Source of the DNA: Escherichia coli | GTDB lineage: Bacteria; Pseudomonadota; Gammaproteobacteria; Enterobacterales; Enterobacteriaceae | Strand: one strand, 5' to 3' | Length of the DNA stretch: 64,000 nucleotides | Assembly (NCBI RefSeq): GCF_024502345.1 | Contig: NZ_JALDNN010000001.1 | In this document: positions 1 through 64,000 of the stretch, in pieces | Layout of the letters: every line of letters starts with the position of its first letter | Numbering within the stretch: the stretch's first letter is position 1 | Program-made: the position numbers and the translations under genes | The notes under the pieces: model-generated | The model's database searches: none | The model's input: only the letters and a program-made list of their open reading frames with translations | What the model was told of the DNA's origin: nothing

Positions 1-92
1 AGGCCTGATAAGACGCGTCAGCGTCGCATCAGGCAACCGGCTCGGGCGTTAGATGTCGGATGCGGCGTGACCGCCTTATCCGACCTACGGGG
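1..92. repeat. REP/BIME-like palindromic units downstream of eco
   Basis: Two GC-rich imperfect palindromes of the 'gcctgatgcgacgctgacgcgtcttatcaggcct' / 'gccggatgcggcgtg..ccttatccggcctac' type typical of enterobacterial REP elements. Confidence 0.6.
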
Positions 93-111
93 TGACGCAC
101 TTCACAGCAGT

Positions 112-600
112 TTAGCGAACTACCGCGTTGTCAATTTTCTCTTCCGCCTTCCAGACGCGGTACTTCACATCTACATTGTCTGGCGTATACACCACGATCG
201 GCAGCTTGCTGTTGTAACGCAGCATTCCAGCATCGCCCAGATACGCGGTGACAAATTTCTTCTCTTTCTTGCCATCCGGGCAGGCCATCATCGTGGAAAC
301 CGGCGAGCTAACTTTATCAAAGACATAATAATCATAGCCCCAGCCTTCCAGCGTTTTGCTTTCCAGCTTCCCGCCGAGACGATGCAAATTGCAATCGACT
401 TCCAGCGTCTGACCGATTAACAGTTCTACTTTCAGGGTAGATTCATCTTCTTGCGGGGTTAACTGAATCACCTGACGCTTCATGCCTTTTTCAGCTTGTG
501 GATAAGGCGCGATTTTTTCCAGTGGCTGGACGCTCTCTGCCGCCCAGGCGGAAGTGGTGGCGAAAGCGGCAAACAATACTGCAGGTAGAATGGTCTTCAT
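112..600 (-). CDS. eco: ecotin, periplasmic serine protease inhibitor
   Basis: 162 aa ORF with signal peptide [20 protein letters not shown]; sequence recognised as ecotin. Confidence 0.95.
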
Positions 601-877
601 TTTTTGCTTTCCTTCTTCATTTATAGGTTTGCACCGATGATGTCGCTGAAGGTTAACATATTCATCAGATTTATTAATTTGCTTTATGAATAACTTAAAG
701 AATATTCAGACAATTTTACCTGCTCTTTTAGTGTTAAATTCTGATGAGAGAGCAAAACAGCAGAAATATCTCTGGTGAATTAATCGCTATATAAATATAT
801 TTATAACCATTTGAAATGTGAGCAAAAGCCCGTTTTTGCCACGCTTCCCGCCACTCTTTTGATCCTGCTACAGGTTT

Positions 878-893
878 TACCTCGATCGGGGTA
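878..893. promoter_or_regulatory. Candidate NarP/NarL 7-2-7 heptamer pair in napF control region
   Basis: tacctcg-at-cggggta inverted heptamers (TACYYMT type) about 115 bp upstream of napF start; matches recalled architecture of the napF promoter. Confidence 0.5.
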
Positions 894-1006
894 TGCATCT
901 TTGACACATCCTTTAATATCTTAGCGGCTATAAAAATGGCTTATTAATTATGCGGTTTATTTGGTCGCTCTCAATTTTCAGAGCGCGTTAATGATGGAAG
1001 GTCAAT

Positions 1007-1501
1007 GTGAAGATTGATGCATCCCGTCGGGGCATACTCACTGGTCGCTGGCGCAAAGCCAGTAACGGTATCCGTCCGCCCTGGTCCGGTGATGAATCTC
1101 ATTTTCTGACCCATTGCACCCGCTGCGACGCCTGTATTAATGCTTGTGAAAACAACATTCTGCAACGCGGCGCGGGCGGCTATCCGAGCGTTAATTTCAA
1201 AAATAACGAGTGCAGCTTCTGTTACGCCTGCGCGCAGGCTTGCCCCGAATCGCTATTTTCTCCGCGCCACACCAGGGCCTGGGATTTGCAGTTCACCATT
1301 GGGGACGCGTGCCTGGCGTATCAGTCAGTTGAATGCCGCCGCTGTCAGGATAGCTGTGAGCCAATGGCAATTATCTTTCGCCCGACGCTCTCCGGGATCT
1401 ACCAGCCGCAACTTAATAGCCAACTTTGCAACGGATGTGGAGCATGTGCAGCCAGCTGTCCGGTATCAGCCATAACTGCGGAGTATCTCCATGCACACTA
1501 A
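1007..1501 (+). CDS. napF: ferredoxin-type protein NapF (4Fe-4S clusters)
   Basis: 164 aa, multiple CxxCxxCxxxCP motifs; first gene of nap operon. Confidence 0.95.
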   Translation: MKIDASRRGILTGRWRKASNGIRPPWSGDESHFLTHCTRCDACINACENNILQRGAGGYPSVNFKNNECSFCYACAQACPESLFSPRHTRAWDLQFTIGDACLAYQSVECRRCQDSCEPMAIIFRPTLSGIYQPQLNSQLCNGCGACAASCPVSAITAEYLHAH

Positions 1502-1754
1502 CTGGCAAGTTTGCAGCCTGGTCGTGCAGGCCAAAAGCGAACGAATTTCAGACATCAGCACCCAACTGAACGCCTTTCCCGGCTGTGAAGTTGCTGTCAG
1601 CGACGCGCCGAGCGGTCAGTTGATTGTGGTGGTGGAAGCAGAAGACAGCGAAACGCTGATCCAAACCATTGAGTCAGTACGCAACGTAGAGGGCGTGCTG
1701 GCGGTGTCGCTGGTTTATCACCAGCAGGAAGAGCAAGGTGAGGAAACACCATGA
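1491..1754 (+). CDS. napD: NapA chaperone NapD
   Basis: 87 aa ORF overlapping napF stop and napA start; recognised sequence. Confidence 0.9.
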
Positions 1755-4237
1755 AACTCAGTCGTCGTAGCTTTATGAAAGCTAACGCCGTTGCGGCCGC
1801 TGCGGCGGCTGCCGGTCTCAGCGTGCCGGGCGTTGCCCGCGCCGTTGTTGGTCAGCAGGAAGCCATCAAATGGGATAAAGCGCCGTGCCGTTTCTGCGGT
1901 ACTGGTTGCGGCGTTCTGGTCGGAACGCAGCAGGGGCGTGTGGTGGCCTGTCAGGGCGACCCGGACGCACCGGTTAACCGTGGCCTGAACTGCATTAAGG
2001 GCTATTTCCTGCCCAAGATCATGTACGGTAAAGACCGTTTGACGCAGCCGCTGCTGCGTATGAAAAACGGTAAATATGACAAAGAAGGCGAATTTACCCC
2101 AATCACCTGGGATCAGGCCTTCGATGTGATGGAAGAGAAATTCAAAACCGCCCTGAAAGAAAAAGGGCCGGAATCGATCGGTATGTTCGGTTCTGGTCAG
2201 TGGACTATCTGGGAAGGTTATGCCGCGTCCAAGCTGTTTAAAGCGGGCTTCCGTTCGAACAACATCGACCCGAACGCGCGTCACTGTATGGCGTCGGCAG
2301 TAGTTGGCTTTATGCGTACCTTTGGTATGGATGAGCCGATGGGCTGCTATGACGACATCGAGCAGGCTGACGCGTTTGTGCTGTGGGGCGCAAACATGGC
2401 GGAGATGCACCCGATCCTCTGGTCACGCATCACTAACCGTCGTCTCTCTAACCAGGACGTCACCGTGGCGGTGCTTTCAACCTACCAGCATCGTAGCTTC
2501 GAGCTGGCGGATAACGGCATCATCTTTACGCCACAGTCTGACCTGGTGATCCTGAACTACATCGCCAACTATATCATTCAAAACAATGCGATAAATCAGG
2601 ACTTCTTCAGCAAACACGTTAACCTGCGCAAAGGGGCGACGGACATCGGCTACGGTTTACGTCCGACCCATCCGCTGGAAAAAGCAGCGAAGAATCCGGG
2701 TTCTGACGCCTCCGAACCGATGAGCTTTGAAGATTACAAAGCCTTCGTTGCTGAGTATACGCTGGAAAAAACCGCTGAAATGACCGGCGTGCCGAAAGAC
2801 CAGTTAGAACAACTGGCGCAGCTGTATGCCGATCCGAACAAGAAAGTCATATCCTACTGGACGATGGGCTTCAACCAGCATACCCGTGGTGTGTGGGCCA
2901 ACAACCTGGTCTACAACCTGCACCTGCTGACCGGCAAAATTTCCCAGCCGGGTTGCGGTCCGTTCTCCCTGACCGGGCAGCCTTCCGCGTGTGGTACTGC
3001 GCGTGAAGTGGGCACCTTTGCTCACCGTCTGCCTGCGGACATGGTGGTAACTAACGAGAAACATCGTGATATCTGCGAGAAGAAGTGGAATATCCCGAGC
3101 GGCACCATTCCGGCGAAAATCGGTCTGCATGCGGTAGCACAAGACCGTGCGCTGAAAGACGGCAAGCTGAATGTTTACTGGACCATGTGTACCAACAACA
3201 TGCAGGCCGGGCCGAACATCAATGAAGAGCGTATGCCGGGCTGGCGCGATCCGCGCAACTTCATCATCGTCTCCGATCCGTATCCGACAGTCAGTGCGCT
3301 GGCCGCCGACTTGATCCTGCCGACCGCAATGTGGGTAGAGAAAGAGGGCGCTTACGGTAACGCCGAACGCCGTACTCAGTTCTGGCGTCAGCAGGTACAG
3401 GCGCCAGGCGAAGCGAAATCGGATCTCTGGCAGTTAGTCCAGTTCTCCCGCCGCTTCAAAACTGAAGAAGTATGGCCGGAAGAGCTGCTGGCGAAGAAAC
3501 CGGAACTGCGTGGCAAAACGCTGTACGAAGTTCTGTATGCCACCCCCGAAGTGAGCAAATTCCCGGTATCCGAACTGGCGGAAGATCAGCTGAACGATGA
3601 ATCCCGCGAGCTGGGCTTCTATCTGCAAAAAGGGCTGTTCGAAGAGTACGCATGGTTTGGTCGCGGTCACGGTCACGATCTCGCGCCGTTCGATGACTAC
3701 CACAAAGCGCGCGGTCTGCGCTGGCCGGTGGTGAACGGTAAAGAAACGCAGTGGCGTTACAGCGAAGGTAACGACCCGTACGTGAAAGCGGGCGAAGGCT
3801 ATAAGTTCTACGGTAAACCGGATGGTAAAGCGGTGATCTTCGCGCTGCCGTTCGAACCGGCGGCGGAAGCACCGGATGAAGAGTACGACCTGTGGCTCTC
3901 TACCGGACGCGTCCTGGAGCACTGGCACACCGGCAGTATGACTCGCCGTGTGCCGGAACTGCACCGTGCCTTCCCGGAAGCGGTCCTGTTTATTCACCCG
4001 CTGGATGCGAAAGCGCGCGATCTGCGCCGTGGCGACAAAGTGAAAGTGGTTTCTCGCCGTGGCGAAGTGATCTCGATTGTCGAAACGCGCGGTCGTAACC
4101 GTCCGCCGCAGGGCCTGGTGTACATGCCGTTCTTCGACGCCGCACAGCTGGTTAACAAACTAACGCTGGACGCGACCGATCCGCTCTCGAAAGAGACGGA
4201 CTTCAAGAAGTGCGCGGTCAAACTGGAGAAGGTGTAA
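1751..4237 (+). CDS. napA: periplasmic nitrate reductase catalytic subunit NapA (Tat signal, molybdopterin)
   Basis: 828 aa; N-terminal twin-arginine motif SRRSFMKA; CxxCxxxC cluster; recognised. Confidence 0.97.
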
Positions 4238-4243
4238 GCCATT

Positions 4244-4939
4244 ATGTCCCGGTCAGCGAAACCTCAAAATGGTCGCCGCCGCTTTCTGCGCGATGTCGTT
4301 CGCACAGCAGGCGGGCTGGCTGCCGTGGGTGTGGCGCTGGGGTTACAACAGCAAACCGCACGCGCATCTGGCGTGCGGTTGCGCCCGCCCGGAGCCATAA
4401 ACGAGAACGCCTTTGCCAGTGCCTGTGTGCGTTGCGGTCAGTGTGTTCAGGCTTGCCCTTACGACACCTTAAAACTGGCGACGCTGGCCTCTGGCCTGTC
4501 GGCGGGCACGCCATATTTTGTCGCACGGGATATTCCTTGCGAAATGTGTGAGGACATTCCGTGCGCCAAAGTGTGCCCGAGCGGTGCGCTGGATCGTGAG
4601 ATTGAATCGATCGACGACGCGCGGATGGGGCTGGCGGTACTGGTGGACCAGGAAAACTGTCTCAACTTTCAGGGGCTGCGCTGCGATGTTTGTTATCGCG
4701 AATGCCCGAAAATTGATGAGGCCATCACCCTGGAGCTGGAGCGCAACACGCGTACCGGTAAGCACGCCCGCTTTCTGCCGACGGTTCACAGCGACGCCTG
4801 TACCGGTTGCGGTAAGTGCGAAAAAGTATGCGTGCTGGAACAACCGGCAATCAAGGTGTTACCGCTGTCACTGGCGAAAGGGGAGTTAGGTCACCATTAC
4901 CGCTTCGGCTGGCTGGAGGGGAACAATGGCAAATCGTAA
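4244..4939 (+). CDS. napG: ferredoxin-type protein NapG
   Basis: 231 aa, Tat-like signal (RRRFLR), four Cys clusters. Confidence 0.95.
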
Positions 4940-5789
4940 ACGTGACGCCGGGCGCGAGGCGCTGGAGAAAAAAGGCTGGTGGCGCAGTCACCGTTGGCTG
5001 GTGTTACGTCGCCTTTGTCAGTTCTTCGTGCTGGGGATGTTTTTGAGCGGTCCGTGGTTTGGTGTGTGGATCTTGCACGGCAACTACAGCAGTAGCCTGT
5101 TATTCGACACCGTTCCGCTGACCGATCCGCTGATGACGCTGCAAAGTCTTGCCAGTGGTCATCTGCCTGCCACGGTGGCGTTGACCGGTGCGGTGATTAT
5201 CACCGTGCTCTACGCCCTGGCAGGAAAGCGATTATTTTGCAGCTGGGTCTGCCCGCTGAACCCGATTACCGACTTAGCGAACTGGTTACGCAGGCGCTTT
5301 GACCTCAATCAGTCTGCGACGATCCCTCGCCACATTCGCTACGTGCTGTTGGTGGTCATTCTGGTGGGATCTGCCTTAACTGGCACGCTCATCTGGGAAT
5401 GGATCAACCCCGTTTCCCTGATGGGGCGTAGCCTGGTAATGGGCTTCGGCAGCGGCGCGCTGCTTATTCTCGCGCTGTTTTTATTTGATCTACTGGTCGT
5501 TGAACACGGCTGGTGCGGGCACATTTGTCCGGTTGGCGCGCTGTATGGCGTGCTGGGTAGCAAAGGTGTGATTACCGTTGCGGCCAGCGATCGGCAGAAA
5601 TGTAACCGCTGTATGGATTGTTTTCATGTTTGCCCGGAACCGCATGTGCTACGTGCCCCGGTGCTGGATGAACAAAGCCCGGTGCAGGTCACCAGCCGCG
5701 ATTGCATGACGTGCGGTCGCTGCGTGGATGTCTGTTCTGAGGATGTATTTACAATAACTACACGATGGAGTTCGGGAGCGAAATCATGA
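4926..5789 (+). CDS. napH: membrane ferredoxin-type protein NapH
   Basis: 287 aa, TM helices plus C-terminal Cys clusters. Confidence 0.95.
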
Positions 5790-6229
5790 AAAGCCATGAC
5801 CTGAAGAAAGCGCTGTGTCAATGGACGGCGATGCTGGCCCTGGTGGTAAGCGGCGCGGTTTGGGCGGCTAATGGCGTCGATTTTAGCCAGTCGCCGGAAG
5901 TATCCGGGACGCAGGAAGGGGCCATTCGGATGCCAAAAGAGCAGGATCGGATGCCGCTGAACTATGTGAATCAGCCGCCAATGATCCCGCATAGCGTTGA
6001 AGGTTATCAGGTAACGACCAATACCAACCGCTGCTTGCAGTGCCACGGTGTCGAAAGCTATCGCACCACTGGCGCGCCGCGTATCAGTCCTACTCACTTT
6101 ATGGACAGCGACGGCAAAGTGGGCGCGGAAGTGGCTCCGCGTCGTTATTTCTGTCTGCAATGTCACGTACCGCAGGCCGATACCGCGCCAATCGTGGGGA
6201 ATACCTTTACCCCATCAAATACCGAATGA
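5786..6229 (+). CDS. napB: dihaem cytochrome c NapB, with C-terminus altered by a novel joint
   Basis: [13 protein letters not shown]...; two CxxCH haem motifs; the last residues (..TPSNTE) differ from the recalled K-12 C-terminus (..TPSKGYGK). Confidence 0.9.
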   Translation: MKSHDLKKALCQWTAMLALVVSGAVWAANGVDFSQSPEVSGTQEGAIRMPKEQDRMPLNYVNQPPMIPHSVEGYQVTTNTNRCLQCHGVESYRTTGAPRISPTHFMDSDGKVGAEVAPRRYFCLQCHVPQADTAPIVGNTFTPSNTE

Positions 6230-6671
6230 AGTGGACTATCGAAAATTGCAGGAACTGTTCACGCGGATCGCCATCGATAAACATATTCAGCAAAAGCTTG
6301 AACATCCTCACCACCAGCTGGTGGCTACCTACCAGTCATTAAACCGCAAGTATTCAGAATTGCTGGAGGAATACAAAATCCTTCGGCGCTGCTTCTCTGT
6401 TTCCGCTCTTGTTCCTTATACCGACGTATGGACACATAAGCCTGTTCAGTTTTATCCAGGCAAACATCCATGCGAAAAACCTGCCGACATGCTGAAACAG
6501 ATCATTAGCGCCAGCAGCAGACCGGGGGATATCGTTGCCGATTTCTTTATGGGCTCTGGTTCAACTGTGAAAGCTGCAATAGAACTTGGCCGTCGGGCGA
6601 TCGGCGTAGAACTGGAGGCAGACAGGTTTATACAGACCACCGAAGAGGTGGAAAAACTGAAAAAATCATAA
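6220..6671 (+). pseudogene. 5'-truncated N6-adenine/N4-cytosine DNA methyltransferase (C-terminal fragment only)
   Basis: Translation contains HPCEKP then DIVADFFMGSGSTVKAAIELGRRAIGVE (SAM-binding FxGxG block of beta-class MTases); no start codon and no N-terminal DPPY catalytic motif; reading frame begins at the napB joint. Confidence 0.7.
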
Positions 6672-6816
6672 CGATCACCACGCTCCCCCGTTGCTGTGGT
6701 GATCACCATCTTCAGGCACCGGGAATCATCCTTAATTTTTACTTGAACATAAGAGCCCGGTTGCCTGATCCCCTTCAATCACACACAGCGCCATCCGAAC
6801 TATCGGAGGTGAGGCT

Positions 6817-7095
6817 ATGACCAGAATGAGCACCATTTACAGCAGACTTTCATATGGATCAGGAACCACGCTTGCCGGCTGCGGTGTATCAGCGAAGGCA
6901 TATGCCGAAACAGCTAAAACAGCAAAAGAGGTGTCCTGGATGTTGGCCGACAGAATTGCAGGGTTAAGCCTGAGTGACTGGGCAATTATTGTCGGTATCG
7001 CATGCACAGTTATCACCTGTGCAGTGAACTGGTATTACAGGAAAAAGGAAAGGGAGGACCGGCTTAATGGCAATGTCACCAAAGCAGAAGAATAA
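6817..7095 (+). CDS. phage holin
   Basis: 92 aa, hydrophobic helix WAIIVGIACTVITCAVNWYY, charged C-terminus, immediately upstream of endolysin. Confidence 0.7.
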   Translation: MTRMSTIYSRLSYGSGTTLAGCGVSAKAYAETAKTAKEVSWMLADRIAGLSLSDWAIIVGIACTVITCAVNWYYRKKEREDRLNGNVTKAEE

Positions 7096-7615
7096 ACTGA
7101 GCGCAGCGGTCGTTGGGTTAATTCTTGCCGGGGCTTCCGCACCCGTGATTCTCGATCAGTTTCTGGATGAGAAAGAGGGTAACAGCACAACAGCGTACAA
7201 GGACGGCTCTGGTATATGGACCATTTGTCGTGGCGCTACGATGGTTGATGGCAAGCCAGTAGTTCAGGGCATGAAGCTGTCTGCTGAGAAATGTTCCAAG
7301 GTGAACGCCATAGAACGCGACAAGGCGCTGGCGTGGGTCGAGCGAAACATCAAGGTGCCACTGACCGAACCACAGAAAGCCGGGATCGCGTCTTTCTGCC
7401 CATATAACATCGGTCCCGGAAAATGTTTCCCATCTACGTTCTATAAGCGAATAAATGCTGGCGACCGTGAAGGTGCCTGTGAAGCGATCCGCTGGTGGAT
7501 AAAAGACGGTGGTCGCGATTGTCGTCTGACCAAAGGGCAGAAGAACGGTTGCTATGGTCAGGTTGAACGGCGAGACCAGGAAAGCGCGTTGACGTGCTGG
7601 GGGATAGACCAGTGA
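7067..7615 (+). CDS. phage endolysin, lysozyme family with N-terminal signal-anchor (SAR-type)
   Basis: 182 aa; N-terminal hydrophobic [18 protein letters not shown] followed by lysozyme-like body; position between holin and Rz. Confidence 0.8.
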
Positions 7616-8127
7616 GCCTGCGCTATCAGTTCATTGTTATTTTGTTGCTGGTGGCCGTTGCATTCTTCGCGGGTAGTGTATGGAGCAGCCGCGGTTGGGA
7701 AAAGAAGTGGGCCGAGCGTGACAGCGTAGAATCATCGCAAACAGCGAACGCACAGACCGCCGCTCGCATGATTGAACAAGGGCGTATTATTGCCCGTGAT
7801 GAGGCTGTAAAAGATGCACAAGCACAAGCCGCTAAATCCGCTGCCACTGCTGCTGGCCTGTCTGCCACTGTTAACCAGCTGCGTACCGAAGCAACAAAGC
7901 TTGCCACTCGCCTGGACGCCGCAAAGCACACCGCAGATCTTGCCACTGCCGTCAGAAGCAAAACAGCCGGAGCCGACGCCGCAGTGCTCGCCGACATGCT
8001 CGGACGCCTTGCAGAAGAAGCTCGATATTATGCTGAGCGATCTGACGAAAGCTACCGGGCAGGAATGACGTGTGAGCGCATTTACGACTCAGTGAGGCAG
8101 TCAAACAACAACAGGGTTAGAAGATGA
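7594..8127 (+). CDS. i-spanin (Rz-like); true start may be GTG at 7612
   Basis: N-terminal TM ([15 protein letters not shown]), coiled-coil Ala/Gln-rich periplasmic domain; Rz1 nested in +1 frame. Confidence 0.8.
7814..8068 (+). CDS. o-spanin (Rz1-like lipoprotein) nested inside Rz
   Basis: Signal peptide with lipobox LLTSC, proline-rich mature region; entirely embedded in Rz in another frame. Confidence 0.75.
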
Positions 8128-8354
8128 ACGCAGAAAACCTAAGTGAAGCGTATTACCTCAATAACGATATAAAAGAACTACAACTTCAGAAAAGCATACT
8201 GGAAAGTGGTGCCGGACTTGGTGTGACAATCCAGTCTACCTATCAGGATAACGCCTTTCTTGATGCCATACGCCCGCATGCAGTGGCTGAACTTGATCGC
8301 CGTATTGTGGAGAAGAAAAAAAACCTCTCCACTCTGGGTGTTACATTCTCTTAA
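8124..8354 (+). CDS. hypothetical protein, start overlaps Rz stop (ATGA)
   Basis: 76 aa ORF translationally coupled to Rz; no recognisable motif. Confidence 0.45.
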
Positions 8355-8701
8355 ATGAGAACAACAATAAAAGGTTATGTCTGCTTTGCCACATTCTGAG
8401 AGTATGAGTTTTATTTGGTAGTCAATCAGTTACTTTATTGGTTTGCTTTCCGATGGAAGATAGATGTTTCCACAGAAGGGGCAAATTAACGTTATATTGT
8501 TTTTTATTCTCGACAGACTGTGCTTTGACTGGCGGGAGCAATGAGGACAAGTACTTTTCACATGGCGTAAAGTACGCATCTTGATATCTTTGAGTATCGA
8601 CATGTTGATTGTCCTGGTGGGCGGTTAACAACCATACACCACATGTTGGCTAATAGCTTCTTTTATAACCGTTACGATGTAGTCGTTAGCCATAATCAAT
8701 C

Positions 8702-8727
8702 AAGCCTCGCAATAGCGGGGCTTTTTA
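8702..8727 (+). terminator. possible hairpin plus T-run
   Basis: agcctcgc-aata-gcggggct followed by ttttt. Confidence 0.35.
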
Positions 8728-8738
8728 ACAACTGAGGA

Positions 8739-8942
8739 ATGAGCATTACAGTAGTTCTTACAGCTAAGCAGATTGAAGACCTGGCTGCCTTCGCAAAAGA
8801 AGATGGCCAGCCACAATATACCATCACTACCGGAACAATCCCTGAGTTCGAAGCGGATGATGGCGAGGTTATCCCTGAGTACACCGGGCTGATTGCCTAT
8901 TCCGAGTCGCTAGAGCATAGCGTTCTACAGCTCGATAACTAA
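8739..8942 (+). CDS. hypothetical small acidic protein
   Basis: 67 aa, Asp/Glu-rich, SD-like gaggaa upstream; a degenerate copy of its 3' end recurs at 10.8-10.96 kb. Confidence 0.5.
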   Translation: MSITVVLTAKQIEDLAAFAKEDGQPQYTITTGTIPEFEADDGEVIPEYTGLIAYSESLEHSVLQLDN

Positions 8943-8969
8943 CGAATCAACATAACTTTCCATCCGCCA

Positions 8970-9135
8970 TGACACCACAATGCTCGTAGACATGCCAGGA
9001 AGCCTGGCAGAAGAAGCTCGATACCATGCTGAACGCGCTGATGAAAACTACCGAGCAGGAATGACATGTGAGCGGATTTATGAGTCCGTAAAAATACTAA
9101 CAATGAACCGTAGAGGAAAAATAATAGCTCTATAA
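8970..9135 (+). pseudogene. duplicated 3' fragment of the Rz gene
   Basis: 9006-9092 is an imperfect direct repeat of 8011-8097 (gcagaagaagctcgata..gcaggaatgac.tgtgagcg..attta); would encode ..[27 protein letters not shown].. Confidence 0.7.
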
Positions 9136-9514
9136 ATTAAGATGTTGACGGTTTTCGTGGATAAATTTGTGAATTTTTACTATGAAGGAAATACGACTCT
9201 TCCTTGAGTCAAAATCCCTGACAACTTAGGGTGATAGATAAAGGTCTTACGCAGCATGACATAATTTTCGATTTAAGCTATTTAAATTAATTTTTAAGAT
9301 CAAAACCCACTGAGATTTACTTACAAAACTAAACCTTGCTATGTCTGGTTAATCATGCGTTAATGAATGTCTGGTTTGTAACGAATTTATCTGAAGCAGT
9401 CGCTGTAATAATTTTATTCCTTGTTCCTGTTGAGATTTCCTTGTTAGCTTTTCTCTCTGATAAATTTTTTTCGGACCATTCTGCCCAAGGGCTTACTCAA
9501 TAAAGGTAATGTTT

Positions 9515-9727
9515 ATGTCTAATAAAATGACTGGTTTAGTTAAATGGTTTAATCCTGAAAAAGGTTTTGGTTTTATCACTCCAAAAGATGGTAGTAAAGA
9601 TGTGTTTGTTCACTTCTCTGCTATCCAGAGTAATGATTTCAAGACGTTGAATGAGAATCAGGAAGTTGAATTTAGTGTTGAACAGGGACCTAAAGGCCCC
9701 ACGGCAGTTAATGTCGTGGCTGTATAA
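9515..9727 (+). CDS. cold-shock protein (CspA family), prophage-borne
   Basis: 70 aa [23 protein letters not shown]...; long AT-rich 5' leader typical of csp genes. Confidence 0.9.
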
Positions 9728-9931
9728 GGTAACTGTTATTACTAATAATATTCACTTCAGATGTCCGTGTTGCCACGGATCTCAGTACCGAACGTCAAAC
9801 TTTGATGTTACTGAAAAAAATCCTTTCGGAGCAAAATGTATTTTTTGCAAATCAACAATGATTACATTTGATAATATTGCACTGTACATTCGTTCTGGTC
9901 AGTCTTCGTTAGAATTCAGAAAATAAATTTC

Positions 9932-9955
9932 AGGCTCCTTATGGAGCCTTTTTTG
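9932..9955 (+). terminator. rho-independent terminator
   Basis: aggctcc-ttat-ggagcct followed by tttttt. Confidence 0.7.
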
Positions 9956-9999
9956 TATGCTGAACCGACAATCTCTGTAAGAGACATCACGGTAAAATT

Positions 10000-10230
10000 A
10001 TGAAAAAAGTCATCGTTTTTTTTAATGCAGAACCAGCAGTTGTTGTAACCGTAATGAAAGGTATTACTACGATAATGCGTGAGTTTCCCAATGGGGAAAA
10101 AGCACACCTACCCGTGATGTCAGCGGGATTTCCATCTCTGACAGGAGACCATAAAATAGTTTATGTAGCCTCTGATCGTGATGTCAGTTCAGAAGAGATC
10201 CTCGAGGCAGCCTCGAAGCTTTTGAAATGA
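10000..10230 (+). CDS. hypothetical protein
   Basis: 76 aa ORF; weak RBS; no recognisable motif. Confidence 0.35.
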   Translation: MKKVIVFFNAEPAVVVTVMKGITTIMREFPNGEKAHLPVMSAGFPSLTGDHKIVYVASDRDVSSEEILEAASKLLK

Positions 10231-10434
10231 GATCTGGTTGTTTCGTGACCGACCCGGATTTTAGTACAGTGGTTTGTGTGGTCGCGAGCTCTTTTGCATG
10301 AAGATTGTACTGCAAACTATTGATAATTGAGTCTTTCTATTCTATCTTTTAAACATATCAGCGCTTATACAAGTGCTCTACGGGGAATGTAACATGCCTG
10401 GCGTTGATACGTTAGAGATCAAGAGAGGTAAACA

Positions 10435-10608
10435 ATGAACGTCGAAGATTTAAAAAGAAAAACTGAAGCGGATATTTCTGAATTCATCACAAAAAAAATT
10501 ATTGAACTCAAAAAAAAGACAGGAAAAGAAGTTTCCGATATCCAGTTTAATGCTCGTGAAAAAATGACTGGGCTTGAAAGCTATGATATTAAAATCACAT
10601 TAATCTAA
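10435..10608 (+). CDS. GnsA/GnsB-family small protein
   Basis: 57 aa MNVEDLKRKTEADISEFITKKIIELKKKTGKEVSDIQFNAREKMTGLESYDIKITLI; strong similarity to recalled GnsA/GnsB; below the 60-aa cutoff of the ORF track. Confidence 0.8.
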   Translation: MNVEDLKRKTEADISEFITKKIIELKKKTGKEVSDIQFNAREKMTGLESYDIKITLI

Positions 10609-10632
10609 TTGTTATAAGACTCAGTTCGAGTG

Positions 10633-10667
10633 AAAAAGCATTATCTTGAAAGGTAATGCTTTTTTAT
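10633..10667 (+). terminator. rho-independent terminator after gns-like gene
   Basis: aaagcatta-tcttgaaagg-taatgcttt followed by tttatttc. Confidence 0.7.
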
Positions 10668-10760
10668 TTCTGTCATAAAATTTAGAACGTTGTCAAAGCC
10701 TTCACTTCTAACCACAGATTTTCTGCTTACCTTTTAACGGGTCCTCCTTGACGATTCTGA

Positions 10761-10964
10761 CCATCGAGGGGCAGCAGCGGCGCGGGATTTGGAGCATTTT
10801 TGATTCTTCACGCAACCATTTCAGCATTTGATGCTGATGACGGAACACTATCCCCGAATACACTGGGTTTGTTGCATTCTCTGATTCAAAAGAACACGGT
10901 GTGCTTCAACTTGGCTGAGCAGGCATTACAGCAGACATTCACTGAGTGCCTGCGACAAAGTTAA
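10761..10964 (+). pseudogene. start-less 3' remnant related to the 8739-8942 gene
   Basis: Frame encodes ..FDADDGTLSPNTLGLL.. resembling ..FEADDGEVIPEYTGLI.. of the 8739 ORF; no in-frame start codon after the upstream stop. Confidence 0.45.
10921..10958 (+). repeat. ~35-bp boundary repeat, copy 1
   Basis: cattacagcagacattcactgagtgcctgcgacaa; near-identical copy at 11311-11343. Confidence 0.6.
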
Positions 10965-11049
10965 ATGGCATCAAGCATGCGATGATGATTGATTAATAAT
11001 TGAGCTATGCATGGTATAATAAGCCCCATTCATTGAAAGGTTAACCACC

Positions 11050-11214
11050 ATGTCATTTTTCGATTATGCAATGCAGCGTGTTGGGCTTGCAGCCAATACG
11101 ACTGTCATGTGCCCGATATGCGGACATAAATCCACACACTCGACCACGAAAGTACGCCAACAACAGGCGTTACTTTGCCCTAAATGTAAATCGCTGTTTG
11201 TCATTCACAGATAA
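11050..11214 (+). CDS. small zinc-ribbon protein (CxxC...CxxC)
   Basis: 54 aa MSFFDYAMQRVGLAANTTVMCPICGH...LCPKCKSLFVIHR; upstream -10 tataat at ~11015; two terminators downstream. Confidence 0.6.
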   Translation: MSFFDYAMQRVGLAANTTVMCPICGHKSTHSTTKVRQQQALLCPKCKSLFVIHR

Positions 11215-11232
11215 CATGCGACCTGCTGAATA

Positions 11233-11257
11233 TAACCGCCTACGGGCGGTTTTTTAT
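11233..11257 (+). terminator. rho-independent terminator
   Basis: accgcctacgggcggt followed by tttttt. Confidence 0.75.
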
Positions 11258-11268
11258 TGCCATCACAA

Positions 11269-11293
11269 AGGCCACTTTCGAGTGGCTTTTTTA
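11269..11293 (+). terminator. second rho-independent terminator
   Basis: gccactttcgagtggc followed by ttttttaa. Confidence 0.65.
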
Positions 11294-11310
11294 ATGGTCA
11301 TCACGACGGG

Positions 11311-11343
11311 TATTACAGCAGGAATTACTGAGTGCCTGCGATA
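11311..11343 (+). repeat. ~35-bp boundary repeat, copy 2
   Basis: tattacagcaggaattactgagtgcctgcgataat; matches 10921-10958. Confidence 0.6.
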
Positions 11344-11370
11344 ATGCTCAATATTTTTATCGGAGTGAAT

Positions 11371-11559
11371 ATGCCACCGCGCACACCGAAGGCCGGCCTG
11401 AAAGGGGCGATACAAAAAAGGGAAAAAATGAAAAGACATAAGCGAAATAAAAAAGCCACCACATCTGCAAATGTGATGGCTGGCATTCGGATTAATTCAG
11501 GTTGGCTGAATAAGTTAGCCGCAGATATTACTAAAATAATTAATGAAGCATGTCCCTAA
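11371..11559 (+). CDS. hypothetical small basic protein
   Basis: 62 aa from ATG with ggag SD; Lys/Arg-rich; no known motif. Confidence 0.3.
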   Translation: MPPRTPKAGLKGAIQKREKMKRHKRNKKATTSANVMAGIRINSGWLNKLAADITKIINEACP

Positions 11560-11956
11560 TCTCATCTGAGATATCTCTTGGCCCTGCAGGCTGAGGCGCA
11601 ACCAACCGGGTCGGAAGTCTCTCGAAGAAACCACCACCACCATGATGATGAAAACCCCGGTTATTTTTATAACTATTGAAGTTACTGTCGGTAGTGAGAA
11701 GGATGTTGCACTGGTGCGAGCAGTCAACAACAACGACATCACCTGCATTCAGGTGCATTCGTTTGTGAAGAAATTGCATAAGTCTCCTTATCAAGAGGCA
11801 ATCAGCACTCCTCTCAAGGCTGGTACGCCAACGTCCCACCGCTGACGGGCTGAGCCATTACCTTACCCAGACTCAACGATAAGTAACATCCTGATATTCA
11901 GACAGTAACTGTAATCGATAATGCTGAAGAATAGGCAGTAAATACAGGTGACTGAT

Positions 11957-12595
11957 ATGGCAACACTGAAGGATTTATCAAACCAGTTAAAGCAACTGCA
12001 AAAGCAAATCCCGTTTGCCACAGCTCAGGCGATGACAAAAGTTGTACGCCAGATTGAGTTGGCTCAGAAGACGGCATTCGAACGACATCTGGAGAGCCCC
12101 ACGCCGTTTACCGTTAAATCAGTTGGTTCGGTGGCGGCAAGAAAGAACAATCTGACCGCAAAGGTTTTTGTCCGTGATACCGCTGCTGGTTATCTGGAAC
12201 CATTCGAGTTTGGCGGAGAGCACAAGCTCAATAGCCAGGCTCTATTAAATCCCAAGAACGTTAAGCTAAACAAATACGGCAACATGCCGCGTAATAAGCT
12301 CTCACAGCTTAAAGCAAAGGAAAATGTATTCGTAGGTGAGGTTGATGGCGTTAACGCTGTCTGGCAGCGTAAGAAGCCGATGAAAGCTAAGAAGCGACGG
12401 GCCAAACGTTCCGCTAACGGGACGCGAAGACCGAAACGCAAACAGCGTTCTCCAAAGCTTTTGATCCGGTTTGGTGATGCGCTACCTGTGACTCCAGTGC
12501 TGGGGTATATGGATAGGGCCCGTACCATGGCGAACGCACTGCTACCGTCTGCTTTAAATCAGGCGATAGCAGAAGCCATCAGGACGGCAAAATAA
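11957..12595 (+). CDS. hypothetical phage protein with highly basic segment
   Basis: 213 aa (alternative GTG start at 11948); SD aggtga; region RKKPMKAKKRRAKRSANGTRRPKRKQRSPK suggests nucleic-acid binding. Confidence 0.6.
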   Translation: MATLKDLSNQLKQLQKQIPFATAQAMTKVVRQIELAQKTAFERHLESPTPFTVKSVGSVAARKNNLTAKVFVRDTAAGYLEPFEFGGEHKLNSQALLNPKNVKLNKYGNMPRNKLSQLKAKENVFVGEVDGVNAVWQRKKPMKAKKRRAKRSANGTRRPKRKQRSPKLLIRFGDALPVTPVLGYMDRARTMANALLPSALNQAIAEAIRTAK

Positions 12596-12605
12596 AAGCA
12601 GTAAC

Positions 12606-13109
12606 TTATAAGTTAATTTCGCAAGCTTTTATGAAGCTGTTTACTGCAGTTGTCGATCCAGAAACATTGGCTGACATGGAATGCTGGTTTCCGCCATCCT
12701 TTGTTTGCACACCAACTAACACTTTGGATTTCGCCCCCTGAAGCTGCTTAAGCACTGTTTTCAGTTGGTCCGTGTCATCCGATTGAATCTGGAGGCTCTG
12801 AACATTACGTCTTGAAAGGGTAGCATCGAGCTTCACTGCGGTATTCCCGTCGACCTTCATTATCAGGTCCATTGGTACCTCTGATAGTGATTCGGTGCTT
12901 TTATCCATTTCAACGTATGCCGCCGATAGCTTTTCTTTAGTGCAGTCAAACACAATGGCGCCATTGTCGGATGAAACCTCGCCAAGCATCATTGCTTTCT
13001 TACCACCAGAGAAAAGGTCATCTTCAGTATTAGTTACCCACTGGGCATGAGCAATTGGTGATGCCAGCACTGCGGCTACGAAAGTTATTTTGATTATATT
13101 GTTACCCAT
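12606..13109 (-). CDS. secreted/periplasmic protein of unknown function (opposite-strand cargo gene)
   Basis: 168 aa; strong SD aaggagaatgta; signal peptide MGNNIIKITFVAAVLASPIAHA|QW; convergent with and 10 bp from the preceding gene. Confidence 0.6.
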   Translation of the reverse strand: MGNNIIKITFVAAVLASPIAHAQWVTNTEDDLFSGGKKAMMLGEVSSDNGAIVFDCTKEKLSAAYVEMDKSTESLSEVPMDLIMKVDGNTAVKLDATLSRRNVQSLQIQSDDTDQLKTVLKQLQGAKSKVLVGVQTKDGGNQHSMSANVSGSTTAVNSFIKACEINL

Positions 13110-13252
13110 TACATTCTCCTTGTATTGAATAGGAATAATCATAGTCGGAGCGAATGGTCGAAGCCATTAAAAAAATGGGTCCTTCCTGAGACTTTTGTAA
13201 GGCACGGGCATTGCGCGCCGCGGTGTTTTCCTAGCTACAACTTTCAGATTTG

Positions 13253-13402
13253 TGTCCCATGTCCCACCTCTGGCGATCATTACGGACACCTCGCCAGCTC
13301 TGGCTATTCCAGTTTATTCCAGTGGGACATTCTGGTGGGACATGGCAAAAATGTCCCAGGCGAATGTCCCACCCCAGAAAATGTCCCAGGTGATGTCCCA
13401 TG
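13253..13402. repeat. Cluster of eight TGTCCCA/TGGGACA heptamer repeats immediately upstream of terminase small subunit
   Basis: Copies at 13253, 13260, 13323(rc), 13336(rc), 13352, 13365, 13382, 13394; the last overlaps the terS ATG. Confidence 0.7.
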
Positions 13403-13969
13403 ACCACGATGAACCAGAGTCAGTACGCACAACATTCAGGTGTGGATCGCAAAACAATTGGTCGGTGGATTAAAGCCGGGCGCTTCATTGTGATGGACGG
13501 AGACCTGATTGACGTAGAGGCCAGCGATGCGGCATTGAAGAAAAACCGCGATGGCAAAGACCCGCGCGCCTCGAACGCGAAGAAAAAGAAAACTCCCGTC
13601 GTTAGCGATAACGATGATGACGGTGATGAAATCAATAAAACTGTCCGCCAGATAATGCTCACTGAAGGGGCAGATCTTTCGAGAGAGGAAGCGGGACGTA
13701 TCCGCGAGAATTACATGGCCCTGCAGGCAAAGCTGCAGTATGAAAAAGACAGCGGCCAGCTTATTGAGCTGACAGCAGCCGAGGAGGTTTTATTCAACGC
13801 CTTTCGCCAACAGCGTGATGCCTGGCTTAACTGGCCGTCCAGGGTGGCGCCGCTAATGGCTGCTGATCTGGATGTACCGGCGGACAGGATGACAGAGGTG
13901 CTGATTGAACATGTCCACAAACACATCTCAGTCCTCGGAGAGCCAGAGTTTAACCCGGCAGAAGATTGA
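13400..13969 (+). CDS. terminase small subunit (Nu1-like, N-terminal HTH)
   Basis: 189 aa; N-terminal ..VDRKTIGRWIKAGRF.. winged-helix pattern as in lambda Nu1; followed by large terminase. Confidence 0.7.
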   Translation: MTTMNQSQYAQHSGVDRKTIGRWIKAGRFIVMDGDLIDVEASDAALKKNRDGKDPRASNAKKKKTPVVSDNDDDGDEINKTVRQIMLTEGADLSREEAGRIRENYMALQAKLQYEKDSGQLIELTAAEEVLFNAFRQQRDAWLNWPSRVAPLMAADLDVPADRMTEVLIEHVHKHISVLGEPEFNPAED

Positions 13970-16034
13970 GCGTCTTGAATTAAGCGTCCGCAAAGGCTGG
14001 ACACCCCCGCCGCGTATCAGTGTGCCGCAGTGGGCAGATGACTATCGTAAGCTGGCAAAAGAGGCTGGGAGCACTTCGGGAAACTGGGAAACATCGACGG
14101 TAGAAATTGCCCGCGGACCGATGCTTGCCGCGACGGAGTCCGGGGTTCATATCATCACTGTAATGTGCTGTACCCAGTTGATGAAGACAGCACTGCTGGA
14201 AAACCTTTTTGGCTATTTTGCCCACCTCGATCCTTGTCCGATACTGCTGCTGCAGCCGAAAGAAGAAGCCGCTGAACAGTTTTCGAAAGAGCGTATTAGC
14301 CCGCTGGTAAGGGTGACGCCGGTACTGCGTAAAATCATCGGTGATTCGAAACAGAAAAGCTCGAAAGAAACCATTCTTTACAAGGCATTCACTGGCGGAT
14401 TTCTGGCGCTGGCGGGTGCTGGTAGCCCTGATAACCTTGCGCGTCGTCCGATTCGTGTCCTGCTGGCGGATGAAGTGGACAAGTACCCGATAACCCGCGA
14501 AGGCGATCCAATTGCGCTGGCCGAAGAGCGTACAGCGACATTTGGCCTGACCTGGCTGTCTGTACGCGCCTGTTCGCCGACGGTGGAGGATGAGAGCCGC
14601 ATTGCTGACAGCTACGCCGACTCCGATCAGCGCCGGGCATCTGTGGTTTGCCCGCACTGTGGCCACCGCCAGTTCCCCGACTTTTTCAAACACGTTCAGT
14701 GGCCGAAAGAGGGAGATAAACACCTGACTAAATCGGCGATGCTCTATTGCGAATGCTGTGGTAGTGGCTGGTCCGAAGGACAGCGCCTCAGAGCTCTGCA
14801 CACTATTCGATGGCATCAGACGCGCCCATTTGAGTGCTGCGGGGAGCGGCACTCACCGCTGATGGATTATGACCTTGCCTGGCGGGCGGCAGACGAGGGC
14901 AGCGTTGAAAAGGTCTGGCAATGGTCAGAGTCGGAACGGCATGCGGTCTATCGCGCAATCTGCCCCTCCTGTGGAAAGGAGGCAGTCGATAACCACCACG
15001 CGGGGTACCAGGCATCCAAGCTTTTCAGCCCCTGGCAAAAAGATAAGCCGTCGGATATTGCGAAAAAATATATCGATGCGAAGGGCGATCCGGATAAGGA
15101 ACAGGCGTGGTGGAATACCCAGATGGGGCTTCCGCACCGACCTAATCATGGGAAACAGCTCCCTGTTGATGTTCTGCTGGCGCGCCGGGAAATATTTCCG
15201 GCCGTCGTTCCGGACGGGGTGGCATTGTTAACAGCTGGAGTTGATACCCAGGACGATCGCTTCGAAATTACGATCACCGGCTGGGGGAGAGATGAAGAAT
15301 CGTGGTCGGTCGCGCATGACGTTATTTATGGTGACCTTGAGACGGAAGAACCCTGGAAGCGACTGGATGCATACCTGAAACAGATCTGGCGACGTGGTGA
15401 CGGGCGCGGCCTGAATATCATGGCAACGTGCATGGACTCCGGTGGCCACCATACGCAGAAGGTATACGAATTCGCCAAAGAGCGTCTTGGCCGTCGTGTC
15501 TGGGCAATTAAGGGGGAGTCTGCACAGGGAGGTAAACGCAATCCTGTCTGGCCGACCAAACGACCATCATCGAAAAGCAAAGCCAGTTTCCGCCCTGTCA
15601 TTCTGGGGGTTAACTCAGCGAAAGACGTGATACGCGGTCGCCTGCATCTTGAGCCACCCAAACCTGGCGCCGCCGCTGCGGGTTATATGCATTTTCCTGA
15701 CGATCGCGATCTCGGGTACTTCAATCAGCTGCTGGCGGAGCGACTGGTTTACAAAGTCATTTCCGGGCAGCGGTACAGTATCTGGGAAGCAATACCAGGA
15801 CGAGCTAACGAAGCGCTTGACTGCCTCGTTTACAGCTATGCCGCGCTGTGCGGTCTCAAACATATGGGGTTAAAACTCAACGTCCGGGCCGCCAACCTCG
15901 AAGCCGATCCGGATAAGTTCCTGCCAGCGCCAGTTGGACAGGAAGAAAAAATCAATTACGAGCTGCCGGGTGCGGTTATTGAAGAACCAGCGCCGGTCAA
16001 ACGTAAGCGAATATCGCAACTCCTGCCGAAATAA
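13905..16034 (+). CDS. terminase large subunit (lambda gpA-like)
   Basis: 709 aa, position and size; overlaps terS 3' end as in lambda Nu1/A. Confidence 0.8.
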   Translation: MNMSTNTSQSSESQSLTRQKIERLELSVRKGWTPPPRISVPQWADDYRKLAKEAGSTSGNWETSTVEIARGPMLAATESGVHIITVMCCTQLMKTALLENLFGYFAHLDPCPILLLQPKEEAAEQFSKERISPLVRVTPVLRKIIGDSKQKSSKETILYKAFTGGFLALAGAGSPDNLARRPIRVLLADEVDKYPITREGDPIALAEERTATFGLTWLSVRACSPTVEDESRIADSYADSDQRRASVVCPHCGHRQFPDFFKHVQWPKEGDKHLTKSAMLYCECCGSGWSEGQRLRALHTIRWHQTRPFECCGERHSPLMDYDLAWRAADEGSVEKVWQWSESERHAVYRAICPSCGKEAVDNHHAGYQASKLFSPWQKDKPSDIAKKYIDAKGDPDKEQAWWNTQMGLPHRPNHGKQLPVDVLLARREIFPAVVPDGVALLTAGVDTQDDRFEITITGWGRDEESWSVAHDVIYGDLETEEPWKRLDAYLKQIWRRGDGRGLNIMATCMDSGGHHTQKVYEFAKERLGRRVWAIKGESAQGGKRNPVWPTKRPSSKSKASFRPVILGVNSAKDVIRGRLHLEPPKPGAAAAGYMHFPDDRDLGYFNQLLAERLVYKVISGQRYSIWEAIPGRANEALDCLVYSYAALCGLKHMGLKLNVRAANLEADPDKFLPAPVGQEEKINYELPGAVIEEPAPVKRKRISQLLPK

Positions 16035-16042
16035 GGAAAATC

Positions 16043-16306
16043 ATGTTCAACCGGAACACCAGCCTGCTTGCCGGCGCAATGACTGACGATCAGCTCAGGG
16101 ATGCGCTTGCGAAAGCTCAGCAGGCGTACATTGATTTAGCAACCGGGAGCCACGGTGTTTCGTTTTCCTATACGCAGGGAGACGGGACGCGATCAGTGTC
16201 CTATCAGCAAAGCACCCTGGCTGATCTGCTGGCCCTGATTCAACTTCTGCAGGCGCAACTGGGGATTATCTCTCGTCCCCGGAAACCAGCGAGGTTTAGA
16301 TTCTGA
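16043..16306 (+). CDS. head-tail joining protein (gpW-like)
   Basis: 87 aa, position between terminase and portal, C-terminal ..RPRKPARFRF. Confidence 0.6.
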   Translation: MFNRNTSLLAGAMTDDQLRDALAKAQQAYIDLATGSHGVSFSYTQGDGTRSVSYQQSTLADLLALIQLLQAQLGIISRPRKPARFRF

Positions 16307-17943
16307 TGAATAAAGTACAGATACTGGGCTCTGATGGGCAGCCGTTGCGACAGCAGCGTCCCTCTATGCTGGTGGGGGGGAGCCGCGTACCTTATGACGC
16401 AGCTGACTCTTTCAGCGATCAACTGGCGAACTGGCAACCCGCGCTGTGGTCCCCGGACAATGAAATTAACATTTACCGGGATCGCATCGTGTCCCGCGCA
16501 CGCGATCTGGTCCGTAATGACGGCTGGGCAAACGGTGCGGTCACACGTCTGCTGGATAATGCGGTTGGTGCCAACTTCCGCCCCATCATGAAACCCGATT
16601 ACCGTGTTCTCAGAATGATCACCGGAAACAAGGCGTTTGATGCGTCCTGGGCGGAAGAGTACGGAAAAGCACTGGACGGGCACTGGCGGACCTGGAGTAA
16701 CGATCCTGGCCGGTATTGTGATGTTGAACGAAAACTCACCGTGTCGCAGATGTTACGCCTGGGATTTCGTCACAAGCTTATTGACGGGGATGCTCTGGCC
16801 ATTCTCCAGTACAGAACTGACAGGCTTGGTCCCGGAAGAGGGCGTTACGCCACCACGGTACAGATTGTCGATCCTGACCGCCTCAGTAATCCTCAGCAGA
16901 ATTTCGATATGCCAAATGTCCGTGGTGGCGTTGAAATTGATGCGGACGGTGCGCCGGTTGCTTACCACATCAGGGAGGCCCATATCGGTGACTGGTGGAG
17001 CGGGGCTAAAACCATGACGTGGCAGCGTATCCCGCGTGAAACTGACTGGGGCCGCCCGCATGTGGTTCACGATTTTGATCATGAGCGTGGCGCGCAGCAC
17101 CGTGGTAACGGCATCCTGACTCCGGTTATTCAGCGTCTGAAAATGCTGGTGAAGTATGACCAGAGTGAGCTTGAGGCAGCAATTCTTAATGCCATATTTG
17201 CCGCTTACATTGAGTCACCCTATGACCCTGCGATGGTTCAGTCTGCCCTGGGCGAGACCTATGACGAGTCGGAGTTAGGCACTTATCAGGACGGGCGTGT
17301 TGAGTTCCATAACGATCGGCGTCTGACACTTCAGAATGGTGCCCGAATGCCCATTCTTTATCCTGGTGAGAAAATCACGACGGTTAACGCGGCGCGGCCC
17401 TACAGCAATTTTGAAGTCTTCGAATCTGCTGTTCTCCGTAATTTTTCTTCAGGAACAGGGTTGTCCCCACAGCAGGTCACCCAGGACTGGTCTGACGTTA
17501 ACTACAGTTCTGCACGCTCCTCGTTGCTGGAGGCATGGAAAACACTGACTCGCCGCCGGGACGATTTTTCTACCGGCTTCGCTCAGCCCATTCTCACCGC
17601 CTTTGTTGAAGAAGTTCACGACAATGAGGATTTACCCCTGCCCGCAGGCGCACCTGATTTTGTTGACGCCAGAGCCGCGTATTCTCGCGCGCGCTGGATG
17701 GGGCCAGGGCGCGGCTGGGTGGATCCGGTTGCAGAGAAAAAAGGCGCCATTCTTGGTCTGGATGCCGGACTTTCCACCCTCGAGATTGAGGTGGGTGAAA
17801 ACGTCGGTGAAGACTGGGAAGAAGTGCTTGATCAGCGCCAGAGAGAAATTGAGTCATGTCTTAAACGCGGATTACCGCTTCCGAGCTGGGCACAGGCTGA
17901 CCAGTTTGCGAGCCAGACCATTACCGATCCGGAGGAAAAGTGA
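16306..17943 (+). CDS. portal protein (lambda gpB-like)
   Basis: 545 aa, gene order. Confidence 0.8.
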   Translation: MNKVQILGSDGQPLRQQRPSMLVGGSRVPYDAADSFSDQLANWQPALWSPDNEINIYRDRIVSRARDLVRNDGWANGAVTRLLDNAVGANFRPIMKPDYRVLRMITGNKAFDASWAEEYGKALDGHWRTWSNDPGRYCDVERKLTVSQMLRLGFRHKLIDGDALAILQYRTDRLGPGRGRYATTVQIVDPDRLSNPQQNFDMPNVRGGVEIDADGAPVAYHIREAHIGDWWSGAKTMTWQRIPRETDWGRPHVVHDFDHERGAQHRGNGILTPVIQRLKMLVKYDQSELEAAILNAIFAAYIESPYDPAMVQSALGETYDESELGTYQDGRVEFHNDRRLTLQNGARMPILYPGEKITTVNAARPYSNFEVFESAVLRNFSSGTGLSPQQVTQDWSDVNYSSARSSLLEAWKTLTRRRDDFSTGFAQPILTAFVEEVHDNEDLPLPAGAPDFVDARAAYSRARWMGPGRGWVDPVAEKKGAILGLDAGLSTLEIEVGENVGEDWEEVLDQRQREIESCLKRGLPLPSWAQADQFASQTITDPEEK

Positions 17944-18806
17944 ATCTACCCCATCTGGCCCAGCGATTATTTAACACCCCGCTGGCGCTGCACCCGAGTA
18001 AAGCCGAAGTCATCATGGCATCCGTAATGGACCGATTTGGTATCAGTAAAATCGAATCTTCTCTTGCCATGGAGGATGACTGGTACGGATATGACGATAA
18101 CCGGGGACGTGAATCCCGTAGTGATCCGGGTTATGACAATGTGCTGGGTGTCGCCGTCATCCCGATATGCGGAACGCTGGTGCAAAAACTGGGCAGTCTG
18201 CGTCCGTACAGTGGAATGACAGGGTATGACGGCATTCGTCAGGCGTTTCTTACTGCGATGGAAGATCCCGACATTTCGGGCATTTGCCTGGATATCGACT
18301 CACCCGGCGGCGAGGTCGCTGGATGCTTCGATCTGGTTGATGTCATTTACGGCTCCCGGGGGAAAAAGCCTATCCATGCCATTCTGACGGAAAGCGCTTA
18401 TTCCGCTGCGTATGCCATTGCCAGTGCAGCGGACCGGATTTCTGTTCCGCGCACCGGCGGAGTGGGTTCTGTGGGTGTGATCACCATGCACCTTGACTGG
18501 ACGCAGCGGATTAAAGATGACGGTCTTAAAGTTACGATCATCACCTATGGATCCCGCAAGGCTGAAGGTTCGCCGCTGAGAGAGTTGTCAGATGAAGCTC
18601 TGGCCGCCATCCAGCAGGACATTAACACCATGGGCGAATTGTTTGTGAACACTGTTGCCAGAAACCGGGGGATTAGCGCAAAGGTTATAAAAAGTACCCA
18701 GGCCGCCTGTTTTATGGCTGCTGATGGCGTTGAAATTGGACTGGCTGATGAGGTGTGTCCTCCTGACGCTGCGTTCAAAAACTTACTTGAAAAAACAGGA
18801 GCCTGA
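17940..18806 (+). CDS. head maturation protease (S49/ClpP-like)
   Basis: 288 aa, gene order after portal. Confidence 0.7.
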   Translation: MNLPHLAQRLFNTPLALHPSKAEVIMASVMDRFGISKIESSLAMEDDWYGYDDNRGRESRSDPGYDNVLGVAVIPICGTLVQKLGSLRPYSGMTGYDGIRQAFLTAMEDPDISGICLDIDSPGGEVAGCFDLVDVIYGSRGKKPIHAILTESAYSAAYAIASAADRISVPRTGGVGSVGVITMHLDWTQRIKDDGLKVTIITYGSRKAEGSPLRELSDEALAAIQQDINTMGELFVNTVARNRGISAKVIKSTQAACFMAADGVEIGLADEVCPPDAAFKNLLEKTGA

Positions 18807-18807
18807 A

Positions 18808-19398
18808 ATGGCAAAGAAAAAGACGTTTAGTTTTGCTCACCTCATTGGTCTTGGCCCTTCCGCTTCTGAGGAAGAAGAGGATAAAAAAGCCAAAAAAGCG
18901 AAAGCCCGTCGCGCGGAAGAGGACGAGCGCGAAGATGATGCCGATGATGATGAGCGCGACGACGACGCGGAAGAAGACGAACGCGACGATGATGCTGAAG
19001 ATGACGGCGATGATCCGGATGCGTCAGAAGATGATGATTCTGAAGACGACGGCGACGACGATCGCAAAGAGAGTAAGGCGGTAAAAAATGCACGCGCTGC
19101 TGAGCGTAAACGCTGCGCCCGTATTTTCGGCAGTAAGCATGCAGCTGCGAATCCTTCACTGGCCGCGTCACTGGCTTTCAATACCGGGATGAGTTCTGCG
19201 GCAGCAATTAATGTCCTAGCCTCTTCGGCTCCGGCCGCAGCCGCATCTCAGCCATCCCGTAAACGCTCTCTCGATCAGCGTATGCAGGAAAGCCACCAGG
19301 TCCGGCTTAATCCGGATAGCGGACAGAAAGAGACCGGAAAGTCTGCGCTGGTAAGTAAAATGACCGGCCTCTACAACTCCACAAGAGGAGAGAAATAA
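18808..19398 (+). CDS. putative scaffolding protein with long acidic low-complexity tract
   Basis: 196 aa; SD aggagc; ~70-residue run of D/E (DDADDDERDDDAEEDERDDDAEDDGDD...). Confidence 0.6.
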   Translation: MAKKKTFSFAHLIGLGPSASEEEEDKKAKKAKARRAEEDEREDDADDDERDDDAEEDERDDDAEDDGDDPDASEDDDSEDDGDDDRKESKAVKNARAAERKRCARIFGSKHAAANPSLAASLAFNTGMSSAAAINVLASSAPAAAASQPSRKRSLDQRMQESHQVRLNPDSGQKETGKSALVSKMTGLYNSTRGEK

Positions 19399-19802
19399 TG
19401 GATCAGTTTGGTCAGAATGCGTTTGCGCCTGGCATGAAGAGCGCGCTGTTTGTTCCGGATCAGCTTGTCGCTGGCACGCTCCAGCTGGTGACTGACACCG
19501 GGATCATTACGGGCGGTGCCTTTAAGCGTGGTACTGTCCTGGGCCTGGTGGCTGCCAGCGGGAAATACACGCAATGTGTGAAAACGGCTGAAGATGGCAG
19601 TCAGTTACCCGTTGCTATTCTGGTTGATGATGTTGATGCATCGTCTTCCGATCAGAACGGCGGCCTGTATCTGATGGGGGAATTCAACCAGCACCGAATT
19701 ATTTTTGATAACTCCTGGACGACCGCTGACCTGAAAAAAGCGCTCCGACCGCTGGCTATCTTCCTGAAAGACAGTGACCAGGCACCTGTAACCACCTCCT
19801 GA
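19398..19802 (+). CDS. head decoration protein (gpD-like)
   Basis: 134 aa, gene order immediately before major capsid. Confidence 0.7.
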   Translation: MDQFGQNAFAPGMKSALFVPDQLVAGTLQLVTDTGIITGGAFKRGTVLGLVAASGKYTQCVKTAEDGSQLPVAILVDDVDASSSDQNGGLYLMGEFNQHRIIFDNSWTTADLKKALRPLAIFLKDSDQAPVTTS

Positions 19803-19899
19803 TTTCCCCCACGGCTCTCCTGACGAATGCTTTAACCGGCAGGGGCTGGCTCGTTTAAATTTTTTGCCAGCTGCGGCTGGCACTATCAAGAGACTGAAT

Positions 19900-20949
19900 A
19901 TGGAAAATATTTTTGATACCAGCGTGCTGGTGCAGGTTGTTCCTAACCTGAAAACCAGTCAGAACTGGCTGCTCGATCGCTTCTTCCCGAATGTCGTGAC
20001 TTACGAGACTGAAGAAGTGGCGATTGATGTTGATGTCGGCCTGCGTCGTATGGCGCCGTTCGTCTCCCCGCTGGTGGAAGGTAAGCTGGTCGAATCCCGT
20101 AAATACCAGACCAATACCTTCAAACCGGCATACATCAAAGATAAGCGCGCGCCGGACCTGCGCAAACCTATCCGCCGCCAGATTGGTGAGCGTATTGGCG
20201 GGGAATATACCGCTGCCGAGCGCGAAATGCTGAACCTTCAGTTTGAAATGACTGACCAGATTGACATGATCAACCGTCGTCTGGAATGGATGGCGGCGAG
20301 TGCGCTGGTGTCTGGGACCGTAACCGTCGCCGGGGAGGGCTATGAAACTAAGGTGGTGGATTTCGGGCGTGCTTCGGATCTGACCATCACTCTTAGCGGC
20401 TCGGATAAATGGCCACTGACCGTTGCAGCTGGCGCTACCAATACCCAGCCATCAGATGACATTGAAATCTGGCAGACTACTTTCCTGAAAGAGTCCGGCT
20501 CTGTCGCCACGGATCTGGTCTTTACGAATAAGTCATGGCGTGCATTCCGACTGGATACCACCATCAAGGATAACGCCATTACATTCCCGGCGCTGAGCCC
20601 GTTTGGTAACCAGATTAACGCCGGCCCACAGGTAATGAAGGGCGCAATTTATAAAGGGCGCTGGGGTAACTTTGACCTCTGGTTATATAACGACTGGTTT
20701 ATTGACCCGCTGGACAACGTCGAGAAGCCTATGATCCCCGATGGCGCTGTCATTATGAGTGGTGCCGATCTGATGGGTACCCGCGCCTTTGGCGTTATCC
20801 TGGACCCGGCTTTCAACTACGGTCCGCTGGCTTATGCGCCAAAATCCTGGGTGAAAGAAGATCCAGCCCAGCGTCTTATCCTGATGCAATCCTCCCCGCT
20901 GGTAATTCCGAGCCGGGTAAATGCATCCCTCTGCGCAACGGTGGTCTGA
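19900..20949 (+). CDS. major capsid protein (lambda gpE-like)
   Basis: 349 aa from MENIFDTSVLVQVVPNL; gene order. Confidence 0.8.
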   Translation: MENIFDTSVLVQVVPNLKTSQNWLLDRFFPNVVTYETEEVAIDVDVGLRRMAPFVSPLVEGKLVESRKYQTNTFKPAYIKDKRAPDLRKPIRRQIGERIGGEYTAAEREMLNLQFEMTDQIDMINRRLEWMAASALVSGTVTVAGEGYETKVVDFGRASDLTITLSGSDKWPLTVAAGATNTQPSDDIEIWQTTFLKESGSVATDLVFTNKSWRAFRLDTTIKDNAITFPALSPFGNQINAGPQVMKGAIYKGRWGNFDLWLYNDWFIDPLDNVEKPMIPDGAVIMSGADLMGTRAFGVILDPAFNYGPLAYAPKSWVKEDPAQRLILMQSSPLVIPSRVNASLCATVV

Positions 20950-20950
20950 T

Positions 20951-21331
20951 ATGGCAAAACAACCTAATACCGGGCTGGCTGATGATCTGAATGCAGAAGG
21001 ATCTGCCAAAGACGGCCTGAGCGTTGACAACCTGAATGCTGGCGATAACACCCAGGAAAAACAGCCTTTGAGCAAAACAGATGATGCCGAATTGTCTGTT
21101 GATGACGATGGTGGTGACGAAAAATCCGGAGACACTGAATCGCAGGAGTATGTGGTGTTGAAAGGGAATTGCATTCGTCATGACGGGGAGATGTACCGCG
21201 AAAATATGCGCATCCCTGTAACCGGCAAAGATGCTGAGCGTCTTCTGCAGTCCGGCGTTATTGCTGATGTTGATGTGCTTCGTAAGCGAGTTCTTGCTTC
21301 TCAGCCATCAGTTTCAGTTACGACAGGGTAA
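20951..21331 (+). CDS. hypothetical head-module protein
   Basis: 126 aa, acidic N-terminal half. Confidence 0.5.
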   Translation: MAKQPNTGLADDLNAEGSAKDGLSVDNLNAGDNTQEKQPLSKTDDAELSVDDDGGDEKSGDTESQEYVVLKGNCIRHDGEMYRENMRIPVTGKDAERLLQSGVIADVDVLRKRVLASQPSVSVTTG

Positions 21332-21335
21332 TGAC

Positions 21336-21695
21336 ATGGGCGTGGACTGGGATTCTCATCTTCTGAGTCCGCTGCATGATGTCTTTGGCGATGAGCACGA
21401 GTACCGTCCACGTAACGGTACTCCTTTTACAATTAACGGGATTTTTGACCGTGGTTATGCGCAGGTTGCTGAAAACCTTGATGGCGATTCAGAAATTAAC
21501 ACCTCCAGCCCGATGTTGGGTGTGCGCGATGCTGAATTTCGCAAGCTGGGTAAATCGCAACCTGCTGTATCTGACCGGGTATTTATAAAGACGGTCGGTG
21601 GTCACATCATCAATCAGTTATTTGTTGTGTCAAACGTCGAACCCGACAGTCATGGCGGATCTCGTCTTGTCCTCAATGTGGTAAAACCGCGATGA
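21336..21695 (+). CDS. putative head completion/head-tail connector protein
   Basis: 119 aa, position after capsid. Confidence 0.45.
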   Translation: MGVDWDSHLLSPLHDVFGDEHEYRPRNGTPFTINGIFDRGYAQVAENLDGDSEINTSSPMLGVRDAEFRKLGKSQPAVSDRVFIKTVGGHIINQLFVVSNVEPDSHGGSRLVLNVVKPR

Positions 21696-22237
21696 ATTCA
21701 GCAGCGATACGGCAAATGGTTGTCACTGCACTAACCGGGACAACCAGCGCGGGCGACCGCGTATTCTCTCCACGCGACTGGTCAACTTCACCAGATATGT
21801 ATCCTGTGTTGTTGGTTCAGACGCCTTTTGAACAGAAAAAATCACAGGGGCGTAATACCCCTGCTTTTACCACCCTCACCACTGTCAGGATCACTGGGCG
21901 CGTTCAGGAGTATGACGGCGATACAGTGGATGATGGAGCCATGCGGGCAGAGCTGGCGCTTGAAAGCCTTCGCGAGCAGGTGGAGCGCGCGGTGATCAAC
22001 AGCTACGAACTGACGCGGAATATTCAGAAATACGCGGAAGTTCGTTCAACCATCAATGTTGATTCAGAAGGAGAGGCCCATATGGGGCAGCTTCTTTTCG
22101 AGATCGATATAGAGCATTACCAGGGGCCGGAAGATTTTTATCCTGTCCAGTCGGTTCCCCTTGAGGGCATGGATATTGCGGTCGACATGCCAGACGGCAC
22201 AGTTAAACCGGGTATCAGCCTCAATCTTCAGGAGTAA
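21692..22237 (+). CDS. putative tail completion/terminator protein (Mu-like)
   Basis: 181 aa, directly upstream of sheath. Confidence 0.5.
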   Translation: MNSAAIRQMVVTALTGTTSAGDRVFSPRDWSTSPDMYPVLLVQTPFEQKKSQGRNTPAFTTLTTVRITGRVQEYDGDTVDDGAMRAELALESLREQVERAVINSYELTRNIQKYAEVRSTINVDSEGEAHMGQLLFEIDIEHYQGPEDFYPVQSVPLEGMDIAVDMPDGTVKPGISLNLQE

Positions 22238-22240
22238 TCC

Positions 22241-22438
22241 ATGTTTGTTAAGCCGAACAACGGGCTCAGCGTTCGCTGCCCCGTCAAGGGCATCCCATTG
22301 CCTAAAGAGGGTGCTGAAGTACCTGACAATATTTTCTGGCGTCGCCGTCTGAGCGATGGGGACGTGATCCTCTCTAAAAAGGATGAGGGCGCGCCAGAGA
22401 AACAATCATTACCTAAAAAAGCGGGAGAAAATGAATGA
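22241..22438 (+). CDS. small hypothetical tail-module protein
   Basis: 65 aa, overlaps sheath start. Confidence 0.45.
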   Translation: MFVKPNNGLSVRCPVKGIPLPKEGAEVPDNIFWRRRLSDGDVILSKKDEGAPEKQSLPKKAGENE

Positions 22439-23937
22439 CCGTACCTTTCGCTCGTGTTCCCGATAACCTGCGGGTAGGGCTTTTCTTCGTTGAGTTTGAT
22501 AACTCAATGGCGAATAACGCCACTGCCACGCAGCGCACCCTGCTTATCGGTGGGATGCTCAGTACCGGCTCAACCCTCCCTGGTATTCCGCAGCGAGTTT
22601 CCTCTTCGGATACCGTCGGTGAGCTGACAGGAAAAGGGGGAATTCTGCAGGCCATGATGGCGGCGTATCAGAAAAATGATACCGCAGCCGAAGTCTGGAT
22701 CCTGCCGCTGGAGGAAGACTCCGATTCCATGGTGGCTGCAACCGGCACCATTAGAGTGAGCAGCGCACCGACGGAAACCGGAGTGATCTCCCTTTATATT
22801 GCTGGTGAGCGCATTCAGTTGACCGTTGTAGCAACAGATACGGTGGCAGCGATCGCCACCTCTCTGGCCGCGGCGATTAACGCAAAAACCACGCTACCTG
22901 TAACCGCCAGTGCGACTACGGATACCGTAACCCTGACCGCGAAGAATCTTGGTGCTACGGGTAATGGGATCGACATTCGCCTGAACTTCCTCGGCTTACC
23001 TGGAGGCGAGTCCACACCTGCAGGCCTGGAACTGACGATTACTGCTATGTCTAACGGAGTCGGGGCTCCGGATATTACCGGCGAGCTGGCAAACCTGCAG
23101 GATCGGACATTCGATTTCATCATCAACCCTTACGACGATACAACCTCGTTGAATGTGATGAAGGAGTTCCTGTCAGACACTGGCGGTCGCTGGGCATGGG
23201 ACAAGCAGCTTTATGGCCATTCCTTTGGTACAACCACCGGGACTTACGCCCAGCTCGGTACCAAAGGTGAGCTGCGCAATAACCAGCATGAGACCCTGCT
23301 GGGCGTAAATAAATCGCCGTCCCCTTCCTGGGCATGGTCTGCAGCTTACACCGGCGCAGCTGCGGTGAGTCTGCGTAATGACCCCGGCCGCCCGCTACAG
23401 TCGCTCGCTGTTCAGGGGGTGCTTGCGCCAGAACTGCAGGATCGCTTTGAGCTGACCGAGCGTAACAATCTGCTGTACAGCGGCATTTCGACATTTACGG
23501 TCGATGACGATGGCACGGTGCGCATTGAAAACCTGATCACCACCTACCAGAAAAACAGCTATGGCGATGCAGATGACAGTTATCTGGAAGTGGAGACGCT
23601 GTTCAGCCTGATGTTTGTGACCCGCTACCTGCGCACAGCGGTGACCAGCAAGTTTGGCCGTATGAAGCTTGCTGCGGATGGAACCCGATTTGCACCTGGC
23701 GCGGCGATCGTCACGCCAAACATTATCAAGGCCGATCAGATTGCCGAGTACCAGACTCTGGTATGGAACGGTTATGCGCAGGATGCGGAGGCATTCGCAA
23801 AAAATATCATCGTCGAGCAGAACGCCAAAAATCCGAACCGCGTCGATGTGCTGTGGCCGGGAACCCTCATGAACCAGTTGCGCATTTTCGCGCTGCTCAA
23901 TCAGTTCCGCACTCGGGCTGAATCAACAGGAGCTTAA
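22435..23937 (+). CDS. contractile tail sheath protein (Mu gpL-like)
   Basis: 500 aa, followed by tube gene. Confidence 0.8.
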   Translation: MTVPFARVPDNLRVGLFFVEFDNSMANNATATQRTLLIGGMLSTGSTLPGIPQRVSSSDTVGELTGKGGILQAMMAAYQKNDTAAEVWILPLEEDSDSMVAATGTIRVSSAPTETGVISLYIAGERIQLTVVATDTVAAIATSLAAAINAKTTLPVTASATTDTVTLTAKNLGATGNGIDIRLNFLGLPGGESTPAGLELTITAMSNGVGAPDITGELANLQDRTFDFIINPYDDTTSLNVMKEFLSDTGGRWAWDKQLYGHSFGTTTGTYAQLGTKGELRNNQHETLLGVNKSPSPSWAWSAAYTGAAAVSLRNDPGRPLQSLAVQGVLAPELQDRFELTERNNLLYSGISTFTVDDDGTVRIENLITTYQKNSYGDADDSYLEVETLFSLMFVTRYLRTAVTSKFGRMKLAADGTRFAPGAAIVTPNIIKADQIAEYQTLVWNGYAQDAEAFAKNIIVEQNAKNPNRVDVLWPGTLMNQLRIFALLNQFRTRAESTGA

Positions 23938-23940
23938 ACG

Positions 23941-24312
23941 ATGGCAGGTGATACTACTAACCGCCTGGCGGGAACCGCCTATGTCACTGTTAACGGTGTG
24001 ACGGTAATGGTGGAGGGCTCGTTTAAATACCAGGCTGCCACCGTAAACCGTACCACCCTGACAGGGATGGATGGTGTGCACGGATATAAGGAAAAACCTG
24101 TGGCGCCATACATTTCTGCCCGACTGCGTGACAGTGGCGGAACGAATGTGCAGGGCTTTAACCAGCAGACGAACGTCAACGTGATCGCCGAGCTGGCTAA
24201 CGGGAAAACTATCATTGGCCGTTCACTCTGGACGGTCAACGTCCAGGAAGTGGAAAGCGAAGATGCAGTATTTGATGTTCGCTGGGAAGGCCGCGACGTA
24301 ACGGAGAACTAA
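23941..24312 (+). CDS. tail tube protein (Mu gpM-like)
   Basis: 123 aa, position. Confidence 0.75.
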   Translation: MAGDTTNRLAGTAYVTVNGVTVMVEGSFKYQAATVNRTTLTGMDGVHGYKEKPVAPYISARLRDSGGTNVQGFNQQTNVNVIAELANGKTIIGRSLWTVNVQEVESEDAVFDVRWEGRDVTEN

Positions 24313-24313
24313 G

Positions 24314-24592
24314 ATGGCTGAGATTGAACGCGTTAAAACCATTCCATTAACCGTAGCGCTGGATGATGCTGCGGAGAAGACCACTTATACGCAGCTGGAG
24401 CTGAAAGCACCCACGCTAAGCCAGGCTGAGCAGTTTTACGAGAAACAGGCTGCGTCAACGTCGCTCGCGGCGATGCGCCTGCTTATTGCGCTGGTTTCCG
24501 GTACGCGTGAAAGCGTACTGCAGCCGATGGATTTTCTCGACTTCCGTAAGTGTGAGGAGTATCTGCTCAGTTTTTTGACCTGGAAGCCCTGA
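24314..24592 (+). CDS. tail assembly chaperone (short form)
   Basis: 92 aa, immediately upstream of tape measure; contains slippery heptamer near 3' end. Confidence 0.7.
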   Translation: MAEIERVKTIPLTVALDDAAEKTTYTQLELKAPTLSQAEQFYEKQAASTSLAAMRLLIALVSGTRESVLQPMDFLDFRKCEEYLLSFLTWKP

Positions 24593-24741
24593 CAACCTGG
24601 CAGGAAATGGCCGCTGACGTCACCTTCTATTTCCGCTGGTCTGAGGACAGGGCGTGGGGAATGACCCGCGCCCGGCTGAAATGGTGGGTGGCGCAGGCAT
24701 CCCGGATAAACAAGCTTAGGAAACCTGAAGACGATGAGTAA
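24314..24741 (+). CDS. tail assembly chaperone, -1 frameshifted long form
   Basis: Zero-frame ORF to 24577 joined to -1 frame extension ..TWQEMAADVTFYFRWSEDRAWGMTRARLKWWVAQASRINKLRKPEDDE. Confidence 0.55.
24571..24577 (+). promoter_or_regulatory. Programmed -1 ribosomal frameshift slippery site T TTT TTG
   Basis: ttttttg with TTT TTG in the zero frame; the -1 frame stays open to 24741, overlapping the tape-measure start. Confidence 0.65.
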
Positions 24742-26662
24742 TTCTTTTGATTTTGAGCTGGTGGCCAGCGACCAGGTTAGCGAGGCTATAGACCGCATTA
24801 ATGAGGCTGTCCGTGACCTGGAGCCGAAGCTAGATAAAACTAAAGAAGGGCTCAAGTTAGGCGGTCAGGAAACAGCCGACGGACTGAGCGGTTTTATTTC
24901 TCGCCTCGAGAATATGTCGAAGAGCGCGCGGGATAACGTGCAGTTTATTGGCGACATGGTTCCCCCACTGAAAATGGTGGGGGAGCTCACGGGGAAGATG
25001 GGGGCGCTGGGGTTAGCCGGTGCTGCCGGCTACGGACTGAAACAGGTCGCTTATGGATTTCGGGAGGCATCCCGTCAGGCCTATAATCTTGATGTCTCGG
25101 CAAAAAATGCGGGAATGCGCGTTGACGATTTTACCCGACTTTCCGGGGCAATGCGTATTCTTGGGGCAGACAGCGAGAGCGCTAATGCATCAATAGAAGG
25201 TATTTTCAAAGCATTCAATGAGGCTGCCAGTGGTAAAAACGAGGGGGTTATGGCAGCGATGGCGCAAATTGGTGCTCAAATCCAAAAAAACAGCGATGGT
25301 TCAGTAAATACCCTTAAAACACTGGAGTCTATCGCAAAAATTTTTCCAACCTTGCGACCTGAACAGCAGAAGTCCGCCGCTGATGCACTTGGGCTGACGC
25401 CCGAATTGCTGGCGCTAATGCGTGACGGTGAGCGCATGAAAAAGCTGCTGGCGAAATCGGATGAATTTGGTCTGACTGTGGATCCGGCACTAAATCAGCA
25501 ATTGAGTGAAGTGAACGGCACTATGAATGAGCTCAGCGCATCCTGGGATGGTCTGTGGCAACGTTCAAAAAACAAGGCACTTAAGACCATTCTTTCGGAT
25601 GGTTCAGTCAAAGACGGCCTTGAAGGTGTTACCGATCTGTTCACTAATGGTGATTTTACTGGGCTGTCTCATGCTCTCGGTTTTATCAACAGCAATGATG
25701 CTGAGAAACTACGGCGCATTCAGAACGATAAGGAACTTTATAACAGCTTACCCCGCAGTGAACGTGGGCAGGTTGACGCGGGTTTCATGACTGATGCTGT
25801 AAGAAAGCGGTACGATGCGAATTACCGCGCGACCGATTCTGCGATTCAATTGCAGAATGACTTATCCGCTATCAGCCAGCCACAATCCAACGTTGCACGC
25901 GGCAATGTTCCTTACGGGGAAACAAGGAATAACGCAATTGGCTTCAGAAATAATAATCCCGGTAATTTGAGGGCTGCAGCAAACGCAACGGGTAAAAATG
26001 GCGGATTTTCTACCTTTGCGAATGATGCCGACGGAAGAGCTGCAATGGCGAGACAGCTGATGTTGTATGGTGACAGGGGGAATAATACTCTGGATGGGAT
26101 TATTCATACCTATGCTCCGCAATCAGAGAATAATACTCGTGCATATATTGATTCCGTATCAAAAAGTACTGGGTTTGGAGCGCAGCAGCGTATTAATCTC
26201 CACGATCCTGATGTGTTAAAAACACTGATGGCAGCAATGATTAAACATGAAAGCGGAGCACAGCCGTATACCGAAAATGAACTGAGCGATTCTGTCCGGA
26301 CGGCCATCATTGACGATCGGTGGAAGGGTTTACGTAGCCCGGAAGTTCTGGCTCAACAGCGATATGATATTATCTCAGGTTCGCAAACTGGAAATCGTGA
26401 CTCCAGCACTCTTAGTAACCCGAGTGATGAAACTGATATTCTCTCAGGCTCGCAGAACAGAAATCGGGAATCCATCATTCTGAGTGATACGGGTAAGAAA
26501 AGTGATGAAAGTGTACTCGGCGACAATCTGGCTAAGTCTCTTAAAGAGGCAATGTCAGAACAACCACTTAAGCTCGAAATCACAATGGTTAATGATAAGG
26601 GTGAGCGAAAAACCTATAATGCGGAAAATAATGGCAGAATAACAACGGCCATGAATTACTGA
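24734..26662 (+). CDS. tail tape measure protein
   Basis: 642 aa, helical-rich, position after chaperone pair; C-terminal imperfect tandem repeat (ISGSQTGNRDSS / LSGSQNRNRESI). Confidence 0.8.
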   Translation: MSNSFDFELVASDQVSEAIDRINEAVRDLEPKLDKTKEGLKLGGQETADGLSGFISRLENMSKSARDNVQFIGDMVPPLKMVGELTGKMGALGLAGAAGYGLKQVAYGFREASRQAYNLDVSAKNAGMRVDDFTRLSGAMRILGADSESANASIEGIFKAFNEAASGKNEGVMAAMAQIGAQIQKNSDGSVNTLKTLESIAKIFPTLRPEQQKSAADALGLTPELLALMRDGERMKKLLAKSDEFGLTVDPALNQQLSEVNGTMNELSASWDGLWQRSKNKALKTILSDGSVKDGLEGVTDLFTNGDFTGLSHALGFINSNDAEKLRRIQNDKELYNSLPRSERGQVDAGFMTDAVRKRYDANYRATDSAIQLQNDLSAISQPQSNVARGNVPYGETRNNAIGFRNNNPGNLRAAANATGKNGGFSTFANDADGRAAMARQLMLYGDRGNNTLDGIIHTYAPQSENNTRAYIDSVSKSTGFGAQQRINLHDPDVLKTLMAAMIKHESGAQPYTENELSDSVRTAIIDDRWKGLRSPEVLAQQRYDIISGSQTGNRDSSTLSNPSDETDILSGSQNRNRESIILSDTGKKSDESVLGDNLAKSLKEAMSEQPLKLEITMVNDKGERKTYNAENNGRITTAMNY

Positions 26663-26693
26663 TCACTGTCGTCATTTCGTTAAGGAAGAAGTT

Positions 26694-26942
26694 ATGAATG
26701 AAAAAGTTTTTGGAGCAAAAGCCATTTAGACTCCAAAGGTTTTTGCGCTTGTTTACCTGGTAATTGGCATTTTCCTCGTTTTTTCTGTTGTCTCAATGAA
26801 TTTCACGGCGATTACGATATCGGTGGTAAGTGCATTGCTTTTACGTGTGCTTTATGAGTTCCTAATGAACTCATTCAAGGCGACTGAGCATCTTTACAGG
26901 ATCGCCGAATCTCTTGACCGTAATGGATCCAGCGATAAATAG
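26694..26942 (+). pseudogene. small membrane protein ORF interrupted by an in-frame amber (TAG) codon at 26727-26729
   Basis: SD aaggaag then ATG; 11 codons, TAG, then the same frame stays open for 70 codons encoding a hydrophobic helix (VFALVYLVIGIFLVFSVVS...); internal ATG at 26796 has no SD. Confidence 0.5.
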
Positions 26943-26965
26943 ATAAGTCATTTCAGTGCATATGT

Positions 26966-26993
26966 AAACCGCCGACATGGCGGTTTTTTTATT
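26966..26993 (+). terminator. rho-independent terminator
   Basis: aaccgccgacatggcggtt followed by ttttttt. Confidence 0.8.
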
Positions 26994-27002
26994 TCCGGAG
27001 GC

Positions 27003-28409
27003 GTGATGCCGTCAATTATCCAGGACGCAATAACTTCTCTTTTGGGGGGAGATACCAGCGATGACTGGCAGGGGCAGTTACGGCCCAGCTCATTCAGAGG
27101 TGTGCCATTTGCAATTGTTGCTGAGGAAGGGAGCCACGGCCGACGCCAGGCGGTACATGAATATCCCTACCGTGATACAGCCTGGATAGAGGATATCGGG
27201 CGGGCAACACGGCGATTTGTTATTCGCGGTTTCTTGATCCAGAACAGCCAGGTTTACGGCGGCGGCGATGCTATCACGCAGCGCCAGTCACTGATTGAAG
27301 CCTGTGAACAAAAAGGTAGCGGTACGCTTGTCCATCCGACACTGGGCGAATTAACGGTTTCCATCCCTGAGAATGGTTTGCGTATTTCCGGTTCGATGGA
27401 GAACGGGCGAGTATTTGAATTTACCCTGATGGCAATTGAATCAGGGCTTAAAGTGTTTGCTGTCACGGGCAGTACCGTTGCAGGCGCCACGGTGAAAACC
27501 AACTATCTGAAACTGGTCAGCACTGCTGTGCTGAGCACGATTGCCAGAGTTAAGAGTGAAATCCGCGGTGTCACACAGGCTATAAACACCATCAGAGGCA
27601 CGGTCACGTTCTGGACTAACATGGTTGACAGCACCATCAGTCAGGTCACGAATCTCAGCAATGTCCTGAACTCCACGTTCGGGAATACCCGGTACGGACG
27701 TTACAGTAAAGGCTCTGTGGGCGGTAGTTCCTCTGCTGTTGCTGGCAAATCGTCAGTTGCTGATGTGGATGATGAGAGAGCACTGGCTGACAAGGTAACA
27801 GCCCAGTCGGTAATGGACCGGAAAAATGTTACCGACAGGTCGAGCCAGCTTAGCAGCTCCAACACACCTGATGAGTTTGTCCAGGGCGTCGCCGACGTGG
27901 TAAACGCAATTCTTAACAGCGCCGGCAGCGTTAATGACCGAATCACAGCGCTGGAAAAACTGGCTAATTCAATCAGCACGGAGTACCAGCAGTCCGACAG
28001 CAGCAAAGCGATTTCGGCGACCATGAACACGCTGATTGTTGTGCTATGTACTGGTGCCATGACCAGTGCCGCTGCGGACTCCAGACCAGCCAGTACAGAC
28101 GAGGCAGAAGAGTTAACTCAACGAGTTTCTGTGCAACTTGATACGGCGCTGGTTCTGGCTGGAGACCGCGCGGACGATGATATGTATAACGCGCTTCTCG
28201 CCGTCAGATCGGCATTCCTTTCTACGATGAGTGAGCGTGCTTCTGGTCTGAGCGAGCTTCTGCAGGTTACTACCGCTCAGCCGCTTCCGGCGCTGACGCT
28301 GGCAAACCGATTATACCAGGATGCCACCCGTGCAGATGAACTGGTACAGGAAGCGCGCGTACCGCATCCGGCGTTTATGCCGACAACCATGAAGGTACTG
28401 AGGCAATGA
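27003..28409 (+). CDS. Mu gpN-like DNA circulation protein
   Basis: 468 aa; N-terminal ..SSFRGVPFAIV.. region; gene order. Confidence 0.7.
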   Translation: MMPSIIQDAITSLLGGDTSDDWQGQLRPSSFRGVPFAIVAEEGSHGRRQAVHEYPYRDTAWIEDIGRATRRFVIRGFLIQNSQVYGGGDAITQRQSLIEACEQKGSGTLVHPTLGELTVSIPENGLRISGSMENGRVFEFTLMAIESGLKVFAVTGSTVAGATVKTNYLKLVSTAVLSTIARVKSEIRGVTQAINTIRGTVTFWTNMVDSTISQVTNLSNVLNSTFGNTRYGRYSKGSVGGSSSAVAGKSSVADVDDERALADKVTAQSVMDRKNVTDRSSQLSSSNTPDEFVQGVADVVNAILNSAGSVNDRITALEKLANSISTEYQQSDSSKAISATMNTLIVVLCTGAMTSAAADSRPASTDEAEELTQRVSVQLDTALVLAGDRADDDMYNALLAVRSAFLSTMSERASGLSELLQVTTAQPLPALTLANRLYQDATRADELVQEARVPHPAFMPTTMKVLRQ

Positions 28410-29491
28410 ATGCAGACAGCGATCTGGATGTTGTTTCTTTGACGGTCGACGGCAAAATCATCGAGGGGTGGGATTCTGTCCGGGTAACGCGGGGTATTGA
28501 GCGTTTTCCCTCTGATTTCGATCTTGGGCTAATGGATTACTTCCCTGGCAACGAAGATCGTCAACTCGTTGAAGAGGGAATGTCTTGTGAAGTTCGTATC
28601 GGAGATGATCTGACACTGACGGGATATGTTGATGACTGGGAACCCGCACTATCGCGCTCCCGCCATGAGGTCCGCGCCACGGGCAGGAGCAGATGTCAGG
28701 ACCTGGTGGATTGCTCAGCCGAGTGGCCTAACAACGTCATCAATGCCAGTAATGCGCTTGAAATTGCTTCTCGCCTGGCATCCTACTACGGCATCACCGT
28801 AACCACGGATGTTGATGAACTTGTGAAGGTACCCCAGTTCACTCTGAACTGGGGTGAGTCTCCGCAAGAAGTCATCGATCGGGTGGCCAGATGGTCTGCT
28901 CTGCTTTACTACGATCAGCCCGATGGAAACCTGTTACTGACCCGGGTGGGAACACGTCGTGCGGCAAGTGGGATAGCCGAAGGGGTAAATGTCGAGCAGG
29001 CATACTACCGCAAATCGATGGCTGACAGGTTTTCAGATTATGTCGGTGTATCAATGAGCGTTTCTCCAATTGCAGGGTATTCGCCTGATACGGCCTATGA
29101 CGCTGTGACTCTGGCAACGGCGAGAGATCCGGAGGCCGCCCGCATGCGGTACCGAAAACATATATCGATTGTGGAAAGTACCCTGATGGCTACTCAACAG
29201 GCACAAAGTGCGATCGACTGGGAAATGAACCGGCGGTACGGACGTTCAAAACAGCTCTCGGTAACCATCGATTCCTGGCGGGATAAAGACGGGAAACTGT
29301 GGGAACCAAACACATTGATCCCCGTTGATCTTCCCACCTTACGGTTGCCGAAGACTGAATTGCTACTGGCAGAAGTCACCTATATGCGCGATGACTACGG
29401 CACCCATGCACGCATGACGCTGATGCCGCCTGAAGCATTCTCCGTTCAGCCATATGCCTTCTACCAGAACCTGGCGGGATTCAATACATGA
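28406..29491 (+). CDS. Mu gpP-like tail/baseplate protein
   Basis: 361 aa; gene order. Confidence 0.7.
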   Translation: MNADSDLDVVSLTVDGKIIEGWDSVRVTRGIERFPSDFDLGLMDYFPGNEDRQLVEEGMSCEVRIGDDLTLTGYVDDWEPALSRSRHEVRATGRSRCQDLVDCSAEWPNNVINASNALEIASRLASYYGITVTTDVDELVKVPQFTLNWGESPQEVIDRVARWSALLYYDQPDGNLLLTRVGTRRAASGIAEGVNVEQAYYRKSMADRFSDYVGVSMSVSPIAGYSPDTAYDAVTLATARDPEAARMRYRKHISIVESTLMATQQAQSAIDWEMNRRYGRSKQLSVTIDSWRDKDGKLWEPNTLIPVDLPTLRLPKTELLLAEVTYMRDDYGTHARMTLMPPEAFSVQPYAFYQNLAGFNT

Positions 29492-30072
29492 AGCAACTAT
29501 TTAAACATGCAGCGACCAGGATCGCCGGCATGCTGGGGATTGGCCGGATCACGGCTATGAAAGATGGTGGGGTGGTGCAGTCTATCCAGTACCAGACTCC
29601 GCTGGAGGTGGCCAGCGCTCCGCGGATGGCAGAATTTGGCTTTTCATCCGGCCTGCCGTCAGGGACTGACGTGGTTCTGGCTTTTATTGGCGGTGATCGT
29701 TCCAGCGCGGTGGTAATTGCGTCCAACCATCAGGGGTTCCGTCATACAGGCCTGAAAGCGGGCGAAACGGTCATGTATAACCAGTGGGGCCTTAATATTC
29801 TCCTGACGGAGAAGGGGATCTTCCTGGATGCAAAGGGCCAGAATGTTGAGGTCAATAACGCCACTAACGTGACCATCAATGCCAGCCAGGGGATCCTTGC
29901 AAATACCCCGATCCTGAGGTGCACGGGTGACATTGTTGATAACTGTGAAACCAATACCCGAACACTGAAAGAGCTGCGGGATGCACATAATGACCATGAT
30001 CATGTGGTTAAAAATGCCCAGAGTGGCAATGACAATATCCGCAGCCAAAAAACAGAGGATCAGGTGACATGA
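29488..30072 (+). CDS. baseplate assembly/spike protein (gpV-like)
   Basis: 194 aa; gene order. Confidence 0.65.
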   Translation: MKQLFKHAATRIAGMLGIGRITAMKDGGVVQSIQYQTPLEVASAPRMAEFGFSSGLPSGTDVVLAFIGGDRSSAVVIASNHQGFRHTGLKAGETVMYNQWGLNILLTEKGIFLDAKGQNVEVNNATNVTINASQGILANTPILRCTGDIVDNCETNTRTLKELRDAHNDHDHVVKNAQSGNDNIRSQKTEDQVT

Positions 30073-30506
30073 GTGACATCGCTTCATTCTGGAATGTGGA
30101 TGAGATGTTTGCTGACTGGCAGAAAGGGCTGGGTGAACTCACCACGGGGAACGATTTACAGACTGCAATACTGGACAGCCTGTTTACCGACAGGCTGGCG
30201 CGCGCTGACGATGATTATGAGGATAGCGATCGCCGCGGCTGGTGGGGGGATTCCGGGGAGGAATCCCAACTGGGATCCCGGCTGTGGCTGCTACGGCGGA
30301 AAAAACTGACCCCGGATGTAGCAAAAAAAGCGGAGGAATACTCGAGTGAAGCGCTCAACTGGTTAAAGGTTGATGGCGTTGTCAGCGAGGTTATTCCTGT
30401 TGCAAGGATCGTCCTGCCTGACCGGCTCAATCTCATTATCCGCTATCAGGCACCGGGGAAGGACTGGCAGGAATTCAGGTTTTACTGGATATGGGAGCAA
30501 CGTTAA
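30069..30506 (+). CDS. baseplate protein (Mu gp46 / gpW-like)
   Basis: 145 aa; gene order. Confidence 0.65.
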   Translation: MSDIASFWNVDEMFADWQKGLGELTTGNDLQTAILDSLFTDRLARADDDYEDSDRRGWWGDSGEESQLGSRLWLLRRKKLTPDVAKKAEEYSSEALNWLKVDGVVSEVIPVARIVLPDRLNLIIRYQAPGKDWQEFRFYWIWEQR

Positions 30507-30507
30507 T

Positions 30508-31650
30508 ATGCCGTTTAAACGACCGACGCTGAGCGAACTCCGCGACGGAAACCGGAAATTTATGCAGGCGGAGCTTGAGGATGTTGGTGCGCTCCTGCGC
30601 TTCGCGAACCTGAAGGTACTGGCTGACATGGATGCGGGGATGGGGCATCTGCATTACGCCTACCTTGACTATATTGCCCTGCAGACAAACCCGTTTACCT
30701 CTACCGATGAGTATCTCGCCGGGTGGATGGCCCTTAAGCAGGTATTCAGAAAACCAGCTGCAGCGGCGAAGTCGCCTGCGGTACAGGCTAGTGGCAGTGT
30801 TGACTGTATTATCCCTGTTGGCTCGATCATTAACCGCGGGGACGGATACCAGTACCGGACGGATGCAGATCTTAAAATTCAGGCAGATGGATTTGGTATC
30901 GTCGCGGTGACGGCCATACTGCCGGATATTACCAGTGATGTAACGGGTGGAGGCGCGCGCGGTAACGCTGATGCCGGGACCATAATGACCCTGGACGCGA
31001 ATATTGCTGGCGTGGATCCACAGGTAACGTTACTGTCCGCTGCGACCGGCGGAGCCGATATTGAAACGGAAGAGGATTTTCGCAGTCGTGGCTTGCTGGC
31101 ATGGCAGAATCCGCCTCAGGGTGGAAGCGACGCCGATTATAAAAAATGGGCGCTTGAGGTTTCGGGCGTCACCCGCGCGTGGGTAAAGCGGCGTCTGAAC
31201 GGGGCCGGGACCGTTGGCGTGTATATCATGTGTGATCGGAATGACAATGGTGGGTTTCCGGTCGGTACCGACGGAATATCCCAACTTGAGGACTGGGGGG
31301 CTGTTAAAGCCACCGGAGACCAGCTCGCTGTCGCCGACCACATCTATCCGCAGCAGACAGACACTGCCATTGTTTTCGTATGTTCCCCGATCAAGAAAGT
31401 CATCAATATTGAAATCTCTGGGATCAAAAATGCCGACAGCACCACAGTTCAGGGGATAAAAGACGCGCTGACGGCGCTGTTTTTTGATGAAGCTAACCCT
31501 GATGGTTCCGGGAAAGTTTACCTCTCTGATATTAACGGGAGTATCGGCGGTGTTAGCGGCACGACGGGCTATATTCTTAACTCTCCGACGGCCAATATCA
31601 CCTTTGCTGTTGGCGAAATTCCGGTGCTTGGCGGGGTGAATTTTGTATGA
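30508..31650 (+). CDS. baseplate J-like protein (Mu gp47-like)
   Basis: 380 aa; gene order. Confidence 0.7.
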   Translation: MPFKRPTLSELRDGNRKFMQAELEDVGALLRFANLKVLADMDAGMGHLHYAYLDYIALQTNPFTSTDEYLAGWMALKQVFRKPAAAAKSPAVQASGSVDCIIPVGSIINRGDGYQYRTDADLKIQADGFGIVAVTAILPDITSDVTGGGARGNADAGTIMTLDANIAGVDPQVTLLSAATGGADIETEEDFRSRGLLAWQNPPQGGSDADYKKWALEVSGVTRAWVKRRLNGAGTVGVYIMCDRNDNGGFPVGTDGISQLEDWGAVKATGDQLAVADHIYPQQTDTAIVFVCSPIKKVINIEISGIKNADSTTVQGIKDALTALFFDEANPDGSGKVYLSDINGSIGGVSGTTGYILNSPTANITFAVGEIPVLGGVNFV

Positions 31651-32240
31651 GCCTCTTTTCAAAAAATGATTATGCCGGTGCGCTTGGTGCGCTGCTACCG
31701 ACGGGCAGGGCGTGGCCCCGGTCGCAAAGAACGGTACAGGCTGCGGTATTACGGGCACTGGGCAGCGCGTTTCAGCGTTCTGACAACGATGCGCAAAGCC
31801 TGATTACTGGTGCTTTTCCCCCTACAGCGACGGTAATGTTGTCAGAATGGGAAAGCTCTCTGGGGTTACCAGATGATTGTGCGATTGGTGAATCCGGTGG
31901 CGTCAGCGATCGCCAGCGCGCCGTGGTGGCAAAGTTAATCAGCACCGGCGGCCTGAACCGCGATTATTACATCCGGGTGGCTGCAGCTCTTGGTTATACC
32001 ATCACTATCACACAGTTCCGGCCCGCTATGAGTGGCATGTCAGTATGCGGTGATGCGCTTAACGGTGACGAGTGGCCATTTACCTGGCGGATAAATGCGC
32101 CACAAACAACGATCAAGTATTCGCTTGCTGGCGCGTCCTACTGCGGAGATCCGCTCGCATCGTGGGGCAATAAACAACTGGAGTGTTCAATCAACAAAAT
32201 TGCCCCATCCCATCTGAACATCATTTTCAATTATTCATAA
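31647..32240 (+). CDS. tail protein of the YmfQ / Mu gp48 family
   Basis: 197 aa, position before tail fibre; resembles e14 YmfQ by recall. Confidence 0.65.
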   Translation: MSLFSKNDYAGALGALLPTGRAWPRSQRTVQAAVLRALGSAFQRSDNDAQSLITGAFPPTATVMLSEWESSLGLPDDCAIGESGGVSDRQRAVVAKLISTGGLNRDYYIRVAAALGYTITITQFRPAMSGMSVCGDALNGDEWPFTWRINAPQTTIKYSLAGASYCGDPLASWGNKQLECSINKIAPSHLNIIFNYS

Positions 32241-32291
32241 CTGATATTTCCCCCTCTGATTTTATCGCTTAACACTAAGTGAGGATTAACT

Positions 32292-32924
32292 ATGCTCCGA
32301 ATCGGGCAAGTCGAAGCCACTGCAACGCAGGATGGCAAATATACTGATGGAAGTGTTGCTGGTGGTATTGCCGCAACGAGGCTGCGGGCAGCAGCGTTTA
32401 ATGCCATGCAGGAAGAGTTAGCGCATATCGTAGAGTCAGCAGGATTGGCGCTCGACATTAACGATATGACTCAGGTTTTAAAAGCCATTCAAAAACTCAC
32501 ACTGAGCCGTGCAAACCCATTTGCCGATATCAAATCAGATGGTGCAGCGGCGATTTCTACGGCTCTCACAAACCTTGGATTGGGCGAAGCGGCGAAATGT
32601 AACGTTGGAACTAGTGCTAACCAGATCCCCGATATGTCGTTTTTCACATATTCAAACGGTGTTTATAGATTCCCCAATGGGCTGATTCTGCAAATATTTA
32701 ACAGGGTAACATCAACTACAGATACAACTACAGCATTTACTTTCCCTACGGTTTTTCCTGATTCATGCCACGGCATTTTTTCGACATATAACTCGGGGAC
32801 AGCAGGTAACTACTACACGTTCAATAATGTGACTCCTGCGGGTGCAAATATGCAGGCGTTTCTCGGGTCGCCCACACCTACCAAGGGCGGCAGTACTGCA
32901 ACAATAGTTGCGTTCGGGAGGTAA
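32292..32924 (+). CDS. side tail fibre protein (e14 StfP-like)
   Basis: 210 aa, Gly/Thr/Ser-rich C-terminus, followed by tail fibre assembly gene. Confidence 0.7.
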   Translation: MLRIGQVEATATQDGKYTDGSVAGGIAATRLRAAAFNAMQEELAHIVESAGLALDINDMTQVLKAIQKLTLSRANPFADIKSDGAAAISTALTNLGLGEAAKCNVGTSANQIPDMSFFTYSNGVYRFPNGLILQIFNRVTSTTDTTTAFTFPTVFPDSCHGIFSTYNSGTAGNYYTFNNVTPAGANMQAFLGSPTPTKGGSTATIVAFGR

Positions 32925-32926
32925 TA

Positions 32927-33352
32927 ATGCAATACGCCTATAGCCAGTCGCAGAATCTGTTTTATGTGCGTGAGTGGGAGCGTGACTACGGGGATTCATG
33001 GCCTCAAGATTGCCTTGATGTATCCGACGAGCAATTCAGAGAGTTCAGTGTTGAGCAAGCACCTGGAAAGGTTCGCTCACCAGGTATTGATGGTCTTCCA
33101 TGCTGGATTGACGTGCCACCGCCAACGCAAGACGAATTAATCGCTATAGCTGCTGCAGAAAAACAGCGACTGATTGCTGCTGCTAACGAATTTATGAATG
33201 GGAAGCAATGGCCCGGTAAGGCGGCAATTGGTCGGCTGAAAGGCGATGAGTTGTCGCAGTACAACTTGTGGCTGGATTATCTCGACGCCCTAGAAGCGGT
33301 CGACACCTCCAGCGCACCAGATATCAACTGGCCTATTCAGCCGGAAGTGTAG
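32927..33352 (+). CDS. tail fibre assembly protein (TfaP-like)
   Basis: 141 aa; strong SD gggagg; position. Confidence 0.7.
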   Translation: MQYAYSQSQNLFYVREWERDYGDSWPQDCLDVSDEQFREFSVEQAPGKVRSPGIDGLPCWIDVPPPTQDELIAIAAAEKQRLIAAANEFMNGKQWPGKAAIGRLKGDELSQYNLWLDYLDALEAVDTSSAPDINWPIQPEV

Positions 33353-33492
33353 GCCATTCCGGGTCTGCTGTATCAACGTGCATCAGCAGCACCCGGTATT
33401 TCTTTCACTCGCTTAGAGCGGTGGTTTCTTCCTCCGTCGCAATACCTGCATCAACAGCATCCTGACGCCGGTCAATCTCTGAGTCTGCCTGC

Positions 33493-33518
33493 GCTCGTAA
33501 ACCAACCTTTTTTATAAC
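33493..33518. promoter_or_regulatory. Candidate invertase crossover site (gix/hix-like)
   Basis: gctcgtaaacc-aa-ccttttttataa resembles the 26-bp gix (ttcctgtaaacc-ga-ggttttggataa) and hix sites; ~60 bp upstream of pin, as in Mu gixR/gin. Confidence 0.4.
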
Positions 33519-33576
33519 CATCAAAAATCTGGTGATGCTTCGCCGTTTCTCCTGTTTTCATAACAGGAGAAATCCC

Positions 33577-34131
33577 ATGATTTACGGTTATGCCCGAGTA
33601 TCAACAAACCACCAGGACACTGAATTGCAACTAACGGCGCTCAAGTCAGCGGGTTGTGAGAAAATTTTTGAAGAGCATGCCAGCGGGAGGAAATCGAATC
33701 GGCCGGTTCTAAAACGGCTCATCGCCACTATGCAGCCGGGGGATGAACTGGTGGTATGGAAACTAGATCGCCTCGGGCGAAGCATGCGAAATTTAGTGCT
33801 GCTGGTCGACGAACTCCGACAGCGGGGCATTCACTTTAAGAGCCTCACGGACAGCATTGATACATCAAGTCCAATGGGGCGTTTTATATTTCACATCATG
33901 TCAGCGCTGGCGGAAATGGAAAGAGAGTTAATCGTCGAACGCACCCGGGCTGGATTAGCGGCTGCGCGGGAAAAAGGGAGAATAGGTGGCAGACGTCCAA
34001 AATTAACTCCCGAGCAATGGGCACAGGCTGGGAGATTAATATTAAACGGCGTGGATAGAAAACAAGTGGCAATAATTTATGATGTCGCTGTATGCACGCT
34101 TTATAAAAAATTTCCGGTGGGGCAGGCTTAA
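33577..34131 (+). CDS. pin: serine-recombinase DNA invertase (Pin/Gin/Hin family)
   Basis: 184 aa MIYGYARVSTNHQD... with catalytic Ser near N-terminus and C-terminal HTH. Confidence 0.9.
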   Translation: MIYGYARVSTNHQDTELQLTALKSAGCEKIFEEHASGRKSNRPVLKRLIATMQPGDELVVWKLDRLGRSMRNLVLLVDELRQRGIHFKSLTDSIDTSSPMGRFIFHIMSALAEMERELIVERTRAGLAAAREKGRIGGRRPKLTPEQWAQAGRLILNGVDRKQVAIIYDVAVCTLYKKFPVGQA

Positions 34132-34132
34132 A

Positions 34133-34167
34133 TGATAAAAGGGCAGCTGCTAGATAGGCTGCCCGTC
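34133..34167 (-). terminator. hairpin downstream of the dinI-like gene
   Basis: gggcagc-tgctagatagg-ctgccc with A-run on the plus strand (T-run on minus). Confidence 0.5.
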
Positions 34168-34173
34168 AAAGTA

Positions 34174-34437
34174 TTATCCATTTTGCCGGACAGTTGGAAA
34201 TTCAGACGTCAGCCACATGTCAGATTCATCAAACATTTCCTCCAGCATACGGTTCAGCTTTTCCCGATCACTTTTGCTGGCATCACTATTTAAGCCGTTC
34301 GCCTGCATCGGCTTTACCTTCACTTCGGCATCAGGAAAAATCTGGTGCACCCGCTTCGTTAGTTCAGCCAGGATGATCTCTCTGGCCCCTTGGAGTCCTT
34401 CAACATTTCGCTTGTCATAAACCAGTTCAACAAACAT
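34174..34437 (-). CDS. DinI-family protein
   Basis: 87 aa MFVELVYDK...AELTKRVHQIFPDAEVKVKP...ESDMWLTSE; SD gagagga; LexA box upstream. Confidence 0.8.
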   Translation of the reverse strand: MFVELVYDKRNVEGLQGAREIILAELTKRVHQIFPDAEVKVKPMQANGLNSDASKSDREKLNRMLEEMFDESDMWLTSEFPTVRQNG

Positions 34438-34493
34438 ACCGATCCTCTCATAAGTGAAAATTGCCTGTGCTTGATCTGTTTTTATAAAAATAC

Positions 34494-34513
34494 TACTGTA
34501 TATGCATACAGTC
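34494..34513. promoter_or_regulatory. LexA (SOS) box between divergent genes
   Basis: tactgtatatgcatacagtc fits CTGT-N8-ACAG; 57 bp upstream of dinI-like start and 24 bp upstream of the 34537 ORF. Confidence 0.8.
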
Positions 34514-34536
34514 AATAAGCGAGTGAGGGTGCGTTC

Positions 34537-34776
34537 ATGCCTCGTCAACCGGATATTCGTGCTGCTTTTATTGCGGCCATACAGCAAAACCCGAAGGGCT
34601 ATCTCTGCCTGCATACAGACAGATTCATCGCTGAACTGCAGGAGAGGCGCTGGCACTTCAGCCAGGCGGATGCAAATTCATGGATCGAACGATACCAGCC
34701 AGACTTCGCCGATAAGACGACAAACGGAAGTGAGAACCGATACTGGATCCTGCGTAACATGGGGAGGGTTTTCTAA
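34537..34776 (+). CDS. hypothetical protein, first gene of SOS-box-associated pair
   Basis: 79 aa; SD gagggtg; stop overlaps next start (TAATG). Confidence 0.65.
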   Translation: MPRQPDIRAAFIAAIQQNPKGYLCLHTDRFIAELQERRWHFSQADANSWIERYQPDFADKTTNGSENRYWILRNMGRVF

Positions 34777-35096
34777 TGGGGTTTCCATCGCCAGCCATGG
34801 ATTACCAGGAGCAGCGCATGACAATAGATGTTATCTGTGGTGTAGATAACAACTGCCGGGTTATTGAAACTTCATGCGGCTGGGCCGTTATAAACGTCAG
34901 TCTTAAGCCAGAAGGAGGGGATACGTTGCTGGTTAGCATGGACGGGAGAAACCAGTTCGTGAAGCTAATGGGCCACGCGCTGATCACTCAAGATGGTGAA
35001 GCGATAGAAGGGGAAGCTTTGAATGACGTAACGGTACACGGCGTTCTAACACATACACTTAACCAAGTTAAGGACGATAAATCGCCTGTAATGTAG
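34776..35096 (+). CDS. hypothetical protein, second gene of pair
   Basis: 106 aa; translationally coupled; followed by bidirectional terminator. Confidence 0.6.
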   Translation: MGFPSPAMDYQEQRMTIDVICGVDNNCRVIETSCGWAVINVSLKPEGGDTLLVSMDGRNQFVKLMGHALITQDGEAIEGEALNDVTVHGVLTHTLNQVKDDKSPVM

Positions 35097-35164
35097 CGTG
35101 TAAATGTCGGGGGTTATTCCCCCATTTTTCCCCAATGATTCCCCGTACAAATTTCAAACATAAA

Positions 35165-35190
35165 AAAACCAGCCGTAAGAGGCTGGTTTT
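35165..35190. terminator. bidirectional rho-independent terminator (proL and the 34776 gene)
   Basis: aaaaaaa-ccagcc-gtaaga-ggctgg-tttt. Confidence 0.8.
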
Positions 35191-35201
35191 CAATGTGTTT
35201 T

Positions 35202-35278
35202 TGGTCGGCACGAGAGGATTTGAACCTCCGACCCCCGACACCCCATGACGGTGCGCTACCAGGCTGCGCTACGTGCCG
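35202..35278 (-). tRNA. proL: tRNA-Pro
   Basis: 77 nt; reverse complement reads CGGCACGTAGCGCAGCCTGGTAGCGCACCGTCATGGGGTGTCGGGGGTCGGAGGTTCAAATCCTCTCGTGCCGACCA. Confidence 0.95.
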
Positions 35279-35352
35279 ACTCGTGGCTGCTAATACTACC
35301 GTTTTCCACACCGATTGCAAGTAAGATATTTCGCTAACTGATTTATAATTAA

Positions 35353-37113
35353 TCAGTTAGCGATAAAACGCTTCTCGTCTGTCAGTACTTGCAATAACAA
35401 ACTTAACTGTGGTTTTTCATCTTTCACTCTTTCACCACGTAAGTTGTAAGTGCGGTATTTACCGTTATTGTTCAGCACCAGCGTCTTTTTCGGAGTGGTA
35501 ATTGCCAGCGTATCGTTATCCGCTGCGGTAACCCAGTAATGACGGCGTTGAGGGTTGAACAAATCCTGACCTTGCGAATATTCGCTGGCAGGTGTGCTGA
35601 CATGTAGCAGGCGTTGCATCAGCGTCGTCATCAGATCGGTATGATCAGTCAGAGCATTAATACGCTGCGCCGGCGTGCCTGGCCAGTGAATCACTAATGG
35701 CACCTGCAGATGACCGTGGGACCAGTCAAAGGTTTCTTCCTCTTCGCTCAGTGGAATACCCCGAGCGGCAGTGATAATCACCACCGTATTGTCCAGTTTG
35801 CCAGAATCACGCAGTGCATTGAGCACACGGTTGATCTGGTCATCGACATTGCCTGCCGCCCGGCTATATTTCCGTGCAAATGCCTGCTGATTGCTGTCGT
35901 CAATGTTAGTACCATTGAAAGAGACCCACGAGAACCAGCGGTTATCTTCTTGTGCGTAGCGTCCCAGCCAGTTGATCCACTGCGTGGCGGTCTGCTCGTC
36001 GGATTGGGTGCGTACGCTCGGCATCGAGAAATCTGACAACAATGCCTGGCGATACAGCGGGCTGGTAAAGCCATCTGATGAGAATAACCCCAGCTGATAG
36101 CCTTGCTGATTAAGCGCAGTAATTAATGCCGCAGGCGTACGGGTCGACAGAATGCCGTCCATATAGCTCGGCGAGATGCCATAGAACAGGCCAAAGATGC
36201 CGTTGTCTGTAGTGTTGCCGGAGCTCATATGGCGCGTGAACGAAATATTTTGCTCAGCAAAACCTGCCAGCGCAGGCATCTGCTTCTCGAAGCGTGAGTA
36301 GTTCAGGCCATCGACAGTAATCAACAGCACATTCTGCCCGGTGCCCATATCGCGATAGCGCAGTTCGCTTAACGGATACTGAACGGAAACGGCGTCTGGA
36401 TTACCTTGCTCAATAAGACGGCGTTGATACTCCTGCGCATCAAGCAGGCCATGCTTCTCAAGAAAACGTCGCGCCGTCATCGGGTACGAAAGCGGCAGGT
36501 TAGCGCGCTGCATGGTGATAGGGCGATAGAAGTTGGCATCGGCCCAGATATACACCACATGCGAGGCGATAAAGGCGATAAATAAGAATGCGGCCAGCGG
36601 GCGCGCGAAGCGTCGACGACGCGTCAGGCTGCGCAGCTTTTGCCAGCTCCACGTCGCAAACACCAGTTCAAGCAATAAAATAACCGGCACGCTGATGAAC
36701 ATCAGCTGCCAGTCGCGCGCCATCTCATTTTCGTCTGGGTTGATAACCAGTTGCCAGACGATGGGATTAAGATGGAGATGGAAACGAGTAAAGACTTCGC
36801 TATCGATCAGTAATAGCGTCATTCCCGCCGTTGCCAGAATGACGGACAAAAACCTCATCAGCCTCTGGGAGCCGACGATAAAGGTCAGCGGGAAGAGGAT
36901 CAGCAAGTAGGTGGCGAACACCAGGAAGCTGAAATGGCCGATAATGCTTACGTAGGAATAAATGCGACCAGCAAGCGTGGTCGGCCAGTCGGCGATAAAC
37001 AGGTAACGGCTGCCAATGACGAGCGAAAGCAGAATATTGAACAGTGCAAACCAGTGCCCCCAACTGACCATCTGGGAGACTTTTTCACGGTAGCGCTGAC
37101 GATGAGTTACCAT
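35353..37113 (-). CDS. yejM: inner-membrane cardiolipin transport / LPS regulator protein YejM (PbgA)
   Basis: 586 aa, N-terminal TM helices plus sulfatase-like periplasmic domain; recognised. Confidence 0.95.
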   Translation of the reverse strand: MVTHRQRYREKVSQMVSWGHWFALFNILLSLVIGSRYLFIADWPTTLAGRIYSYVSIIGHFSFLVFATYLLILFPLTFIVGSQRLMRFLSVILATAGMTLLLIDSEVFTRFHLHLNPIVWQLVINPDENEMARDWQLMFISVPVILLLELVFATWSWQKLRSLTRRRRFARPLAAFLFIAFIASHVVYIWADANFYRPITMQRANLPLSYPMTARRFLEKHGLLDAQEYQRRLIEQGNPDAVSVQYPLSELRYRDMGTGQNVLLITVDGLNYSRFEKQMPALAGFAEQNISFTRHMSSGNTTDNGIFGLFYGISPSYMDGILSTRTPAALITALNQQGYQLGLFSSDGFTSPLYRQALLSDFSMPSVRTQSDEQTATQWINWLGRYAQEDNRWFSWVSFNGTNIDDSNQQAFARKYSRAAGNVDDQINRVLNALRDSGKLDNTVVIITAARGIPLSEEEETFDWSHGHLQVPLVIHWPGTPAQRINALTDHTDLMTTLMQRLLHVSTPASEYSQGQDLFNPQRRHYWVTAADNDTLAITTPKKTLVLNNNGKYRTYNLRGERVKDEKPQLSLLLQVLTDEKRFIAN

Positions 37114-37132
37114 AACCTGTTATCTGTTTCCC

Positions 37133-37360
37133 TTAGTGCGCTTTGTCTTCGTTGATAGAGGACTGTAATGCGCGGGCAAAAGAGTTGGCAATTGCCTGGC
37201 GTTGGGCCGGGGCAATGCTGGTGTTGATAAGGTTAGTGACCATGTTGCCTAACACCATCAGGGAAAGGTCGGTCGGAGCCTTATGTTTTTCCAGTACGTT
37301 GAGCAGCTCTGCGAGCAATTGTTCAACCTGTTCATCACTGTAGCGGGAAATTTGTGGCAT
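37133..37360 (-). CDS. yejL: UPF0352 protein YejL
   Basis: 75 aa [27 protein letters not shown]... Confidence 0.9.
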
Positions 37361-37541
37361 AAATCGAAATCAGTTAGTTGATGAAAGGGCAACATATTAC
37401 CGTAGCAACGGTTTTTTTTCTGCTTTTTTATGCGTTAAATCATTCTCGTTACGCTGCCTTCTGTAAAATGACCGCCATCTTTTATTGCGTCGCTTAACCG
37501 GCGGTGGTTGAATACCGCCCGGTCTTAAAGGAGAGTTTATC

Positions 37542-38549
37542 ATGAGTCTGGATATCAACCAGATTGCTCTGCACCAGCTTATCAAGCGTAATGAGCAGAA
37601 CCTTGAGCTGGTGTTGCGCGATTCATTGCTGGAACCGACAGAAACCGTCGTTGAGATGGTGGCAGAACTGCATCGGGTCTATAGCACCAAAAATAAAGCT
37701 TACGGCTTGTTTAGCGAAGAGAGTGAACTGGCGCAGACGCTGCGCTTACAGCGTCAGGGCGAAGAGGACTTTCTGGCATTTAGCCGCGCGGCAACCGGTC
37801 GCCTGCGTGACGAATTAGCGAAATATCCTTTTGCTGACGGTGGATTCGTGCTGTTTTGTCACTACCGTTATCTGGCGGTGGAGTATTTGCTGGTGGCAGT
37901 TCTGAGCAACCTGAGCAGTATGCGCGTTAACGAAAATCTCGACATCAACCCAACCCATTATCTTGATATCAATCATGCGGATATTGTTGCGCGTATCGAT
38001 TTAACCGAATGGGAAACCAATCCAGAGTCCACCCGCTATCTCACTTTCCTGAAAGGGCGAGTAGGGCGCAAAGTGGCGGATTTCTTTATGGATTTCCTCG
38101 GGGCCAGCGAAGGTTTAAACGCGAAAGCGCAAAACCGTGGGCTGTTGCAAGCGGTTGATGATTTCACTGCCGAAGCACAACTGGATAAAGCAGAGCGACA
38201 GAACGTGCGCCAGCAGGTTTATAGCTACTGTAATGGGCAGCTGCAGGCAGGCGAAGAGATCGAACTGGAGTCGCTGTCGAAAGAGCTGGCAGGCGTCAGC
38301 GAAGTGAGCTTCACGGAGTTTGCGGCTGAAAAAGGCTACGAACTGGAAGAGAGCTTCCCGACAGACCGTAGCACACTGCGTCAGTTGACGAAGTTTGCCG
38401 GTAGCGGCGGTGGCTTGACTATTAACTTTGATGCGATGCTGTTAGGTGAACGCATCTTCTGGGATCCAGCAACCGATACCTTGACCATTAAAGGCACGCC
38501 GCCGAATTTGCGCGACCAATTGCAGCGCCGGACGTCTGGCGGCAATTAA
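37542..38549 (+). CDS. yejK: nucleoid-associated protein YejK (NdpA)
   Basis: 335 aa [19 protein letters not shown]... Confidence 0.95.
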
Positions 38550-38568
38550 TCGGTTTTGTGTTCTGAAT

Positions 38569-38599
38569 GCCAGATGCGGCGTGAACGCCTTATCTGGCC
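38569..38599. repeat. REP element
   Basis: gccagatgcggcgtgaacgccttatctggcc. Confidence 0.6.
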
Positions 38600-38642
38600 T
38601 GCAAAAAATAGCAATACCGTAATCAGCATAATCTGCAGATAC

Positions 38643-38670
38643 AAAAAACCCCGCCGGAGCGGGGTTTTTT
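38643..38670. terminator. bidirectional rho-independent terminator between yejK and rplY
   Basis: aaaaaa-ccccgccggagcgggg-tttttt. Confidence 0.85.
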
Positions 38671-38686
38671 ACAACTTATTCAGCAA

Positions 38687-39079
<393 letters not shown>

Positions 39080-39095
39080 TCAATCAAAACTACCA

Positions 39096-40856
39096 TTAAC
39101 CGCGTAATTCGTGCGCCCGACGAAAACGACCTTCGTAATCGAACACTTTTTCACGCACTTGCCAGTACTGACCTTTCATGCGGGCGACGACAAAATCCGG
39201 ATGTCGCAGTAAGGCTTGCTGGGCGAGGATATCGGCGGCGGTGATCCAGCGCAGAGGGATGCCCGGTGTGCGCGTATGCGGGCGGATAAAAAGCTGCTCG
39301 AAGGCAGTTCGCTGGGCGGGCGTTTGCAGACGGAAACGCTCACTCACATCCGCGCCGTCTTCATCGTAATAGGTGATTTTCAACCATTCGCCTTTCTCGT
39401 CGTGCCCATGCTGCAAAGACATGCCGCTACAGCGTAATACCAGCGCGTCTTTCAGTCGTAGCGCCGCTTTTAACATATCGTCAGGATCAACCAGTACCGT
39501 GTCACATTCGCGGCAGCGGCGAGCGGCAATATCATTTTCTGCGTTACATTGCGGGCAATTTTTAAAACGGAAACGGAAGTCACACTGTTCGCGATGACCG
39601 TCGTCATCTTCAAACCATCCCTGGCAGCGGCGACCAAAGTGTTCAATCAATGTTCCGTCAGCGGTCGTTTTCCCCCAAAAGGTGTTAGCAAAGCCGCAGG
39701 CAGGGCAGAAAACCTGTACCGGAACGTTGTCACTTTTGCCTTTCGGTGTACCAACTTCCGGCGCGTAGAGGTCGTGAGGATTACCCGCATAATCAAGAAT
39801 TAAGCAATCAGTCTTGCCAGGAGCGAGACGCAGACCGCGCCCGACAATCTGTTGGTAAAGACTCACTGATTCGGTAGGGCGCAGAATGGCGATAAGATCG
39901 ACGTGCGGGGCGTCAAATCCGGTGGTCAGTACCGCGACGTTGACCAGATAGCGAAAACGCTGGGCTTTAAAATTTTCAATTAACACATCGCGCTCAGCGC
40001 CGGGGGTGTCGCCAGTAATCAGTGCAGCATCTTCGGCGGGTAGTAATCCCACAATCTCTTTTGCGTGTTCAACGGTGGCGGCGAAAATCATCACCCCTTT
40101 GCGCGTTGCAGCAAACTCCATAATCTGGCTGATGATGTGCGGGGTAATACGTTGTTGTTTTTTTAGCTCGCGGTTGAGATCGGCTTCGCTGAACAGCCCA
40201 TTACTCTGTGCCTGCAAGCGGCTGAAATCGTATTGCACTACTGGCATATCCAGTCGTTCTGGCGGCGTCAGATAGCCGTGTTTAATCATATAACGCAGCG
40301 GCAGTTCATAAATGCAGTCACGGAAAAGGGCTTTCTCATCGCCGCGTACCATGCCGTGATAATGGAACTGGTAGATCCAGCCTTTGCCCAGTCGAAAAGG
40401 CGTGGCAGTCAGCCCCAGCAGGCGTAAGTGGGGATTCACTTTTGTCAGGTGAGTGAGGATTTGCTGATACTGGCTCTCTTCATCGTCACCAATACGGTGA
40501 CATTCATCGACAATCAACAGCGAAAATTCACCCTGAAAGGCATCAAGATTACGGGCGACCGACTGCACGCTGCCAAATACCACTTTACCGTGGCTCTCTT
40601 TGCGCTTTAGCCCGGCGGCAAAAATATCGGCTTCCAGCCCCAGCGCCTGATACTTTGCATGGTTTTGCGCCACCAGTTCTTTAACGTGTGCCAGCACCAG
40701 TACGCGACCACGAGCCAGCCGTGCCAGTTCCGCTATCACCAGGCTTTTACCTGCGCCGGTGGGCAGCACGATAACGGCAGGGGTTTTATGACGACGAAAA
40801 TGGTTGAGCGTGGCATCCACGGCTTCTTGCTGATATGGGCGAAGTGTAAAAATCAT
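39096..40856 (-). CDS. radD: ATP-dependent DNA repair helicase RadD (YejH)
   Basis: 586 aa, helicase motifs (GAGKS, DECH), C-terminal zinc-finger cysteines. Confidence 0.95.
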
Positions 40857-41005
40857 GGTCTCGCGTAGGTAGATTATTCTGCTAATAGTATGCCACGGAT
40901 CTTTTTCCCTTGAGGGATGTTATTAGACCGCTATACTGGGCAGACAACAGTTCAGATTTTCGGGTCATTACCCGACCTCCGTTTTTTACAGGCAAAATCA
41001 CACAC

Positions 41006-41701
41006 ATGCGACTTGATAAATTTATCGCACAGCAACTCGGTGTTAGCCGTGCTATTGCCGGGCGTGAAATCCGCGGCAATCGTGTCACCGTTGATGGCGA
41101 AATCGTCCGCAATGCAGCGTTCAAACTGCTCCCTGAACACGATGTTGCTTATGATGGCAATCCGCTGGTGCAGCAACACGGCCCACGTTATTTCATGCTC
41201 AACAAGCCCCAGGGCTATGTTTGCTCAACTGATGACCCGGATCACCCAACGGTGCTCTATTTTCTGGATGAACCTGTGGCGTGGAAACTGCACGCGGCGG
41301 GGCGGTTGGATATTGATACCACCGGTCTGGTGCTGATGACTGACGACGGTCAGTGGTCGCATCGCATTACTTCTCCGCGTCATCATTGCGAGAAGACCTA
41401 TCTGGTGACGCTGGAATCACCCGTAGCTGACGATACGGCAGAGCAATTTGCCAAAGGCGTACAGCTGCATAACGAAAAAGATCTCACTAAGCCAGCGGTG
41501 CTGGAAGTGATTACCCCTACGCAGGTCCGTCTGACCATCAGCGAAGGGCGTTATCATCAGGTGAAACGCATGTTCGCCGCTGTGGGTAACCATGTGGTTG
41601 AGCTGCATCGTGAACGTATTGGCGGTATTACGCTGGATGCTGATTTAGCCCCCGGTGAATATCGTCCGTTAACTGAAGAAGAAATTGCCAGCGTCGTCTA
41701 A
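41006..41701 (+). CDS. rsuA: 16S rRNA pseudouridine(516) synthase
   Basis: 231 aa [16 protein letters not shown]..., S4 domain plus pseudouridine synthase. Confidence 0.95.
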
Positions 41702-41728
41702 CTTTTCCATGACTTTCAGGAGCCCGTT

Positions 41729-42919
41729 GTGACCACCCGACAGCATTCGTCGTTTGCTATTGTTTTTATCCTTGGCCTGCTGGCCATGTTGATGCCGCTG
41801 TCGATTGATATGTATCTGCCCGCGCTACCGGTAATTTCAGCGCAGTTTGGCGTACCTGCGGGCAGTACGCAGATGACCCTCAGTACTTATATTCTGGGCT
41901 TTGCGTTGGGGCAGTTAATCTACGGGCCGATGGCAGACAGCTTTGGGCGTAAGCCGGTGGTTCTTGGCGGTACGCTGGTGTTTGCCGCCGCCGCGGTGGC
42001 GTGTGCGTTGGCACAAACCATCGATCAGCTGATTGTGATGCGTTTCTTCCACGGGCTGGCGGCGGCTGCGGCCAGCGTGGTTATCAACGCTTTGATGCGT
42101 GATATCTACCCGAAAGAAGAGTTCTCGCGGATGATGTCGTTTGTCATGCTGGTGACGACCATTGCACCGCTGATGGCACCGATAGTTGGCGGCTGGGTGC
42201 TGGTGTGGCTGAGCTGGCATTACATCTTCTGGATCCTCGCCGTGGCGGCGATTCTGGCTTCGGCAATGATCTTCTTTCTGATCAAAGAAACCTTACCACC
42301 GGAGCGTCGCCAGCCTTTTCACATTCGTACCACTATTGGTAACTTTGCGGCGCTGTTCCGTCATAAGCGTGTCCTGAGTTATATGCTTGCCAGTGGTTTC
42401 AGCTTTGCCGGGATGTTCTCGTTCTTAAGCGCCGGACCGTTTGTCTACATTGAAATTAACCACGTCGCGCCGGAAAACTTTGGTTATTACTTTGCACTAA
42501 ACATTGTTTTCCTGTTCGTGATGACCATTTTTAACAGCCGCTTCGTCCGCCGTATTGGCGCGTTAAATATGTTCCGCTCGGGGTTGTGGATACAGTTTAT
42601 TATGGCGGCGTGGATGGTCATCAGTGCGCTGCTGGGGCTGGGATTCTGGTCGCTGGTGGTTGGCGTTGCGGCGTTTGTGGGCTGCGTGTCGATGGTGTCA
42701 TCCAATGCGATGGCGGTCATTCTTGATGAGTTTCCCCATATGGCGGGAACGGCATCTTCGCTGGCAGGAACCTTCCGTTTTGGCATAGGGGCAATTGTTG
42801 GCGCATTGCTTTCTCTTGCGACCTTTAACTCTGCATGGCCGATGATTTGGTCAATTGCATTCTGCGCAAGCAGCTCCATTCTCTTCTGTCTGTACGCCAG
42901 TCGACCGAAAAAACGGTGA
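41729..42919 (+). CDS. bcr: MFS efflux transporter (bicyclomycin resistance protein)
   Basis: 396 aa, 12-TM MFS profile. Confidence 0.95.
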
Positions 42920-43251
42920 TCTATTGCACAACGAGGAAGCTAAAAGGCTTTCTTTGTTGATGCATGTCAACCACAAATCTATCATTCCCCCGATATATGT
43001 TTATTTTATGTAAAATCAATTTATGTAAAAAGTCACATCATTGTAGTTAAAAAGGTTGAGTTAGATCGCAGAAACGGGTACATATAGCCCCGCAAACGTG
43101 ACCACGCCCGCAGATATTACTTAAATCAGAGCCATAGAGGCCACGCAGGCGAGGCATCAATCTTTACGATCTGTATAAAGACGGATTGTTGATGATGTGT
43201 TAAAATTGATGTAAACAAATTGTGAAGTGAATGTGCTTCCGGGGAAAATAA

Positions 43252-43596
43252 GTGACTTCATTACAACTCTCAATCGTCCATCGACTGCCGCAGAACTATC
43301 GCTGGTCTGCTGGTTTCGCAGGTTCGAAGGTTGAACCGATTCCGCAAAATGGACCGTGCGGTGACAACAGCCTGGTGGCGCTTAAATTGCTTAGCCCGGA
43401 TGGTGATAATGCATGGTCGGTGATGTATAAACTAAGCCAGGCGTTAAGCGACATCGAAGTTCCATGTTCGGTGCTGGAGTGTGAAGGTGAGCCGTGCCTG
43501 TTTGTAAATCGCCAGGACGAGTTTGCTGCAACATGCCGATTGAAAAATTTTGGTGTGGCAATTGCCGAACCCTTTTCAAACTACAATCCTTTTTAA
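43252..43596 (+). CDS. yejG: uncharacterised protein YejG
   Basis: 114 aa; conserved position between bcr and yejF. Confidence 0.85.
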
Positions 43597-43599
43597 GCG

Positions 43600-45189
43600 T
43601 CAGCTCAACGCCAGTAGCTGACGCGTATACTCCTGCTGCGGTGTGGCAAACACGCGCGCGCACGGTCCTTGTTCCACTACTTCCCCTTGTCGCAGTACGA
43701 TAACCTGATGACATAACGCGCGGACAACGTGCAAATCGTGGCTGATAAACAAATAGGCCAGTTGATGCTTTTGTTGCAATGATTTCAATAGCGTCAATAT
43801 TTGCGCCTGTACCGTTTTGTCGAGTGATGATGTCGGTTCATCAAGTATGATCAGCGAGGGCTTAAGAATTAATGCCCTGGCAATCGCAATACGTTGTCGC
43901 TGACCACCAGAGAACTCCGCCGGATAACGGTGGCGTGTTTCAGGATCTAATCCCACTTCATGCATCACGGCTATCACTTGTTGTTCGCGTTGTGCGGCAG
44001 AAAGCGTCGGCTGGTGAACCCGTAAGCCTTCCTCAATAATCTGCAAAACGTTGAGTCGTGGGTTGAGCGAGGAGTTTGGATCCTGAAATACCACCTGAAT
44101 GCGATGACGAATAGGTAACAGCTGGCGGCGATTTAAATTTTGCAGTGGCTGACCGTCAAAGATGATGCTGCCCTGAGAATTAATCAGTCGCAGCAGCGCC
44201 AGTCCCGTCGTACTTTTCCCGGAACCGGACTCGCCCACTAAACCCAGTGTTTCACCCGCTCGTAGCGTAAAACTGATGTTTTTCACCACCACATTATGAT
44301 CCACAATGCGCTTCAAAATCCCTTTGCGAATGGGGAAGGCAACCTGAAGCTGTTCAACATCCAGCAACGTTGAGGCAGGTTCTGGCAACGGCACTGGATC
44401 GCCTGACGATTCACTGTTGAGTAGCTTTTGTGTGTAAGGATGAGTGGGTGAGGCAAATAGCGTAGCGGCGTAATTTTGCTCGACACAGCGACCGTTTTGC
44501 ATTACCGCCACGCGGTGGGCCAGTTTTCTGACAATGCTGAGGTTATGAGTAATAAACAGCATGCCCATATTCAGCTCGCCTTGCAGTTCGCGCAACAGCT
44601 GTAAAATCTGCGCCTGGACAGAGACGTCCAGTGCGGTGGTCGGTTCATCGGCAATTAATAATTCCGGTCGCGTTAACAGCGCCATCGCAATCATCACCCG
44701 CTGGCGTTCGCCGCCGGAGAGCTGATGCGGATAATCTGTCAGCCGTTTTGCCGCCTGGCGGATACCAACGCGATCAAGGCAGTTAAGAATTTCGCCACGA
44801 GCCGCTTCCCGACGCATCCCGCGGTGGAGTGAAAGCACTTCATAAAGCTGTTTTTCCAGGGTATGCAATGGATTTAACGACACCATCGGCTCCTGAAAAA
44901 TCATGGCGATCTTATTACCACGTACGCCGCGCAACGTTTGATCGCTGGCATGAAGCAGCGATTCGCCATGAAAACGAATATCGCCGGAGAGATATTCAAC
45001 CGGCGGGGAAGGGAGCAGGCGTAAAATTGACAGCGCGGTAACGCTTTTGCCTGAACCAGACTCACCCACCAGCGCCAGCGTTTCGCCAGCCTCAATCTGT
45101 AGTGAAACATCATTTACTACTGTACGTACGGTTTGCTGATGGCGAAAACCCACCGACAAATCTTCAATCGCTAACAGAGTTTGCGTCAT
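43600..45189 (-). CDS. yejF: microcin C/peptide ABC transporter ATP-binding protein (duplicated ATPase)
   Basis: 529 aa from [11 protein letters not shown]; two Walker A motifs (GESGSGKS). Confidence 0.95.
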
Positions 45190-45190
45190 G

Positions 45191-46216
45191 CTACACCGCC
45201 TTATTAGGATCAAATGCGTCGCGGACGGCTTCACCAATAAAGATCAGCAAAGACAATAATATCGCCACCGACAAGAAGGCGGTGATCCCAAGCCACGGGG
45301 CCTGAAGGTTATTTTTCCCTTGTAACAGCAGTTCACCGAGTGACGGTGAACCGAGCGGCAGACCGAAGCCGAGGAAATCGAGTGAGGTCAGGGTGGTGAT
45401 CGAACTACATAAAATAAACGGTAAAAAGGTGAGGGTCGCGACCATGGCATTAGGCAACATATGACGCAGGATGATACTGCGATCGCTGACGCCAAGCGCC
45501 TGCGCCGCACGAATGTAGTCGAAATTACGGGTACGTAAAAACTCCGCCCGCACCACGCCGACCAGACTCATCCAGCCAAACAAGACAGTAATTGCCAGCA
45601 GCCACCAGAAGTTAGGCTGTACGACGCTGGAAAGTAAAATAATCAAAAACAGCGTCGGCATCCCCGACCATACTTCAATAAAGCGTTGTCCCCAGAGATC
45701 GACTTTACCGCCGTAATAGCCTTGTAGCGCCCCCGCCAGCACGCCCATCACGCTGGAACAGAGAGTCAGCATCAGGCCAAACAGAACCGAGATCCGCGTG
45801 CCATAGAGAATACGTGCCAGCACATCGCCGCCGTTGGCATCCGTTCCCAGCCAGTTTTGCCGGGAGGGTGGAGAAGGGAAGGGCTTATCGGTAGCAAAGT
45901 TGATACTGGTAGCACCAAAGCGAATCGGTGCCCACAGTACCCAGCCGTTATTTTCCAGCCGTTGTTTCAGCCACGGGTCCTGATAATCAGCCTGACTTGC
46001 CAGAGGGCCGCCAAAATCGCTTTCACTGTAATTTTTCAACAACGGAAAATACCAACTGCCGTCATAACGCACCAGCAACGGTTTATCGTTGGCGATAAGT
46101 TCAGAACACAAACTCAAACCAAACAAAACGAGGAAAATCCATAACGACCAGTAGCCGCGACGGTTATGGCGAAAACGCGCCCAACGGGCCTGATTGACGG
46201 GGCTGAGTCGCGACAT
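45191..46216 (-). CDS. yejE: peptide ABC transporter permease
   Basis: 341 aa, TM permease. Confidence 0.95.
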   Translation of the reverse strand: MSRLSPVNQARWARFRHNRRGYWSLWIFLVLFGLSLCSELIANDKPLLVRYDGSWYFPLLKNYSESDFGGPLASQADYQDPWLKQRLENNGWVLWAPIRFGATSINFATDKPFPSPPSRQNWLGTDANGGDVLARILYGTRISVLFGLMLTLCSSVMGVLAGALQGYYGGKVDLWGQRFIEVWSGMPTLFLIILLSSVVQPNFWWLLAITVLFGWMSLVGVVRAEFLRTRNFDYIRAAQALGVSDRSIILRHMLPNAMVATLTFLPFILCSSITTLTSLDFLGFGLPLGSPSLGELLLQGKNNLQAPWLGITAFLSVAILLSLLIFIGEAVRDAFDPNKAV

Positions 46217-47310
46217 TAACGTCCCTCAAAATCTATACGCGGATCGACCAGCGTATAGCTGATATCACTGACAATATTCAGCAGCAGGCCAATCAGGGTG
46301 AAAATATACAAGGTACCAAACATTACAGGATAATCGCGCGAGACGGTCGCTTCGTAGCCCAGTAAGCCAAGACCATTGAGTGAAAACATCACCTCAATCA
46401 GCAGCGAGCCGGTAAAAAACATGCTGATAAACGTCGCCGGAAAACCGGCAATCACCAGCAGCATGGCGTTGCGGAACACATGTTTCCAGAGAATATTTTT
46501 TTCACTTACCCCTTTCGCACGCGCGGTCACCACGTATTGCTTGCGTACTTCATCAAGGAATGAGTTTTTTGTCAGCATAGTCAGCGCCGCAAAGCCACCA
46601 ATCACCGTCGCCAGCACCGGCAGCGTGATATGCCACAGATAATCGGTGATTTTCTGATACCACGGCAGCGAATCAAAGTTAGCGGAAACCAGGCCGCGTA
46701 GAGGGAACAGGTCGAAATAGCTGCCGCCTGCGAAGAAGACAATCAGCAGGATGGCAAACAAAAAGGCCGGAATGGCGTAGCCGATGATGATAAATGCGCT
46801 ACTCCAGACGTCAAAGCGGCTCCCATTATAAACAGCTTTGCGAATGCCTAACGGAATCGACACCAGATAGATAATCAGCGTGCTCCATAATCCGAGGGTG
46901 ATGGAAACCGGCAGACTGTCTTTAATCAGCGTCAGCACCGAGGCGCTGCGAAACAGGCTATCGCCAAAATCAAAGCGGATGTAGTCCCAGAGCATTTTGA
47001 AGTAACGTTCGTGGATCGGCTTATCGAAACCGTAGCGATGAGTGATCTCGGCGATCACTTCTGGATCTAATCCGCGTCCGCCACGGTAATTACTGTCGCT
47101 GATATTGCCGACACCCGTTTGCGCATGGCTGGCACGAACACCTTCACCGCCTGCGCCGGGTAATACTCCGGCATTACCAAACTCAATGGCGGCGATGGCC
47201 TGGTCGATCGGACCGCCAGGCGCAATTTGCACGATGAAAAAGTTGATAGTGATAATCGCCCATAACGTTGGGATCACCAGCAACAGACGGCGAATCAGAT
47301 AAGCGCCCAT
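46216..47310 (-). CDS. yejB: peptide ABC transporter permease
   Basis: 364 aa, TM permease. Confidence 0.95.
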
Positions 47311-49125
47311 CTACTCTCCCTGTTGCCTGGCTGACGGCAGTTTGGCCGCTTTATTAACGTCATACCACCAGGTATCGATACCCAGGCTGTAAACAGGGCG
47401 TACAGCGGGTTGGGAGAATTTATCCCACCAGGCGAGACGGTCTTCCGCCATGTACCACATTGGCAGCATGTAATAATTCCACGTTAATACGCGATCCAGT
47501 GCTCGCCCTAACGGCAGTAATTTTTCTTTATTTCCCTGCGCGGCAATAATTTGGTTGATCAGCGAGTCGATAACCGGGCTTTGCACGCCGGGGGCATTAT
47601 AAGTGGAATTGATATATTCCGATGACCAGGAAATCTGTAAATCGGAACTGGGCCACGGCATCGCCCGCCATACGCGCGGCATCATGTCATAGTCGCGACT
47701 GCGCATGCGGTTGGTGATTTGCGAGTTATCCACCTTGCGAATGTCCATGTTGATACCCAGCCGTTGCAGGCTGTGCTGGAACGGCAATACCCACTGACTA
47801 TTGCTGCTTGCAGGAAGCAATAATTCAAAGCTGAGTGGCTGACCCGTTGTGGCATTAACGCGTTGCTGACCCTTCAGCACCCAGCCCGCTTCGTTGAGAA
47901 GTTTGTCGGCTTTTAACAGGTTGTCACGATCGTAGCCATCGCCTTTAGATACCGGCGGCTGGTAGATTTGTGTGAAGACTTCTGACGGTAGATCTTTTTT
48001 CATTGGTGCCAGAAGCACCAGCTCCGCGGCGTCGGGGTAATTTCTGGCCGCGTATTCGGTATTCTGAAAATAACTGTTCGTGCGACTCCAGGCATTGTAA
48101 AACAACGCCTTGTTCATCCATTCAAAGTCAAAGGCGAGGGTGATTGCTTCGCGGACCCGGCGATCGCTGAATACCGGACGTTGGATATTAAACGCCAGCC
48201 AGCGCGTATCCTGGGCTGATTCGTTCTTTTGCTCATCTTTGATGATGTATTTTTTATCGAAATTTTTACCGGTATAACGCGTGGCCCAGTTTTTAGCGTC
48301 GTTTTCCATACGCAAATCAAAGGCACCTGCTTTAAACGCTTCAAAGGCGACATTATCATCGAGGTAATAATCGTAGCGAATGGTGTCGAAATTCCAGCGT
48401 CCACGGTTTACCGGTAAGTTTGCTGCCCAGTAATCTTTCACGCGGGAATAGACAATATTTTGCCCCATTTTCCAGGACGTAATTCGGTACGGACCACTGG
48501 CAAGCGGAGGCGTGGCGAGTGGATCGCTAAGTTTGTGATCCTTCCAGTACTTTTCTGGAAATACCGGCAGCGAAAACAGACTCAACATATCTTCTTTGCC
48601 GGGTTTAGCTAACTCAATGCGCACGGTTAACGGCGCAATGGCTTTGACGGTGGTGCCTTTGTAGACCAGACGAAATTGCGGCACGCCTTCGGTCATAAAT
48701 TTTTGAAAAGTAAACTCTACATCGCGGGCAGTAATGGGCGAACCATCATGAAAACGGGCGCGCGGATTAATAGCTACCTCCACCCAGGAATAATCGTCAG
48801 CATAGCGTGCACTTTCAGCAATCAGCGGGTAATAACTGCCTGGTTCGTCATCGGAAGTCGTAAATAGCGTGTCGTACAGCTGCTCGGTGCGTGCGCCCGG
48901 GTTGCCGCGCAGTGCATAGCGGTTGAAATTATCGAAGGTGCCGAGGGCTGACAACGTTATCTGCCCACCTTTTGGCGCGGCGGGGTTCACATAATCAAAA
49001 TGGTTGAAATTAAACGCGTACCGGGGTTCGCCCAGCACGGCAAAGGCATAGCTTTCCTTGATAGCCTGCGCCTGCGCACCAAAGGTGAACAGAGCGATAA
49101 ACAGCAGCAGTATGCGCACAATCAT
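47311..49125 (-). CDS. yejA: peptide ABC transporter periplasmic substrate-binding protein
   Basis: 604 aa with signal peptide. Confidence 0.95.
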   Translation of the reverse strand: MIVRILLLFIALFTFGAQAQAIKESYAFAVLGEPRYAFNFNHFDYVNPAAPKGGQITLSALGTFDNFNRYALRGNPGARTEQLYDTLFTTSDDEPGSYYPLIAESARYADDYSWVEVAINPRARFHDGSPITARDVEFTFQKFMTEGVPQFRLVYKGTTVKAIAPLTVRIELAKPGKEDMLSLFSLPVFPEKYWKDHKLSDPLATPPLASGPYRITSWKMGQNIVYSRVKDYWAANLPVNRGRWNFDTIRYDYYLDDNVAFEAFKAGAFDLRMENDAKNWATRYTGKNFDKKYIIKDEQKNESAQDTRWLAFNIQRPVFSDRRVREAITLAFDFEWMNKALFYNAWSRTNSYFQNTEYAARNYPDAAELVLLAPMKKDLPSEVFTQIYQPPVSKGDGYDRDNLLKADKLLNEAGWVLKGQQRVNATTGQPLSFELLLPASSNSQWVLPFQHSLQRLGINMDIRKVDNSQITNRMRSRDYDMMPRVWRAMPWPSSDLQISWSSEYINSTYNAPGVQSPVIDSLINQIIAAQGNKEKLLPLGRALDRVLTWNYYMLPMWYMAEDRLAWWDKFSQPAVRPVYSLGIDTWWYDVNKAAKLPSARQQGE

Positions 49126-49206
49126 CTGCAACGGATTTCCTTTTACTCATCATTAGCCGCAATCCGGCATGCTTTCACTATGAATAATAAGGGACGTAAG
49201 CACACC

Positions 49207-50763
49207 TTACCACTGCGGCGTATACGGTTTCTTCAGCCAGCGGACAAAATCGTCCAGCGGTAACGGGCGACTAATCCAGTAGCCTTGCATGAAATTAACG
49301 CCGCGTTCGCTTAGCCATCGCGCCTGTTCCGGCGTTTCGACCCCTTCAGCAACCGTCAGCATATTGAGGCGTTTCGCCAGCGTCAGCACCGCGTCAAGTA
49401 CGGGTGAAGTGATCGTTTCCGTACCGATGGCGTTGATAAATCCACGGTCAATTTTCAGATAATCGAGCGTAAAACGCTCAAGATAGATAAGCGCGCTGTG
49501 CCCGGTGCCGAAGTCATCAATAGCAATTTCTATGCCGACCGAGTGCAGCCAGGCGAAGAGTTGTGTGGCTTCTTGCTCTTTCAGCATATCGCGCTCGGTA
49601 ATTTCCAGCACAATCTGGAAATGGTGTGCGGGCAGGGAAGTGAGCAGTTTCTGGATATCTGCTTTAAAGCTTTCGCTGTGCAGATGGTCCGGCGCAATGT
49701 TAATACCAAATTTGACGCCTACCGGCAGCACTTTTTCTAATTCTGCGGCATCGCGGGCAATTAACTCAAACAGGTGCTGAGTCAGCGGCACAATCATCTT
49801 TTGAGATTCGGCAAAGTTAATGAAGGCATCCGGGGGAATTTCTCCCGCGACAGGATGCCGCCAGCGTAGCAGTACTTCCAGGCCCGTTACTCGCAAAGCT
49901 TGTGTATCCACCACCGGTTGATACGCCACGTAAAATTGTTCGCGCTTGATGGCGGTCATGATTTCTCTGCCGGGGCGCATACGTACGCTCATCAGGTAAT
50001 AGCAGAGCAGGCCAACGACAGTTCCACTCATGCCGCCCAGTAAAAATGCGTACCACACATCGTTCCATGTCCAGTCATCTGCATAAAGCCGAACGGTCAG
50101 AGGAATGCCCGCAATTTTAGTTTCACGGACTGGCATGTCGGTTAATTCATTAACGTTCATCAAACGTGAAGAAAAGGTAGATAGCGCAGTATTACCAATA
50201 ATGAGGGCGACGCCATCGTAATCTTCCTGCCTTGAACTATAAAAGAGAGAAGGCGTCAGGTTGAGATTCAGAGCGGCAAAGACGCCGCTATTTTTCAGCA
50301 AAGGGTTGCGATACCAGATGACGATTGCGGGTTTGTTCGGCACCATCGGCGTGCCGGGTAAGATCGCCATATCGACGTTTTTATTAATGTCGAGCGCCGG
50401 AATCAATTCATTGAGTGGAATGTCCATCTCACCGGTCGCAGATGAACAGAATGTTTTTTTATCTTTCACCAGCACAAACGTACGGACATTCATGCTAAAC
50501 GCCGCGCGGGCGGTCAGTTCGGGGTTAGCCTGCTGGCAGGTATCTAAGGTCAGCGGCTGGAGCCGGTCAGTAGTGGATTTCAGGTCGGCAAAATAGGTAT
50601 CGAGATACTTTTGTACGTCGGTAATCAGTGTGTCGTATTTGACTTCGTGCTTATGCCAGGCCACTAAAAACTGAAGGCAACTCACCAGTATCGCAATCAT
50701 TACGCCTGCAACAATGCAGGTAAGCAGGAGCTTACGTCCAGAATTGGGAGCGCGTATGAACAT
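49207..50763 (-). CDS. pdeN: c-di-GMP phosphodiesterase with EAL domain (Rtn/PdeN)
   Basis: 518 aa; two TM helices flanking a periplasmic domain, C-terminal EAL domain. Confidence 0.9.
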   Translation of the reverse strand: MFIRAPNSGRKLLLTCIVAGVMIAILVSCLQFLVAWHKHEVKYDTLITDVQKYLDTYFADLKSTTDRLQPLTLDTCQQANPELTARAAFSMNVRTFVLVKDKKTFCSSATGEMDIPLNELIPALDINKNVDMAILPGTPMVPNKPAIVIWYRNPLLKNSGVFAALNLNLTPSLFYSSRQEDYDGVALIIGNTALSTFSSRLMNVNELTDMPVRETKIAGIPLTVRLYADDWTWNDVWYAFLLGGMSGTVVGLLCYYLMSVRMRPGREIMTAIKREQFYVAYQPVVDTQALRVTGLEVLLRWRHPVAGEIPPDAFINFAESQKMIVPLTQHLFELIARDAAELEKVLPVGVKFGINIAPDHLHSESFKADIQKLLTSLPAHHFQIVLEITERDMLKEQEATQLFAWLHSVGIEIAIDDFGTGHSALIYLERFTLDYLKIDRGFINAIGTETITSPVLDAVLTLAKRLNMLTVAEGVETPEQARWLSERGVNFMQGYWISRPLPLDDFVRWLKKPYTPQW

Positions 50764-50943
50764 GATTCCGTTAATTTCCTGAAATTACGACAACATTTAA
50801 AAGATAACAATGACCGGACTATAGCCTGGATCAAGACGCGGAAACATCATTTTCTCTGATGAATGAAAACAAAAAAGCACTGCCTAAGCAGTGCTTTCAG
50901 TTAACTCGTCAGGATAGCCAAGGGATTGCATCCAAACGGTTTA

Positions 50944-51510
50944 TTAGCTGCGGCTGAGAACCCGGCGTGCTTCGTTGTAACGCTTCTTCCAGTACGGTTC
51001 ATTCATGCTGGAAATAATAACACCACTGCTGGTGGAAGCATGGACAAACTGATTGTTGCCGATATAAATACCGACATGGCGTCCCGTTGAACCGGCACGG
51101 AACAGAACTAAATCACCCGTACGCAAATTACTGCGGGAAACAGATTTACCCATTTCCTGCTGTTCGTAAGTCGAACGCGGAAGTTCTAAGCCAAATTGCT
51201 CACGGAATGTACGCTGTACAAAACCAGAACAATCGATACCTTTTTTAGTGCTGCCGCCCAGACGATAACGTACGCCTTTCCAGTCAGCATACTGATCCAT
51301 AATTCGCGATTTTACGTCGACATTACGAACCAGGTTTTCAAATTCATCCTGAGAAGCTTGCAGTGATGATGTTTCACTACCCACTGCACGTGTCTCAGGA
51401 TGCATATTCTTTGCGGTGTTATTTGCACTACATGCAGAAAGCAGAACCGCTACTGCAATCGCGGGGATCCCGCGCAAGATATATCTCAAAATCGGTTGAG
51501 ATTTGACCAT
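50944..51510 (-). CDS. mepS: murein DD-endopeptidase MepS (Spr), NlpC/P60 lipoprotein
   Basis: 188 aa; lipobox LSAC; NlpC/P60 Cys-His residues. Confidence 0.95.
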
Positions 51511-51921
51511 GTTGTTTGTTTTCCCTTGAAGTCCTTAACGACAAATATCGTTATAAAAAAATGCCAAGCGACACGAGACTAATTACCTGGGCATGTTGAA
51601 ACAATTCCTTAAGGCCAAATCTGTGGACTAACGCACAAAATTATATGCTGTGAGGATAATCTACCGCCGAGGCAAAACGAGTTCGAGATTACCCGATTGG
51701 TGCGGTCTTGGCGAGCGGTTTTACATGATTTTTTATAAGAAAAAGTGATACAGAAAGTTAATAAGCGGGATTGGTCAATTAAAGTACGATTGAGTGAAAC
51801 GCATGCAATCCATTCATTTACTTAGAGAATGATTTTTGCTTTCGATGGATGAAAGCACGGTGCGCATCATCAGGATTATCCTCACTATAAAAATAAACCT
51901 GATGATGTTAATTACTGTGAG

Positions 51922-52635
51922 TTATTTGTTTTGGAAATGTTTGTTTTTTCCCGGTAGTGATTTGTCAAAAAAAGTGATTAATCGATCACTTAATGGCGTC
52001 AGCAACACCCAGGGCAAACCGATCAATATCACGGTCATCGAACCGACAATGATGTCAGTAAACCAGTGTGCGCCAATCATTACTCTGGGAAACGCAAAAA
52101 CCACAAAAATAATAAGGGCGATAAGACCTGCAACTTTGCCGAAATAACGCCACATGAATGCCGAAAAAATAAGCAGCATCATGCCGTGATCGCCGGGAAA
52201 GCTATCTCGTGAGGCATCTTTCGTGGGAACAGAGAGCAGTTCGCTGACGCGGTTAATATCGGTAAAAGTCAATGTTGGGCTGGCCCGTTTTACAGGAATT
52301 AATGCCTGACCCAGCTGGTTTAATACCACTGCAGTTAATAGCATGACCAGACCAATAATCACGATACGTCGTCTGCCAGGGGCGTTTTCTTTCAGCCAGA
52401 AACTCAGCATCAACATACCCATCGCCAGCAGTGAACAACCGTCGAAGGCGCGATTGTTGGTCAATGCAACCAGCCACAAAAAGGCCTTACTTTCGACCAG
52501 TTTCTGATTAAAGAAATAAAAAATATCCGCATCAATCGGCAACCAGAATCCATGATTAACGGGAATATACCAGGAAAGAAACAGCGCGAGGCCGACAATA
52601 TTCAACAACACTATTTGCGGCAAATTTTTAATCAT
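51922..52635 (-). CDS. lpxT: lipid A 1-diphosphate synthase (undecaprenyl-PP phosphotransferase)
   Basis: 237 aa from MIKNLPQIVLLN; PAP2 family membrane protein. Confidence 0.9.
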   Translation of the reverse strand: MIKNLPQIVLLNIVGLALFLSWYIPVNHGFWLPIDADIFYFFNQKLVESKAFLWLVALTNNRAFDGCSLLAMGMLMLSFWLKENAPGRRRIVIIGLVMLLTAVVLNQLGQALIPVKRASPTLTFTDINRVSELLSVPTKDASRDSFPGDHGMMLLIFSAFMWRYFGKVAGLIALIIFVVFAFPRVMIGAHWFTDIIVGSMTVILIGLPWVLLTPLSDRLITFFDKSLPGKNKHFQNK

Positions 52636-52673
52636 ATTTTCTCTAATTATCTTACTGAAAAACGCAGGCAACC

Positions 52674-53660
52674 TTACGCGGTAGTCGCTAAACGAAGCTT
52701 CAACAGCGCGCTCTGCAAGGCATTCCAGTCAGCTTCGCTGCTGGAAATCAGCTCAATACGACTGTCCGGTGGCGCAACGTTTTGCGTTTCAATGTGCAGG
52801 TCATCGCCCTGACGGTTGATTCGCACCAGCCCTTCGGGAATACGCAGCACGCCTTTGACGCGTTCCACCGGTGCAAGTCGCGCCCATTCCAGAATGCCAA
52901 TGGTGTCGAATACCGTATCAGCGTCGAATATCCAGCCGCAGGCCTGATGTCCTTGTCCACTGTTCAGACTGCGACGCCAGCGTTGATGCTCTGGCAGGCT
53001 TAACGCTGCTAACCCTTTTTTCACGACATGCTGATGAGAATGCGCGGCGCTGGCGGGCAACTCGGCTAAATTGCGACGCGGCAAATCCAGAAGATGACCG
53101 TCAACTTTCCCATGCTCACTGTGAATTAATTGCCGATCGCCACCATTTTGCTGCCACCAGCGCTGTAGCGCTTGCTCGCTTTCAGGTGTCGCACGGTCGG
53201 ATTTATTGGCGACAATGATGTCTGCGGCAGCCAGCTGGTCACGGAAGTTTTCATTGCTGGCGCTTTTTTCGTCCAGCAGCAGGCGTGGATCGAGAATGCA
53301 CAACGTGGCGCGTAGATCTATCCACGGTTCATAGACTGGTGCGGTTAAGAGATCGAGGATCTGTTTCGGATGGCCCAGCCCGGTCGGCTCTATCAACAAG
53401 CGGTCTGGTTTTCCCTGACGCAGTAAGGTATTCAACCCTACCTGCATGGGTAAACCATTAACGCAGCACATGCAGCCGCCGGGGATCTCTTTCAGCAGTG
53501 CGCCGCTATCGGCGAGCAAAGCACCATCAATTCCGACTTCCCCAAATTCATTAACCAGTACCGCCCATTTTTCGTTGGGATCTTTATGGGCTAACAGATG
53601 AAGAATCGACGTGGTTTTCCCGCTGCCGAGAAAACCGGTGATGAGGTTGGTCCTGGTCAC
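52674..53660 (-). CDS. yeiR: zinc-binding GTPase of the CobW/COG0523 family
   Basis: 328 aa; GFLGSGKTT P-loop; CxCC motif. Confidence 0.9.
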   Translation of the reverse strand: MTRTNLITGFLGSGKTTSILHLLAHKDPNEKWAVLVNEFGEVGIDGALLADSGALLKEIPGGCMCCVNGLPMQVGLNTLLRQGKPDRLLIEPTGLGHPKQILDLLTAPVYEPWIDLRATLCILDPRLLLDEKSASNENFRDQLAAADIIVANKSDRATPESEQALQRWWQQNGGDRQLIHSEHGKVDGHLLDLPRRNLAELPASAAHSHQHVVKKGLAALSLPEHQRWRRSLNSGQGHQACGWIFDADTVFDTIGILEWARLAPVERVKGVLRIPEGLVRINRQGDDLHIETQNVAPPDSRIELISSSEADWNALQSALLKLRLATTA

Positions 53661-53777
53661 AACGGCTCCGCAATACTCTGGTAAGTTAACTGAGCGTTAA
53701 TCCTGGCTAAAAACGGCAGAAAAGAGAAGGGGAGAGCGGACTAAGGCGAGCTTCATCCGCTTTAACCGCAGAAATCG

Positions 53778-55244
53778 TTAAATTTTGAGGGTGTTTAATA
53801 GCGCCTGATGCGCGCCGAATTGTGCGATTTGTTGCCAGGCTTGTTCGATGGCCTGCACAAAATGCGGGTTATCTGGCAGATCATCACCGAAAACTTCACG
53901 CAGGGAAAGCAGGGCGGTGACGCGTTGTTCACTGCTGCTGCCCGCAACAAGTTCGCGAATTTTATCGCTAAGCGGATCGCGAACATCAATGGCATTTCCG
54001 GCATCATCAACGCCGCTGACGTAACGCATCCAGCCTGCAACGCCTAATGCCAGCAACGACCAGTCCGTTTCGCGCCCCAGATGTATGCGAATACCTGCCA
54101 GCATGCGTTGCGGTAATTTCTGGCTGCCATCCATCGCGATTTGCCAGGTCTTATGTTTCAGCGCCGGATTAGCAAAACGTGCAATTAACTTATCCGCATA
54201 TTGTGTTAAATCGACATCTTTAATCCGCAGTGTCGGCGCTTGCTCATCCAGCATTAATGTTCTGTCGGCATGGCGAAATGCGCGATCCTGCATGCAATCA
54301 CTGATATGGGCGAATCCTGAGAGGTAACCCAGATAAGCGAGAAAAGAGTGGCTGCCATTAAGCATCCGCAGTTTCATCTCTTCCCATGGCAGGACATCAT
54401 TCACCATTTGTACACCTGCGACTTCCCAGGCAGGACGCCCAGCGACGAAGTTATCTTCCACTACCCACTGGATAAACGGTTCGCAGCTAATCGCGCAGGG
54501 ATCATTCACCCCCAGATGCTGGCTGATTTCCGCCAGTGATTCGTCGGTTGCAGCCGGAACAATGCGGTCGACCATGGTTCCCGGAAAACTGACGTGTTCT
54601 TTTATCCACCCGGCGAGTTCTGGCGAACGTTTTTCTGCCATTCCCAGCACCGCGTTTTTCACCACATGGCCATTGTCGGGAATATTGTCGCAGGAGAGCA
54701 CGGTAAACGGTGTAAGGCCGCGCTCACGGCGGCGTTTCAGTGCTTCGACGAGAATACCCGGTGCGGAGTGAGGTTCTTCAGGGGTTTGTAGATCGTGAAT
54801 AATCCGCGGATTGCTGGTGTCGAGTGCACCGGTGGCCGGGTCAATACAATAGCCTTTTTCGGTAATCGTCAGGGAAACAATTGCCACCTGTGGCTCGCAA
54901 AATTTCTCAATAATTGCCGCTAAGGAATCCAGTTTTGCATTCAGGCATTCGTGAACGGCACCGACAATTATCGCCTGATTGCCGTCCGCCCCTTTCTCCA
55001 GCACGGTGTATAAATGGTTCTGTGCGCGGAGCTGGCTCATCAGTTGATCACCGCTGAACAAGCTGATTTCACAGATCCCCCAGTCACCGCCCTGGGCATT
55101 CAGCACACGATCGGTCAGTAACGCCTGATGTGCGCGGTGAAAGGCTCCAAAGCCAAAATGAACGATACGTGATTGCAACTGCTGGCGATCGTAGCGTGGA
55201 GCGTGTACATGATGCGGGAGCGTAACGGAGGCGATTGTATTCAT
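53778..55244 (-). CDS. yeiQ: mannitol dehydrogenase-family oxidoreductase
   Basis: 488 aa from MNTIASV; N-terminal Rossmann GFGAFHRAHQA. Confidence 0.9.
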   Translation of the reverse strand: MNTIASVTLPHHVHAPRYDRQQLQSRIVHFGFGAFHRAHQALLTDRVLNAQGGDWGICEISLFSGDQLMSQLRAQNHLYTVLEKGADGNQAIIVGAVHECLNAKLDSLAAIIEKFCEPQVAIVSLTITEKGYCIDPATGALDTSNPRIIHDLQTPEEPHSAPGILVEALKRRRERGLTPFTVLSCDNIPDNGHVVKNAVLGMAEKRSPELAGWIKEHVSFPGTMVDRIVPAATDESLAEISQHLGVNDPCAISCEPFIQWVVEDNFVAGRPAWEVAGVQMVNDVLPWEEMKLRMLNGSHSFLAYLGYLSGFAHISDCMQDRAFRHADRTLMLDEQAPTLRIKDVDLTQYADKLIARFANPALKHKTWQIAMDGSQKLPQRMLAGIRIHLGRETDWSLLALGVAGWMRYVSGVDDAGNAIDVRDPLSDKIRELVAGSSSEQRVTALLSLREVFGDDLPDNPHFVQAIEQAWQQIAQFGAHQALLNTLKI

Positions 55245-55466
55245 AGGAGTCACGTCTTAGTAACGATTAATTAACAATAACAGTGTAAAGTTATATGACA
55301 GCAATTGAAATTGGTCTGGATTGTTAATGCGATGAAGTGTGAGGGCGATCAATCAACGAGTGAATATTGCGGGCGTAAGGTGTTCAGGAAGCGCAAAATA
55401 GAAGATTGGTATAATAAATTAAAAAAGGGACAGCCTGAGCTATCCCTTTTCTGCATGCGGCTGAAG

Positions 55467-56039
55467 TTAGTCAGCACGCCCCATATAACGGCGTTCTTCG
55501 ATATGGATACGAATTTTTTCGCCCGGGCTTAAGTATTCTGGTACCTGAATCACCAGACCAGTGCTCAATGTCGCCGGTTTGTTACGGGCGCTGGCAGATG
55601 CCCCTTTGATGCCTGGTGCGGTTTCAACGATTTCCAGATCAACGGTCTGCGGCAGCTCAAGCGCCAGCAGTTGACCGTCCCAGGTCAGCACCTGCATGTC
55701 CGGCATGCCGCCCTCTGGCATAAACAGCAACTCTTCTTCAATCTGATCTTTGGTGAAGGTATACGGGGTATAGTCTTCTTTATCCATAAAGACATATTCG
55801 TTGCCATCGACATAGGAGAAGTCAACGTAACGGCGGGTCAGCGTCACGGTGTCAACGATATCATCTCCTTTGAAACGCTCTTCTACTTTCAGCCCGGTAC
55901 GGACATCAGAAAAACGCATTTTGTACAGCGTAGCGGCACCGCGGGCAGTGGGCGACTGAATATCAATGTCCTTAACCAGCAGCAGTTTGCCGTTGTAATT
56001 CAGTACCATACCTTTTTTAATTTCGTTCGCTCTTGGCAT
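55467..56039 (-). CDS. yeiP: elongation factor P-like protein
   Basis: 190 aa [22 protein letters not shown]... Confidence 0.95.
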
Positions 56040-56193
56040 CGAAAAATTCCTGTAGTCGAAAATGTCAAAAATATCGCGACAAAGTACTCGCGACGGGCCT
56101 TTCGGGCAAGTGGTATTCGCACTTTTGCTGGTGCAAAAAAGGTGGTACTGTGCGCGCTCATCAATCCGGTGGTTAACCTTAAGAGAACAACGT

Positions 56194-56448
56194 ATGGAAT
56201 GCCGTCCGGGTTGCGGGGCGTGTTGCACTGCCCCTTCAATTTCCAGCCCTATTCCCGGTATGCCAGATGGCAAGCCCGCCAATACGCCCTGCATTCAGCT
56301 TGATGAACAGCAACGCTGTAAAATTTTCACCTCGCCACTGCGGCCGAAAGTCTGTGCAGGCTTACAAGCCAGCGCTGAAATGTGCGGTAACTCGCGTCAG
56401 CAGGCAATGACCTGGCTTATCGATCTGGAAATGCTGACTGCGCCTTAA
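56194..56448 (+). CDS. yeiW: UPF0153 cysteine-cluster protein YeiW
   Basis: 84 aa [18 protein letters not shown]... Confidence 0.85.
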
Positions 56449-57626
56449 ACATCTTTAATCCGCAGTAAGCAAAACAGAGTGGCGATAATCATCACCATCG
56501 CAAACCAGAACACAGCGTGATAATTCCAGATCTCGGCGACGATGCCCGCCACAGATCCTGCGATGATCCAGCCCACGCGCGACGTGTTGGTATAGAGCGT
56601 GGTGGCTGAACCTGCCTGACCGGGCATCAAATCCTGAAAATAGAGCATCCCGATGCCGCCCAGAATGCCAATAAAAATAGCATTTAGCAGCTGCAAGCCC
56701 AACAGAATGGCAGGTGAATGCGCCATCAGCATTCCTGCGTAAAAACAGACGCCACCCACGGCGGCAACGCGCATTAAGAAGCGCTTACCCAGACGTTTGG
56801 CAAAATATCCGGCAATCAACATGGTCGGGATTTCCAGCCCGGCGGCGGTCCCCATCATCACACCGGCCAGTTTCTCGGGAAGATGCAGTTCGTTGATAAT
56901 AAATAGCGGCATGTTGATGATGTACAGGCTGTTCGAGCCCCACATCAATGTACAAATGACAAACAGCAGCAGCGTATCGCGACGGTTACGGCGCGGCGCT
57001 TCAACCGTGCCGGTCGCCAGCGGAAGCTCTTTTTGCATCGACGGTAAAAACAGCCACACCATCACGCCGCAAACAATAAATGCTACCGCTGCGCTCAGAT
57101 ACATTACCGTAAAGCTGAAACCCATCGCTAAGGCATAAGCCAGCGGTGGGCCAATGACCCATGCCAGTGAAACCTGAGCGCGTAAAAAAGAGCTGAACAT
57201 CACCGCCTCACGTCCGGTTTTGTCGGCATGTTCACGGGCAAGGGCAAACATTTGCGGGTTAGCGGTCGAGCCAAAGCTGCTAAGAAAGACGCCAACGAAT
57301 AGCAAAACAAAGTAGTTGCGATTCCAGGCAAAAAGGGTGCAGGCCAGCACGCCTAACAGGCAGCAAAAGACAATCAGCGATTTGCGATCGCCGCGCTTAT
57401 CAGAGCGCCCGGCGAGAAACTGACTCACCAGAATCCCAATGACAGCGCTGCCGGTAAAGAAGAATCCCACCATCGCCGGACGGGCATGTACTTCATCGGT
57501 AAGAAAAATACTGAGTATCGGGGTTTGCAGAGCGCCCGCAATACCGGTGAGAAAGGCAACGATTAAAAACGCCGTCGAGGTCAGGTCAAACGATTTCGCG
57601 CTGGAGACTGCGGGGGAGTTATGCAT
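56445..57626 (-). CDS. setB: sugar efflux MFS transporter SetB
   Basis: 393 aa, 12-TM MFS. Confidence 0.95.
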
Positions 57627-57891
57627 GCTGGTCGATCACTGGAAGAGGAAGACGCGGAGTTTACGCTGCTTGTCAGAAAATAAACAGACAGCGAAATCAA
57701 AAGCGCCACGAATAATCAAAATGCCATTTCACTGTTGCTGATTGGCTGCTGACGCTGCTGAAATGAAATTGCTGATAACGGATTTTCCCATCAGCAATTC
57801 GGAAAAATGACAAAAAATTGTGCAGCACATCAAACTTTTGCTCATAACTTTACGGCTTTCCTTGCGTGCTGAAACAGAAGTATTATGCTTT

Positions 57892-57907
57892 CTTGAAACG
57901 TTTCAGC
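57892..57907. promoter_or_regulatory. Cra (FruR) operator 1 of the fruBKA promoter
   Basis: cttgaaacgtttcagc palindrome matching the Cra consensus. Confidence 0.75.
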
Positions 57908-57958
57908 GCGATCTTGTCTTTAACCCTAAGCCAGGTTGGCGCTTTTTTTCTCATAGAA

Positions 57959-57979
57959 GCTGAATCGTTTCAATTCAGC
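57959..57979. promoter_or_regulatory. Cra (FruR) operator 2
   Basis: gctgaatcgtttcaattcagc just upstream of fruB SD. Confidence 0.7.
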
Positions 57980-57993
57980 AAGAGAGGAGAACT

Positions 57994-59124
57994 ATGTTCC
58001 AGTTATCCGTACAGGACATCCATCCGGGCGAAAAGGCCGGAGACAAAGAAGAGGCGATTCGCCAGGTCGCTGCGGCGCTGGTGCAGGCCGGTAATGTAGC
58101 AGAAGGCTACGTCAATGGCATGCTGGCGCGCGAACAGCAAACCTCAACGTTCCTCGGCAATGGTATTGCTATTCCACACGGCACTACCGACACCCGCGAT
58201 CAGGTGCTGAAAACCGGCGTTCAGGTATTTCAGTTCCCGGAAGGCGTCACTTGGGGTGACGGTCAGGTAGCGTACGTAGCGATCGGTATTGCTGCCAGCT
58301 CGGATGAGCATCTGGGCCTGCTACGCCAGCTGACCCACGTACTGAGCGATGATTCCGTTGCTGAACAACTGAAGTCAGCAACAACAGCAGAAGAACTTCG
58401 CGCATTGCTGATGGGCGAAAAGCAGAGTGAGCAGCTGAAGCTCGACAACGAAATGCTGACGCTGGATATCGTCGCCAGCGATCTGCTGACTCTTCAGGCG
58501 CTGAACGCTGCGCGTCTGAAAGAAGCGGGGGCAGTTGACGCCACTTTCGTCACCAAAGCCATCAATGAACAACCGCTGAACCTCGGACAGGGCATCTGGC
58601 TGAGCGATAGCGCCGAAGGCAATTTGCGTAGCGCGATTGCTGTAAGCCGTGCGGCAAATGCTTTTGATGTGGACGGCGAAACGGCAGCCATGCTGGTGAG
58701 TGTGGCGATGAATGACGATCAGCCCATTGCGGTTCTTAAGCGTCTCGCTGATTTGTTGCTCGACAATAAAGCTGACCGCTTGCTGAAAGCGGATGCGGCA
58801 ACGTTGCTGGCGCTGCTGACCAGCGATGATGCGCCGACCGACGACGTGTTAAGCGCGGAGTTTGTGGTGCGCAATGAACACGGCCTGCATGCTCGTCCAG
58901 GTACCATGCTGGTCAACACCATTAAACAATTTAACAGTGATATTACCGTGACAAACCTTGATGGCACCGGCAAACCGGCAAACGGACGTAGTCTGATGAA
59001 AGTTGTGGCACTTGGCGTTAAGAAAGGTCATCGCCTACGCTTTACCGCCCAGGGTGCAGATGCTGAACAGGCGCTGAAAGCAATCGGCGACGCTATCGCT
59101 GCTGGTCTTGGGGAGGGCGCATAA
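57994..59124 (+). CDS. fruB: fructose PTS diphosphoryl transfer protein (EIIA-M-HPr fusion)
   Basis: 376 aa. Confidence 0.95.
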
Positions 59125-60062
59125 TGAGCAGACGTGTTGCTACTATCACCCTTAATCCGGCTTATGACCTTGTTGGTTTCTGCCCGGAAATTGAACGCGG
59201 CGAAGTGAACCTGGTGAAAACCACCGGTCTGCATGCGGCGGGTAAAGGCATCAACGTGGCCAAAGTATTAAAAGACCTGGGAATTGATGTCACCGTTGGC
59301 GGCTTCCTCGGTAAAGACAATCAGGATGGTTTTCAGCAACTGTTCAGCGAGCTGGGCATTGCCAACCGTTTCCAGGTTGTACAGGGGCGCACCCGAATTA
59401 ACGTTAAGCTGACGGAAAAAGACGGCGAAGTGACCGACTTCAACTTCTCGGGTTTTGAAGTCACTCCCGCCGACTGGGAACGCTTTGTGACTGATTCTCT
59501 GAGCTGGCTCGGTCAGTTCGATATGGTCTGTGTCAGCGGAAGCTTACCGTCAGGCGTCAGCCCGGAAGCGTTCACCGACTGGATGACTCGCCTGCGTAGT
59601 CAGTGCCCTTGCATTATCTTTGATAGTAGCCGTGAAGCGTTAGTAGCAGGTTTGAAAGCGGCACCGTGGCTGGTGAAACCTAATCGCCGCGAGCTGGAAA
59701 TCTGGGCAGGCCGTAAACTGCCTGAAATGAAAGATGTGATTGAAGCTGCGCATGCGCTGCGTGAACAAGGTATTGCGCATGTCGTTATTTCACTGGGTGC
59801 CGAAGGCGCGCTTTGGGTTAATGCCTCCGGCGAATGGATCGCCAAACCACCGTCAGTCGATGTCGTAAGCACCGTTGGCGCAGGGGATTCTATGGTTGGT
59901 GGCCTGATTTATGGCTTGCTAATGCGTGAATCCAGTGAACACACACTGCGTCTGGCGACTGCTGTTGCAGCCCTGGCGGTAAGTCAAAGCAATGTGGGTA
60001 TTACCGATCGTCCGCAGTTGGCCGCAATGATGGCGCGCGTCGACTTACAACCTTTTAACTGA
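59124..60062 (+). CDS. fruK: 1-phosphofructokinase
   Basis: 312 aa, PfkB family. Confidence 0.95.
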   Translation: MSRRVATITLNPAYDLVGFCPEIERGEVNLVKTTGLHAAGKGINVAKVLKDLGIDVTVGGFLGKDNQDGFQQLFSELGIANRFQVVQGRTRINVKLTEKDGEVTDFNFSGFEVTPADWERFVTDSLSWLGQFDMVCVSGSLPSGVSPEAFTDWMTRLRSQCPCIIFDSSREALVAGLKAAPWLVKPNRRELEIWAGRKLPEMKDVIEAAHALREQGIAHVVISLGAEGALWVNASGEWIAKPPSVDVVSTVGAGDSMVGGLIYGLLMRESSEHTLRLATAVAALAVSQSNVGITDRPQLAAMMARVDLQPFN

Positions 60063-60078
60063 CAGCAGGAGAGGCATA

Positions 60079-61770
60079 ATGAAAACGCTGCTGATTATTG
60101 ACGCTAATCTCGGTCAGGCACGCGCCTATATGGCGAAGACCCTGCTGGGCGCGGCGGCGCGAAAAGCAAAACTGGAAATCATCGACAATCCGAACGACGC
60201 AGAAATGGCGATTGTTCTCGGTGATTCCATCCCGAACGACAGCGCGCTGAACGGTAAAAATATCTGGCTGGGCGATATTTCCCGGGCAGTTGCGCACCCT
60301 GAGCTGTTCCTGAGTGAAGCCAAAGGCCATGCGAAACCTTACACTGCGCCGGTCGCTGCGACAGCACCGGTTGCCGCCAGCGGTCCGAAACGCGTAGTTG
60401 CGGTGACTGCTTGCCCGACTGGCGTAGCACACACCTTTATGGCGGCTGAAGCCATTGAAACCGAAGCGAAAAAACGTGGCTGGTGGGTGAAAGTTGAAAC
60501 CCGTGGTTCTGTTGGTGCGGGTAATGCAATCACTCCCGAAGAAGTAGCCGCAGCGGATCTGGTGATTGTGGCGGCAGATATCGAAGTGGATCTGGCGAAA
60601 TTTGCTGGTAAACCGATGTATCGTACCTCTACCGGTCTGGCGCTGAAGAAAACCGCGCAGGAACTGGATAAAGCGGTTGCTGAAGCAACGCCGTATGAAC
60701 CGGCGGGCAAAGCTCAAACGGCGACCTCTGAAGGTAAGAAAGAGAGTGCAGGCGCATACCGTCACTTGCTGACGGGCGTCTCTTACATGCTGCCGATGGT
60801 CGTTGCAGGTGGTCTGTGTATCGCGCTTTCTTTTGCTTTTGGTATCGAAGCGTTTAAAGAGCCGGGTACGTTGGCAGCGGCGCTGATGCAGATTGGTGGT
60901 GGTTCAGCCTTTGCGCTGATGGTGCCGGTACTGGCAGGTTACATTGCCTTCTCCATTGCCGATCGTCCGGGCCTCACGCCGGGTCTGATTGGCGGTATGC
61001 TGGCGGTCAGCACCGGTTCTGGCTTTATTGGCGGTATTATTGCGGGCTTCCTGGCTGGTTACATTGCGAAGTTAATTAGTACGCAACTGAAACTGCCACA
61101 GAGTATGGAGGCGCTGAAACCAATCCTGATCATTCCGCTAATTTCCAGTCTGGTGGTCGGTCTGGCGATGATCTACCTGATCGGTAAACCAGTTGCTGGC
61201 ATTCTCGAAGGGTTGACTCACTGGCTGCAGACCATGGGGACTGCGAATGCGGTTCTGCTGGGGGCGATCCTCGGTGGCATGATGTGTACTGACATGGGCG
61301 GTCCGGTAAATAAAGCAGCGTACGCATTCGGTGTGGGTCTGCTGAGTACTCAAACCTATGGCCCGATGGCGGCGATTATGGCGGCAGGTATGGTGCCACC
61401 GCTGGCAATGGGCCTGGCAACAATGGTGGCGCGTCGCAAATTCGACAAAGCGCAGCAGGAAGGTGGCAAAGCCGCTCTGGTACTGGGACTGTGCTTTATT
61501 TCGGAAGGTGCAATTCCGTTTGCTGCTCGTGATCCGATGCGTGTGCTGCCGTGCTGTATCGTGGGTGGGGCGCTGACTGGCGCAATCTCAATGGCGATTG
61601 GTGCGAAACTGATGGCACCGCACGGTGGTCTGTTTGTTCTGCTGATCCCTGGCGCTATTACGCCGGTACTGGGTTACCTGGTAGCAATTATTGCCGGTAC
61701 GCTGGTGGCGGGTTTGGCCTATGCCTTCCTGAAACGTCCGGAAGTGGACGCAGTAGCGAAAGCCGCGTAA
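60079..61770 (+). CDS. fruA: fructose PTS EIIB'BC component
   Basis: 563 aa. Confidence 0.95.
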   Translation: MKTLLIIDANLGQARAYMAKTLLGAAARKAKLEIIDNPNDAEMAIVLGDSIPNDSALNGKNIWLGDISRAVAHPELFLSEAKGHAKPYTAPVAATAPVAASGPKRVVAVTACPTGVAHTFMAAEAIETEAKKRGWWVKVETRGSVGAGNAITPEEVAAADLVIVAADIEVDLAKFAGKPMYRTSTGLALKKTAQELDKAVAEATPYEPAGKAQTATSEGKKESAGAYRHLLTGVSYMLPMVVAGGLCIALSFAFGIEAFKEPGTLAAALMQIGGGSAFALMVPVLAGYIAFSIADRPGLTPGLIGGMLAVSTGSGFIGGIIAGFLAGYIAKLISTQLKLPQSMEALKPILIIPLISSLVVGLAMIYLIGKPVAGILEGLTHWLQTMGTANAVLLGAILGGMMCTDMGGPVNKAAYAFGVGLLSTQTYGPMAAIMAAGMVPPLAMGLATMVARRKFDKAQQEGGKAALVLGLCFISEGAIPFAARDPMRVLPCCIVGGALTGAISMAIGAKLMAPHGGLFVLLIPGAITPVLGYLVAIIAGTLVAGLAYAFLKRPEVDAVAKAA

Positions 61771-61783
61771 TAAAAGGTGTGTT

Positions 61784-61812
61784 ACAGGGCAGAAATTTAC
61801 TGCCCTGTATCA
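61784..61812 (+). terminator. hairpin terminator after fruA
   Basis: acagggca-gaaatttac-tgccctgt. Confidence 0.5.
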
Positions 61813-62092
61813 TTGGATGAGCGCAAAGAGAATGACCGGTTTGTGAATGTAATTTTATGAATTTAAATGGTTTTATCTTTCAGTAGAAACCTGAAACGTT
61901 CATCAAATACTAAGGTTATTTCCTCAAGGGCAGATTCTTTTCTGCCCTTTTTTAGTGTTCATGTTCTGTGCATCCCGTCACAAATTCCTCGCTTTTGTAA
62001 TTCAGGCATTTAATCGCATTTTGTGAGCCTGCTCAAATCTGCCCATTTTGCCTCTCTGGCGGTAATTTACTTTACGTAAAACATGCATACTA

Positions 62093-62126
62093 TGAGCACA
62101 TGTTTAAATATGAACACATGTTTAAA
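62093..62126. repeat. Tandem 16-bp direct repeat upstream of psuK (possible operator)
   Basis: tgagcacatgtttaaa-ta-tgaacacatgtttaaa; each unit has a palindromic ACATGT core. Confidence 0.5.
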
Positions 62127-62193
62127 CCGTCTTTGCAGTATCTATATTCTTGTGGATTGACAGGGTTGGTAATTTTTTACCAGAGGACGTGCT

Positions 62194-63135
62194 ATGCGCG
62201 AAAAGGATTATGTCGTAATTATAGGTTCGGCGAATATTGATGTCGCCGGATATTCACATGAATCATTAAATTATGCGGATTCAAATCCAGGTAAAATAAA
62301 ATTTACGCCTGGTGGGGTAGGGCGAAATATTGCACAAAACCTGGCGTTGCTGGGTAACAAAGCCTGGCTACTGAGCGCAGTAGGCAGTGATTTTTATGGT
62401 CAATCGCTGCTAACGCAAACCAATCAATCTGGCGTTTATGTCGATAAATGCCTGATTGTGCCGGGAGAAAATACGTCGAGCTATTTATCATTACTCAATA
62501 ATACCGGTGAAATGCTGGTTGCTATAAATGACATGAATATTAGCAACGCTATTACAGCTGAATATCTCGCACAGCACCGTGAATTTATTCAGAGGGCAAA
62601 GGTCATTGTCGCGGACTGTAATATCAGTGAAGAGGCACTGGCATGGATTCTGGATAATGCTGCCAACGTACCCGTATTTGTCGATCCGGTTTCAGCGTGG
62701 AAATGTGTCAAAGTGCGCGACCGTCTAAATCAGATCCACACTCTCAAGCCAAACCGCCTTGAAGCGGAAACCCTGAGTGGGATTGCGCTGTCAGGGCGTG
62801 AAGATGTGGCAAAAGTTGCTGCCTGGTTCCATCAACATGGCCTGAACCGACTGGTATTGAGCATGGGCGGCGATGGCGTTTATTACAGTGATATCAGCGG
62901 TGAAAGTGGCTGGTCTGCCCCGATCAAAACCAATGTTATTAATGTTACCGGAGCGGGCGATGCCATGATGGCGGGACTTGCTTCGTGTTGGGTAGACGGA
63001 ATGCCGTTTGCCGAATCTGTTCGTTTCGCACAGGGATGTTCGTCAATGGCGCTCTCCTGTGAATACACCAATAACCCCGATTTATCGATTGCCAACGTTA
63101 TATCGTTAGTGGAGAACGCAGAATGTCTGAATTAA
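62194..63135 (+). CDS. psuK: pseudouridine kinase
   Basis: 313 aa, PfkB-family carbohydrate kinase. Confidence 0.9.
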   Translation: MREKDYVVIIGSANIDVAGYSHESLNYADSNPGKIKFTPGGVGRNIAQNLALLGNKAWLLSAVGSDFYGQSLLTQTNQSGVYVDKCLIVPGENTSSYLSLLNNTGEMLVAINDMNISNAITAEYLAQHREFIQRAKVIVADCNISEEALAWILDNAANVPVFVDPVSAWKCVKVRDRLNQIHTLKPNRLEAETLSGIALSGREDVAKVAAWFHQHGLNRLVLSMGGDGVYYSDISGESGWSAPIKTNVINVTGAGDAMMAGLASCWVDGMPFAESVRFAQGCSSMALSCEYTNNPDLSIANVISLVENAECLN

Positions 63136-64000
63136 AAATTTCCCCTGAATTATTACAAATTTCCCCGGAAGTGCAGGACGCTTTAAAAAACAAAAAACCG
63201 GTTGTGGCGCTGGAATCGACCATTATTTCTCACGGGATGCCGTTCCCACAAAATGCCCAGACCGCAATTGAAGTAGAAGAAACTATTCGTAAACAGGGCG
63301 CAGTACCTGCCACTATCGCAATTATTGGCGGCGTGATGAAAGTGGGTTTAAGCAAAGAAGAAATTGAATTACTGGGTCGTGAAGGGCATAACGTGACCAA
63401 AGTTAGTCGTCGCGATTTACCTTTTGTTGTTGCCGCCGGAAAAAATGGCGCAACCACTGTGGCTTCAACGATGATTATTGCGGCGCTTGCCGGAATTAAA
63501 GTATTTGCCACCGGGGGAATTGGTGGTGTGCATCGCGGGGCGGAACATACCTTCGATATTTCTGCCGATTTGCAAGAACTGGCAAATACTAATGTCACCG
63601 TTGTTTGTGCCGGGGCGAAATCTATTCTCGATTTAGGATTAACCACTGAGTATTTAGAAACCTTCGGTGTGCCGTTAATTGGCTATCAGACTAAAGCGCT
63701 GCCTGCGTTTTTCTGCCGTACCAGCTCGTTTGACGTCAGCATTCGTCTCGACAGCGCCAGTGAAATTGCCCGTGCAATGGCGGTGAAATGGCAAAGCGGG
63801 CTGAACGGTGGCCTCGTGGTAGCGAACCCGATCCCGGAACAGTTTGCGATGCCGGAGGAATCTATCAATGCAGCCATAGATCAAGCCGTCGCCGAAGCCG
63901 AAGAGCAGGGCGTTATTGGTAAAGAAAGTACACCGTTCCTGCTGGCGCGCGTTGCTGAGCTGACCGGCGGTGACAGCCTGAAATCCAATATCCAGCTGGT
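63123..64000 (+). CDS. psuG: pseudouridine-5'-phosphate glycosidase (partial, runs off window end)
   Basis: [40 protein letters not shown]...; overlaps psuK stop. Confidence 0.9.
   Translation, partial: [292 protein letters not shown]

Follow-up and report, generated by a model that had tools for sequence, protein, structure and literature searches.

An Enc34-type lysozyme-like domain and a repeat-bearing linker in the tape measure protein of an Escherichia coli prophage

In the window analyzed here, a 64-kb stretch of E. coli DNA, a prophage encodes a tape measure protein (TMP) that probably brings its own cell-wall enzyme into the infected cell. We estimate a probability of about 75% that this TMP carries an Enc34-type lysozyme-like domain acting as a virion-associated lysin that is expelled into the periplasm, and that the tandem repeat located behind the domain is a spacer. 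The protein (RefSeq WP_001568796.1) is labeled "hypothetical protein" in RefSeq/PGAP.

The tape measure gene and its tail module

The prophage, located beside tRNA-Pro/yejM, has a lambda-like head module and a contractile tail of the Mu type. Strain ECONIH4, for example, carries the prophage, and 32 complete E. coli genomes have a match; the TMP has 729 homologues. The features that define the tape measure locus are:

24734..26662, plus strand: tape measure protein ORF, 642 aa (phrog_2276 match and gene order)
24314-24592, plus strand: tail assembly chaperone gene, 92 aa (sequence read directly)
24571-24577, plus strand: canonical -1 slippery heptamer T_TTT_TTG in the chaperone gene (sequence read directly)
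up to 24741, plus strand: -1 frame extension ORF of the chaperone; chaperone and extension together span 24314..24741

The initial annotation had read this ORF as a TMP, and our searches agree. Its assignment as the TMP of a Mu-type contractile tail is supported because it matches the PHROG family phrog_2276 ("tail length tape measure protein"; E=2.9e-152, aa 1-562), has the same place in the gene order as Mup42 of Serratia phage BZS1, lies just downstream of a -1 frameshifting chaperone gene and has an N-terminus predicted to be helical. Further TMP families in PHROGs (phrog_8125 and phrog_12506) also matched. The Pfam profile PF10145 scored 13.6 bits on the window protein, below its threshold of 33.2 bits, and is precomputed as present on homologues 92-93% identical to the window TMP. 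A megablast search of the TMP gene against the phage collection returned no match, and tblastn was needed to find any there.

Gene order is that of Mup38-48 throughout the module, with the TMP gene placed 3' of the sheath, tube and tail-assembly-chaperone genes and 5' of the DNA_circ_N, hub, gp45 and gp46 genes. In relatives, a chaperone gene of identical length carries PF10109 (Phage_TAC_7), and the chaperone with its -1 extension reads as a G/GT-type pair, which precedes tape measure genes.

A lysozyme-like domain near the C-terminus

The window TMP is modular, consisting of a ruler of ~380 aa, an enzyme-type domain, a disordered Ser/Asp/Asn-rich tether (aa 550-591) and a tail of ~50 aa:

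24734..25876, plus strand: N-terminal ruler part, aa 1-381, almost all alpha-helical in AlphaFold2
25901..26380, plus strand: Enc34-type (PHA02564) lysozyme-like glycoside-hydrolase domain, aa 390-549 (sequence and fold similarity)
25949..25966, plus strand: NNNPGN motif, aa 406-411; N408, P409 and N411 invariant in 45 diverse homologues
26111..26113, plus strand: Tyr460 (in HTYAP), the aromatic residue aligned with Enc34 Trp79 (phmmer alignment)
26144..26146, plus strand: Tyr471, aligned with Enc34 Tyr95 and invariant in homologues
26249..26251, plus strand: Glu506 (in KHESG), aligned with catalytic Glu131 of Enc34 and invariant in homologues
26507..26659, plus strand: conserved C-terminal tail, aa 592-642, ~50 aa ending in ...NGRITTAMNY (AlphaFold2 helix and hairpin)

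AlphaFold2 predicted residues 14-381 to be almost wholly helical, with pLDDT 86-92 for aa 120-250 and low confidence for aa 1-110. A Gly/Ala-rich, weakly hydrophobic stretch spans aa ~76-108; since its best 19-aa Kyte-Doolittle mean is only 0.85 (aa 81-99), we do not claim a transmembrane segment. Residues 390-549 fold into a domain of their own, predicted with confidence (pLDDT 83-98), and are followed by a disordered segment (residues 550-592, pLDDT<50), a helix (592-608) and a beta-hairpin (615-629). The structure prediction that the initial annotation had called for thus bears out its separate globular domain, although it redraws the limits: the Gly/Asn-rich block then taken to characterize the whole C-terminal third is real but covers only the first ~40 residues, with NNPGN, of a domain that is itself all-helical, and the domain does not fill the third, since the linker and the conserved tail come after it. 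This tail, presumed to be an anchor in the baseplate hub, is kept, though diverged, in the alternative alleles described below.

The initial annotation had also proposed a domain search, naming an outcome of generic tape-measure matches alone as evidence against an enzymatic domain. Pfam and NCBIfam, which hold no model for the Enc34-type domain, gave only sub-threshold noise on the window protein (PF10145 at 13.6 bits, WXG100, PrpD), whereas PHROGs and PDB returned endolysin and transglycosylase families. The window TMP matched phrog_873, labeled "endolysin", with E=2e-39, and phmmer against PDB retrieved the Enc34 endolysin (7q47_A, E=7.3e-7) and Gp29 (9vvp_L, E=5.4e-20). The predicted fold is all-helical and resembles a lysozyme alpha-lobe, matching the Enc34 catalytic domain in both sequence and fold.

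In Enc34, Glu131, Trp79 and Tyr95 line the active-site groove, and the catalytic domain lyses outer-membrane-permeabilised cells of E. coli, P. aeruginosa and H. alvei (PMC8943055); with regard to bond specificity, its authors infer an N-acetylglucosaminidase from structural neighbours only (PMC8943055). The corresponding E506 and Y471, together with the NNPGN and AP motifs, are invariant both in 45 diverse homologues (29-78% identical to the present sequence) and in a set of 34, likewise diverse. At the position of Trp79 the window TMP has Tyr460, which keeps an aromatic residue and is nonetheless a departure from Enc34.

Two other enzyme classes were considered. The SLT profile PF01464 did not match the window protein in the Pfam search, placing the domain outside that family, and its relationship to SLT/GH23 is at most distant and at the level of the fold, as proposed for Enc34. 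Similarly, Pfam and NCBIfam showed no peptidase family match in the window TMP, which sets it apart from the T5 pb2-type zinc metallopeptidases. The earlier suggestion that the domain might act on the cell wall can be strengthened: it is very probably cell-wall acting, because it is homologous to Enc34 in sequence and fold, its catalytic residues are conserved and an SLT domain stands at the same place in near-identical prophages.

The domain family is large, with 8,592 cluster representatives at E<=1e-3. Judging from these sequences, tape measure proteins seem to be where it occurs most commonly; most often it is located 40-75 aa from the C-terminus of TMP-like proteins of 470-660 aa. It is also found in epsilon15-type head/ejection proteins, T7-like internal virion proteins, crAss cargo proteins and one hub/tail-lysozyme fusion. 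This represents an annotation gap, as thousands of cluster representatives have no Pfam or NCBIfam model and standard annotation misses the domain; with a profile for it, a large class of virion-associated lysins could be annotated in phages that infect Gram-negative bacteria. The TMP-borne copies also add to the stock of Enc34-type enzymes with possible activity on Gram-negative peptidoglycan and could serve as enzybiotic candidates.

How such a domain might work can be outlined; what we infer here is that the window TMP is enzymatically active, which way it points in the tail and when it is released. The TMP would lie inside the lumen of the tube, with the C-terminus at the hub of the baseplate, and sheath contraction together with hub opening would let this end out first. 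The enzyme, freed into the periplasm, would then cleave the glycan strands of peptidoglycan locally, and the resulting hole would give the tube, or a TMP channel, a path to the inner membrane, to be followed by DNA passage. For TMP orientation in Mu-type tails we rely on T5 and on general knowledge. A difficulty for this scheme is space, as the lumen of the tube or hub must take up at least three copies of the 17-kDa domain, whether folded or unfolded.

An exchanged cassette and a repeated linker

Comparison with sister prophages places the domain within a cassette that has been swapped:

25861..25862, no strand: left breakpoint of the swapped cassette, at TMP codon ~376 (blastn against L004 and protein alignment)
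25862-26965 (1.1 kb): swapped cassette, encoding the Enc34-type domain here and an SLT lytic-transglycosylase domain in sister prophages
26694..26942, plus strand: DUF4282/phrog_12129-like small membrane-protein gene, inside the swapped cassette
26966..26996, plus strand: intrinsic-terminator-like hairpin and T run, whose first base is the right cassette breakpoint

By blastn, prophage L004 follows the window closely on either side of the cassette (97.6% identity as far as 25861, 98.4% from 26966 onward); in between, it encodes a Pfam SLT domain (PF01464) at the same TMP position. The SLT-type alleles (for example P0092 of Enterobacter roggenkampii and L003/L004) share with the window TMP the first ~376 aa (85-99% identical), the tail module, the gene position and a C-terminal tail of similar design. 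They differ in the enzyme, a PF01464/PF13406 lytic transglycosylase instead of the Enc34 type, and in the downstream cargo, where a phrog_22446 gene (165 aa) takes the place of the window's DUF4282-like gene. The exchange between prophages that are 97-98% identical indicates that the two enzymes would be interchangeable for entry. It amounts to a natural experiment and offers ready-made chimera junctions for engineered phages or tailocin-like particles.

These alleles bear on the possibility that the domain is catalytically inert, a lysozyme-like fold without cleavage that plugs the tube or hub or anchors the protein to peptidoglycan. The C-terminal parts of the TMP do contact the hub plug in T5, and the Tyr in place of Enc34 Trp79, which also counts against our preferred reading, speaks for such a module. 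However, the invariance of the catalytic Glu, the Tyr and the NNPGN and AP motifs in 45 sequences that are 29-78% identical is unexpected of a purely structural element, and the SLT domain found at the same site in the alternative allele has its own E-S catalytic motif, suggesting selection for enzymatic function and not for shape. We thus regard an inert module as unlikely.

The linker that follows the putative lysin domain contains two repeat units:

26366..26434, plus strand: repeat unit 1, aa 545-567, DIISGSQTGNRDSSTLSNPSDET (direct-repeat search)
26435..26503, plus strand: repeat unit 2, aa 568-590, DILSGSQNRNRESIILSDTGKKS (direct-repeat search)

The imperfect tandem repeat that had been noticed at the DNA level is indeed present, as a 69-nt (23-aa) duplication with 50 of 69 nucleotides (72%) and 11 of 23 amino acids identical. 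The direct-repeat search itself placed the copies at 26365-26433 and 26434-26502, one base to the left of the in-frame units. This is the top period-69 score anywhere in the 64-kb window; when the codons of the TMP gene were shuffled 500 times, the best score was 28.8 +/- 1.9 on average and 35 at most. Tandem Repeats Finder (minimum score 30) found nothing between 24000 and 28000, since a repeat with just two copies, 72% identical, escapes it. The duplication is nevertheless genuine, since close relatives carry one, two or three units, in proteins of 619, 642 or 665-671 aa, respectively. The units in these relatives differ in composition, which implies that the expansions were independent. Within the window the two units differ at 16 codons, and 12 of these differences are nonsynonymous, suggesting that the repeat sequence is under little constraint.

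The variation in copy number, seen among TMPs that are otherwise 91-97% identical, could alternatively reflect a length adjuster under selection, tuning either the length of the tail or the reach of the tethered enzyme. TMP length does set tail length in general (XM1 discussion), and the same linker takes an insertion of ~120 aa in P0089. Yet both units are located in the Ser-rich linker (aa 550-591), which is predicted to be disordered (pLDDT<50), distal to the globular domain and outside the helical ruler; the sheath and tube genes are equally long in one-unit, two-unit and SLT-type loci; and the high share of nonsynonymous differences also speaks against such a role. We regard the length adjuster as improbable. 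The best explanation is that the repeat is a length-polymorphic spacer arising from recurrent slippage or unequal recombination, and neither a folded nor a catalytic element.

Downstream of the TMP, the small membrane-protein gene has a good Shine-Dalgarno sequence (aaggaag, 26682-26688) and an ATG at 26694, but the twelfth codon is a TAG in the same frame (26727-26729); from an internal ATG at 26796, an ORF of 48 aa can be read. An Rfam search of 26600-27050 returned nothing near gathering scores. We rejected the idea that the downstream cargo co-varies with the enzyme type, as prophage L007 combines an Enc34-type TMP with the phrog_22446 gene that also accompanies the SLT allele. It is conceivable, though quite doubtful, that the ejected C-terminal end of the TMP and the downstream membrane protein form a functional pair, in which the protein made by the prophage would bind an incoming TMP and so cause superinfection exclusion, as T4 Imm does with gp29, with the linker evolving under this conflict. 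The in-frame TAG in the window's gene and the loose tie between cargo and enzyme type in L007 both weigh against such a pair.

Relation to known systems

The only experimentally characterised member of the domain family, Enc34 ORF39 (Hafnia phage Enc34, PDB 7Q47, PHA02564), is a free endolysin of 26 kDa that belongs to a lysis cassette and has a two-helix membrane anchor at its C-terminus; the window domain, in contrast, lies inside a 642-aa TMP, with a disordered linker and a hub-type tail behind it. A role for this domain in late host lysis, which the Enc34 example and the "endolysin" label of phrog_873 might suggest, is very unlikely, because the prophage has its own, separate lysozyme and lysis-protein cassette, the domain is part of a virion structural protein without a signal sequence or transmembrane export segment, and its family is repeatedly fused to ejected virion proteins. 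From sequence comparison, the domain is most likely a virion-associated lysin and not a lysis endolysin.

TMPs carrying lysins are well established, so the window TMP represents a known strategy, here with a recently solved endolysin type, and does not overturn current views. Peptidoglycan cleavage has been shown for domains of the T5 and TM4 TMPs (review PMC6116005). In T5, the muralytic C-terminal part of pb2 (pb2C) occupies the tip of the tail and has been proposed to leave first, passing into the periplasm (PMC10038345). We adopted pb2 as our working model since it, too, has a peptidoglycan-degrading module near the TMP C-terminus (a predicted one in the window). The likeness is an analogy only: T5 is a siphophage whose module bears a metallopeptidase motif, is cleaved from the TMP during assembly and lies at the very C-terminus, whereas the window TMP belongs to a contractile tail, has a glycoside-hydrolase-type fold and continues after the module into a conserved 50-aa tail. 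Embedded muralytic motifs likewise aid entry in the TMPs of mycobacteriophage TM4 and S. aureus phage phiIPLA35 (PMC1796659; PMC6116005), which differ in being siphophages of mycobacterial or Gram-positive envelopes with other enzyme families.

In our literature searches, no relevant paper was found on 9VVP, and Enc34 together with "tape measure" yielded, at the level of titles and abstracts, only genome reports naming each separately. Gp29 of 9VVP is probably a T7 gp16-type protein, judging from its length, its N-terminal domain, the four chains per entry and a BFVD match to "Internal virion protein D". Such proteins, including the "internal virion protein with endolysin domain" of Kayfunavirus and its relatives, are ejected and carry the same Enc34-type domain, and T7 gp16 itself has an SLT-type motif (review PMC6116005); the same two enzyme types thus alternate there too. 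They differ from the window TMP in being podophage capsid-core proteins of ~1,300 aa with an N-terminal domain, and not tail rulers.

The tape measure gene and its tail module

The feature described in the initial annotation is contained entirely in a single ORF, whose product is named “hypothetical protein” in RefSeq. Its 5' surroundings comprise the following elements:

24734..26662, + strand: tape measure protein (TMP) ORF, 642 aa
24571-24577: canonical -1 slippery heptamer T_TTT_TTG, inside a 92-aa tail assembly chaperone gene just 5' of TMP
heptamer to 24741: -1 frame extension of the chaperone, an open frame overlapping the TMP start

We regard the proposed assignment as a tape measure protein as settled by three observations: the PHROGs match (phrog_2276, E=2.9e-152, a family labeled “tail length tape measure protein”), the synteny with Mup42 of Serratia phage vB_SspM_BZS1 (BZS1), and the frameshifting chaperone upstream. 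In BZS1, the gene order matches (annotated Mup38-Mup48), and Mup42 is a full-length homologue with 38.5% identity, annotated as a tape measure protein. A slippery heptamer followed by a -1 frame extension is the usual arrangement 5' of tape measure genes; the frameshift product is without RefSeq annotation.

The exact gene was found in E. coli chromosomes: of 5,426 complete genomes, 32 gave a megablast match, and in four of these the identity was 100%. In strain ECONIH4, it lies in a prophage adjoining tRNA-Pro/yejM. The head module of this prophage is lambda-like (terminase, gpW, portal, S49 protease, decoration protein and major capsid protein), and its Mu-type contractile tail module contains DUF2635, sheath, tube and tail assembly protein, followed by the TMP ORF and then the DNA circularization protein, the hub, and gp45-, gp46- and gp47-like proteins.

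A predicted peptidoglycan-cleaving domain

We modeled the whole TMP (34-sequence alignment) and aa 380-642 (45-sequence alignment) with AlphaFold2. In the whole-protein model, aa 14-381 form nearly unbroken helices, and a compact domain follows at aa 390-549 (pLDDT 83-95, rising to a confident 88-98 in the aa 380-642 model). The separate globular unit suspected from sequence is thus predicted, starting near residue 390. The supposed change away from helical character is not, as this domain is all-helical too, and the Gly/Asn-rich block, although a real stretch, is only the N-terminal loop of the domain, bearing an NNPGN motif. Beyond it, aa 550-592 are disordered in the whole-protein model (linker pLDDT <50 in the aa 380-642 model), followed by a predicted helix (aa 592-608) and beta-hairpin (aa 615-629). 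The last ~50 residues (...LKLEITMVNDKGERKTYNAENNGRITTAMNY) are conserved and recognizable even in alleles of a different type described below; this tail presumably docks in the hub.

Searches of Pfam and NCBIfam yielded no model for the domain. In PHROGs, aa 393-530 matched virion-protein families: phrog_873 endolysin (E=2e-39), phrog_992 head protein and phrog_7182 tail injection transglycosylase. A PDB sequence search returned 9vvp_L “Gp29” (1,295 aa, with the domain at its N-terminus; E=5.4e-20) and 7q47_A, the catalytic domain of the Hafnia phage Enc34 endolysin (E=7.3e-7). The domain search therefore recovered endolysin and transglycosylase families, not generic tape-measure matches only. 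The Enc34 domain (NCBI family PHA02564) is lytic for E. coli, P. aeruginosa and H. alvei cells with a permeabilised outer membrane; on superposition, its Glu131 takes the position of the catalytic Glu in GH73 and GH23 enzymes, Trp79 and Tyr95 lie close by, and its N-acetylglucosaminidase specificity is solely the inference of its authors (PMC8943055). In the PDB search alignment, Glu131, Trp79 and Tyr95 align with TMP E506 (KHESG), Y460 (HTYAP) and Y471 (RAYID). Across alignments of 45 and 34 homologues, reaching down to ~23-30% identity, the invariant columns include N408, P409, N411, G434, A461, P462, N466, Y471, G480 and E506. This is the pattern expected of an active enzyme, and activity is predicted from it.

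In an exhaustive HMMER scan with the Enc34-type domain, 8,592 cluster representatives matched at E<=1e-3; the stricter E<=1e-10 left 2,366. Most of the best 150 matches were 470-660-aa proteins in which the domain ends 40-75 residues from the C-terminus, and all five sampled proteins of this class had N-terminal matches to PHROG tape-measure families. Tape measure proteins thus seem to be the commonest host. Other hosts included epsilon15-type “head” (ejection) proteins, a hub/tail-lysozyme fusion, T7-like internal virion proteins, a crAss cargo protein in which the domain occurs twice, and small stand-alone proteins; nearly all of these contexts are proteins that exit the virion during infection.

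In many close homologues, aa 1-~380 are 85-99% identical, and a Pfam SLT (lytic-transglycosylase) domain (PF01464) then follows instead, sometimes with PF13406 too. For example, an Enterobacter roggenkampii prophage (L004) matches the window at 97.6% identity over 20734-25861, is unrelated over 25862-26965, and is 98.4% identical again from 26966 onward, with an otherwise identical tail module layout. The Enc34-type and bona fide lytic-transglycosylase cassettes are therefore alleles at one site. We take this swap as the strongest indirect evidence that the domain is used in peptidoglycan cleavage. Both the invariance of the catalytic residues and the existence of an SLT allele at the same site disfavor an inert structural plug. 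A role as the endolysin is likewise disfavored by gene context: the ECONIH4 prophage carries a separate lysozyme and lysis-protein cassette, and therefore the TMP domain is not required for that function.

One 666-aa protein (P0096) runs straight from TMP aa 1-383 (99% identical) into the baseplate hub protein (PF05954/PF22255/PF21929), corresponding to window 24734-~25880 joined to ~28640-29491. The fusion resembles the product of a deletion in a decaying prophage; such a deletion would have taken out the lysin domain and tail of the TMP, the DNA circularization gene and the N-terminus of the hub.

We propose that peptidoglycan cleavage during entry follows the model put forward for T5, in which the muralytic C-terminal part of the TMP, pb2, which touches the hub plug, comes out first into the periplasm and digests peptidoglycan before the remaining TMP forms a channel (PMC10038345); the general view of virion-associated lysins fits the same direction (PMC6116005). 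By analogy, sheath contraction and hub opening would free the C-terminal end of the TMP, the tethered Enc34-type domain would then cleave glycan strands locally, and this local cutting would ease the way to the inner membrane.

A variable repeat in the linker

The tandem repeat reported at the DNA level is a 69-nt duplication:

26366-26434, + strand: repeat unit 1, in frame, encoding DIISGSQTGNRDSSTLSNPSDET
26435-26503, + strand: repeat unit 2, in frame, encoding DILSGSQNRNRESIILSDTGKKS

The units match at 50/69 bases; in 500 codon shuffles of the TMP gene the maximum averaged 28.8 +/- 1.9 and was always <=35. Twelve of the 16 codons that differ are nonsynonymous. It is the top period-69 signal in the 64-kb window. 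The second-best (~18916-19080, 41/69 identical bases) corresponds, by offset to locus L001, to a hypothetical gene flanked by the S49 protease and head decoration genes, and may reflect either weak repetition within a scaffold-like protein or chance.

By length, close relatives (>=80% identity) form three classes, 619, 642 and 665-671 aa, in which alignment reveals one, two and three 23-aa units, respectively. The third unit depends on lineage, copying the first unit in homologue P0004 and the second in P0001; hence, expansions arose more than once. Distant homologues (Salmonella, Edwardsiella, Klebsiella) have one poorly conserved unit, and another homologue (P0089) carries an insertion of ~120 aa at this site. 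The segment is 24% Ser. Its predicted disorder and its position outside the helical part of the TMP disfavor a role as a ruler. We read the repeat region as a hypervariable tether joining the enzyme to the conserved last ~50 residues.

The adjacent cargo slot and known systems

The 340-nt gap after the TMP (26663-27002) has no RefSeq annotation, and contains:

26694-26942: full-length homologue of an 81-aa DUF4282/phrog_12129 membrane protein, from an ATG preceded by SD aaggaag
26727-26729: in-frame TAG at codon 12 of this homologue
26966-26986: terminator-like hairpin 3' of this homologue

Across 21 E. coli genomes and locus L005, where TMP identity is only 89%, the 340 nt of the gap are 99.7-100% identical; the gap is thus better conserved than the adjacent TMP 3' end (84-94%). 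Between the TMP and DNA_circ_N genes lies a slot for variable cargo (moron) genes, with these contents in the compared loci:

L003/L004, 5946-6443, and L007, 4455-4943: phrog_22446 protein (165 aa or 162 aa)
L006 (Edwardsiella), 4458-5333: a 188-aa protein and an 81-aa DUF4282 protein

In BZS1 the slot is empty. A small, predicted membrane protein beside the TMP gene recalls T4 Imm, which binds TMP and thereby excludes superinfection (bioRxiv 10.64898/2026.03.06.709160).

In the curated resources searched, tape measure proteins were not recognized as the apparent commonest host of the Enc34-type domain, nor was the near-isogenic Enc34-type/SLT-type cassette swap recorded; a literature search of incomplete coverage found no paper connecting this domain with tape measure proteins. 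The Enc34-type fold itself has been known since 2022, and podophage records already name the domain “internal virion protein with endolysin domain” or “putative lytic transglycosylase”. Similarly, lysin-bearing TMPs are well known from T5, TM4 and phiIPLA35 (PMC6116005).

Follow-up and report, generated by a model that had tools for sequence, protein, structure and literature searches.

The locus studied here raises a simple question. Does a small reading frame that is interrupted by an in-frame amber codon, at the end of a prophage tail operon, represent a gene that has been lost, a gene that is expressed in spite of the stop, or no gene at all? The frame was noticed in the window (the whole 64,000-nucleotide stretch of Escherichia coli DNA analysed here) by a sequence-only reading, which proposed either a recent nonsense mutation in a small cargo gene or an expression depending on amber suppression or on a weak internal ATG. 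When the DNA is read directly, the frame is found as it had been described: a Shine-Dalgarno sequence and the ATG at 26694 are followed by 11 codons, by the TAG at 26727-26729 and by 70 further in-frame codons extending to 26942. The elements of the locus are collected in Table 1.

Table 1. Elements of the small gene and of its surroundings, with positions in the window
Feature	Position	Strand	Remarks
Tape-measure-like protein gene, 642 aa	24734..26662	+	ORF; directly 5′ of the small gene
Putative sigma-70 promoter-like site, ATGATA-17-TATAAT	26592..26620	+	10/12 matches; in the 3′ end of the tape-measure gene
Shine-Dalgarno sequence AAGGAAG	26682..26688	+	5 nt before ATG 26694, 9 nt before the second ATG (26698)
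Small gene, codons 1-11 (MNEKVFGAKAI)	26694..26726	+	Same as the N-terminus of intact homologues
Second ATG	26698..26700	+	Overlaps the first as ATGAATG; +1 frame; 21-codon ORF in the window
In-frame amber TAG	26727..26729	+	TGG (Trp12) in relatives; TAT (Tyr12) in a derived allele
Small gene, 70 codons and stop 3′ of the amber	26730..26942	+	Codes for the two hydrophobic helices and, with LRVLYEFLM.SFKATEHLYRIAE, the conserved C-terminal helix
T5 run	26741..26745	+	An extra T (T6 alleles) joins the second-ATG frame to the main frame past the amber
Internal ATG ORF, 48 aa	26796..26942	+	Second helix and C-terminal helix; no Shine-Dalgarno
Intrinsic-terminator-like hairpin AAACCGCCGACATGGCGGTTT and T-run	26966..26993	+	Closes the unit that runs from sheath to tape measure
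DNA-circularisation (Mu N-like) protein gene	27006..28409	+	RefSeq annotation of the identical sequence; first gene after the terminator

The Shine-Dalgarno sequence is invariant across all the close alleles in the DNA alignment, and the terminal stop of the frame is again a TAG (26940-26942). The ATG at 26796 is the first in-frame ATG, GTG or TTG after the amber and hence the one standard codon at which translation could restart on the amber allele. The letters before it, TTTTTCTGTTGTCTCA, form no ribosome-binding site and offer no purine-rich Shine-Dalgarno.

Context, conservation and predicted product of the small gene

The annotation of a near-identical prophage includes a LexA/CI-like repressor, a Q antiterminator, a lysis cassette, lambda-like head genes and a Mu-like contractile tail, and the prophage abuts tRNA-Pro and yejM. 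The equivalents of the 642-aa ORF in related loci come after sheath, tube and chaperone genes and carry a faint PhageMin_Tail match or an SLT domain; in Citrobacter phage phiNP, the closest sequenced phage (N protein 68% identical), the equivalent is annotated as tape measure protein. The small gene closes a sheath, tube, chaperone and tape-measure unit, as its last cistron. The gene that comes after the terminator carries PF07157 in related loci; its start in the window is at 27003/27006.

The small gene is absent from the prophage of E. coli AW1.7 and from phiNP, both of which retain the terminator. In the AW1.7-type prophage and in phiNP the distance from the tape-measure stop to the hairpin is ~10-30 nt, and the window holds ~290 bp extra. 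The absence of the gene from these related phages shows that the phage can do without it and that it is accessory. The sequence-only reading had placed a strong terminator after the frame. The hairpin and its T-run are indeed there, and 61 nt of this site fold with a modest energy of −12.9 kcal/mol (z = −1.7). The only Rfam match, AaHKsRNA82, falls on the hairpin with 29 bits, short of a 51-bit cut-off, and is put down to chance. A hairpin and T-run equivalent to these, with different stem sequences, occupy the same place in divergent relatives, and Edwardsiella phage GF-2 also has a hairpin and T-run after its homologue of the small gene. Because the terminator follows the tape-measure gene also in genomes without the small gene, it is an element of the phage backbone.

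A self-contained moron with its own terminator was considered and rejected, since the hairpin belongs to the backbone and is present in genomes without the small gene. If the moron criteria (Juhala/Hendrix) are taken one by one, extra DNA absent at the same place in close relatives is found here, and so is a deviant base composition, with 37-41% GC across the small gene vs 44-58% in the flanks, a difference to which T-rich membrane codons contribute; a terminator of its own is not. The gene thus has some features of a moron, not all. As for the promoter-like site listed in Table 1, the number of such sites in the region is not above shuffle expectation, and a promoter scan 5′ of the small gene in three related loci (L018, L020 and L022) revealed no equivalent of the 26592-26620 site.

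Full-length homologues of the 82-aa conceptual protein exist at 52-98% identity. All those examined are located at the same site, in Enterobacter, Citrobacter, E. coli and metagenomes, and the gene position is shared also by the divergent ones (52-70% identity). The order tape-measure gene, small gene, hairpin and DNA_circ_N gene is conserved within a Mu-type baseplate cluster. Between divergent lineages dN/dS is 0.08-0.22, with synonymous sites saturated, and the C-terminal motif LRVLYEFLM.SFK.TEHLYRIAE varies little or not at all among the homologues. It had been suggested that the interpretation would fall if the frame downstream of the amber were not conserved; it clearly is conserved. Because of the homologues, the conserved gene order and the low dN/dS, comparison of the sequences shows that the small frame is a real gene, subject to purifying selection in other lineages. 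Among sequenced phages, neither a near nor a distant match to the 451-nt region was detected at the DNA level, and at the protein level only Edwardsiella phage GF-2 has a homologue. A scan of species-representative genomes returned a single match, in Citrobacter youngae.

The charged tail that had been read from the sequence is borne out, while the single hydrophobic helix becomes two. Hydropathy analysis indicates two hydrophobic segments, at about residues 16-34 and 36-58, followed by a charged C-terminal helix. The AlphaFold model, built from a 25-sequence alignment (mean pLDDT 77.5), comprises a helix at 9-34, a two-residue turn and a second helix at 37-79. Both analyses agree in predicting a helical hairpin in which two segments are hydrophobic and the C-terminal extension is charged. 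Such an intact protein would insert into the inner membrane with its N- and C-termini facing the cytoplasm.

The best Pfam match is DUF4282 (PF14110), with 22.1 bits and E = 2.3e-4 over residues 19-71 vs profile positions 28-85 of 86; this score does not reach the gathering cut-off of the family, which is 27 bits. A full-length match was obtained with PHROG 12129 (E = 6.2e-11, 43.4 bits, residues 6-77 vs profile 2-77 of 79). A profile search of 1.84 billion representatives retrieved just 24 proteins at E ≤ 0.001. These are ~80 aa long and have in common the pattern F.F..(L/M/I)ITPK, a pair of helices and R..FE..MV.FKNNEYLRRIAEALE; the motifs ITPK and FKNNEYLRRIAE recur in these relatives. The search thereby connects the protein with ~80-aa proteins that have precomputed DUF4282 matches. 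Such matches are present in the relatives P0012 (faint), P0039 (weak) and P0044, and the Tyr12 form of the protein described below is named "DUF4282 domain-containing protein" in UniRef. The window protein is probably a divergent DUF4282 member which stands formally outside the family. DUF4282 and PHROG 12129, the sole sequence matches, are both families of unknown function, and no paper on DUF4282 turned up in the library that was searched. PADLOC and NCBIfam scans gave no match to the small protein, and a Foldseek search of the AlphaFold model against PDB and BFVD returned nothing at E ≤ 0.001, only non-specific helical hairpins.

Alleles at codon 12

Codon 12, the site of the amber, encodes Trp in all the 52-98% relatives but one, in which it encodes Leu; in more distant family members residue 12 is Leu, Met or Ile. 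A sense codon (TGG) is therefore what most homologues have at the position of the TAG, as the nonsense-mutation reading anticipated. The window gene differs from the Trp allele L039 solely by A for G at 26728 and from the Tyr allele L030 solely by G for T at 26729. These single-base differences place TGG, TAG and TAT in a chain of single steps, the rest of the gene being the same. The comparison with relatives shows Trp to be the older state at codon 12, so that the window carries a TGG>TAG change, and with Trp as the outgroup state the most parsimonious order of the alleles is TGG > TAG > TAT. Given this order, the Tyr12 allele would be a pseudo-revertant of the amber. An alternative route between the alleles would pass through Cys, and no such allele was seen.

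Protein databases reveal only the alleles which bear an ORF, and DNA sampling was therefore added. Complete E. coli genomes (n = 5426) were sampled with a 65-nt query spanning codon 12 and the T-run, whereas IMG/VR and metagenome contigs were sampled with an exact DNA pattern having NNN at codon 12. Among the complete genomes 21 are carriers, 20 of which match the query at 100% (TAG, T5); the remaining one, NCTC9040, has TAT. RefSeq has no annotation under the small gene in any of the 20 amber genomes. The 30 IMG/VR contigs consist of 25 with TAG, one with TAG and T6, three with TAT and one with TGG, and the 16 metagenome contigs of 14 with TAG, one with TAG and T6 and one with TGG. TAG is present in 41 of the 46 pattern-sampled viral and metagenome contigs. 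Overall, the amber accounts for ~88-90% of the records in the haplogroup, a figure to be read with the possible overlap of the collections and their richness in E. coli in mind. The TAG is tied to at least four clearly different upstream tape-measure haplotypes, and the wild isolates that carry it come from humans, frogs, mussels and water. Far from being private, the amber predominates among public E. coli genomes as well as among viral and metagenome contigs. The proposal of a nonsense mutation in a small cargo gene of the tail region is thus upheld by the TGG of the relatives and by the absence of the gene in kin; its qualification as recent, in the sense of private, is contradicted by the majority status of TAG.

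Two ORF-restoring derivatives occur on the amber haplotype, namely TAG>TAT (Tyr12) and the addition of a T to the T5 run. The protein collection has the Tyr12 protein on 134 contigs (250 index blocks), and the Trp12 proteins on some tens of contigs each, mostly of Enterobacter. The T6 protein (P0006) was found in Enterobacter cloacae, Enterobacter asburiae and metagenomes, on 19 contigs read. Its DNA keeps the TAG in the original frame and has the extra T in the run at 26741-26745. Because of this extra T, translation from the second ATG crosses the amber in the +1 frame and returns to the main frame ahead of helix 1. The product has 81 aa and a different N-terminus (MKKFLEQKPFRLQRFF...); both helices and the C-terminal helix are kept, while T13-P14-K15, a motif nearly invariant in the family, is replaced. 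Because of this replacement, the T6 allele may have arisen as a neutral slip and may not rescue function. Gene callers now and then report the 48-aa restart ORF from amber alleles (P0011 and P0031).

Besides these, amber haplotypes show F27Y, F27C, T64S and one stop-loss; no synonymous change is among them, and the numbers are too few to tell neutrality from selection. F27Y and F27C affect the same nucleotide, 26773, and this double non-synonymous change could hint that the downstream frame is still translated. On the other hand, F27Y is also found together with Trp12 (P0005) and may for this reason be recombined standing variation. Of about six distinct mutations observed on amber haplotypes, two restore the ORF. 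This proportion is only suggestive of selection for ORF restoration, considering that the Tyr12 and T6 alleles were first found via the protein database, where alleles without an ORF do not appear, and that the T-run is a natural slip site.

Null allele or expressed gene

In non-suppressor hosts the amber allele would yield only an 11-residue peptide, accompanied at most by traces of a full-length read-through protein or by the 48-aa restart product. With this product the allele would therefore be null or strongly hypomorphic. We consider it likely that 26694-26942 is such an allele (Trp12 to stop) of a genuine accessory gene encoding a DUF4282-like inner-membrane hairpin. The amber is then nothing unusual, a case of an accessory gene lost from a prophage, and the allele is old and predominant, not recent.

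It is unlikely, by our estimate, that the amber allele is still functional, either through the 48-aa product started at ATG 26796 or through a sufficient basal read-through of UAG. The 48-aa ORF does keep the most conserved part of the family, from R51 to E72, and nucleotide 26773 has changed twice. Furthermore, TAG is the majority allele and no further stop or frameshift occurs 3′ of it in ~60 sequences. A null allele present in ~90% of the records with no second disabling change would equally fit a functional allele; however, overall diversity is so low that the missing second hits say nothing and do not discriminate between the two. Several observations speak against a restart: 26796 has no Shine-Dalgarno, Met35 is not conserved (relatives have F, E or S), and the product would be devoid of helix 1 and of the ITPK motif. 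Finally, the spread of ORF-restoring alleles (Tyr12, on 134 contigs) is easier to explain if the amber allele has no function.

A programmed recoding event appears highly unlikely. Here translation would start at ATG 26698, proceed through ...PFRLQRF and slip by −1 at G_UUU_UUG (26740-26746), giving a T6-type protein of 81 aa. The overlapping ATGAATG and the T-run are invariant in the close alleles, the slip product would equal P0006, i.e., an existing genomic allele, and the tail chaperone gene of the same prophage contains a textbook T_TTT_TTG slippery site. However, G_UUU_UUG is not a canonical X_XXY_YYZ heptamer and the P-site tRNA would mispair on it; the Trp12 alleles do not need a slip; the arrangement is not conserved in more distant homologues; and the slip product would lack the conserved TPK motif.

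That expression relies on a host with an amber suppressor (supE or the like), as the sequence-only reading had also envisaged, or on a suppressor tRNA carried by the phage, is extremely improbable. What favours it is the A that follows the TAG and the fact that the amber is one step from Trp, Tyr and Gln codons, and nothing else. The sole tRNA in the window is a tRNA-Pro(GGG) at 35202-35278, which leaves no suppressor on the phage side of this stretch. On the host side, in the one carrier genome that was inspected (2018-10-1CC), glnV and glnX of the metT-glnV operon have the wild-type anticodon CUG, and glnU and glnW the wild-type UUG. A supE-type glnV (CUA anticodon) matches 155 of 5423 complete genomes at 100%; the 40 listed of these 155 are all of K-12 type, nearly all of them named laboratory derivatives, and include no amber carrier. 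The carriers are wild isolates. An artefact, finally, has a negligible probability. The identical TAG in 20 independent complete genomes and 41 viral and metagenome contigs rules out a mistake of sequencing or assembly, and a chance ORF is excluded by the homologues, the conserved gene order and a dN/dS of 0.1-0.2, which show a real gene.

Read as a probable loss-of-function allele, the amber provides a well-documented natural knockout at a locus which RefSeq leaves blank, and this is its value for annotation. Moreover, Trp12, amber, Tyr12, the frameshift with alternative start and the complete absence of the gene constitute a natural allelic series on near-identical backgrounds, a ready-made genetic test of what a DUF4282-like protein does.

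Possible function beside the tape-measure gene

By its gene position and by analogy with known systems, the small protein may be an exclusion or immunity protein directed at the tape measure protein. As expected of exclusion proteins, it is a predicted small inner-membrane protein encoded beside tail and tape-measure genes. The intact protein would act on the DNA-delivery machinery formed by the tape measure and tail tip. Few small membrane effectors of genome delivery or exclusion, such as gp15 and Imm, are understood, and the presence of this family beside tape-measure and tail-tip genes in unrelated tail types would link it to phage genome delivery or exclusion.

The HK97 protein gp15 is a small inner-membrane protein that blocks genome entry in a manner dependent on the tail region of the incoming phage (Cumby et al., 2012; PMC3594210). 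The likeness consists in a small membrane protein (here a predicted one) encoded in the tail cluster next to the tape-measure gene, in the patchy presence among related phages and in the low GC content compared with the neighbours. However, gp15 belongs to the YebO family, which has no sequence relationship with the DUF4282-like protein found here; its gene is upstream of the tape-measure gene, whereas the small gene is downstream; and gp15 has its own promoter and terminator, whereas here the terminator belongs to the backbone and no convincing promoter of its own was found.

A second comparison is offered by T4 Imm, a membrane immunity protein of 83 aa, which has been reported to bind the tape measure protein and to block genome translocation (bioRxiv 10.64898/2026.03.06.709160). 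This binding provides a concrete mechanism by which a small membrane protein can be functionally tied to a tape measure. The preprint's model of a 94-residue construct has four helices, in contrast with the two-helix hairpin predicted for our protein. The two proteins are alike in size (~80 aa) and in their helical membrane character, and show no detectable similarity of sequence or fold. The imm gene of T4 is an early gene and is not adjacent to gene 29. No homology to gp15/YebO or to Imm emerged in Pfam, NCBIfam or PADLOC, nor with Foldseek against PDB and BFVD (E ≤ 0.001).

Class II holins, too, resemble the small protein in size, in having two hydrophobic helices and in their charged C-terminal tail. 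On the other hand, the small gene is in the tail module, while a separate lysozyme and lysis-protein cluster is located 5′ of the terminase gene; since the second ATG opens another frame, there is no in-frame dual-start motif; and a gene that is dispensable and usually knocked out is not what would be expected of the only holin. No holin family of Pfam, PHROG or NCBIfam matches the small protein.

A broader proposal, which we put forward tentatively and regard as rather unlikely in its entirety, is that DUF4282-like proteins are widespread, unrecognised inner-membrane partners of tape measure proteins and that the amber, Tyr12 and +T alleles record a repeated switching off and on under fluctuating selection. 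Serving in immunity or superinfection exclusion, such partners would act against a tape measure protein, be it incoming or newly made, by neutralising its pore-forming end, and their gene would stand beside the tape-measure gene much as colicin immunity genes stand beside colicin genes. 

The genomic neighbourhood of the family offers the one clue to its function. The GF-2 homologue is directly 3′ of a gene for a tape-measure or lytic tail protein, and in tail modules of siphovirus type another homologue comes after a TMP_3 tape-measure gene. Seven further viral loci were tested, and in six of them the long ORF on the upstream side encodes a tape measure protein (PF20155). A position always directly after the tape-measure gene is nevertheless refuted by one large prophage group, in which the gene is flanked by genes for a baseplate hub and for a gpV-like spike, and by one locus in which the family member precedes a J-like tip gene. 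One further member lies outside any phage context.

Tape-measure diversity and the chaperone frame

In the window and the related loci, the tape-measure gene comes in two or more length classes, among them 642 and 619 aa, and its 3′ end in several haplotypes that lie 4–9% apart over the last 1.5 kb. By contrast, the two genes that follow, i.e., the small DUF4282-like membrane-protein gene with its amber codon at position 12 and the N gene, show almost no variation across loci, which places a recombination boundary near the tape-measure stop codon. Upstream, the tail assembly chaperone gene carries what looks like a conserved programmed frameshift site of the G/GT type. A -1 shift at its slippery heptamer gives access to a frame that is open to 24741, slightly beyond the tape-measure start codon; this extension is called as an ORF of its own, of 44 aa, by some gene callers.

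Coordinates of features (window positions unless a related locus is named)
Feature	Coordinates	Strand	Remarks
Tail assembly chaperone gene	24314-24592		Phage_TAC_7, 92 aa
Slippery heptamer T_TTT_TTG	24571-24577		canonical; inside the chaperone gene
Tape-measure gene	24734-26662
Antisense ORF	26692-26796		34 aa; faced by the promoter-like site
Promoter-like site	26796 to 26769	minus	antisense to the small gene
Hairpin and T-run, window	26966-26993
Hairpin and T-run, related locus L174	2967-2990
Hairpin and T-run, related locus L044	5252-5275
Hairpin and T-run, related locus L017	about 3501
Fibre and fibre-assembly segment, ECONIH4 prophage (L049)	35234-37963 of L049		roughly window 32.3-35 kb
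DNA cytosine methyltransferase pseudogene, L049			frameshifted; RefSeq
Hypothetical pseudogene, L049			internal stop, near the tRNA-Pro end; RefSeq

The terminator hairpin

A hairpin followed by a T-run closes the sheath-to-tape-measure unit in all relatives examined, irrespective of whether the small gene is present. This terminator may tune the expression of the baseplate genes or, alternatively, may be read through under the control of Q, an antiterminator encoded by the same prophage. The Rfam family AaHKsRNA82 also matched this region (26959-27019; E = 0.049); however, with 29.2 bits the match remains below the gathering score of 51.4 bits and sits on the terminator hairpin, and it was dismissed as a chance similarity.

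Allelic variation and assembly quality

In E. coli NCTC9040 (L002/L033) the small gene is matched at two places in the genome. One copy (protein P0007) is read with internal frame errors, and the tape-measure gene beside it is split in two. Both defects are probably long-read indel errors, and this assembly is therefore weak evidence by itself; the Tyr12 allele was confirmed on 134 other contigs. At nucleotide 26773, two distinct substitutions are found on the amber haplotypes, namely T>A (F27Y) in many loci and T>G (F27C) in three. The same nucleotide is position 2 of the -10-like hexamer in the antisense promoter-like site. Finally, codon 96 of the gp44/P-like baseplate gene is AGA (Arg96) in the window, with G at 28692, but AAA (Lys96), with A at this position, in each of the 31 further loci compared; this SNP is private to the strain of the window.

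The ECONIH4 prophage

The ECONIH4 prophage is near-identical to the window, and two further genes of this prophage are labelled as pseudogenes in RefSeq, at 6277-8213 and 38374-38613 of L049. In addition, it contains tail fibre and fibre-assembly genes in both orientations, adjoining a gene of a recombinase family, an arrangement which suggests an invertible host-range switch similar to the G segment of Mu.

Follow-up and report, generated by a model that had tools for sequence, protein, structure and literature searches.

A Pin/Gin-type invertible tail-fibre segment probably reduced to a single coding cassette in a truncated Escherichia coli prophage

The analysed stretch of Escherichia coli DNA, a window of 64,000 nucleotides, contains a prophage tail-fibre locus in which a fibre gene, a chaperone gene and a DNA invertase gene follow one another on the plus strand. 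The side tail-fibre gene (32292..32924) encodes 210 aa and matched Pfam PF21882 with an E-value of 5.8e-08. It is composed of a constant part, Sc, at 32292-32574, which is 99-99.8% identical in relatives, and an exchangeable tip, Sv, at 32577-32924, which comprises the Gp53-like_C domain (PF21882). Behind it lies the tail-fibre assembly (chaperone) gene tfa (32927..33352; 141 aa; Pfam Caudo_TAP, E 2.2e-28), whose exact protein was recorded in 73 blocks, named E. coli. The prophage is truncated; int, immunity and replication genes are missing from the window and the early region has been lost.

The invertase gene runs from the ATG at 33577 to the stop at 34131 (33577..34131, plus strand) and starts 224 bp beyond the end of tfa at 33352, close to the distance of about 225 bp given in the original prediction. 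The complete Gin/Pin-family enzyme claimed there was indeed found. The product of 184 aa is intact, contains the Pfam domains Resolvase (E 3.8e-49) and HTH_7, and could be aligned to the Mu Gin structures 3UJ3 and 4M6F end to end and gap-free over 182 residues (E 5e-80). The catalytic Ser9 sits in the motif YARVST, and in its length, its N-terminal catalytic domain, its serine and its C-terminal HTH the protein corresponds to the small serine recombinases (~180-195 aa, Ser9/10). A 100% identical invertase was present in 91 blocks, mostly adjoining two-cassette segments, and over the first 190 nt of the gene the two-cassette relatives agreed with the window at 98.9% identity. The first 300 nt were also scanned with a degenerate Fis motif and for pairs with a spacing of ~48 bp; no strict match was detected here, and one conserved strict match at nt 71 was detected in the invertase genes of the relatives.

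A hairpin covers the ribosome-binding site of the invertase gene (33545..33573, plus strand). Its 3' arm contains the Shine-Dalgarno sequence AGGAG at 33565-33569, 7 nt 5' of the ATG. The inverted repeat expected at this position was present, but its size had been given as 10 bp and is larger, with 11 Watson-Crick pairs (33546-33556 / 33562-33572), one G.U pair and the loop TTCAT. The RNA fold reached -25.5 kcal/mol (z = -3.9), and none of 200 shuffled sequences folded as well. The hairpin is kept in HK225, L031, phi80 and L002, with a compensatory change of the outer pair from U-A to C-G, and is annotated as IR3 in the phi80 record. It probably keeps the translation of the invertase low.

Crossover sites were scored with a half-site matrix derived from outside sites only, namely those of EC958 (PMC4134206, Table 3), which were observed inverting in PacBio reads, and that of e14, whose repeat TTGGTTTGGGAGAAGG is active by experiment (PMC12529663). 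Two of the 63,974 window positions scored above background. The gix-like sequence originally noticed about 60 bp upstream of the invertase gene, gctcgtaaacc-aa-ccttttttataa at 33493-33517, ranked second, which is beyond chance; in its 26-bp form, CGCTCGTAAACC-AA-CCTTTTTTATAA at 33492..33517 with the core AA at 33504-33505, it ends 59 bp before the ATG. The partner that was to be sought between 31.6 and 33.5 kb ranked first. This left site, CTCTCACAAACC-TT-GGATTGGGCGAA, is located at 32563..32588 (core TT 32575-32576) in the fibre-gene codons T-N-L-G-L-G-E and is alignable with the sites of e14, L001 and L002. The view of the invertase as orphaned had to be given up, since this pair of sites, inverted to each other and with the same core dinucleotide (TT/AA), flanks the DNA next to it. 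The scores were 19.4 and 13.9, compared with a range of 13.5-23.4 for the sites of L010 and L012, two loci with the same invertase protein whose segments are oppositely oriented and whose inner half-sites are swapped. The third-best position reached 11.3 with one half poor. A multiple-inversion system, with more than two crossover sites and several cassettes, could be ruled out because only two sites score in the 64-kb window.

Both sites have the 12-2-12 layout of 26-bp crossover sites. Their inner halves, GGATTGGGCGAA and GGTTTACGAGCG, are unlike each other and lie 2-4 bases from the family consensus; the left one reads GGATT instead of GGTTT, with an A replacing the conserved T, and the right one equals GGTTTACGAGAA of the active EC958 sites in 10 of 12 bases. 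The homology to related loci breaks at the same places. The high identity of the fibre gene to its relatives extends through 32589 and is lost beyond, and the left breakpoint of 10 further contexts likewise fell on the left site. On the right side homology begins at 33499 for HK225, L001, L016 and L011, and at 33504 for L018.

The putative invertible segment, 931 bp including both cores (32575..33505), consists of Sv, tfa and a relic of a second, opposed tfa. The relic (33333..33503, minus strand, 171 nt) was recognised by its translation and by alignment to the full-length tfa of L008 and L009. It represents the last 57 codons of the gene, joined straight onto the right crossover core, and has a stop codon, TGA, at 33405-33407, where the full-length homologues have TGG (Trp). 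The same relic is present in L003, L004 and L021-L031. A sub-threshold match of the Rfam model IS009 at the relic was discarded, as the model overlies the 3' ends of tfaR and tfaQ and the match merely reflects tfa 3' homology. The original prediction of a single gene set without opposed ORFs was therefore correct for complete ORFs, as no complete opposed fibre or chaperone gene was found in the segment, where no Sv' is left, but it had overlooked the 57 codons of the opposed tfa. One Sv and one tfa stand in place of two opposed fibre 3' ends, each with a chaperone gene. Because the end of the opposed tfa stays fused to the right site, we infer that a second set was formerly present. An ORF of 38 codons, MVIKKVGL..., starts outside the segment and reads inward (33408..33521, minus strand); the annotations of two-cassette relatives begin the silent tip at the start of this ORF.

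The cassette recurred in other phages. Contigs of P2-like, P1-like, lambdoid and Mu-like type, whose flanks are unrelated, contained a copy of 0.93 kb with 98-99.9% identity, and in every case the two cores were its limits. In L021 three cassette boundaries followed in a row. A pattern scan of viral contigs gave one match (L031), and no match was obtained in species-representative genomes, in JGI metagenomes or in a second viral scan. Among 5,426 complete E. coli genomes only fragments of the cassette were detected, and it was not found in the plasmid collection or the phage records. The 0.93-kb unit between the cores appears to have passed between tails of the P1, P2, Mu and lambda types with hardly a change, and its spread would be a clean natural case of exchange at crossover sites.

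We consider it rather probable that the locus is an invertible tail-fibre segment of the Pin/Gin type in which a single coding cassette is left. With one tip, one chaperone gene and the stump of a second, it would therefore be a decayed version of a known host-range switch. The collapse of such a switch had been proposed before, and fits both the single fibre/chaperone set, with the second reduced to a relic, and the occurrence of the identical invertase elsewhere beside full two-cassette segments. A two-cassette ancestor would have lost its second tip and most of its second tfa by a deletion with one end at most a few bases from the crossover core, produced either by the invertase at a quasi-site or through the short homology TTACG. 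A junction strictly at the core, formed at a quasi-site, was our first idea and is now one alternative beside the deletion through TTACG, which fits equally well because GGTTTACGAGCG matches the active sites in 10 of 12 bases. Exchange at the sites may then have carried the one-cassette form into unrelated phages. Should the invertase still be active, a flip would turn the fibre off and host range would no longer be swapped; with a single tip, a single chaperone gene and a relic stump, inversion would therefore mean fibre on or off, not a change of host range.

The flipped state was derived in silico. The parental junctions are ...CTCACAAACC-TT-GGATTGGGCG... and ...CGCTCGTAAACC-AA-CCTTTTTTATAACC..., and the predicted flipped junctions are ...CTCACAAACC-TT-GGTTTACGAGCGCAGG... 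and ...GCTTCGCCCAATCC-AA-CCTTTTTTATAACC...; the junctions CTCACAAACCTTGGTTTACGAGCGCAGG and GCTTCGCCCAATCCAACCTTTTTTATAACC would mark an inversion. After the flip Sc would read in frame into 32 codons of the relic; the product of 127 aa would lack the receptor-binding tip and would have no chaperone gene behind it. The tip and tfa would then face the invertase gene, behind the short outside start codon.

In one P1-like contig (L023) the cassette was flipped and the reading frame of the fibre gene continued into the relic, with an S protein of 486 aa that ends ...QYLHLRAQADSEIDRRQDAVDAGIATEEETTALSE before its stop. We also searched by exact look-up for seven predicted flipped-state proteins, and none was on record; these were the products of 127 aa and 121 aa of the window, of 569 aa of the P1-like context, of 191 aa and 121 aa of the lambdoid context, of 128 aa of the L025 type and of 308 aa of the P2-like context. 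This negative result is weak, because the window's own unflipped fibre of 210 aa was equally absent from the records by the same look-up. Word-index protein searches returned seven matches for the relic peptide and one for Sv and were uninformative on orientation. Logan contigs of 932-947 bp ending at the sites were first taken for inversion heterogeneity. Their left ends share AAACC-TT, and on the right they stop before CC/TG or after AAC; they were dropped as evidence of inversion because such ends fit samples with the cassette in several contexts.

We found it scarcely credible that the two sites are chance matches in a non-invertible fibre module beside an unrelated recombinase. The difference between the inner half-sites GGATTGGGCGAA and GGTTTACGAGCG would agree with this, as would the result that no long inverted repeat was detected. 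The ranks 1 and 2 among 63,974 positions argue against it, as does the right site, whose outer half and core are identical in the two-cassette relatives L001 and L012 and in HK225, and it is contradicted by breakpoints that land on both cores in more than 10 independent contexts. A frozen relic is a less probable reading. Inversion would then no longer occur at a meaningful rate, the sites would be scars, and the invertase would be kept through drift or through action in trans on invertible segments of other prophages in the same cell. The truncation of the prophage speaks for it, as in a prophage that lacks int, immunity and replication genes in the window selection has no evident reason to maintain a functioning switch. 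Nine of the contexts with an invertase were unflipped against one flipped, and the empty look-up of all seven flipped products points the same way. Cassette and relic persist in the invertase-less phages L003, L004, L022 and L024, of which L022 and L024, both P2-like, have no invertase within ~4 kb on either side. Many copies carry a ...TAAATG-AA variant of the right site that scores below threshold (L026, L031). There are precedents in phi80, where pinL lies beside pseudogene fragments, and in pinR and pinQ, each beside a single stf/tfa set, and PinQ of Qin works in trans on e14 (PMC12529663). The window itself, however, has the better ...TAAACC-AA variant, with a score equal to that of working right sites, and its cores, which lie inverted to each other, match; invertase copies with 100% identity to that of the window lie next to segments seen in both orientations, and the flipped cassette copy in L023 exists.

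The retention of an intact invertase in a defective prophage could also be explained by a domesticated defence switch, a reading that we regard as improbable. The cassette would then be a maintained, horizontally mobile on/off module whose flipped state sets free the tip, which together with the chaperone would mask the receptor from phages and block adsorption at the host surface; we give little credence to this form of the idea. Its starting point is that in the flipped sequence the MVIKKVGL start would head an ORF of 121 aa (MVIKKVGL plus Sv), with tfa next. A sigma-70-like sequence, TTGATA-16-AATCAT, matching in 9 of 12 positions on the minus strand at 33604-33577, is aimed into the segment. 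In e14 a comparable case is known, as StfE2, made by inversion of the P segment, blocks phage adsorption (PMC12529663). Against this, the promoter match is weak, the ATG of the ORF is preceded by no good Shine-Dalgarno sequence, and the cassette also occurs in apparently ordinary phages, in which such a role is unneeded. If the reading were true, the defective prophage would keep its invertase as a recombinase-controlled defence switch.

Returning to the reduced invertible segment that we favour, the locus would be a decayed form that recurs, in which a single working cassette and a stump are still enclosed by plausible crossover sites, with the invertase intact. Since the early genes are gone, any switching would now concern just the host or a helper phage. 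If the segment flips, the outcome would be fibre on/off or a free receptor-binding tip rather than two host ranges, and the locus would tie to the recent report that inversion by Pin in cryptic prophages can keep phages from adsorbing; otherwise it is another decaying prophage switch. In annotation, the fibre of 210 aa should form one unit with the relic and both sites.

Invertible tail-fibre segments are the textbook case of programmed host-range switching. In the Mu G segment with Gin and the P1 C segment with Cin, as in the window, the constant part of the fibre gene is divided from the variable part by a crossover site, and the invertase gene adjoins the segment. Mu and P1 swap host range by means of two complete Sv-U sets, whereas here the second state would be a truncated fibre. 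The Min system of plasmid p15B reportedly has fibre 3' cassettes between crossover sites, with shuffling of modules. Site-bounded fibre 3' cassettes are shared with it, as is seen in the three boundaries of L021, but Min is multi-site and the window has only two scoring sites in 64 kb.

The invertases pinL of phi80, pinR of Rac and pinQ of Qin also stand beside a single fibre/chaperone set or pseudogene fragments. Upstream of pinL only fragments are left, with the same hairpin as in the window. The genes pinR and pinQ converge on tfa and have no annotated flanking site pair, whereas the window keeps both sites and a complete, putatively expressed cassette. With the e14 P segment and PinE the window shares the gene order YmfQ(gp48)-stf-tfa-...-pin, a left site with a TT core placed in the (E/T)NLGLGE codons of the fibre gene, and the defective state of the prophage. 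The naming of its genes as StfP/TfaP-like was only loosely right, as the fibre is 33% identical to StfP and the chaperone 50% to TfaP, and the invertase DNA shares ~67% identity across 458 nt. In e14 the segment measures 1797 bp, with an inverted repeat of 16-21 bp and two opposed sets (stfP/tfaP and tfaE/stfE), in contrast to the 931 bp, the one set with a 57-codon tfa relic and the unlike inner half-sites of the window, and e14 is integrated at icd and the prophage described here at proL. The two-cassette segments L010-L017, L001 (E. coli KMi029) and L020 (E. coli SZQ1) have an invertase 100% identical to that of the window. The right outer half-site TTATAAAAAAGG of the window is also that of L001 and L012, and L010 carries a phi80-type outer half; the hairpin of L001, L011 and L020 is as in the window, and its Sc recurs in L001 and L016 at 99.8%. 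These relatives retain tfa' and Sv' in segments of ~1.9 kb, which were found in both orientations.

Among complete E. coli genomes, relatives of the fibre module were found that carry a full segment (fibre, tfa chaperone gene, opposed tfa', opposed tip and invertase). The window was 99-99.8% identical to these relatives up to position 32589, where the similarity was lost, and it returned at 33499. The register of the crossover sites was set by aligning the segment ends of these relatives together with the P segment of e14. The gix-like site that the original prediction had placed upstream of the invertase is present at 33493-33517, and the partner site to be sought by alignment with e14 was found inside the fibre gene (32292..32924, + strand) at 32563-32588, within the codons for TNLGLGE. 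In this alignment the left site reads CTCTCACAAACC-TT-GGATTGGGCGAA and the reverse complement of the right site (33492-33517) reads TTATAAAAAAGG-TT-GGTTTACGAGCG; the cores of the two sites agree when placed in inverted orientation. Inversion has been shown to occur at the e14 repeat TTGGTTTGGGAGAAGG (PMC12529663), and in EC958 sites like ...CC-TC-GGTTTACGAGAA invert (PMC4134206, Table 3). The right inner half-site of the window was identical to the EC958 sequence at 10 of 12 bases, and the left one contained GGATT instead of GGTTT. When we scored the window with a matrix built only from sites outside it (e14, EC958), the two sites ranked first and second of 63,974 positions. Their scores of 19.4 and 13.9 lie inside the range of 13.5-23.4 obtained for the two-cassette loci L010 and L012. 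The right site is weaker in many cassette copies, but not in the window.

From core to core the segment comprises 931 bp and contains the fibre tip (Gp53-like_C), tfa (32927-33352, Caudo_TAP) and a tfa fragment on the minus strand at 33333-33503, with the translation GLRAQADSEIDRRQDAVDAGIATEEETTALSE*KKYRVLLMHVDTADPEWPTLPAE*. This relic aligned with the C-terminal third of the full-length opposed chaperones in the related loci L008 and L009, in which its TGA is TGG. The final 20 nt of the relic run over the end of tfa in the tail-to-tail manner of tfaP and tfaE in e14, and its tfa homology begins within approx. 5-10 bases of the core. That the relic represents the C-terminal third of an opposed tfa, with homology starting near the core, argues that a second gene set was once present and has been deleted up to the site. 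The deletion could have arisen through the invertase acting at a quasi-site, or through the short homology TTACG; in the papers of Iida and Hiestand-Nauer, Cin reportedly acts at quasi-sites. Of the proposal that the switch had collapsed and left the invertase orphaned, the collapse was confirmed, as one set is present and the second is reduced to the relic, and the orphaning was not, as a partner site exists. The locus is a Gin/Pin inversion system by its invertase and sites, without two alternative gene sets. Since this one classic feature is absent, the most fitting description is that of a one-cassette variant of these systems.

A sub-threshold match to Rfam IS009 (46.6 bits, with the gathering score at 117) was detected at 33364-33560 on the minus strand; it was considered together with L037 (4755-4953) and L038 (4345-4543). 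We rejected an IS009 sRNA at this position: the canonical K-12 copies sit within tfaR and tfaQ, at their 3' ends, so the model overlaps conserved sequence coding for the tfa C-terminus, and the match only reflects the relic.

The invertase (33577-34131, 184 aa) is complete and of the Gin/Pin family, as originally claimed. It contains the Pfam domains Resolvase and HTH_7, aligns without gaps with Mu Gin structures (E 5e-80) and retains Ser9. The distance from the end of tfa, given earlier as ~225 bp, was 224 bp. The 10-bp inverted repeat described over the ribosome-binding site proved slightly longer, with 11 Watson-Crick pairs and a G.U pair around a 5-nt loop, and its 3' arm carries the Shine-Dalgarno AGGAG of the invertase. 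The repeat is kept in HK225, L031, phi80 (whose record labels it IR3) and L002; its outermost U-A pair is C-G in phi80 and L002, both sides being changed. In the invertase clades of e14, L009 and L021 other small hairpins also pair the Shine-Dalgarno. From these comparisons, occlusion of the ribosome-binding site upstream of invertases may be a common design. Another small hairpin, GGTGAT-gctt-CGCC (33530-33545), immediately precedes the one over the Shine-Dalgarno sequence and is likewise conserved, both of its arms being altered in L031 (GGCGA...TCGCC). It was flagged as terminator-like because a T-rich run comes after it, and it may halt read-through out of the fibre operon.

Does the segment still invert? 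An identical invertase protein adjoins the two-cassette segments of L010 and L012, which occupy a single chromosomal locus but point in opposite directions, the inner half-sites being swapped between the two. In the P1-like plasmid prophage L023 the same cassette is turned round with respect to the constant part of the fibre, and the 486-aa S gene continues in frame across the site and into the relic, where it ends at TGA. The nine other invertase-bearing cassette contexts were unflipped. None of the seven predicted flipped products looked up by exact match was on record, and scans of viral contigs, species-representative genomes and JGI metagenomes gave almost no match. The GGATT of the left inner half-site and the weaker right site of many other copies also speak against inversion. 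A scan of the first 300 nt of the invertase gene for the degenerate Fis motif, and for pairs ~48 bp apart, gave no strict match in the window, and relatives share one strict match at nt 71; the first 190 nt are 98.9% identical to those of two-cassette relatives. We regard appreciable inversion of the window segment as roughly an even chance. Short contigs ending at the sites were rejected as an inversion signal, as mixed cassette contexts account for them. When the segment was flipped in silico, the fibre gene consisted of the constant part and 32 relic residues (127 aa) and had no tip. A 121-aa ORF, MVIKKVGL followed by the tip, then opened on the opposite strand at an ATG beyond the segment (33521), with tfa behind it; a weak promoter-like match points toward this ORF. 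The predicted ORF is similar to StfE2, the e14 protein that blocks adsorption of T2 (PMC12529663).

The exact 141-aa chaperone was on record in 73 blocks. The stretch from 32560/70 to 33501/11 was 97.9-99.9% identical in ten long contexts with unrelated flanks, except L025 (86.8%), where the alignment extends into its invertase. These contexts are P2-like tails (L021, L022, L024), the P1-like plasmid prophage (L023), lambdoid GpJ tails (L026-L028) and Mu-like baseplates (L025, L029, L030). At the AA core, the inner sequence ...CGCTCGTAAA(CC/TG) is joined to outer sequences of at least seven kinds, and the relic with its half-site also lies behind other fibre modules, with an invertase in L031 and without one in L003 and L004. 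These junctions are most simply explained if the cassette was exchanged at the crossover sites or a few bases away from them. In L004 (E. coli ET5, NZ_CP101014.1, 1468-3132) and L003 a diversity-generating retroelement (Avd and reverse transcriptase) of a lambdoid tail-fibre module lies immediately upstream of the relic and half-site. The contig L033 (Logan SRR10682244) starts, at 1-30, with the reverse complement of 32626-32655 joined directly to ~32782 within the fibre tip; this is an artefact of assembly or else a small inversion inside the tip.

The contig L018 (Logan SRR27201051) derives from the same phage as the window (99.3% on both sides) and carries another tip and chaperone at 4126-4945. 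Its segment is even more collapsed: the chaperone stop codon abuts the AA core without a relic, the inner half-site can no longer be recognised, and no site scores on the right. The same point has thus collapsed a second time, independently. In the P2-like L021 (Logan ERR3328337, 3637-5535) a second set, also complete (111-aa tfa, 213-aa tip), comes after the cassette and relic and before the invertase, with three cassette boundaries in series. Deletion between the second and third boundaries would give the arrangement of the window.

The window is E. coli chromosome, syntenic with K-12 from napF to the end of napB (505-6219, 98.9%) and again from proL to yejM (35150-37489, 99.1%), with ~29 kb of phage late genes in between. 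These include holin, lysozyme, large terminase, portal, capsid and sheath genes and a tape measure ORF assigned from its translation (24734-26662). The Mu-type baseplate genes Baseplate_J and Gp48/YmfQ follow, and then the fibre gene, chaperone gene, invertase, DinI gene, two small ORFs and tRNA-Pro(GGG) (35202-35278). Synteny ends at 6219, 16 bp before the napB stop, and the junction is spanned by an ORF (6048-6671) with the 3' part of a phage DNA methylase. The K-12 counterpart of this junction, napC, ccmA-H, narP and yejO between napB and proL, is missing from the window. No integrase, repressor or replication genes were seen between napB and proL. From the truncated methylase and the missing K-12 genes we concluded that the prophage is defective and cut off on the left, with loss of the early region and ~12 kb of host DNA. 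Between its lysis and packaging genes (9509-9926) the prophage has a cold-shock-domain gene and a YmcF-like gene, an arrangement shared with the Qin region of K-12. The two ORFs between the DinI gene and tRNA-Pro (79 and 106 aa, 34537-35096) gave no Pfam match. Because the counterpart of the second in L011 and L013 has 129 aa and a weak Peptidase_S24 match, the window copy may be a shortened UmuD/HumD-like gene.

The present analysis adds the partner site, the relic and the exact breakpoints at the cores, as well as the wide distribution of the 0.93-kb cassette and one flipped copy. The collapse of a Pin switch is in itself not surprising, since other Pin loci are known in a decayed or orphan state: pinL of phi80 lies among pseudogene fragments, and pinR and pinQ each stand next to a single stf/tfa set.

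Follow-up and report, generated by a model that had tools for sequence, protein, structure and literature searches.

At the tRNA-proximal end of an Escherichia coli prophage, two small overlapping reading frames of 79 and 106 codons (ORF79 and ORF106) lie behind what looks like a LexA box. What do they encode, and what might they do once the DNA of the lysogen is damaged? An initial annotation of the window (the whole 64,000-nt stretch analysed here) could name neither product, and proposed that the pair forms a toxin-antitoxin, anti-defence or SOS-modulating module induced together with a neighbouring DinI homologue.

A conserved LexA box at the prophage edge

The box, TACTGTATATGCATACAGTC (34494-34513), matches 17 of the 20 bases of the consensus TACTGTATATATATACAGTA, with 3 mismatches. 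It stands where the initial annotation had placed a near-consensus site, between a putative DinI-family gene that reads away from it on the minus strand (34174-34437) and, on the plus strand, ORF79 (34537-34776) and ORF106 (34776-35096). We graded the box by consensus mismatches, shuffling and conservation, and its consensus match and conservation mark it as the predicted operator of promoters on both sides. By itself, the core CTGT-N8-ACAG is hardly unusual, with 0.68 occurrences expected per window; a 20-mer site as good as this one arose in none of 100 shuffles, and the 64 kb holds no second one. Of 87 related loci, drawn from five genera, 84 keep the box upstream of ORF79; its arms are fixed and its spacer varies. 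It stands ahead of ORF79 in Escherichia, Klebsiella, Erwinia, Cronobacter and Pantoea phages. A LexA box is found at the same distance from the humD-type genes of P1, N15 and BTP1, and in P1 a LexA site is annotated at the corresponding position ahead of humD.

The box coincides with candidate promoters in both directions. For the DinI-like gene, a consensus scan returned a putative minus-strand site (34487-34515) with the -35 element TTGACT (34515-34510), a 17-nt spacer and the -10 element TATTTT (34492-34487), in which the spacer and -35 are filled by the LexA box. The plus-strand promoter-like site of the ORF79-ORF106 operon (34471-34499) scored under the threshold of the promoter scan and was read by eye from the sequence: its -35 element TTGATC (34471-34476) is separated by 17 nt from the -10 element TACTGT (34494-34499), which is the first six bases of the box, in line with the earlier suggestion that the box overlaps the likely plus-strand -10. 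TTGATC recurs 17-18 nt ahead of TACTGT in phage loci of Escherichia, Klebsiella, Cronobacter and Pantoea, the spacing being looser in those of Pantoea and Erwinia. The same design is annotated for promoter p95 of phage 186, where the -10 lies inside a LexA box. LexA control of both the divergent DinI gene and the ORF79-ORF106 pair, also part of the initial proposal, has strong comparative evidence in the conservation of the box across loci, and LexA probably binds at 34494-34513 in vivo.

The two plus-strand genes overlap as first described. One A is common to the TAA stop of ORF79 and the ATG of ORF106 (TAATG), with GGAGG upstream, and by this layout they are a translationally coupled pair. 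Pairwise dN/dS values of 0.08 for ORF79 and 0.11 for ORF106 indicate that both are real genes and, by this measure, both are under purifying selection. A sequence scan located a plus-strand terminator-like hairpin (GGGGGTTATTCCCCC) with a T-rich tail 3′ of ORF106, at about 35109-35133, and a bidirectional terminator-like hairpin (35165-35191) between the operon and proL, the minus-strand tRNA-Pro(GGG) gene identified by ARAGORN and Rfam (35202-35278); the latter hairpin is the bidirectional terminator previously noted beside proL. Across 33-36 kb, the tRNA alone passed in Rfam. The pair stops ~100 bp short of proL, within the attR region. Homology to the attP of phage Eeyore extends into proL up to about 35258 in our alignment, so the cassette truly lies at the prophage edge, as its position had suggested. 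By such comparison, the 3′ part of proL to about 35258 is common to the attP region of related phages and is assigned to attR.

Sequence comparison places ORF106 among short UmuD′/HumD-type proteins

DinI is a protein that binds RecA filaments. The DinI-like product, of 87 aa when counted from an ATG behind the ribosome-binding site GAGAGGA, matches PHROG 189 ('RecA filament binding protein DinI') at 4.5e-21 and NCBIfam DinI at 1.8e-9 (37.9 bits, against a curated cutoff of 111), and its orthologues are named 'DinI family protein' by RefSeq/PGAP.

The statement that neither plus-strand product could be named stands for ORF79, which falls in PHROG 3893, and is overturned for ORF106. The latter matches PHROG 3469 ('UmuD-like protein') at 1e-47, and its family profile matches solved UmuD/UmuD′ structures in the PDB along the entire length at 1.7e-8 (query 2-96 against residues 25-136), with an hhalign probability of 97.4%. 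Phage records already annotate the ORF106-type product as UmuD-like. Structure prediction, which had been suggested for both products, gave a winged helix for ORF79 and a LexA C-terminal domain/UmuD′-like fold for ORF106; the body of the ORF106 model has pLDDT 80-90, and its top Foldseek matches are the LexA C-terminal domain and UmuD′ (probability 1.00).

The start of ORF106 is equivalent to Gly25 of UmuD, the residue exposed by RecA-mediated cleavage, and its residues 2-22 are an exact match to the start of UmuD′. Within this region, the N-terminal arm (residues 2-14, GFPSPAMDYQEQR; UmuD 25-37, GFPSPAADYVEQR) keeps the motif GFPSPAxDYxE. Over 65 short-form sequences with bodies down to 32% identity, G2, F3, S5, P6, A7 and D9 never vary, and P4 and Y10 hardly do. 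In the alignment, an 11-residue deletion takes out the Ser60 loop and Val occupies the Lys97 position, leaving ORF106 without the Ser60/Lys97 catalytic dyad of S24 peptidases; Thr in place of Ser is also found in N15- and HK140-type HumD forms. A protein made in the processed form would not need this dyad. On these comparisons, ORF106 is a short UmuD′/HumD-type protein, protease-dead and 'pre-cleaved'. HumD is considered an already activated UmuD (PMC7092418), and the P1 record states that it 'functionally complements E. coli UmuD′'.

ORF106 nevertheless falls below the curated cutoffs of the HumD and UmuD models, which points to a divergent subfamily that may not behave like HumD. NCBIfam HumD scores it at 33.6 bits (cutoff 120) and matches residues 1-22 alone, the NCBIfam UmuD subfamily gives 21.9 bits (cutoff 110), and among Pfam models there is no Peptidase_S24 match. 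The ORF106 family is strongly acidic (median net charge -9) and carries the distinctive motif LITxDGEAIEGEAL. In other prophages (HK140, E. coli ABWA45), the same ORF79 is followed by a 129-aa allele sharing 67% identity with P1 HumD, and the UmuD′-like bodies paired with this one ORF79 have a mutual identity of only about 25%. UmuD′ genes on phages have been on record since P1 HumD, and the ORF106 family is a known one; the questions raised here concern the short variant and its ORF79 partner.

ORF79 is a predicted winged-helix protein coupled to UmuD′-like genes

By profile assignment, ORF79 belongs to a small family of uncharacterised function, PHROG 3893 being labelled as such. Its predicted structure has the topology H1-S1-H2-H3-S2-wing-S3, as in winged-helix proteins. 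Searching the PDB with the ORF79 sequence returned noise alone (best HpaB at E 0.6), as did Pfam with ORF79 and ORF106, and Foldseek against viral models found no match beyond the protein's own family, HK225 gp28. Overall, ORF79 is close to neutral, with an acidic wing and a third helix devoid of conserved basic residues.

Genomic context ties ORF79 to UmuD′-like genes: the two are tightly coupled in 79 of the 87 loci, and IMG/VR alone holds 581 ORF79 matches. Two metagenomic loci, in which an ORF79 homologue with a LexA box is directly followed by a umuC-like gene, connect the cassette with Pol V. Family members without a UmuD′-like partner also occur, one in a P2-like prophage, at the 'tum' position, and another beside a homologue of pol III theta, so ORF79 may have a function of its own. 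Literature searches found no paper on the ORF79-ORF106 pair. Two further candidates were rejected. The few long matches that resembled natural ORF79-S24 fusions are frameshift, read-through or deletion artefacts, and a 'GRVAAG' LexA cleavage site split across the ORF79 C-terminus and the ORF106 start is not kept in distant homologues, which end in NPNGGI.

Comparison with other SOS-regulated UmuD homologues

ORF106 shares with P1 HumD, N15 gp26 and phiKO2 gp23 the character of a phage UmuD homologue that lacks the N-terminal 24 residues and starts MGFPSPA, and the likeness includes a LexA box 20-40 nt upstream. The P1 layout, lxr - LexA box - humD, is likewise divergent from another LexA-regulated gene, and in N15, phiKO2 and HK-type phages the HumD-type gene also comes after tail-fibre genes. 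Compared with P1 HumD, however, ORF106 has 23 fewer residues and neither the Ser60 loop nor Lys97; it carries LITxDGEAIEGEAL and fails the curated HumD model. Neither P1 nor N15 has ORF79 here, and their UmuD′-like gene stands directly behind the box.

The plasmid operon impCAB, a precedent for a DinI-like protein (ImpC) alongside a UmuD homologue, resembles the cassette (as do umuDC and mucAB) in being an SOS operon on a mobile element that joins a UmuD homologue to a small accessory gene. In impCAB, this is a third gene beside UmuD and UmuC homologues (PMC7092418). By contrast, no umuC is present within the ORF79-ORF106 cassette, nor any other UmuC/ImpB polymerase gene; its DinI gene does not open the operon but diverges from it, its UmuD homologue is pre-truncated and apparently protease-dead, and a winged-helix gene is added.

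A possible role at DNA polymerase V

We tentatively favor, at somewhat below an even chance, the reading that this phage cassette is switched on by DNA damage and either delivers pre-activated UmuD′ to host Pol V or competes with it there. The prophage would be a lambdoid one integrated in proL, and the locus an accessory ('moron') cassette at its tail-fibre/attR end, kept repressed by LexA. One LexA operator would lie across two back-to-back promoters and keep both off in an undamaged lysogen; upon DNA damage, active RecA would bring about LexA self-cleavage and both promoters would fire. The leftward product would be the DinI homologue, a putative RecA-filament binder, and the rightward products would be ORF79 and ORF106, made by coupled translation. 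An SOS-modulating module, among the functions initially suggested, is compatible with these findings.

ORF106 would be made directly in the 'already cleaved' UmuD′ form, as P1 HumD is, and would retain the invariant N-terminal arm that in UmuD′ reaches into UmuC beside the polymerase active site. In a structural model of Pol V, the UmuD′ arm inserts near the UmuC active site (PMC11791011), and work cited in that source is described there as finding armless UmuD′ inactive. We infer that ORF106 interacts with, and acts on, host UmuC (DNA polymerase V). Its likeliest action would be to provide UmuD′ function immediately, bypassing the slow RecA-dependent processing of UmuD, and such an early supply would allow damaged phage or host DNA to be copied during induction. 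The effect may also run in the opposite direction. In the Pol V model, the loop deleted from ORF106 and the lost Lys contribute residues that hold the UmuC C-terminus (PMC11791011); without these cleft residues, the short form could instead compete at Pol V and damp its activity.

The least certain step is that ORF79 would work with ORF106, through the conserved arm or through a shared target. This is suggested by the occurrence of the same ORF79 ahead of very different UmuD′-like alleles. When ORF79 and ORF106 were joined by a linker and modelled with AF2 (paired and unpaired rows, without PAE), both parts folded, with a pTM of 0.42 and no confident mutual packing.

Many Enterobacterales prophages carry this distinct short UmuD′ form, which cannot work as a protease and retains just the UmuC-directed arm. 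It is nearly always found behind the uncharacterised winged-helix gene and under the conserved LexA operator, which also serves a DinI homologue in E. coli phages. Should the pair activate or block Pol V, then how often lysogens mutate and how much damage they tolerate under SOS-inducing antibiotics would be set directly by their prophages.

Alternative explanations

Foremost among the alternatives, and in our estimation unlikely, is that ORF79 represents a new winged-helix family of LexA-controlled antirepressors, which would bind the phage repressor after damage and trigger or speed induction. The DinI-like and UmuD′-like genes would then be companions, as DinI is for the antirepressors of 186 (Tum) and Gifsy. 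In phage 186, Tum is an antirepressor fused to DinI, and Gifsy carries a dinI-antirepressor-irsA operon (PMC3121763). The 186 p95-tum, PSP3/Fels-2 split tum and Gifsy dinI-gfoA-irsA modules resemble our locus in that a LexA box overlaps the -10, as in the similarly built p95, and a dinI homologue and a small SOS-induced protein are physically linked, their place being outside the immunity region. The likeness to tum extends to position: in a P2-like prophage, a distant ORF79 homologue (E 3e-10) sits alone at the tum site. Immediately upstream of this homologue is the sole LexA core in 20 kb, and the 120-aa HTH repressor of the prophage has no S24 domain. In the UV-induced phage phiES15, the repressor (134 aa) also has no S24 domain, and its 39,974 bp contain a single LexA-like site, the one ahead of ORF79. 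An antirepressor would explain both the solitary LexA-boxed homologue at the tum site and the single LexA-like site of phiES15.

Several observations argue against this explanation. First, five of six lambdoid carriers (mEp390, Eeyore, HK140, AH07 and vB_EhrS_59) have full-length repressors with the self-cleavage motif G[DE]SM, so an antirepressor is not needed there; among the carriers examined, a repressor without a self-cleavage domain occurs only in phiES15 and in the P2-like prophage with the distant homologue. Second, the repressors of mEp390 and Eeyore are 23% identical, whereas their ORF79 proteins are about 85% identical. Third, ORF79 has no sequence similarity to 186 Tum (hhalign probability of 0.4% for the family profile, no homology). 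Finally, unlike the genes of known LexA-controlled antirepressor modules, ORF79 is for the most part tightly coupled to a UmuD′-like gene.

With either role, ORF79 might be a new SOS-induced winged-helix family of temperate phages that has its own function, a possible but rather doubtful broader reading in which it would be a hitherto unrecognised partner or regulator of Pol V-type mutasomes that reads the UmuD′ arm or a new class of LexA-controlled antirepressor, and in which the short, protease-dead UmuD′ would be a phage tool for rewiring host translesion synthesis at induction. A mutasome partner would explain why ORF79 serves diverse UmuD′-like alleles and adjoins umuC-like and pol III theta-like genes; an antirepressor would add a new family linking SOS to induction.

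Two further explanations were weighed. In the first, which we regard as improbable, ORF106 and the DinI homologue would act on RecA rather than Pol V, with ORF106 serving as a non-cleavable decoy in the filament groove where LexA, CI and UmuD dock, and would adjust the SOS response or when repressors are cleaved. Its S24 fold, with structural matches that include UmuD, LexA and lambda repressor with RecA (8gmt, 8gms, 8gmu), would suit such a role, as would the absence of catalytic residues, the co-regulation with the DinI homologue and the strong acidity of the family. Yet its best-conserved part is the UmuD′-type arm and not the body, which would be the part touching RecA, and because ORF106 starts after the cleavage site, it lacks the cleavage-site strand of genuine RecA substrates.

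The second draws on the architecture of LexA, in which a winged-helix and an S24 domain flank the cleavage site. ORF106 begins exactly at that site, and the size and predicted topology of ORF79 fit a LexA-type DNA-binding domain. The pair could then be a two-piece LexA-like or UmuDAb-like regulator made after damage, with the winged helix on DNA and dimerisation through the S24-like part, controlling phage or host genes. We know of no homology between the Acinetobacter UmuDAb-DdrR system and ORF79-ORF106, and liken them by description. There, UmuDAb, a UmuD homologue, represses with a small partner of about 80 aa, DdrR, in the DNA damage response (PMC11332147). UmuDAb differs in having its own DNA-binding N-terminal domain and in cleaving itself, and ddrR is divergent. 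The near-neutral charge of ORF79, its acidic wing and a third helix free of conserved basic residues speak against a two-piece regulator, as do the lack of confident packing in the AF2 model and the pairing of the same ORF79 with such dissimilar bodies, and we consider it decidedly improbable.

A toxin-antitoxin or anti-defence module, the other part of the initial suggestion, has the layout alone in its favor (two small overlapping genes at an accessory-rich prophage edge) and is the most improbable reading, since Pfam, NCBIfam, PHROGs and PADLOC gave no match to a toxin-antitoxin, defence or anti-defence family, the second gene is clearly UmuD′-like, and the promoter is of the LexA-type SOS class rather than antitoxin-autoregulated. 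In HK225, L031 and L049, ORF79 is retained beside a decayed second gene, which is unexpected for an addiction pair, though not conclusive.

Organization and probable LexA control of the cassette

The coupled plus-strand genes ORF79 (79 aa, 34537-34776) and ORF106 (106 aa, 34776-35096) meet in a TAATG stop/start overlap that contains the ORF106 ATG, with GGAGG upstream. A DinI-like ORF of 87 aa (34174-34437, minus strand, counted from the ATG after a GAGAGGA ribosome-binding site) lies on the other side of the LexA box TACTGTATATGCATACAGTC (34494-34513). Downstream of ORF106 are a small hairpin with a T-run (35109-35123), a bidirectional terminator-like hairpin (35165-35191) and the minus-strand tRNA-Pro(GGG) gene proL (35202-35278); a yejM-like host gene is also found downstream of the cassette. 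Sequence, ORFs and tRNA all placed these elements where the initial annotation had put them. In alignments with the complete phage Eeyore, homology spans the cassette (DinI-like gene, LexA box and coupled pair) and enters the 3′ portion of proL, reaching about 35258, so that no coding unit stands between the cassette and attR.

By chance, the window would contain 0.68 copies of the bare core CTGT-N8-ACAG, which is therefore little proof by itself. The full 20-mer has three mismatches to the consensus and is unique in the 64 kb, and a site of equal quality appeared in none of 100 shuffles. Across 87 related loci, comprising annotated phages, E. coli genomes and 80 IMG/VR contigs, a box precedes the ORF79 start codon by 31-44 nt in 84. 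Its arms (TACTGT/ACAGT) are essentially fixed and its eight central bases variable, as would be expected if the operator is functional. Phages of Escherichia, Klebsiella, Erwinia, Cronobacter and Pantoea all have the box, and their ORF79 proteins share only 30-50% identity with that of the window.

On the plus strand, TTGATC is positioned 17 nt upstream of TACTGT, so the left arm of the box also serves as a putative -10. Loci from Escherichia, Klebsiella and Cronobacter share this arrangement; in Pantoea the spacing is 18 nt, and in Erwinia the layout is less clear. The same design is seen in p95, the classical LexA-controlled phage promoter, from phage 186, in which the first six bases of the box are annotated as the -10. 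A scan of the minus strand found TTGACT-17-TATTTT, with the box occupying the -35 and spacer. Judging from sequence, both divergent units are very likely under LexA control. In two IMG/VR loci (L013:2410-2500 and L058:2410-2500), a recombination junction falls inside the box; only the right half, ATACAG, is left, the sequence upstream of it differs, and LexA control has therefore probably been lost.

ORF106 as a predicted pre-cleaved UmuD′ relative

The initial annotation held that neither product could be named. This no longer applies to ORF106, which matches PHROG 3469 ('UmuD-like protein') end to end (1e-47); it stands for ORF79, whose match is PHROG 3893, of unknown function (1.6e-41). As a single sequence ORF106 is too divergent for a Pfam match, and it falls far below the cutoffs of the curated NCBIfam HumD and UmuD models. 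A 65-member family profile matches solved UmuD/UmuD′ over its whole length (1.7e-8), and hhalign of the family against UmuD gave a probability of 97.4%. The body of the AF2 model is confident (pLDDT 80-90), with LexA C-terminal domains and UmuD′ as the best matches in a structure search.

The start of ORF106, M-GFPSPAMDYQEQR, matches UmuD residues 25-37; the protein thus begins at the Gly exposed by RecA-mediated UmuD cleavage. In the alignment, an 11-residue deletion takes out the loop bearing the nucleophile Ser60, Val takes the place of the general base Lys97, and a conserved LITxDGEAIEGEAL motif stands in for the segment from Lys97 to the last strand. Because of the Gly start, the loop deletion and the Lys97 replacement, ORF106 is predicted to be a protease-dead, 'pre-cleaved' UmuD′ relative.

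The same position can hold a longer gene. In other prophages, such as HK140 and one in E. coli ABWA45, a 129-aa protein, 67% identical to the UmuD′ homologue HumD of phage P1, occupies the slot behind a near-identical ORF79 and the same LexA box. According to the P1 record, HumD 'functionally complements E. coli UmuD′', and a LexA site is marked there between lxr and humD; HumD has been described as an already activated UmuD (PMC7092418). A comparison of 64 distinct gene pairs showed the long type and no fewer than three short allele types behind ORF79 partners that are 78-99% identical; the second gene is thus a mosaic slot, with one of the short alleles in the window. In related loci L001-L092, sequences switch between alleles right after the conserved MGFPSPA codons. 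The phage collection contains HumD-like genes in 113 records and ORF79 in 47; unlike the cassette, P1, N15 and BTP1 carry a HumD-type gene without ORF79.

ORF79 and its partner

By sequence, ORF79 has no match in Pfam, NCBIfam or PDB. Its family is small (203 clusters at 50% identity among 1.84 billion representatives), and nearly all members are about 79 aa long. AF2 on a 57-sequence alignment gave a pLDDT of 87.9 and the topology H1-S1-H2-H3-S2-S3, which among predicted viral structures matches only its own family. ORF79 is near neutral (family median pI 8.7, interquartile range 6.6-9.4), with an acidic wing and a third helix that lacks a conserved basic residue, a charge pattern atypical for a DNA-binding winged helix, yet compatible with DNA binding. 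The dN/dS values of 0.08 for ORF79 and 0.11 for ORF106 indicate strong purifying selection on the two genes.

A UmuD′-like ORF follows ORF79 at a stop/start overlap in 79 of the 87 loci. The exceptions examined comprise L031 and L049, with a decayed second gene (a truncated remnant adjoining host fliC), phage HK225, in which a DNA invertase occupies the slot, and L046, a filter artefact whose second gene begins MCFPSPA. The few database 'fusions' of ORF79 to the second gene were rejected as frameshift or deletion products. When the two proteins were modeled by AF2 through a linker, both parts folded (pTM 0.42), a result that neither supports a fixed complex nor argues strongly against one. One ORF79 type pairs with UmuD′-like bodies only about 25% identical to each other; direct contact would therefore need the invariant arm (the N-terminal GFPSPAxDYxE motif common to UmuD′ and ORF106); otherwise the two proteins would share a third partner.

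Relatives of ORF79 occur in other settings. In two metagenomic loci (L093:4850-6800 and L094:4990-5700), an ORF79 homologue and LexA box directly precede a umuC-like (IMS family) gene, itself followed by an arm-less remnant of a short UmuD′-like gene. The L093 assembly, from long reads, is noisy and has frameshifts, and L094 is a decayed copy in an AT-rich genome. The two loci link the cassette with Pol V-type polymerases. P0247, a distant homologue of 74 aa, overlaps the stop codon of a pol III theta (Hot-like) gene (L101:2237-2694, L102:288-745) in a lambdoid early operon, between YqaJ exonuclease and MT-A70 methylase genes. The umuC-like and theta-like neighbors point towards polymerase accessory functions.

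A second distant homologue, P0233 (E 3e-10; L108:9960-10243, also L099 and L100), is solitary in a P2-like prophage, flanked by the portal gene and the gene-A replication region, in the place where phage 186 carries its LexA-controlled antirepressor gene tum. About 20 nt upstream of P0233, after a TTGACA -35, comes the sole CTGT-N8-ACAG in 20 kb, and the prophage repressor, an HTH_3 protein of 120 aa, has no S24 domain. Cronobacter phage phiES15, obtained by UV induction, encodes a repressor of 134 aa that lacks an S24 domain or motif, and its single LexA-like site in 39,974 bp (at 39118) precedes an ORF79 and UmuD′-like pair. These clues point towards an antirepressor role.

Candidate functions of the cassette

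We tentatively favor a cassette directed at the host's Pol V, with ORF106 supplying UmuD′ or competing with it at UmuC. Consistent with this are the identification of ORF106 as a UmuD′ relative with an invariant arm, its allelism with a HumD-type gene and the linkage of umuC to the cassette in two loci; extra accessory genes beside UmuD homologues have a precedent in the impCAB operon (PMC7092418). However, the short form lacks Ser60 and Lys97, which hold the UmuC C-terminus in a Pol V model (PMC11791011), and could therefore bind differently or be a competitor. The effect on Pol V could thus go either way, activation or competition.

That ORF79 is an antirepressor seems rather unlikely. The combination present here, of LexA box, dinI homologue and small protein, is the hallmark of 186 Tum and the Gifsy antirepressors (PMC3121763), and both the solitary P0233 at the tum position and the sole LexA-like site of phiES15 fit. 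Against this, ORF79 has no similarity to Tum, five of six lambdoid carriers examined encode a full-length repressor with the G[DE]SM self-cleavage motif, and the mEp390 and Eeyore repressors are 23% identical whereas their ORF79 proteins are about 85% identical. A RecA-filament decoy is improbable, a two-piece LexA-like regulator slightly more so, and a toxin-antitoxin or anti-defence module very improbable; the remainder falls to something else.

The cassette is of a known kind, a phage-borne, LexA-controlled, pre-activated UmuD′ homologue beside a DinI homologue; P1 HumD, N15 gp26 and phiKO2 gp22/gp23 exemplify this kind. ORF106 goes by 'UmuD-like' in existing database annotation, and similarity to HumD is mentioned in the mEp390 record. 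Our literature search found no paper on the ORF79-ORF106 pair, and no description of the short, loop-deleted, protease-dead UmuD′ subfamily as a separate entity, of its near-obligatory, predicted winged-helix partner, or of that partner's wider distribution, alone at a tum-like site and beside umuC-like and theta-like genes. ORF79 is the genuinely open part of the cassette.

The surrounding prophage

Host eco-napFDAGHB reaches about 6229 and is directly followed by a phage DNA methylase fragment, then a lysis cassette and structural/late genes. The prophage is a remnant that has lost DNA at its left end (window 1-13500, junction near 6229), with about 29 kb of phage DNA versus 45 kb in its relative Eeyore. 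It holds no integrase or immunity region in the window, and the deletion seems to have taken out the phage early region. No napC was found among the ORFs following napB. On the K-12 map, ccm and narP presumably lie between nap and proL; if that order holds, the same deletion would have removed host napC, ccm and narP too. The cassette is intact and its relatives are under purifying selection, so it would answer the host SOS signal whether or not the phage is inducible.

A CspA-family cold-shock gene (72 aa, 9509-9727) lies within the remnant, between lysis and terminase genes. Upstream of the cassette (33364-34131), a Gin/Pin-type DNA invertase gene (33532-34131) comes after tail-fibre and tail-fibre-assembly genes. 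Eeyore and ABWA45 carry tail-fibre gene copies in opposite orientations at this position, which suggests an invertible host-range segment there. The stretch at 33364-33560 also gave a weak match to Rfam 'IS009' (46.6 bits, against a gathering score of 117).
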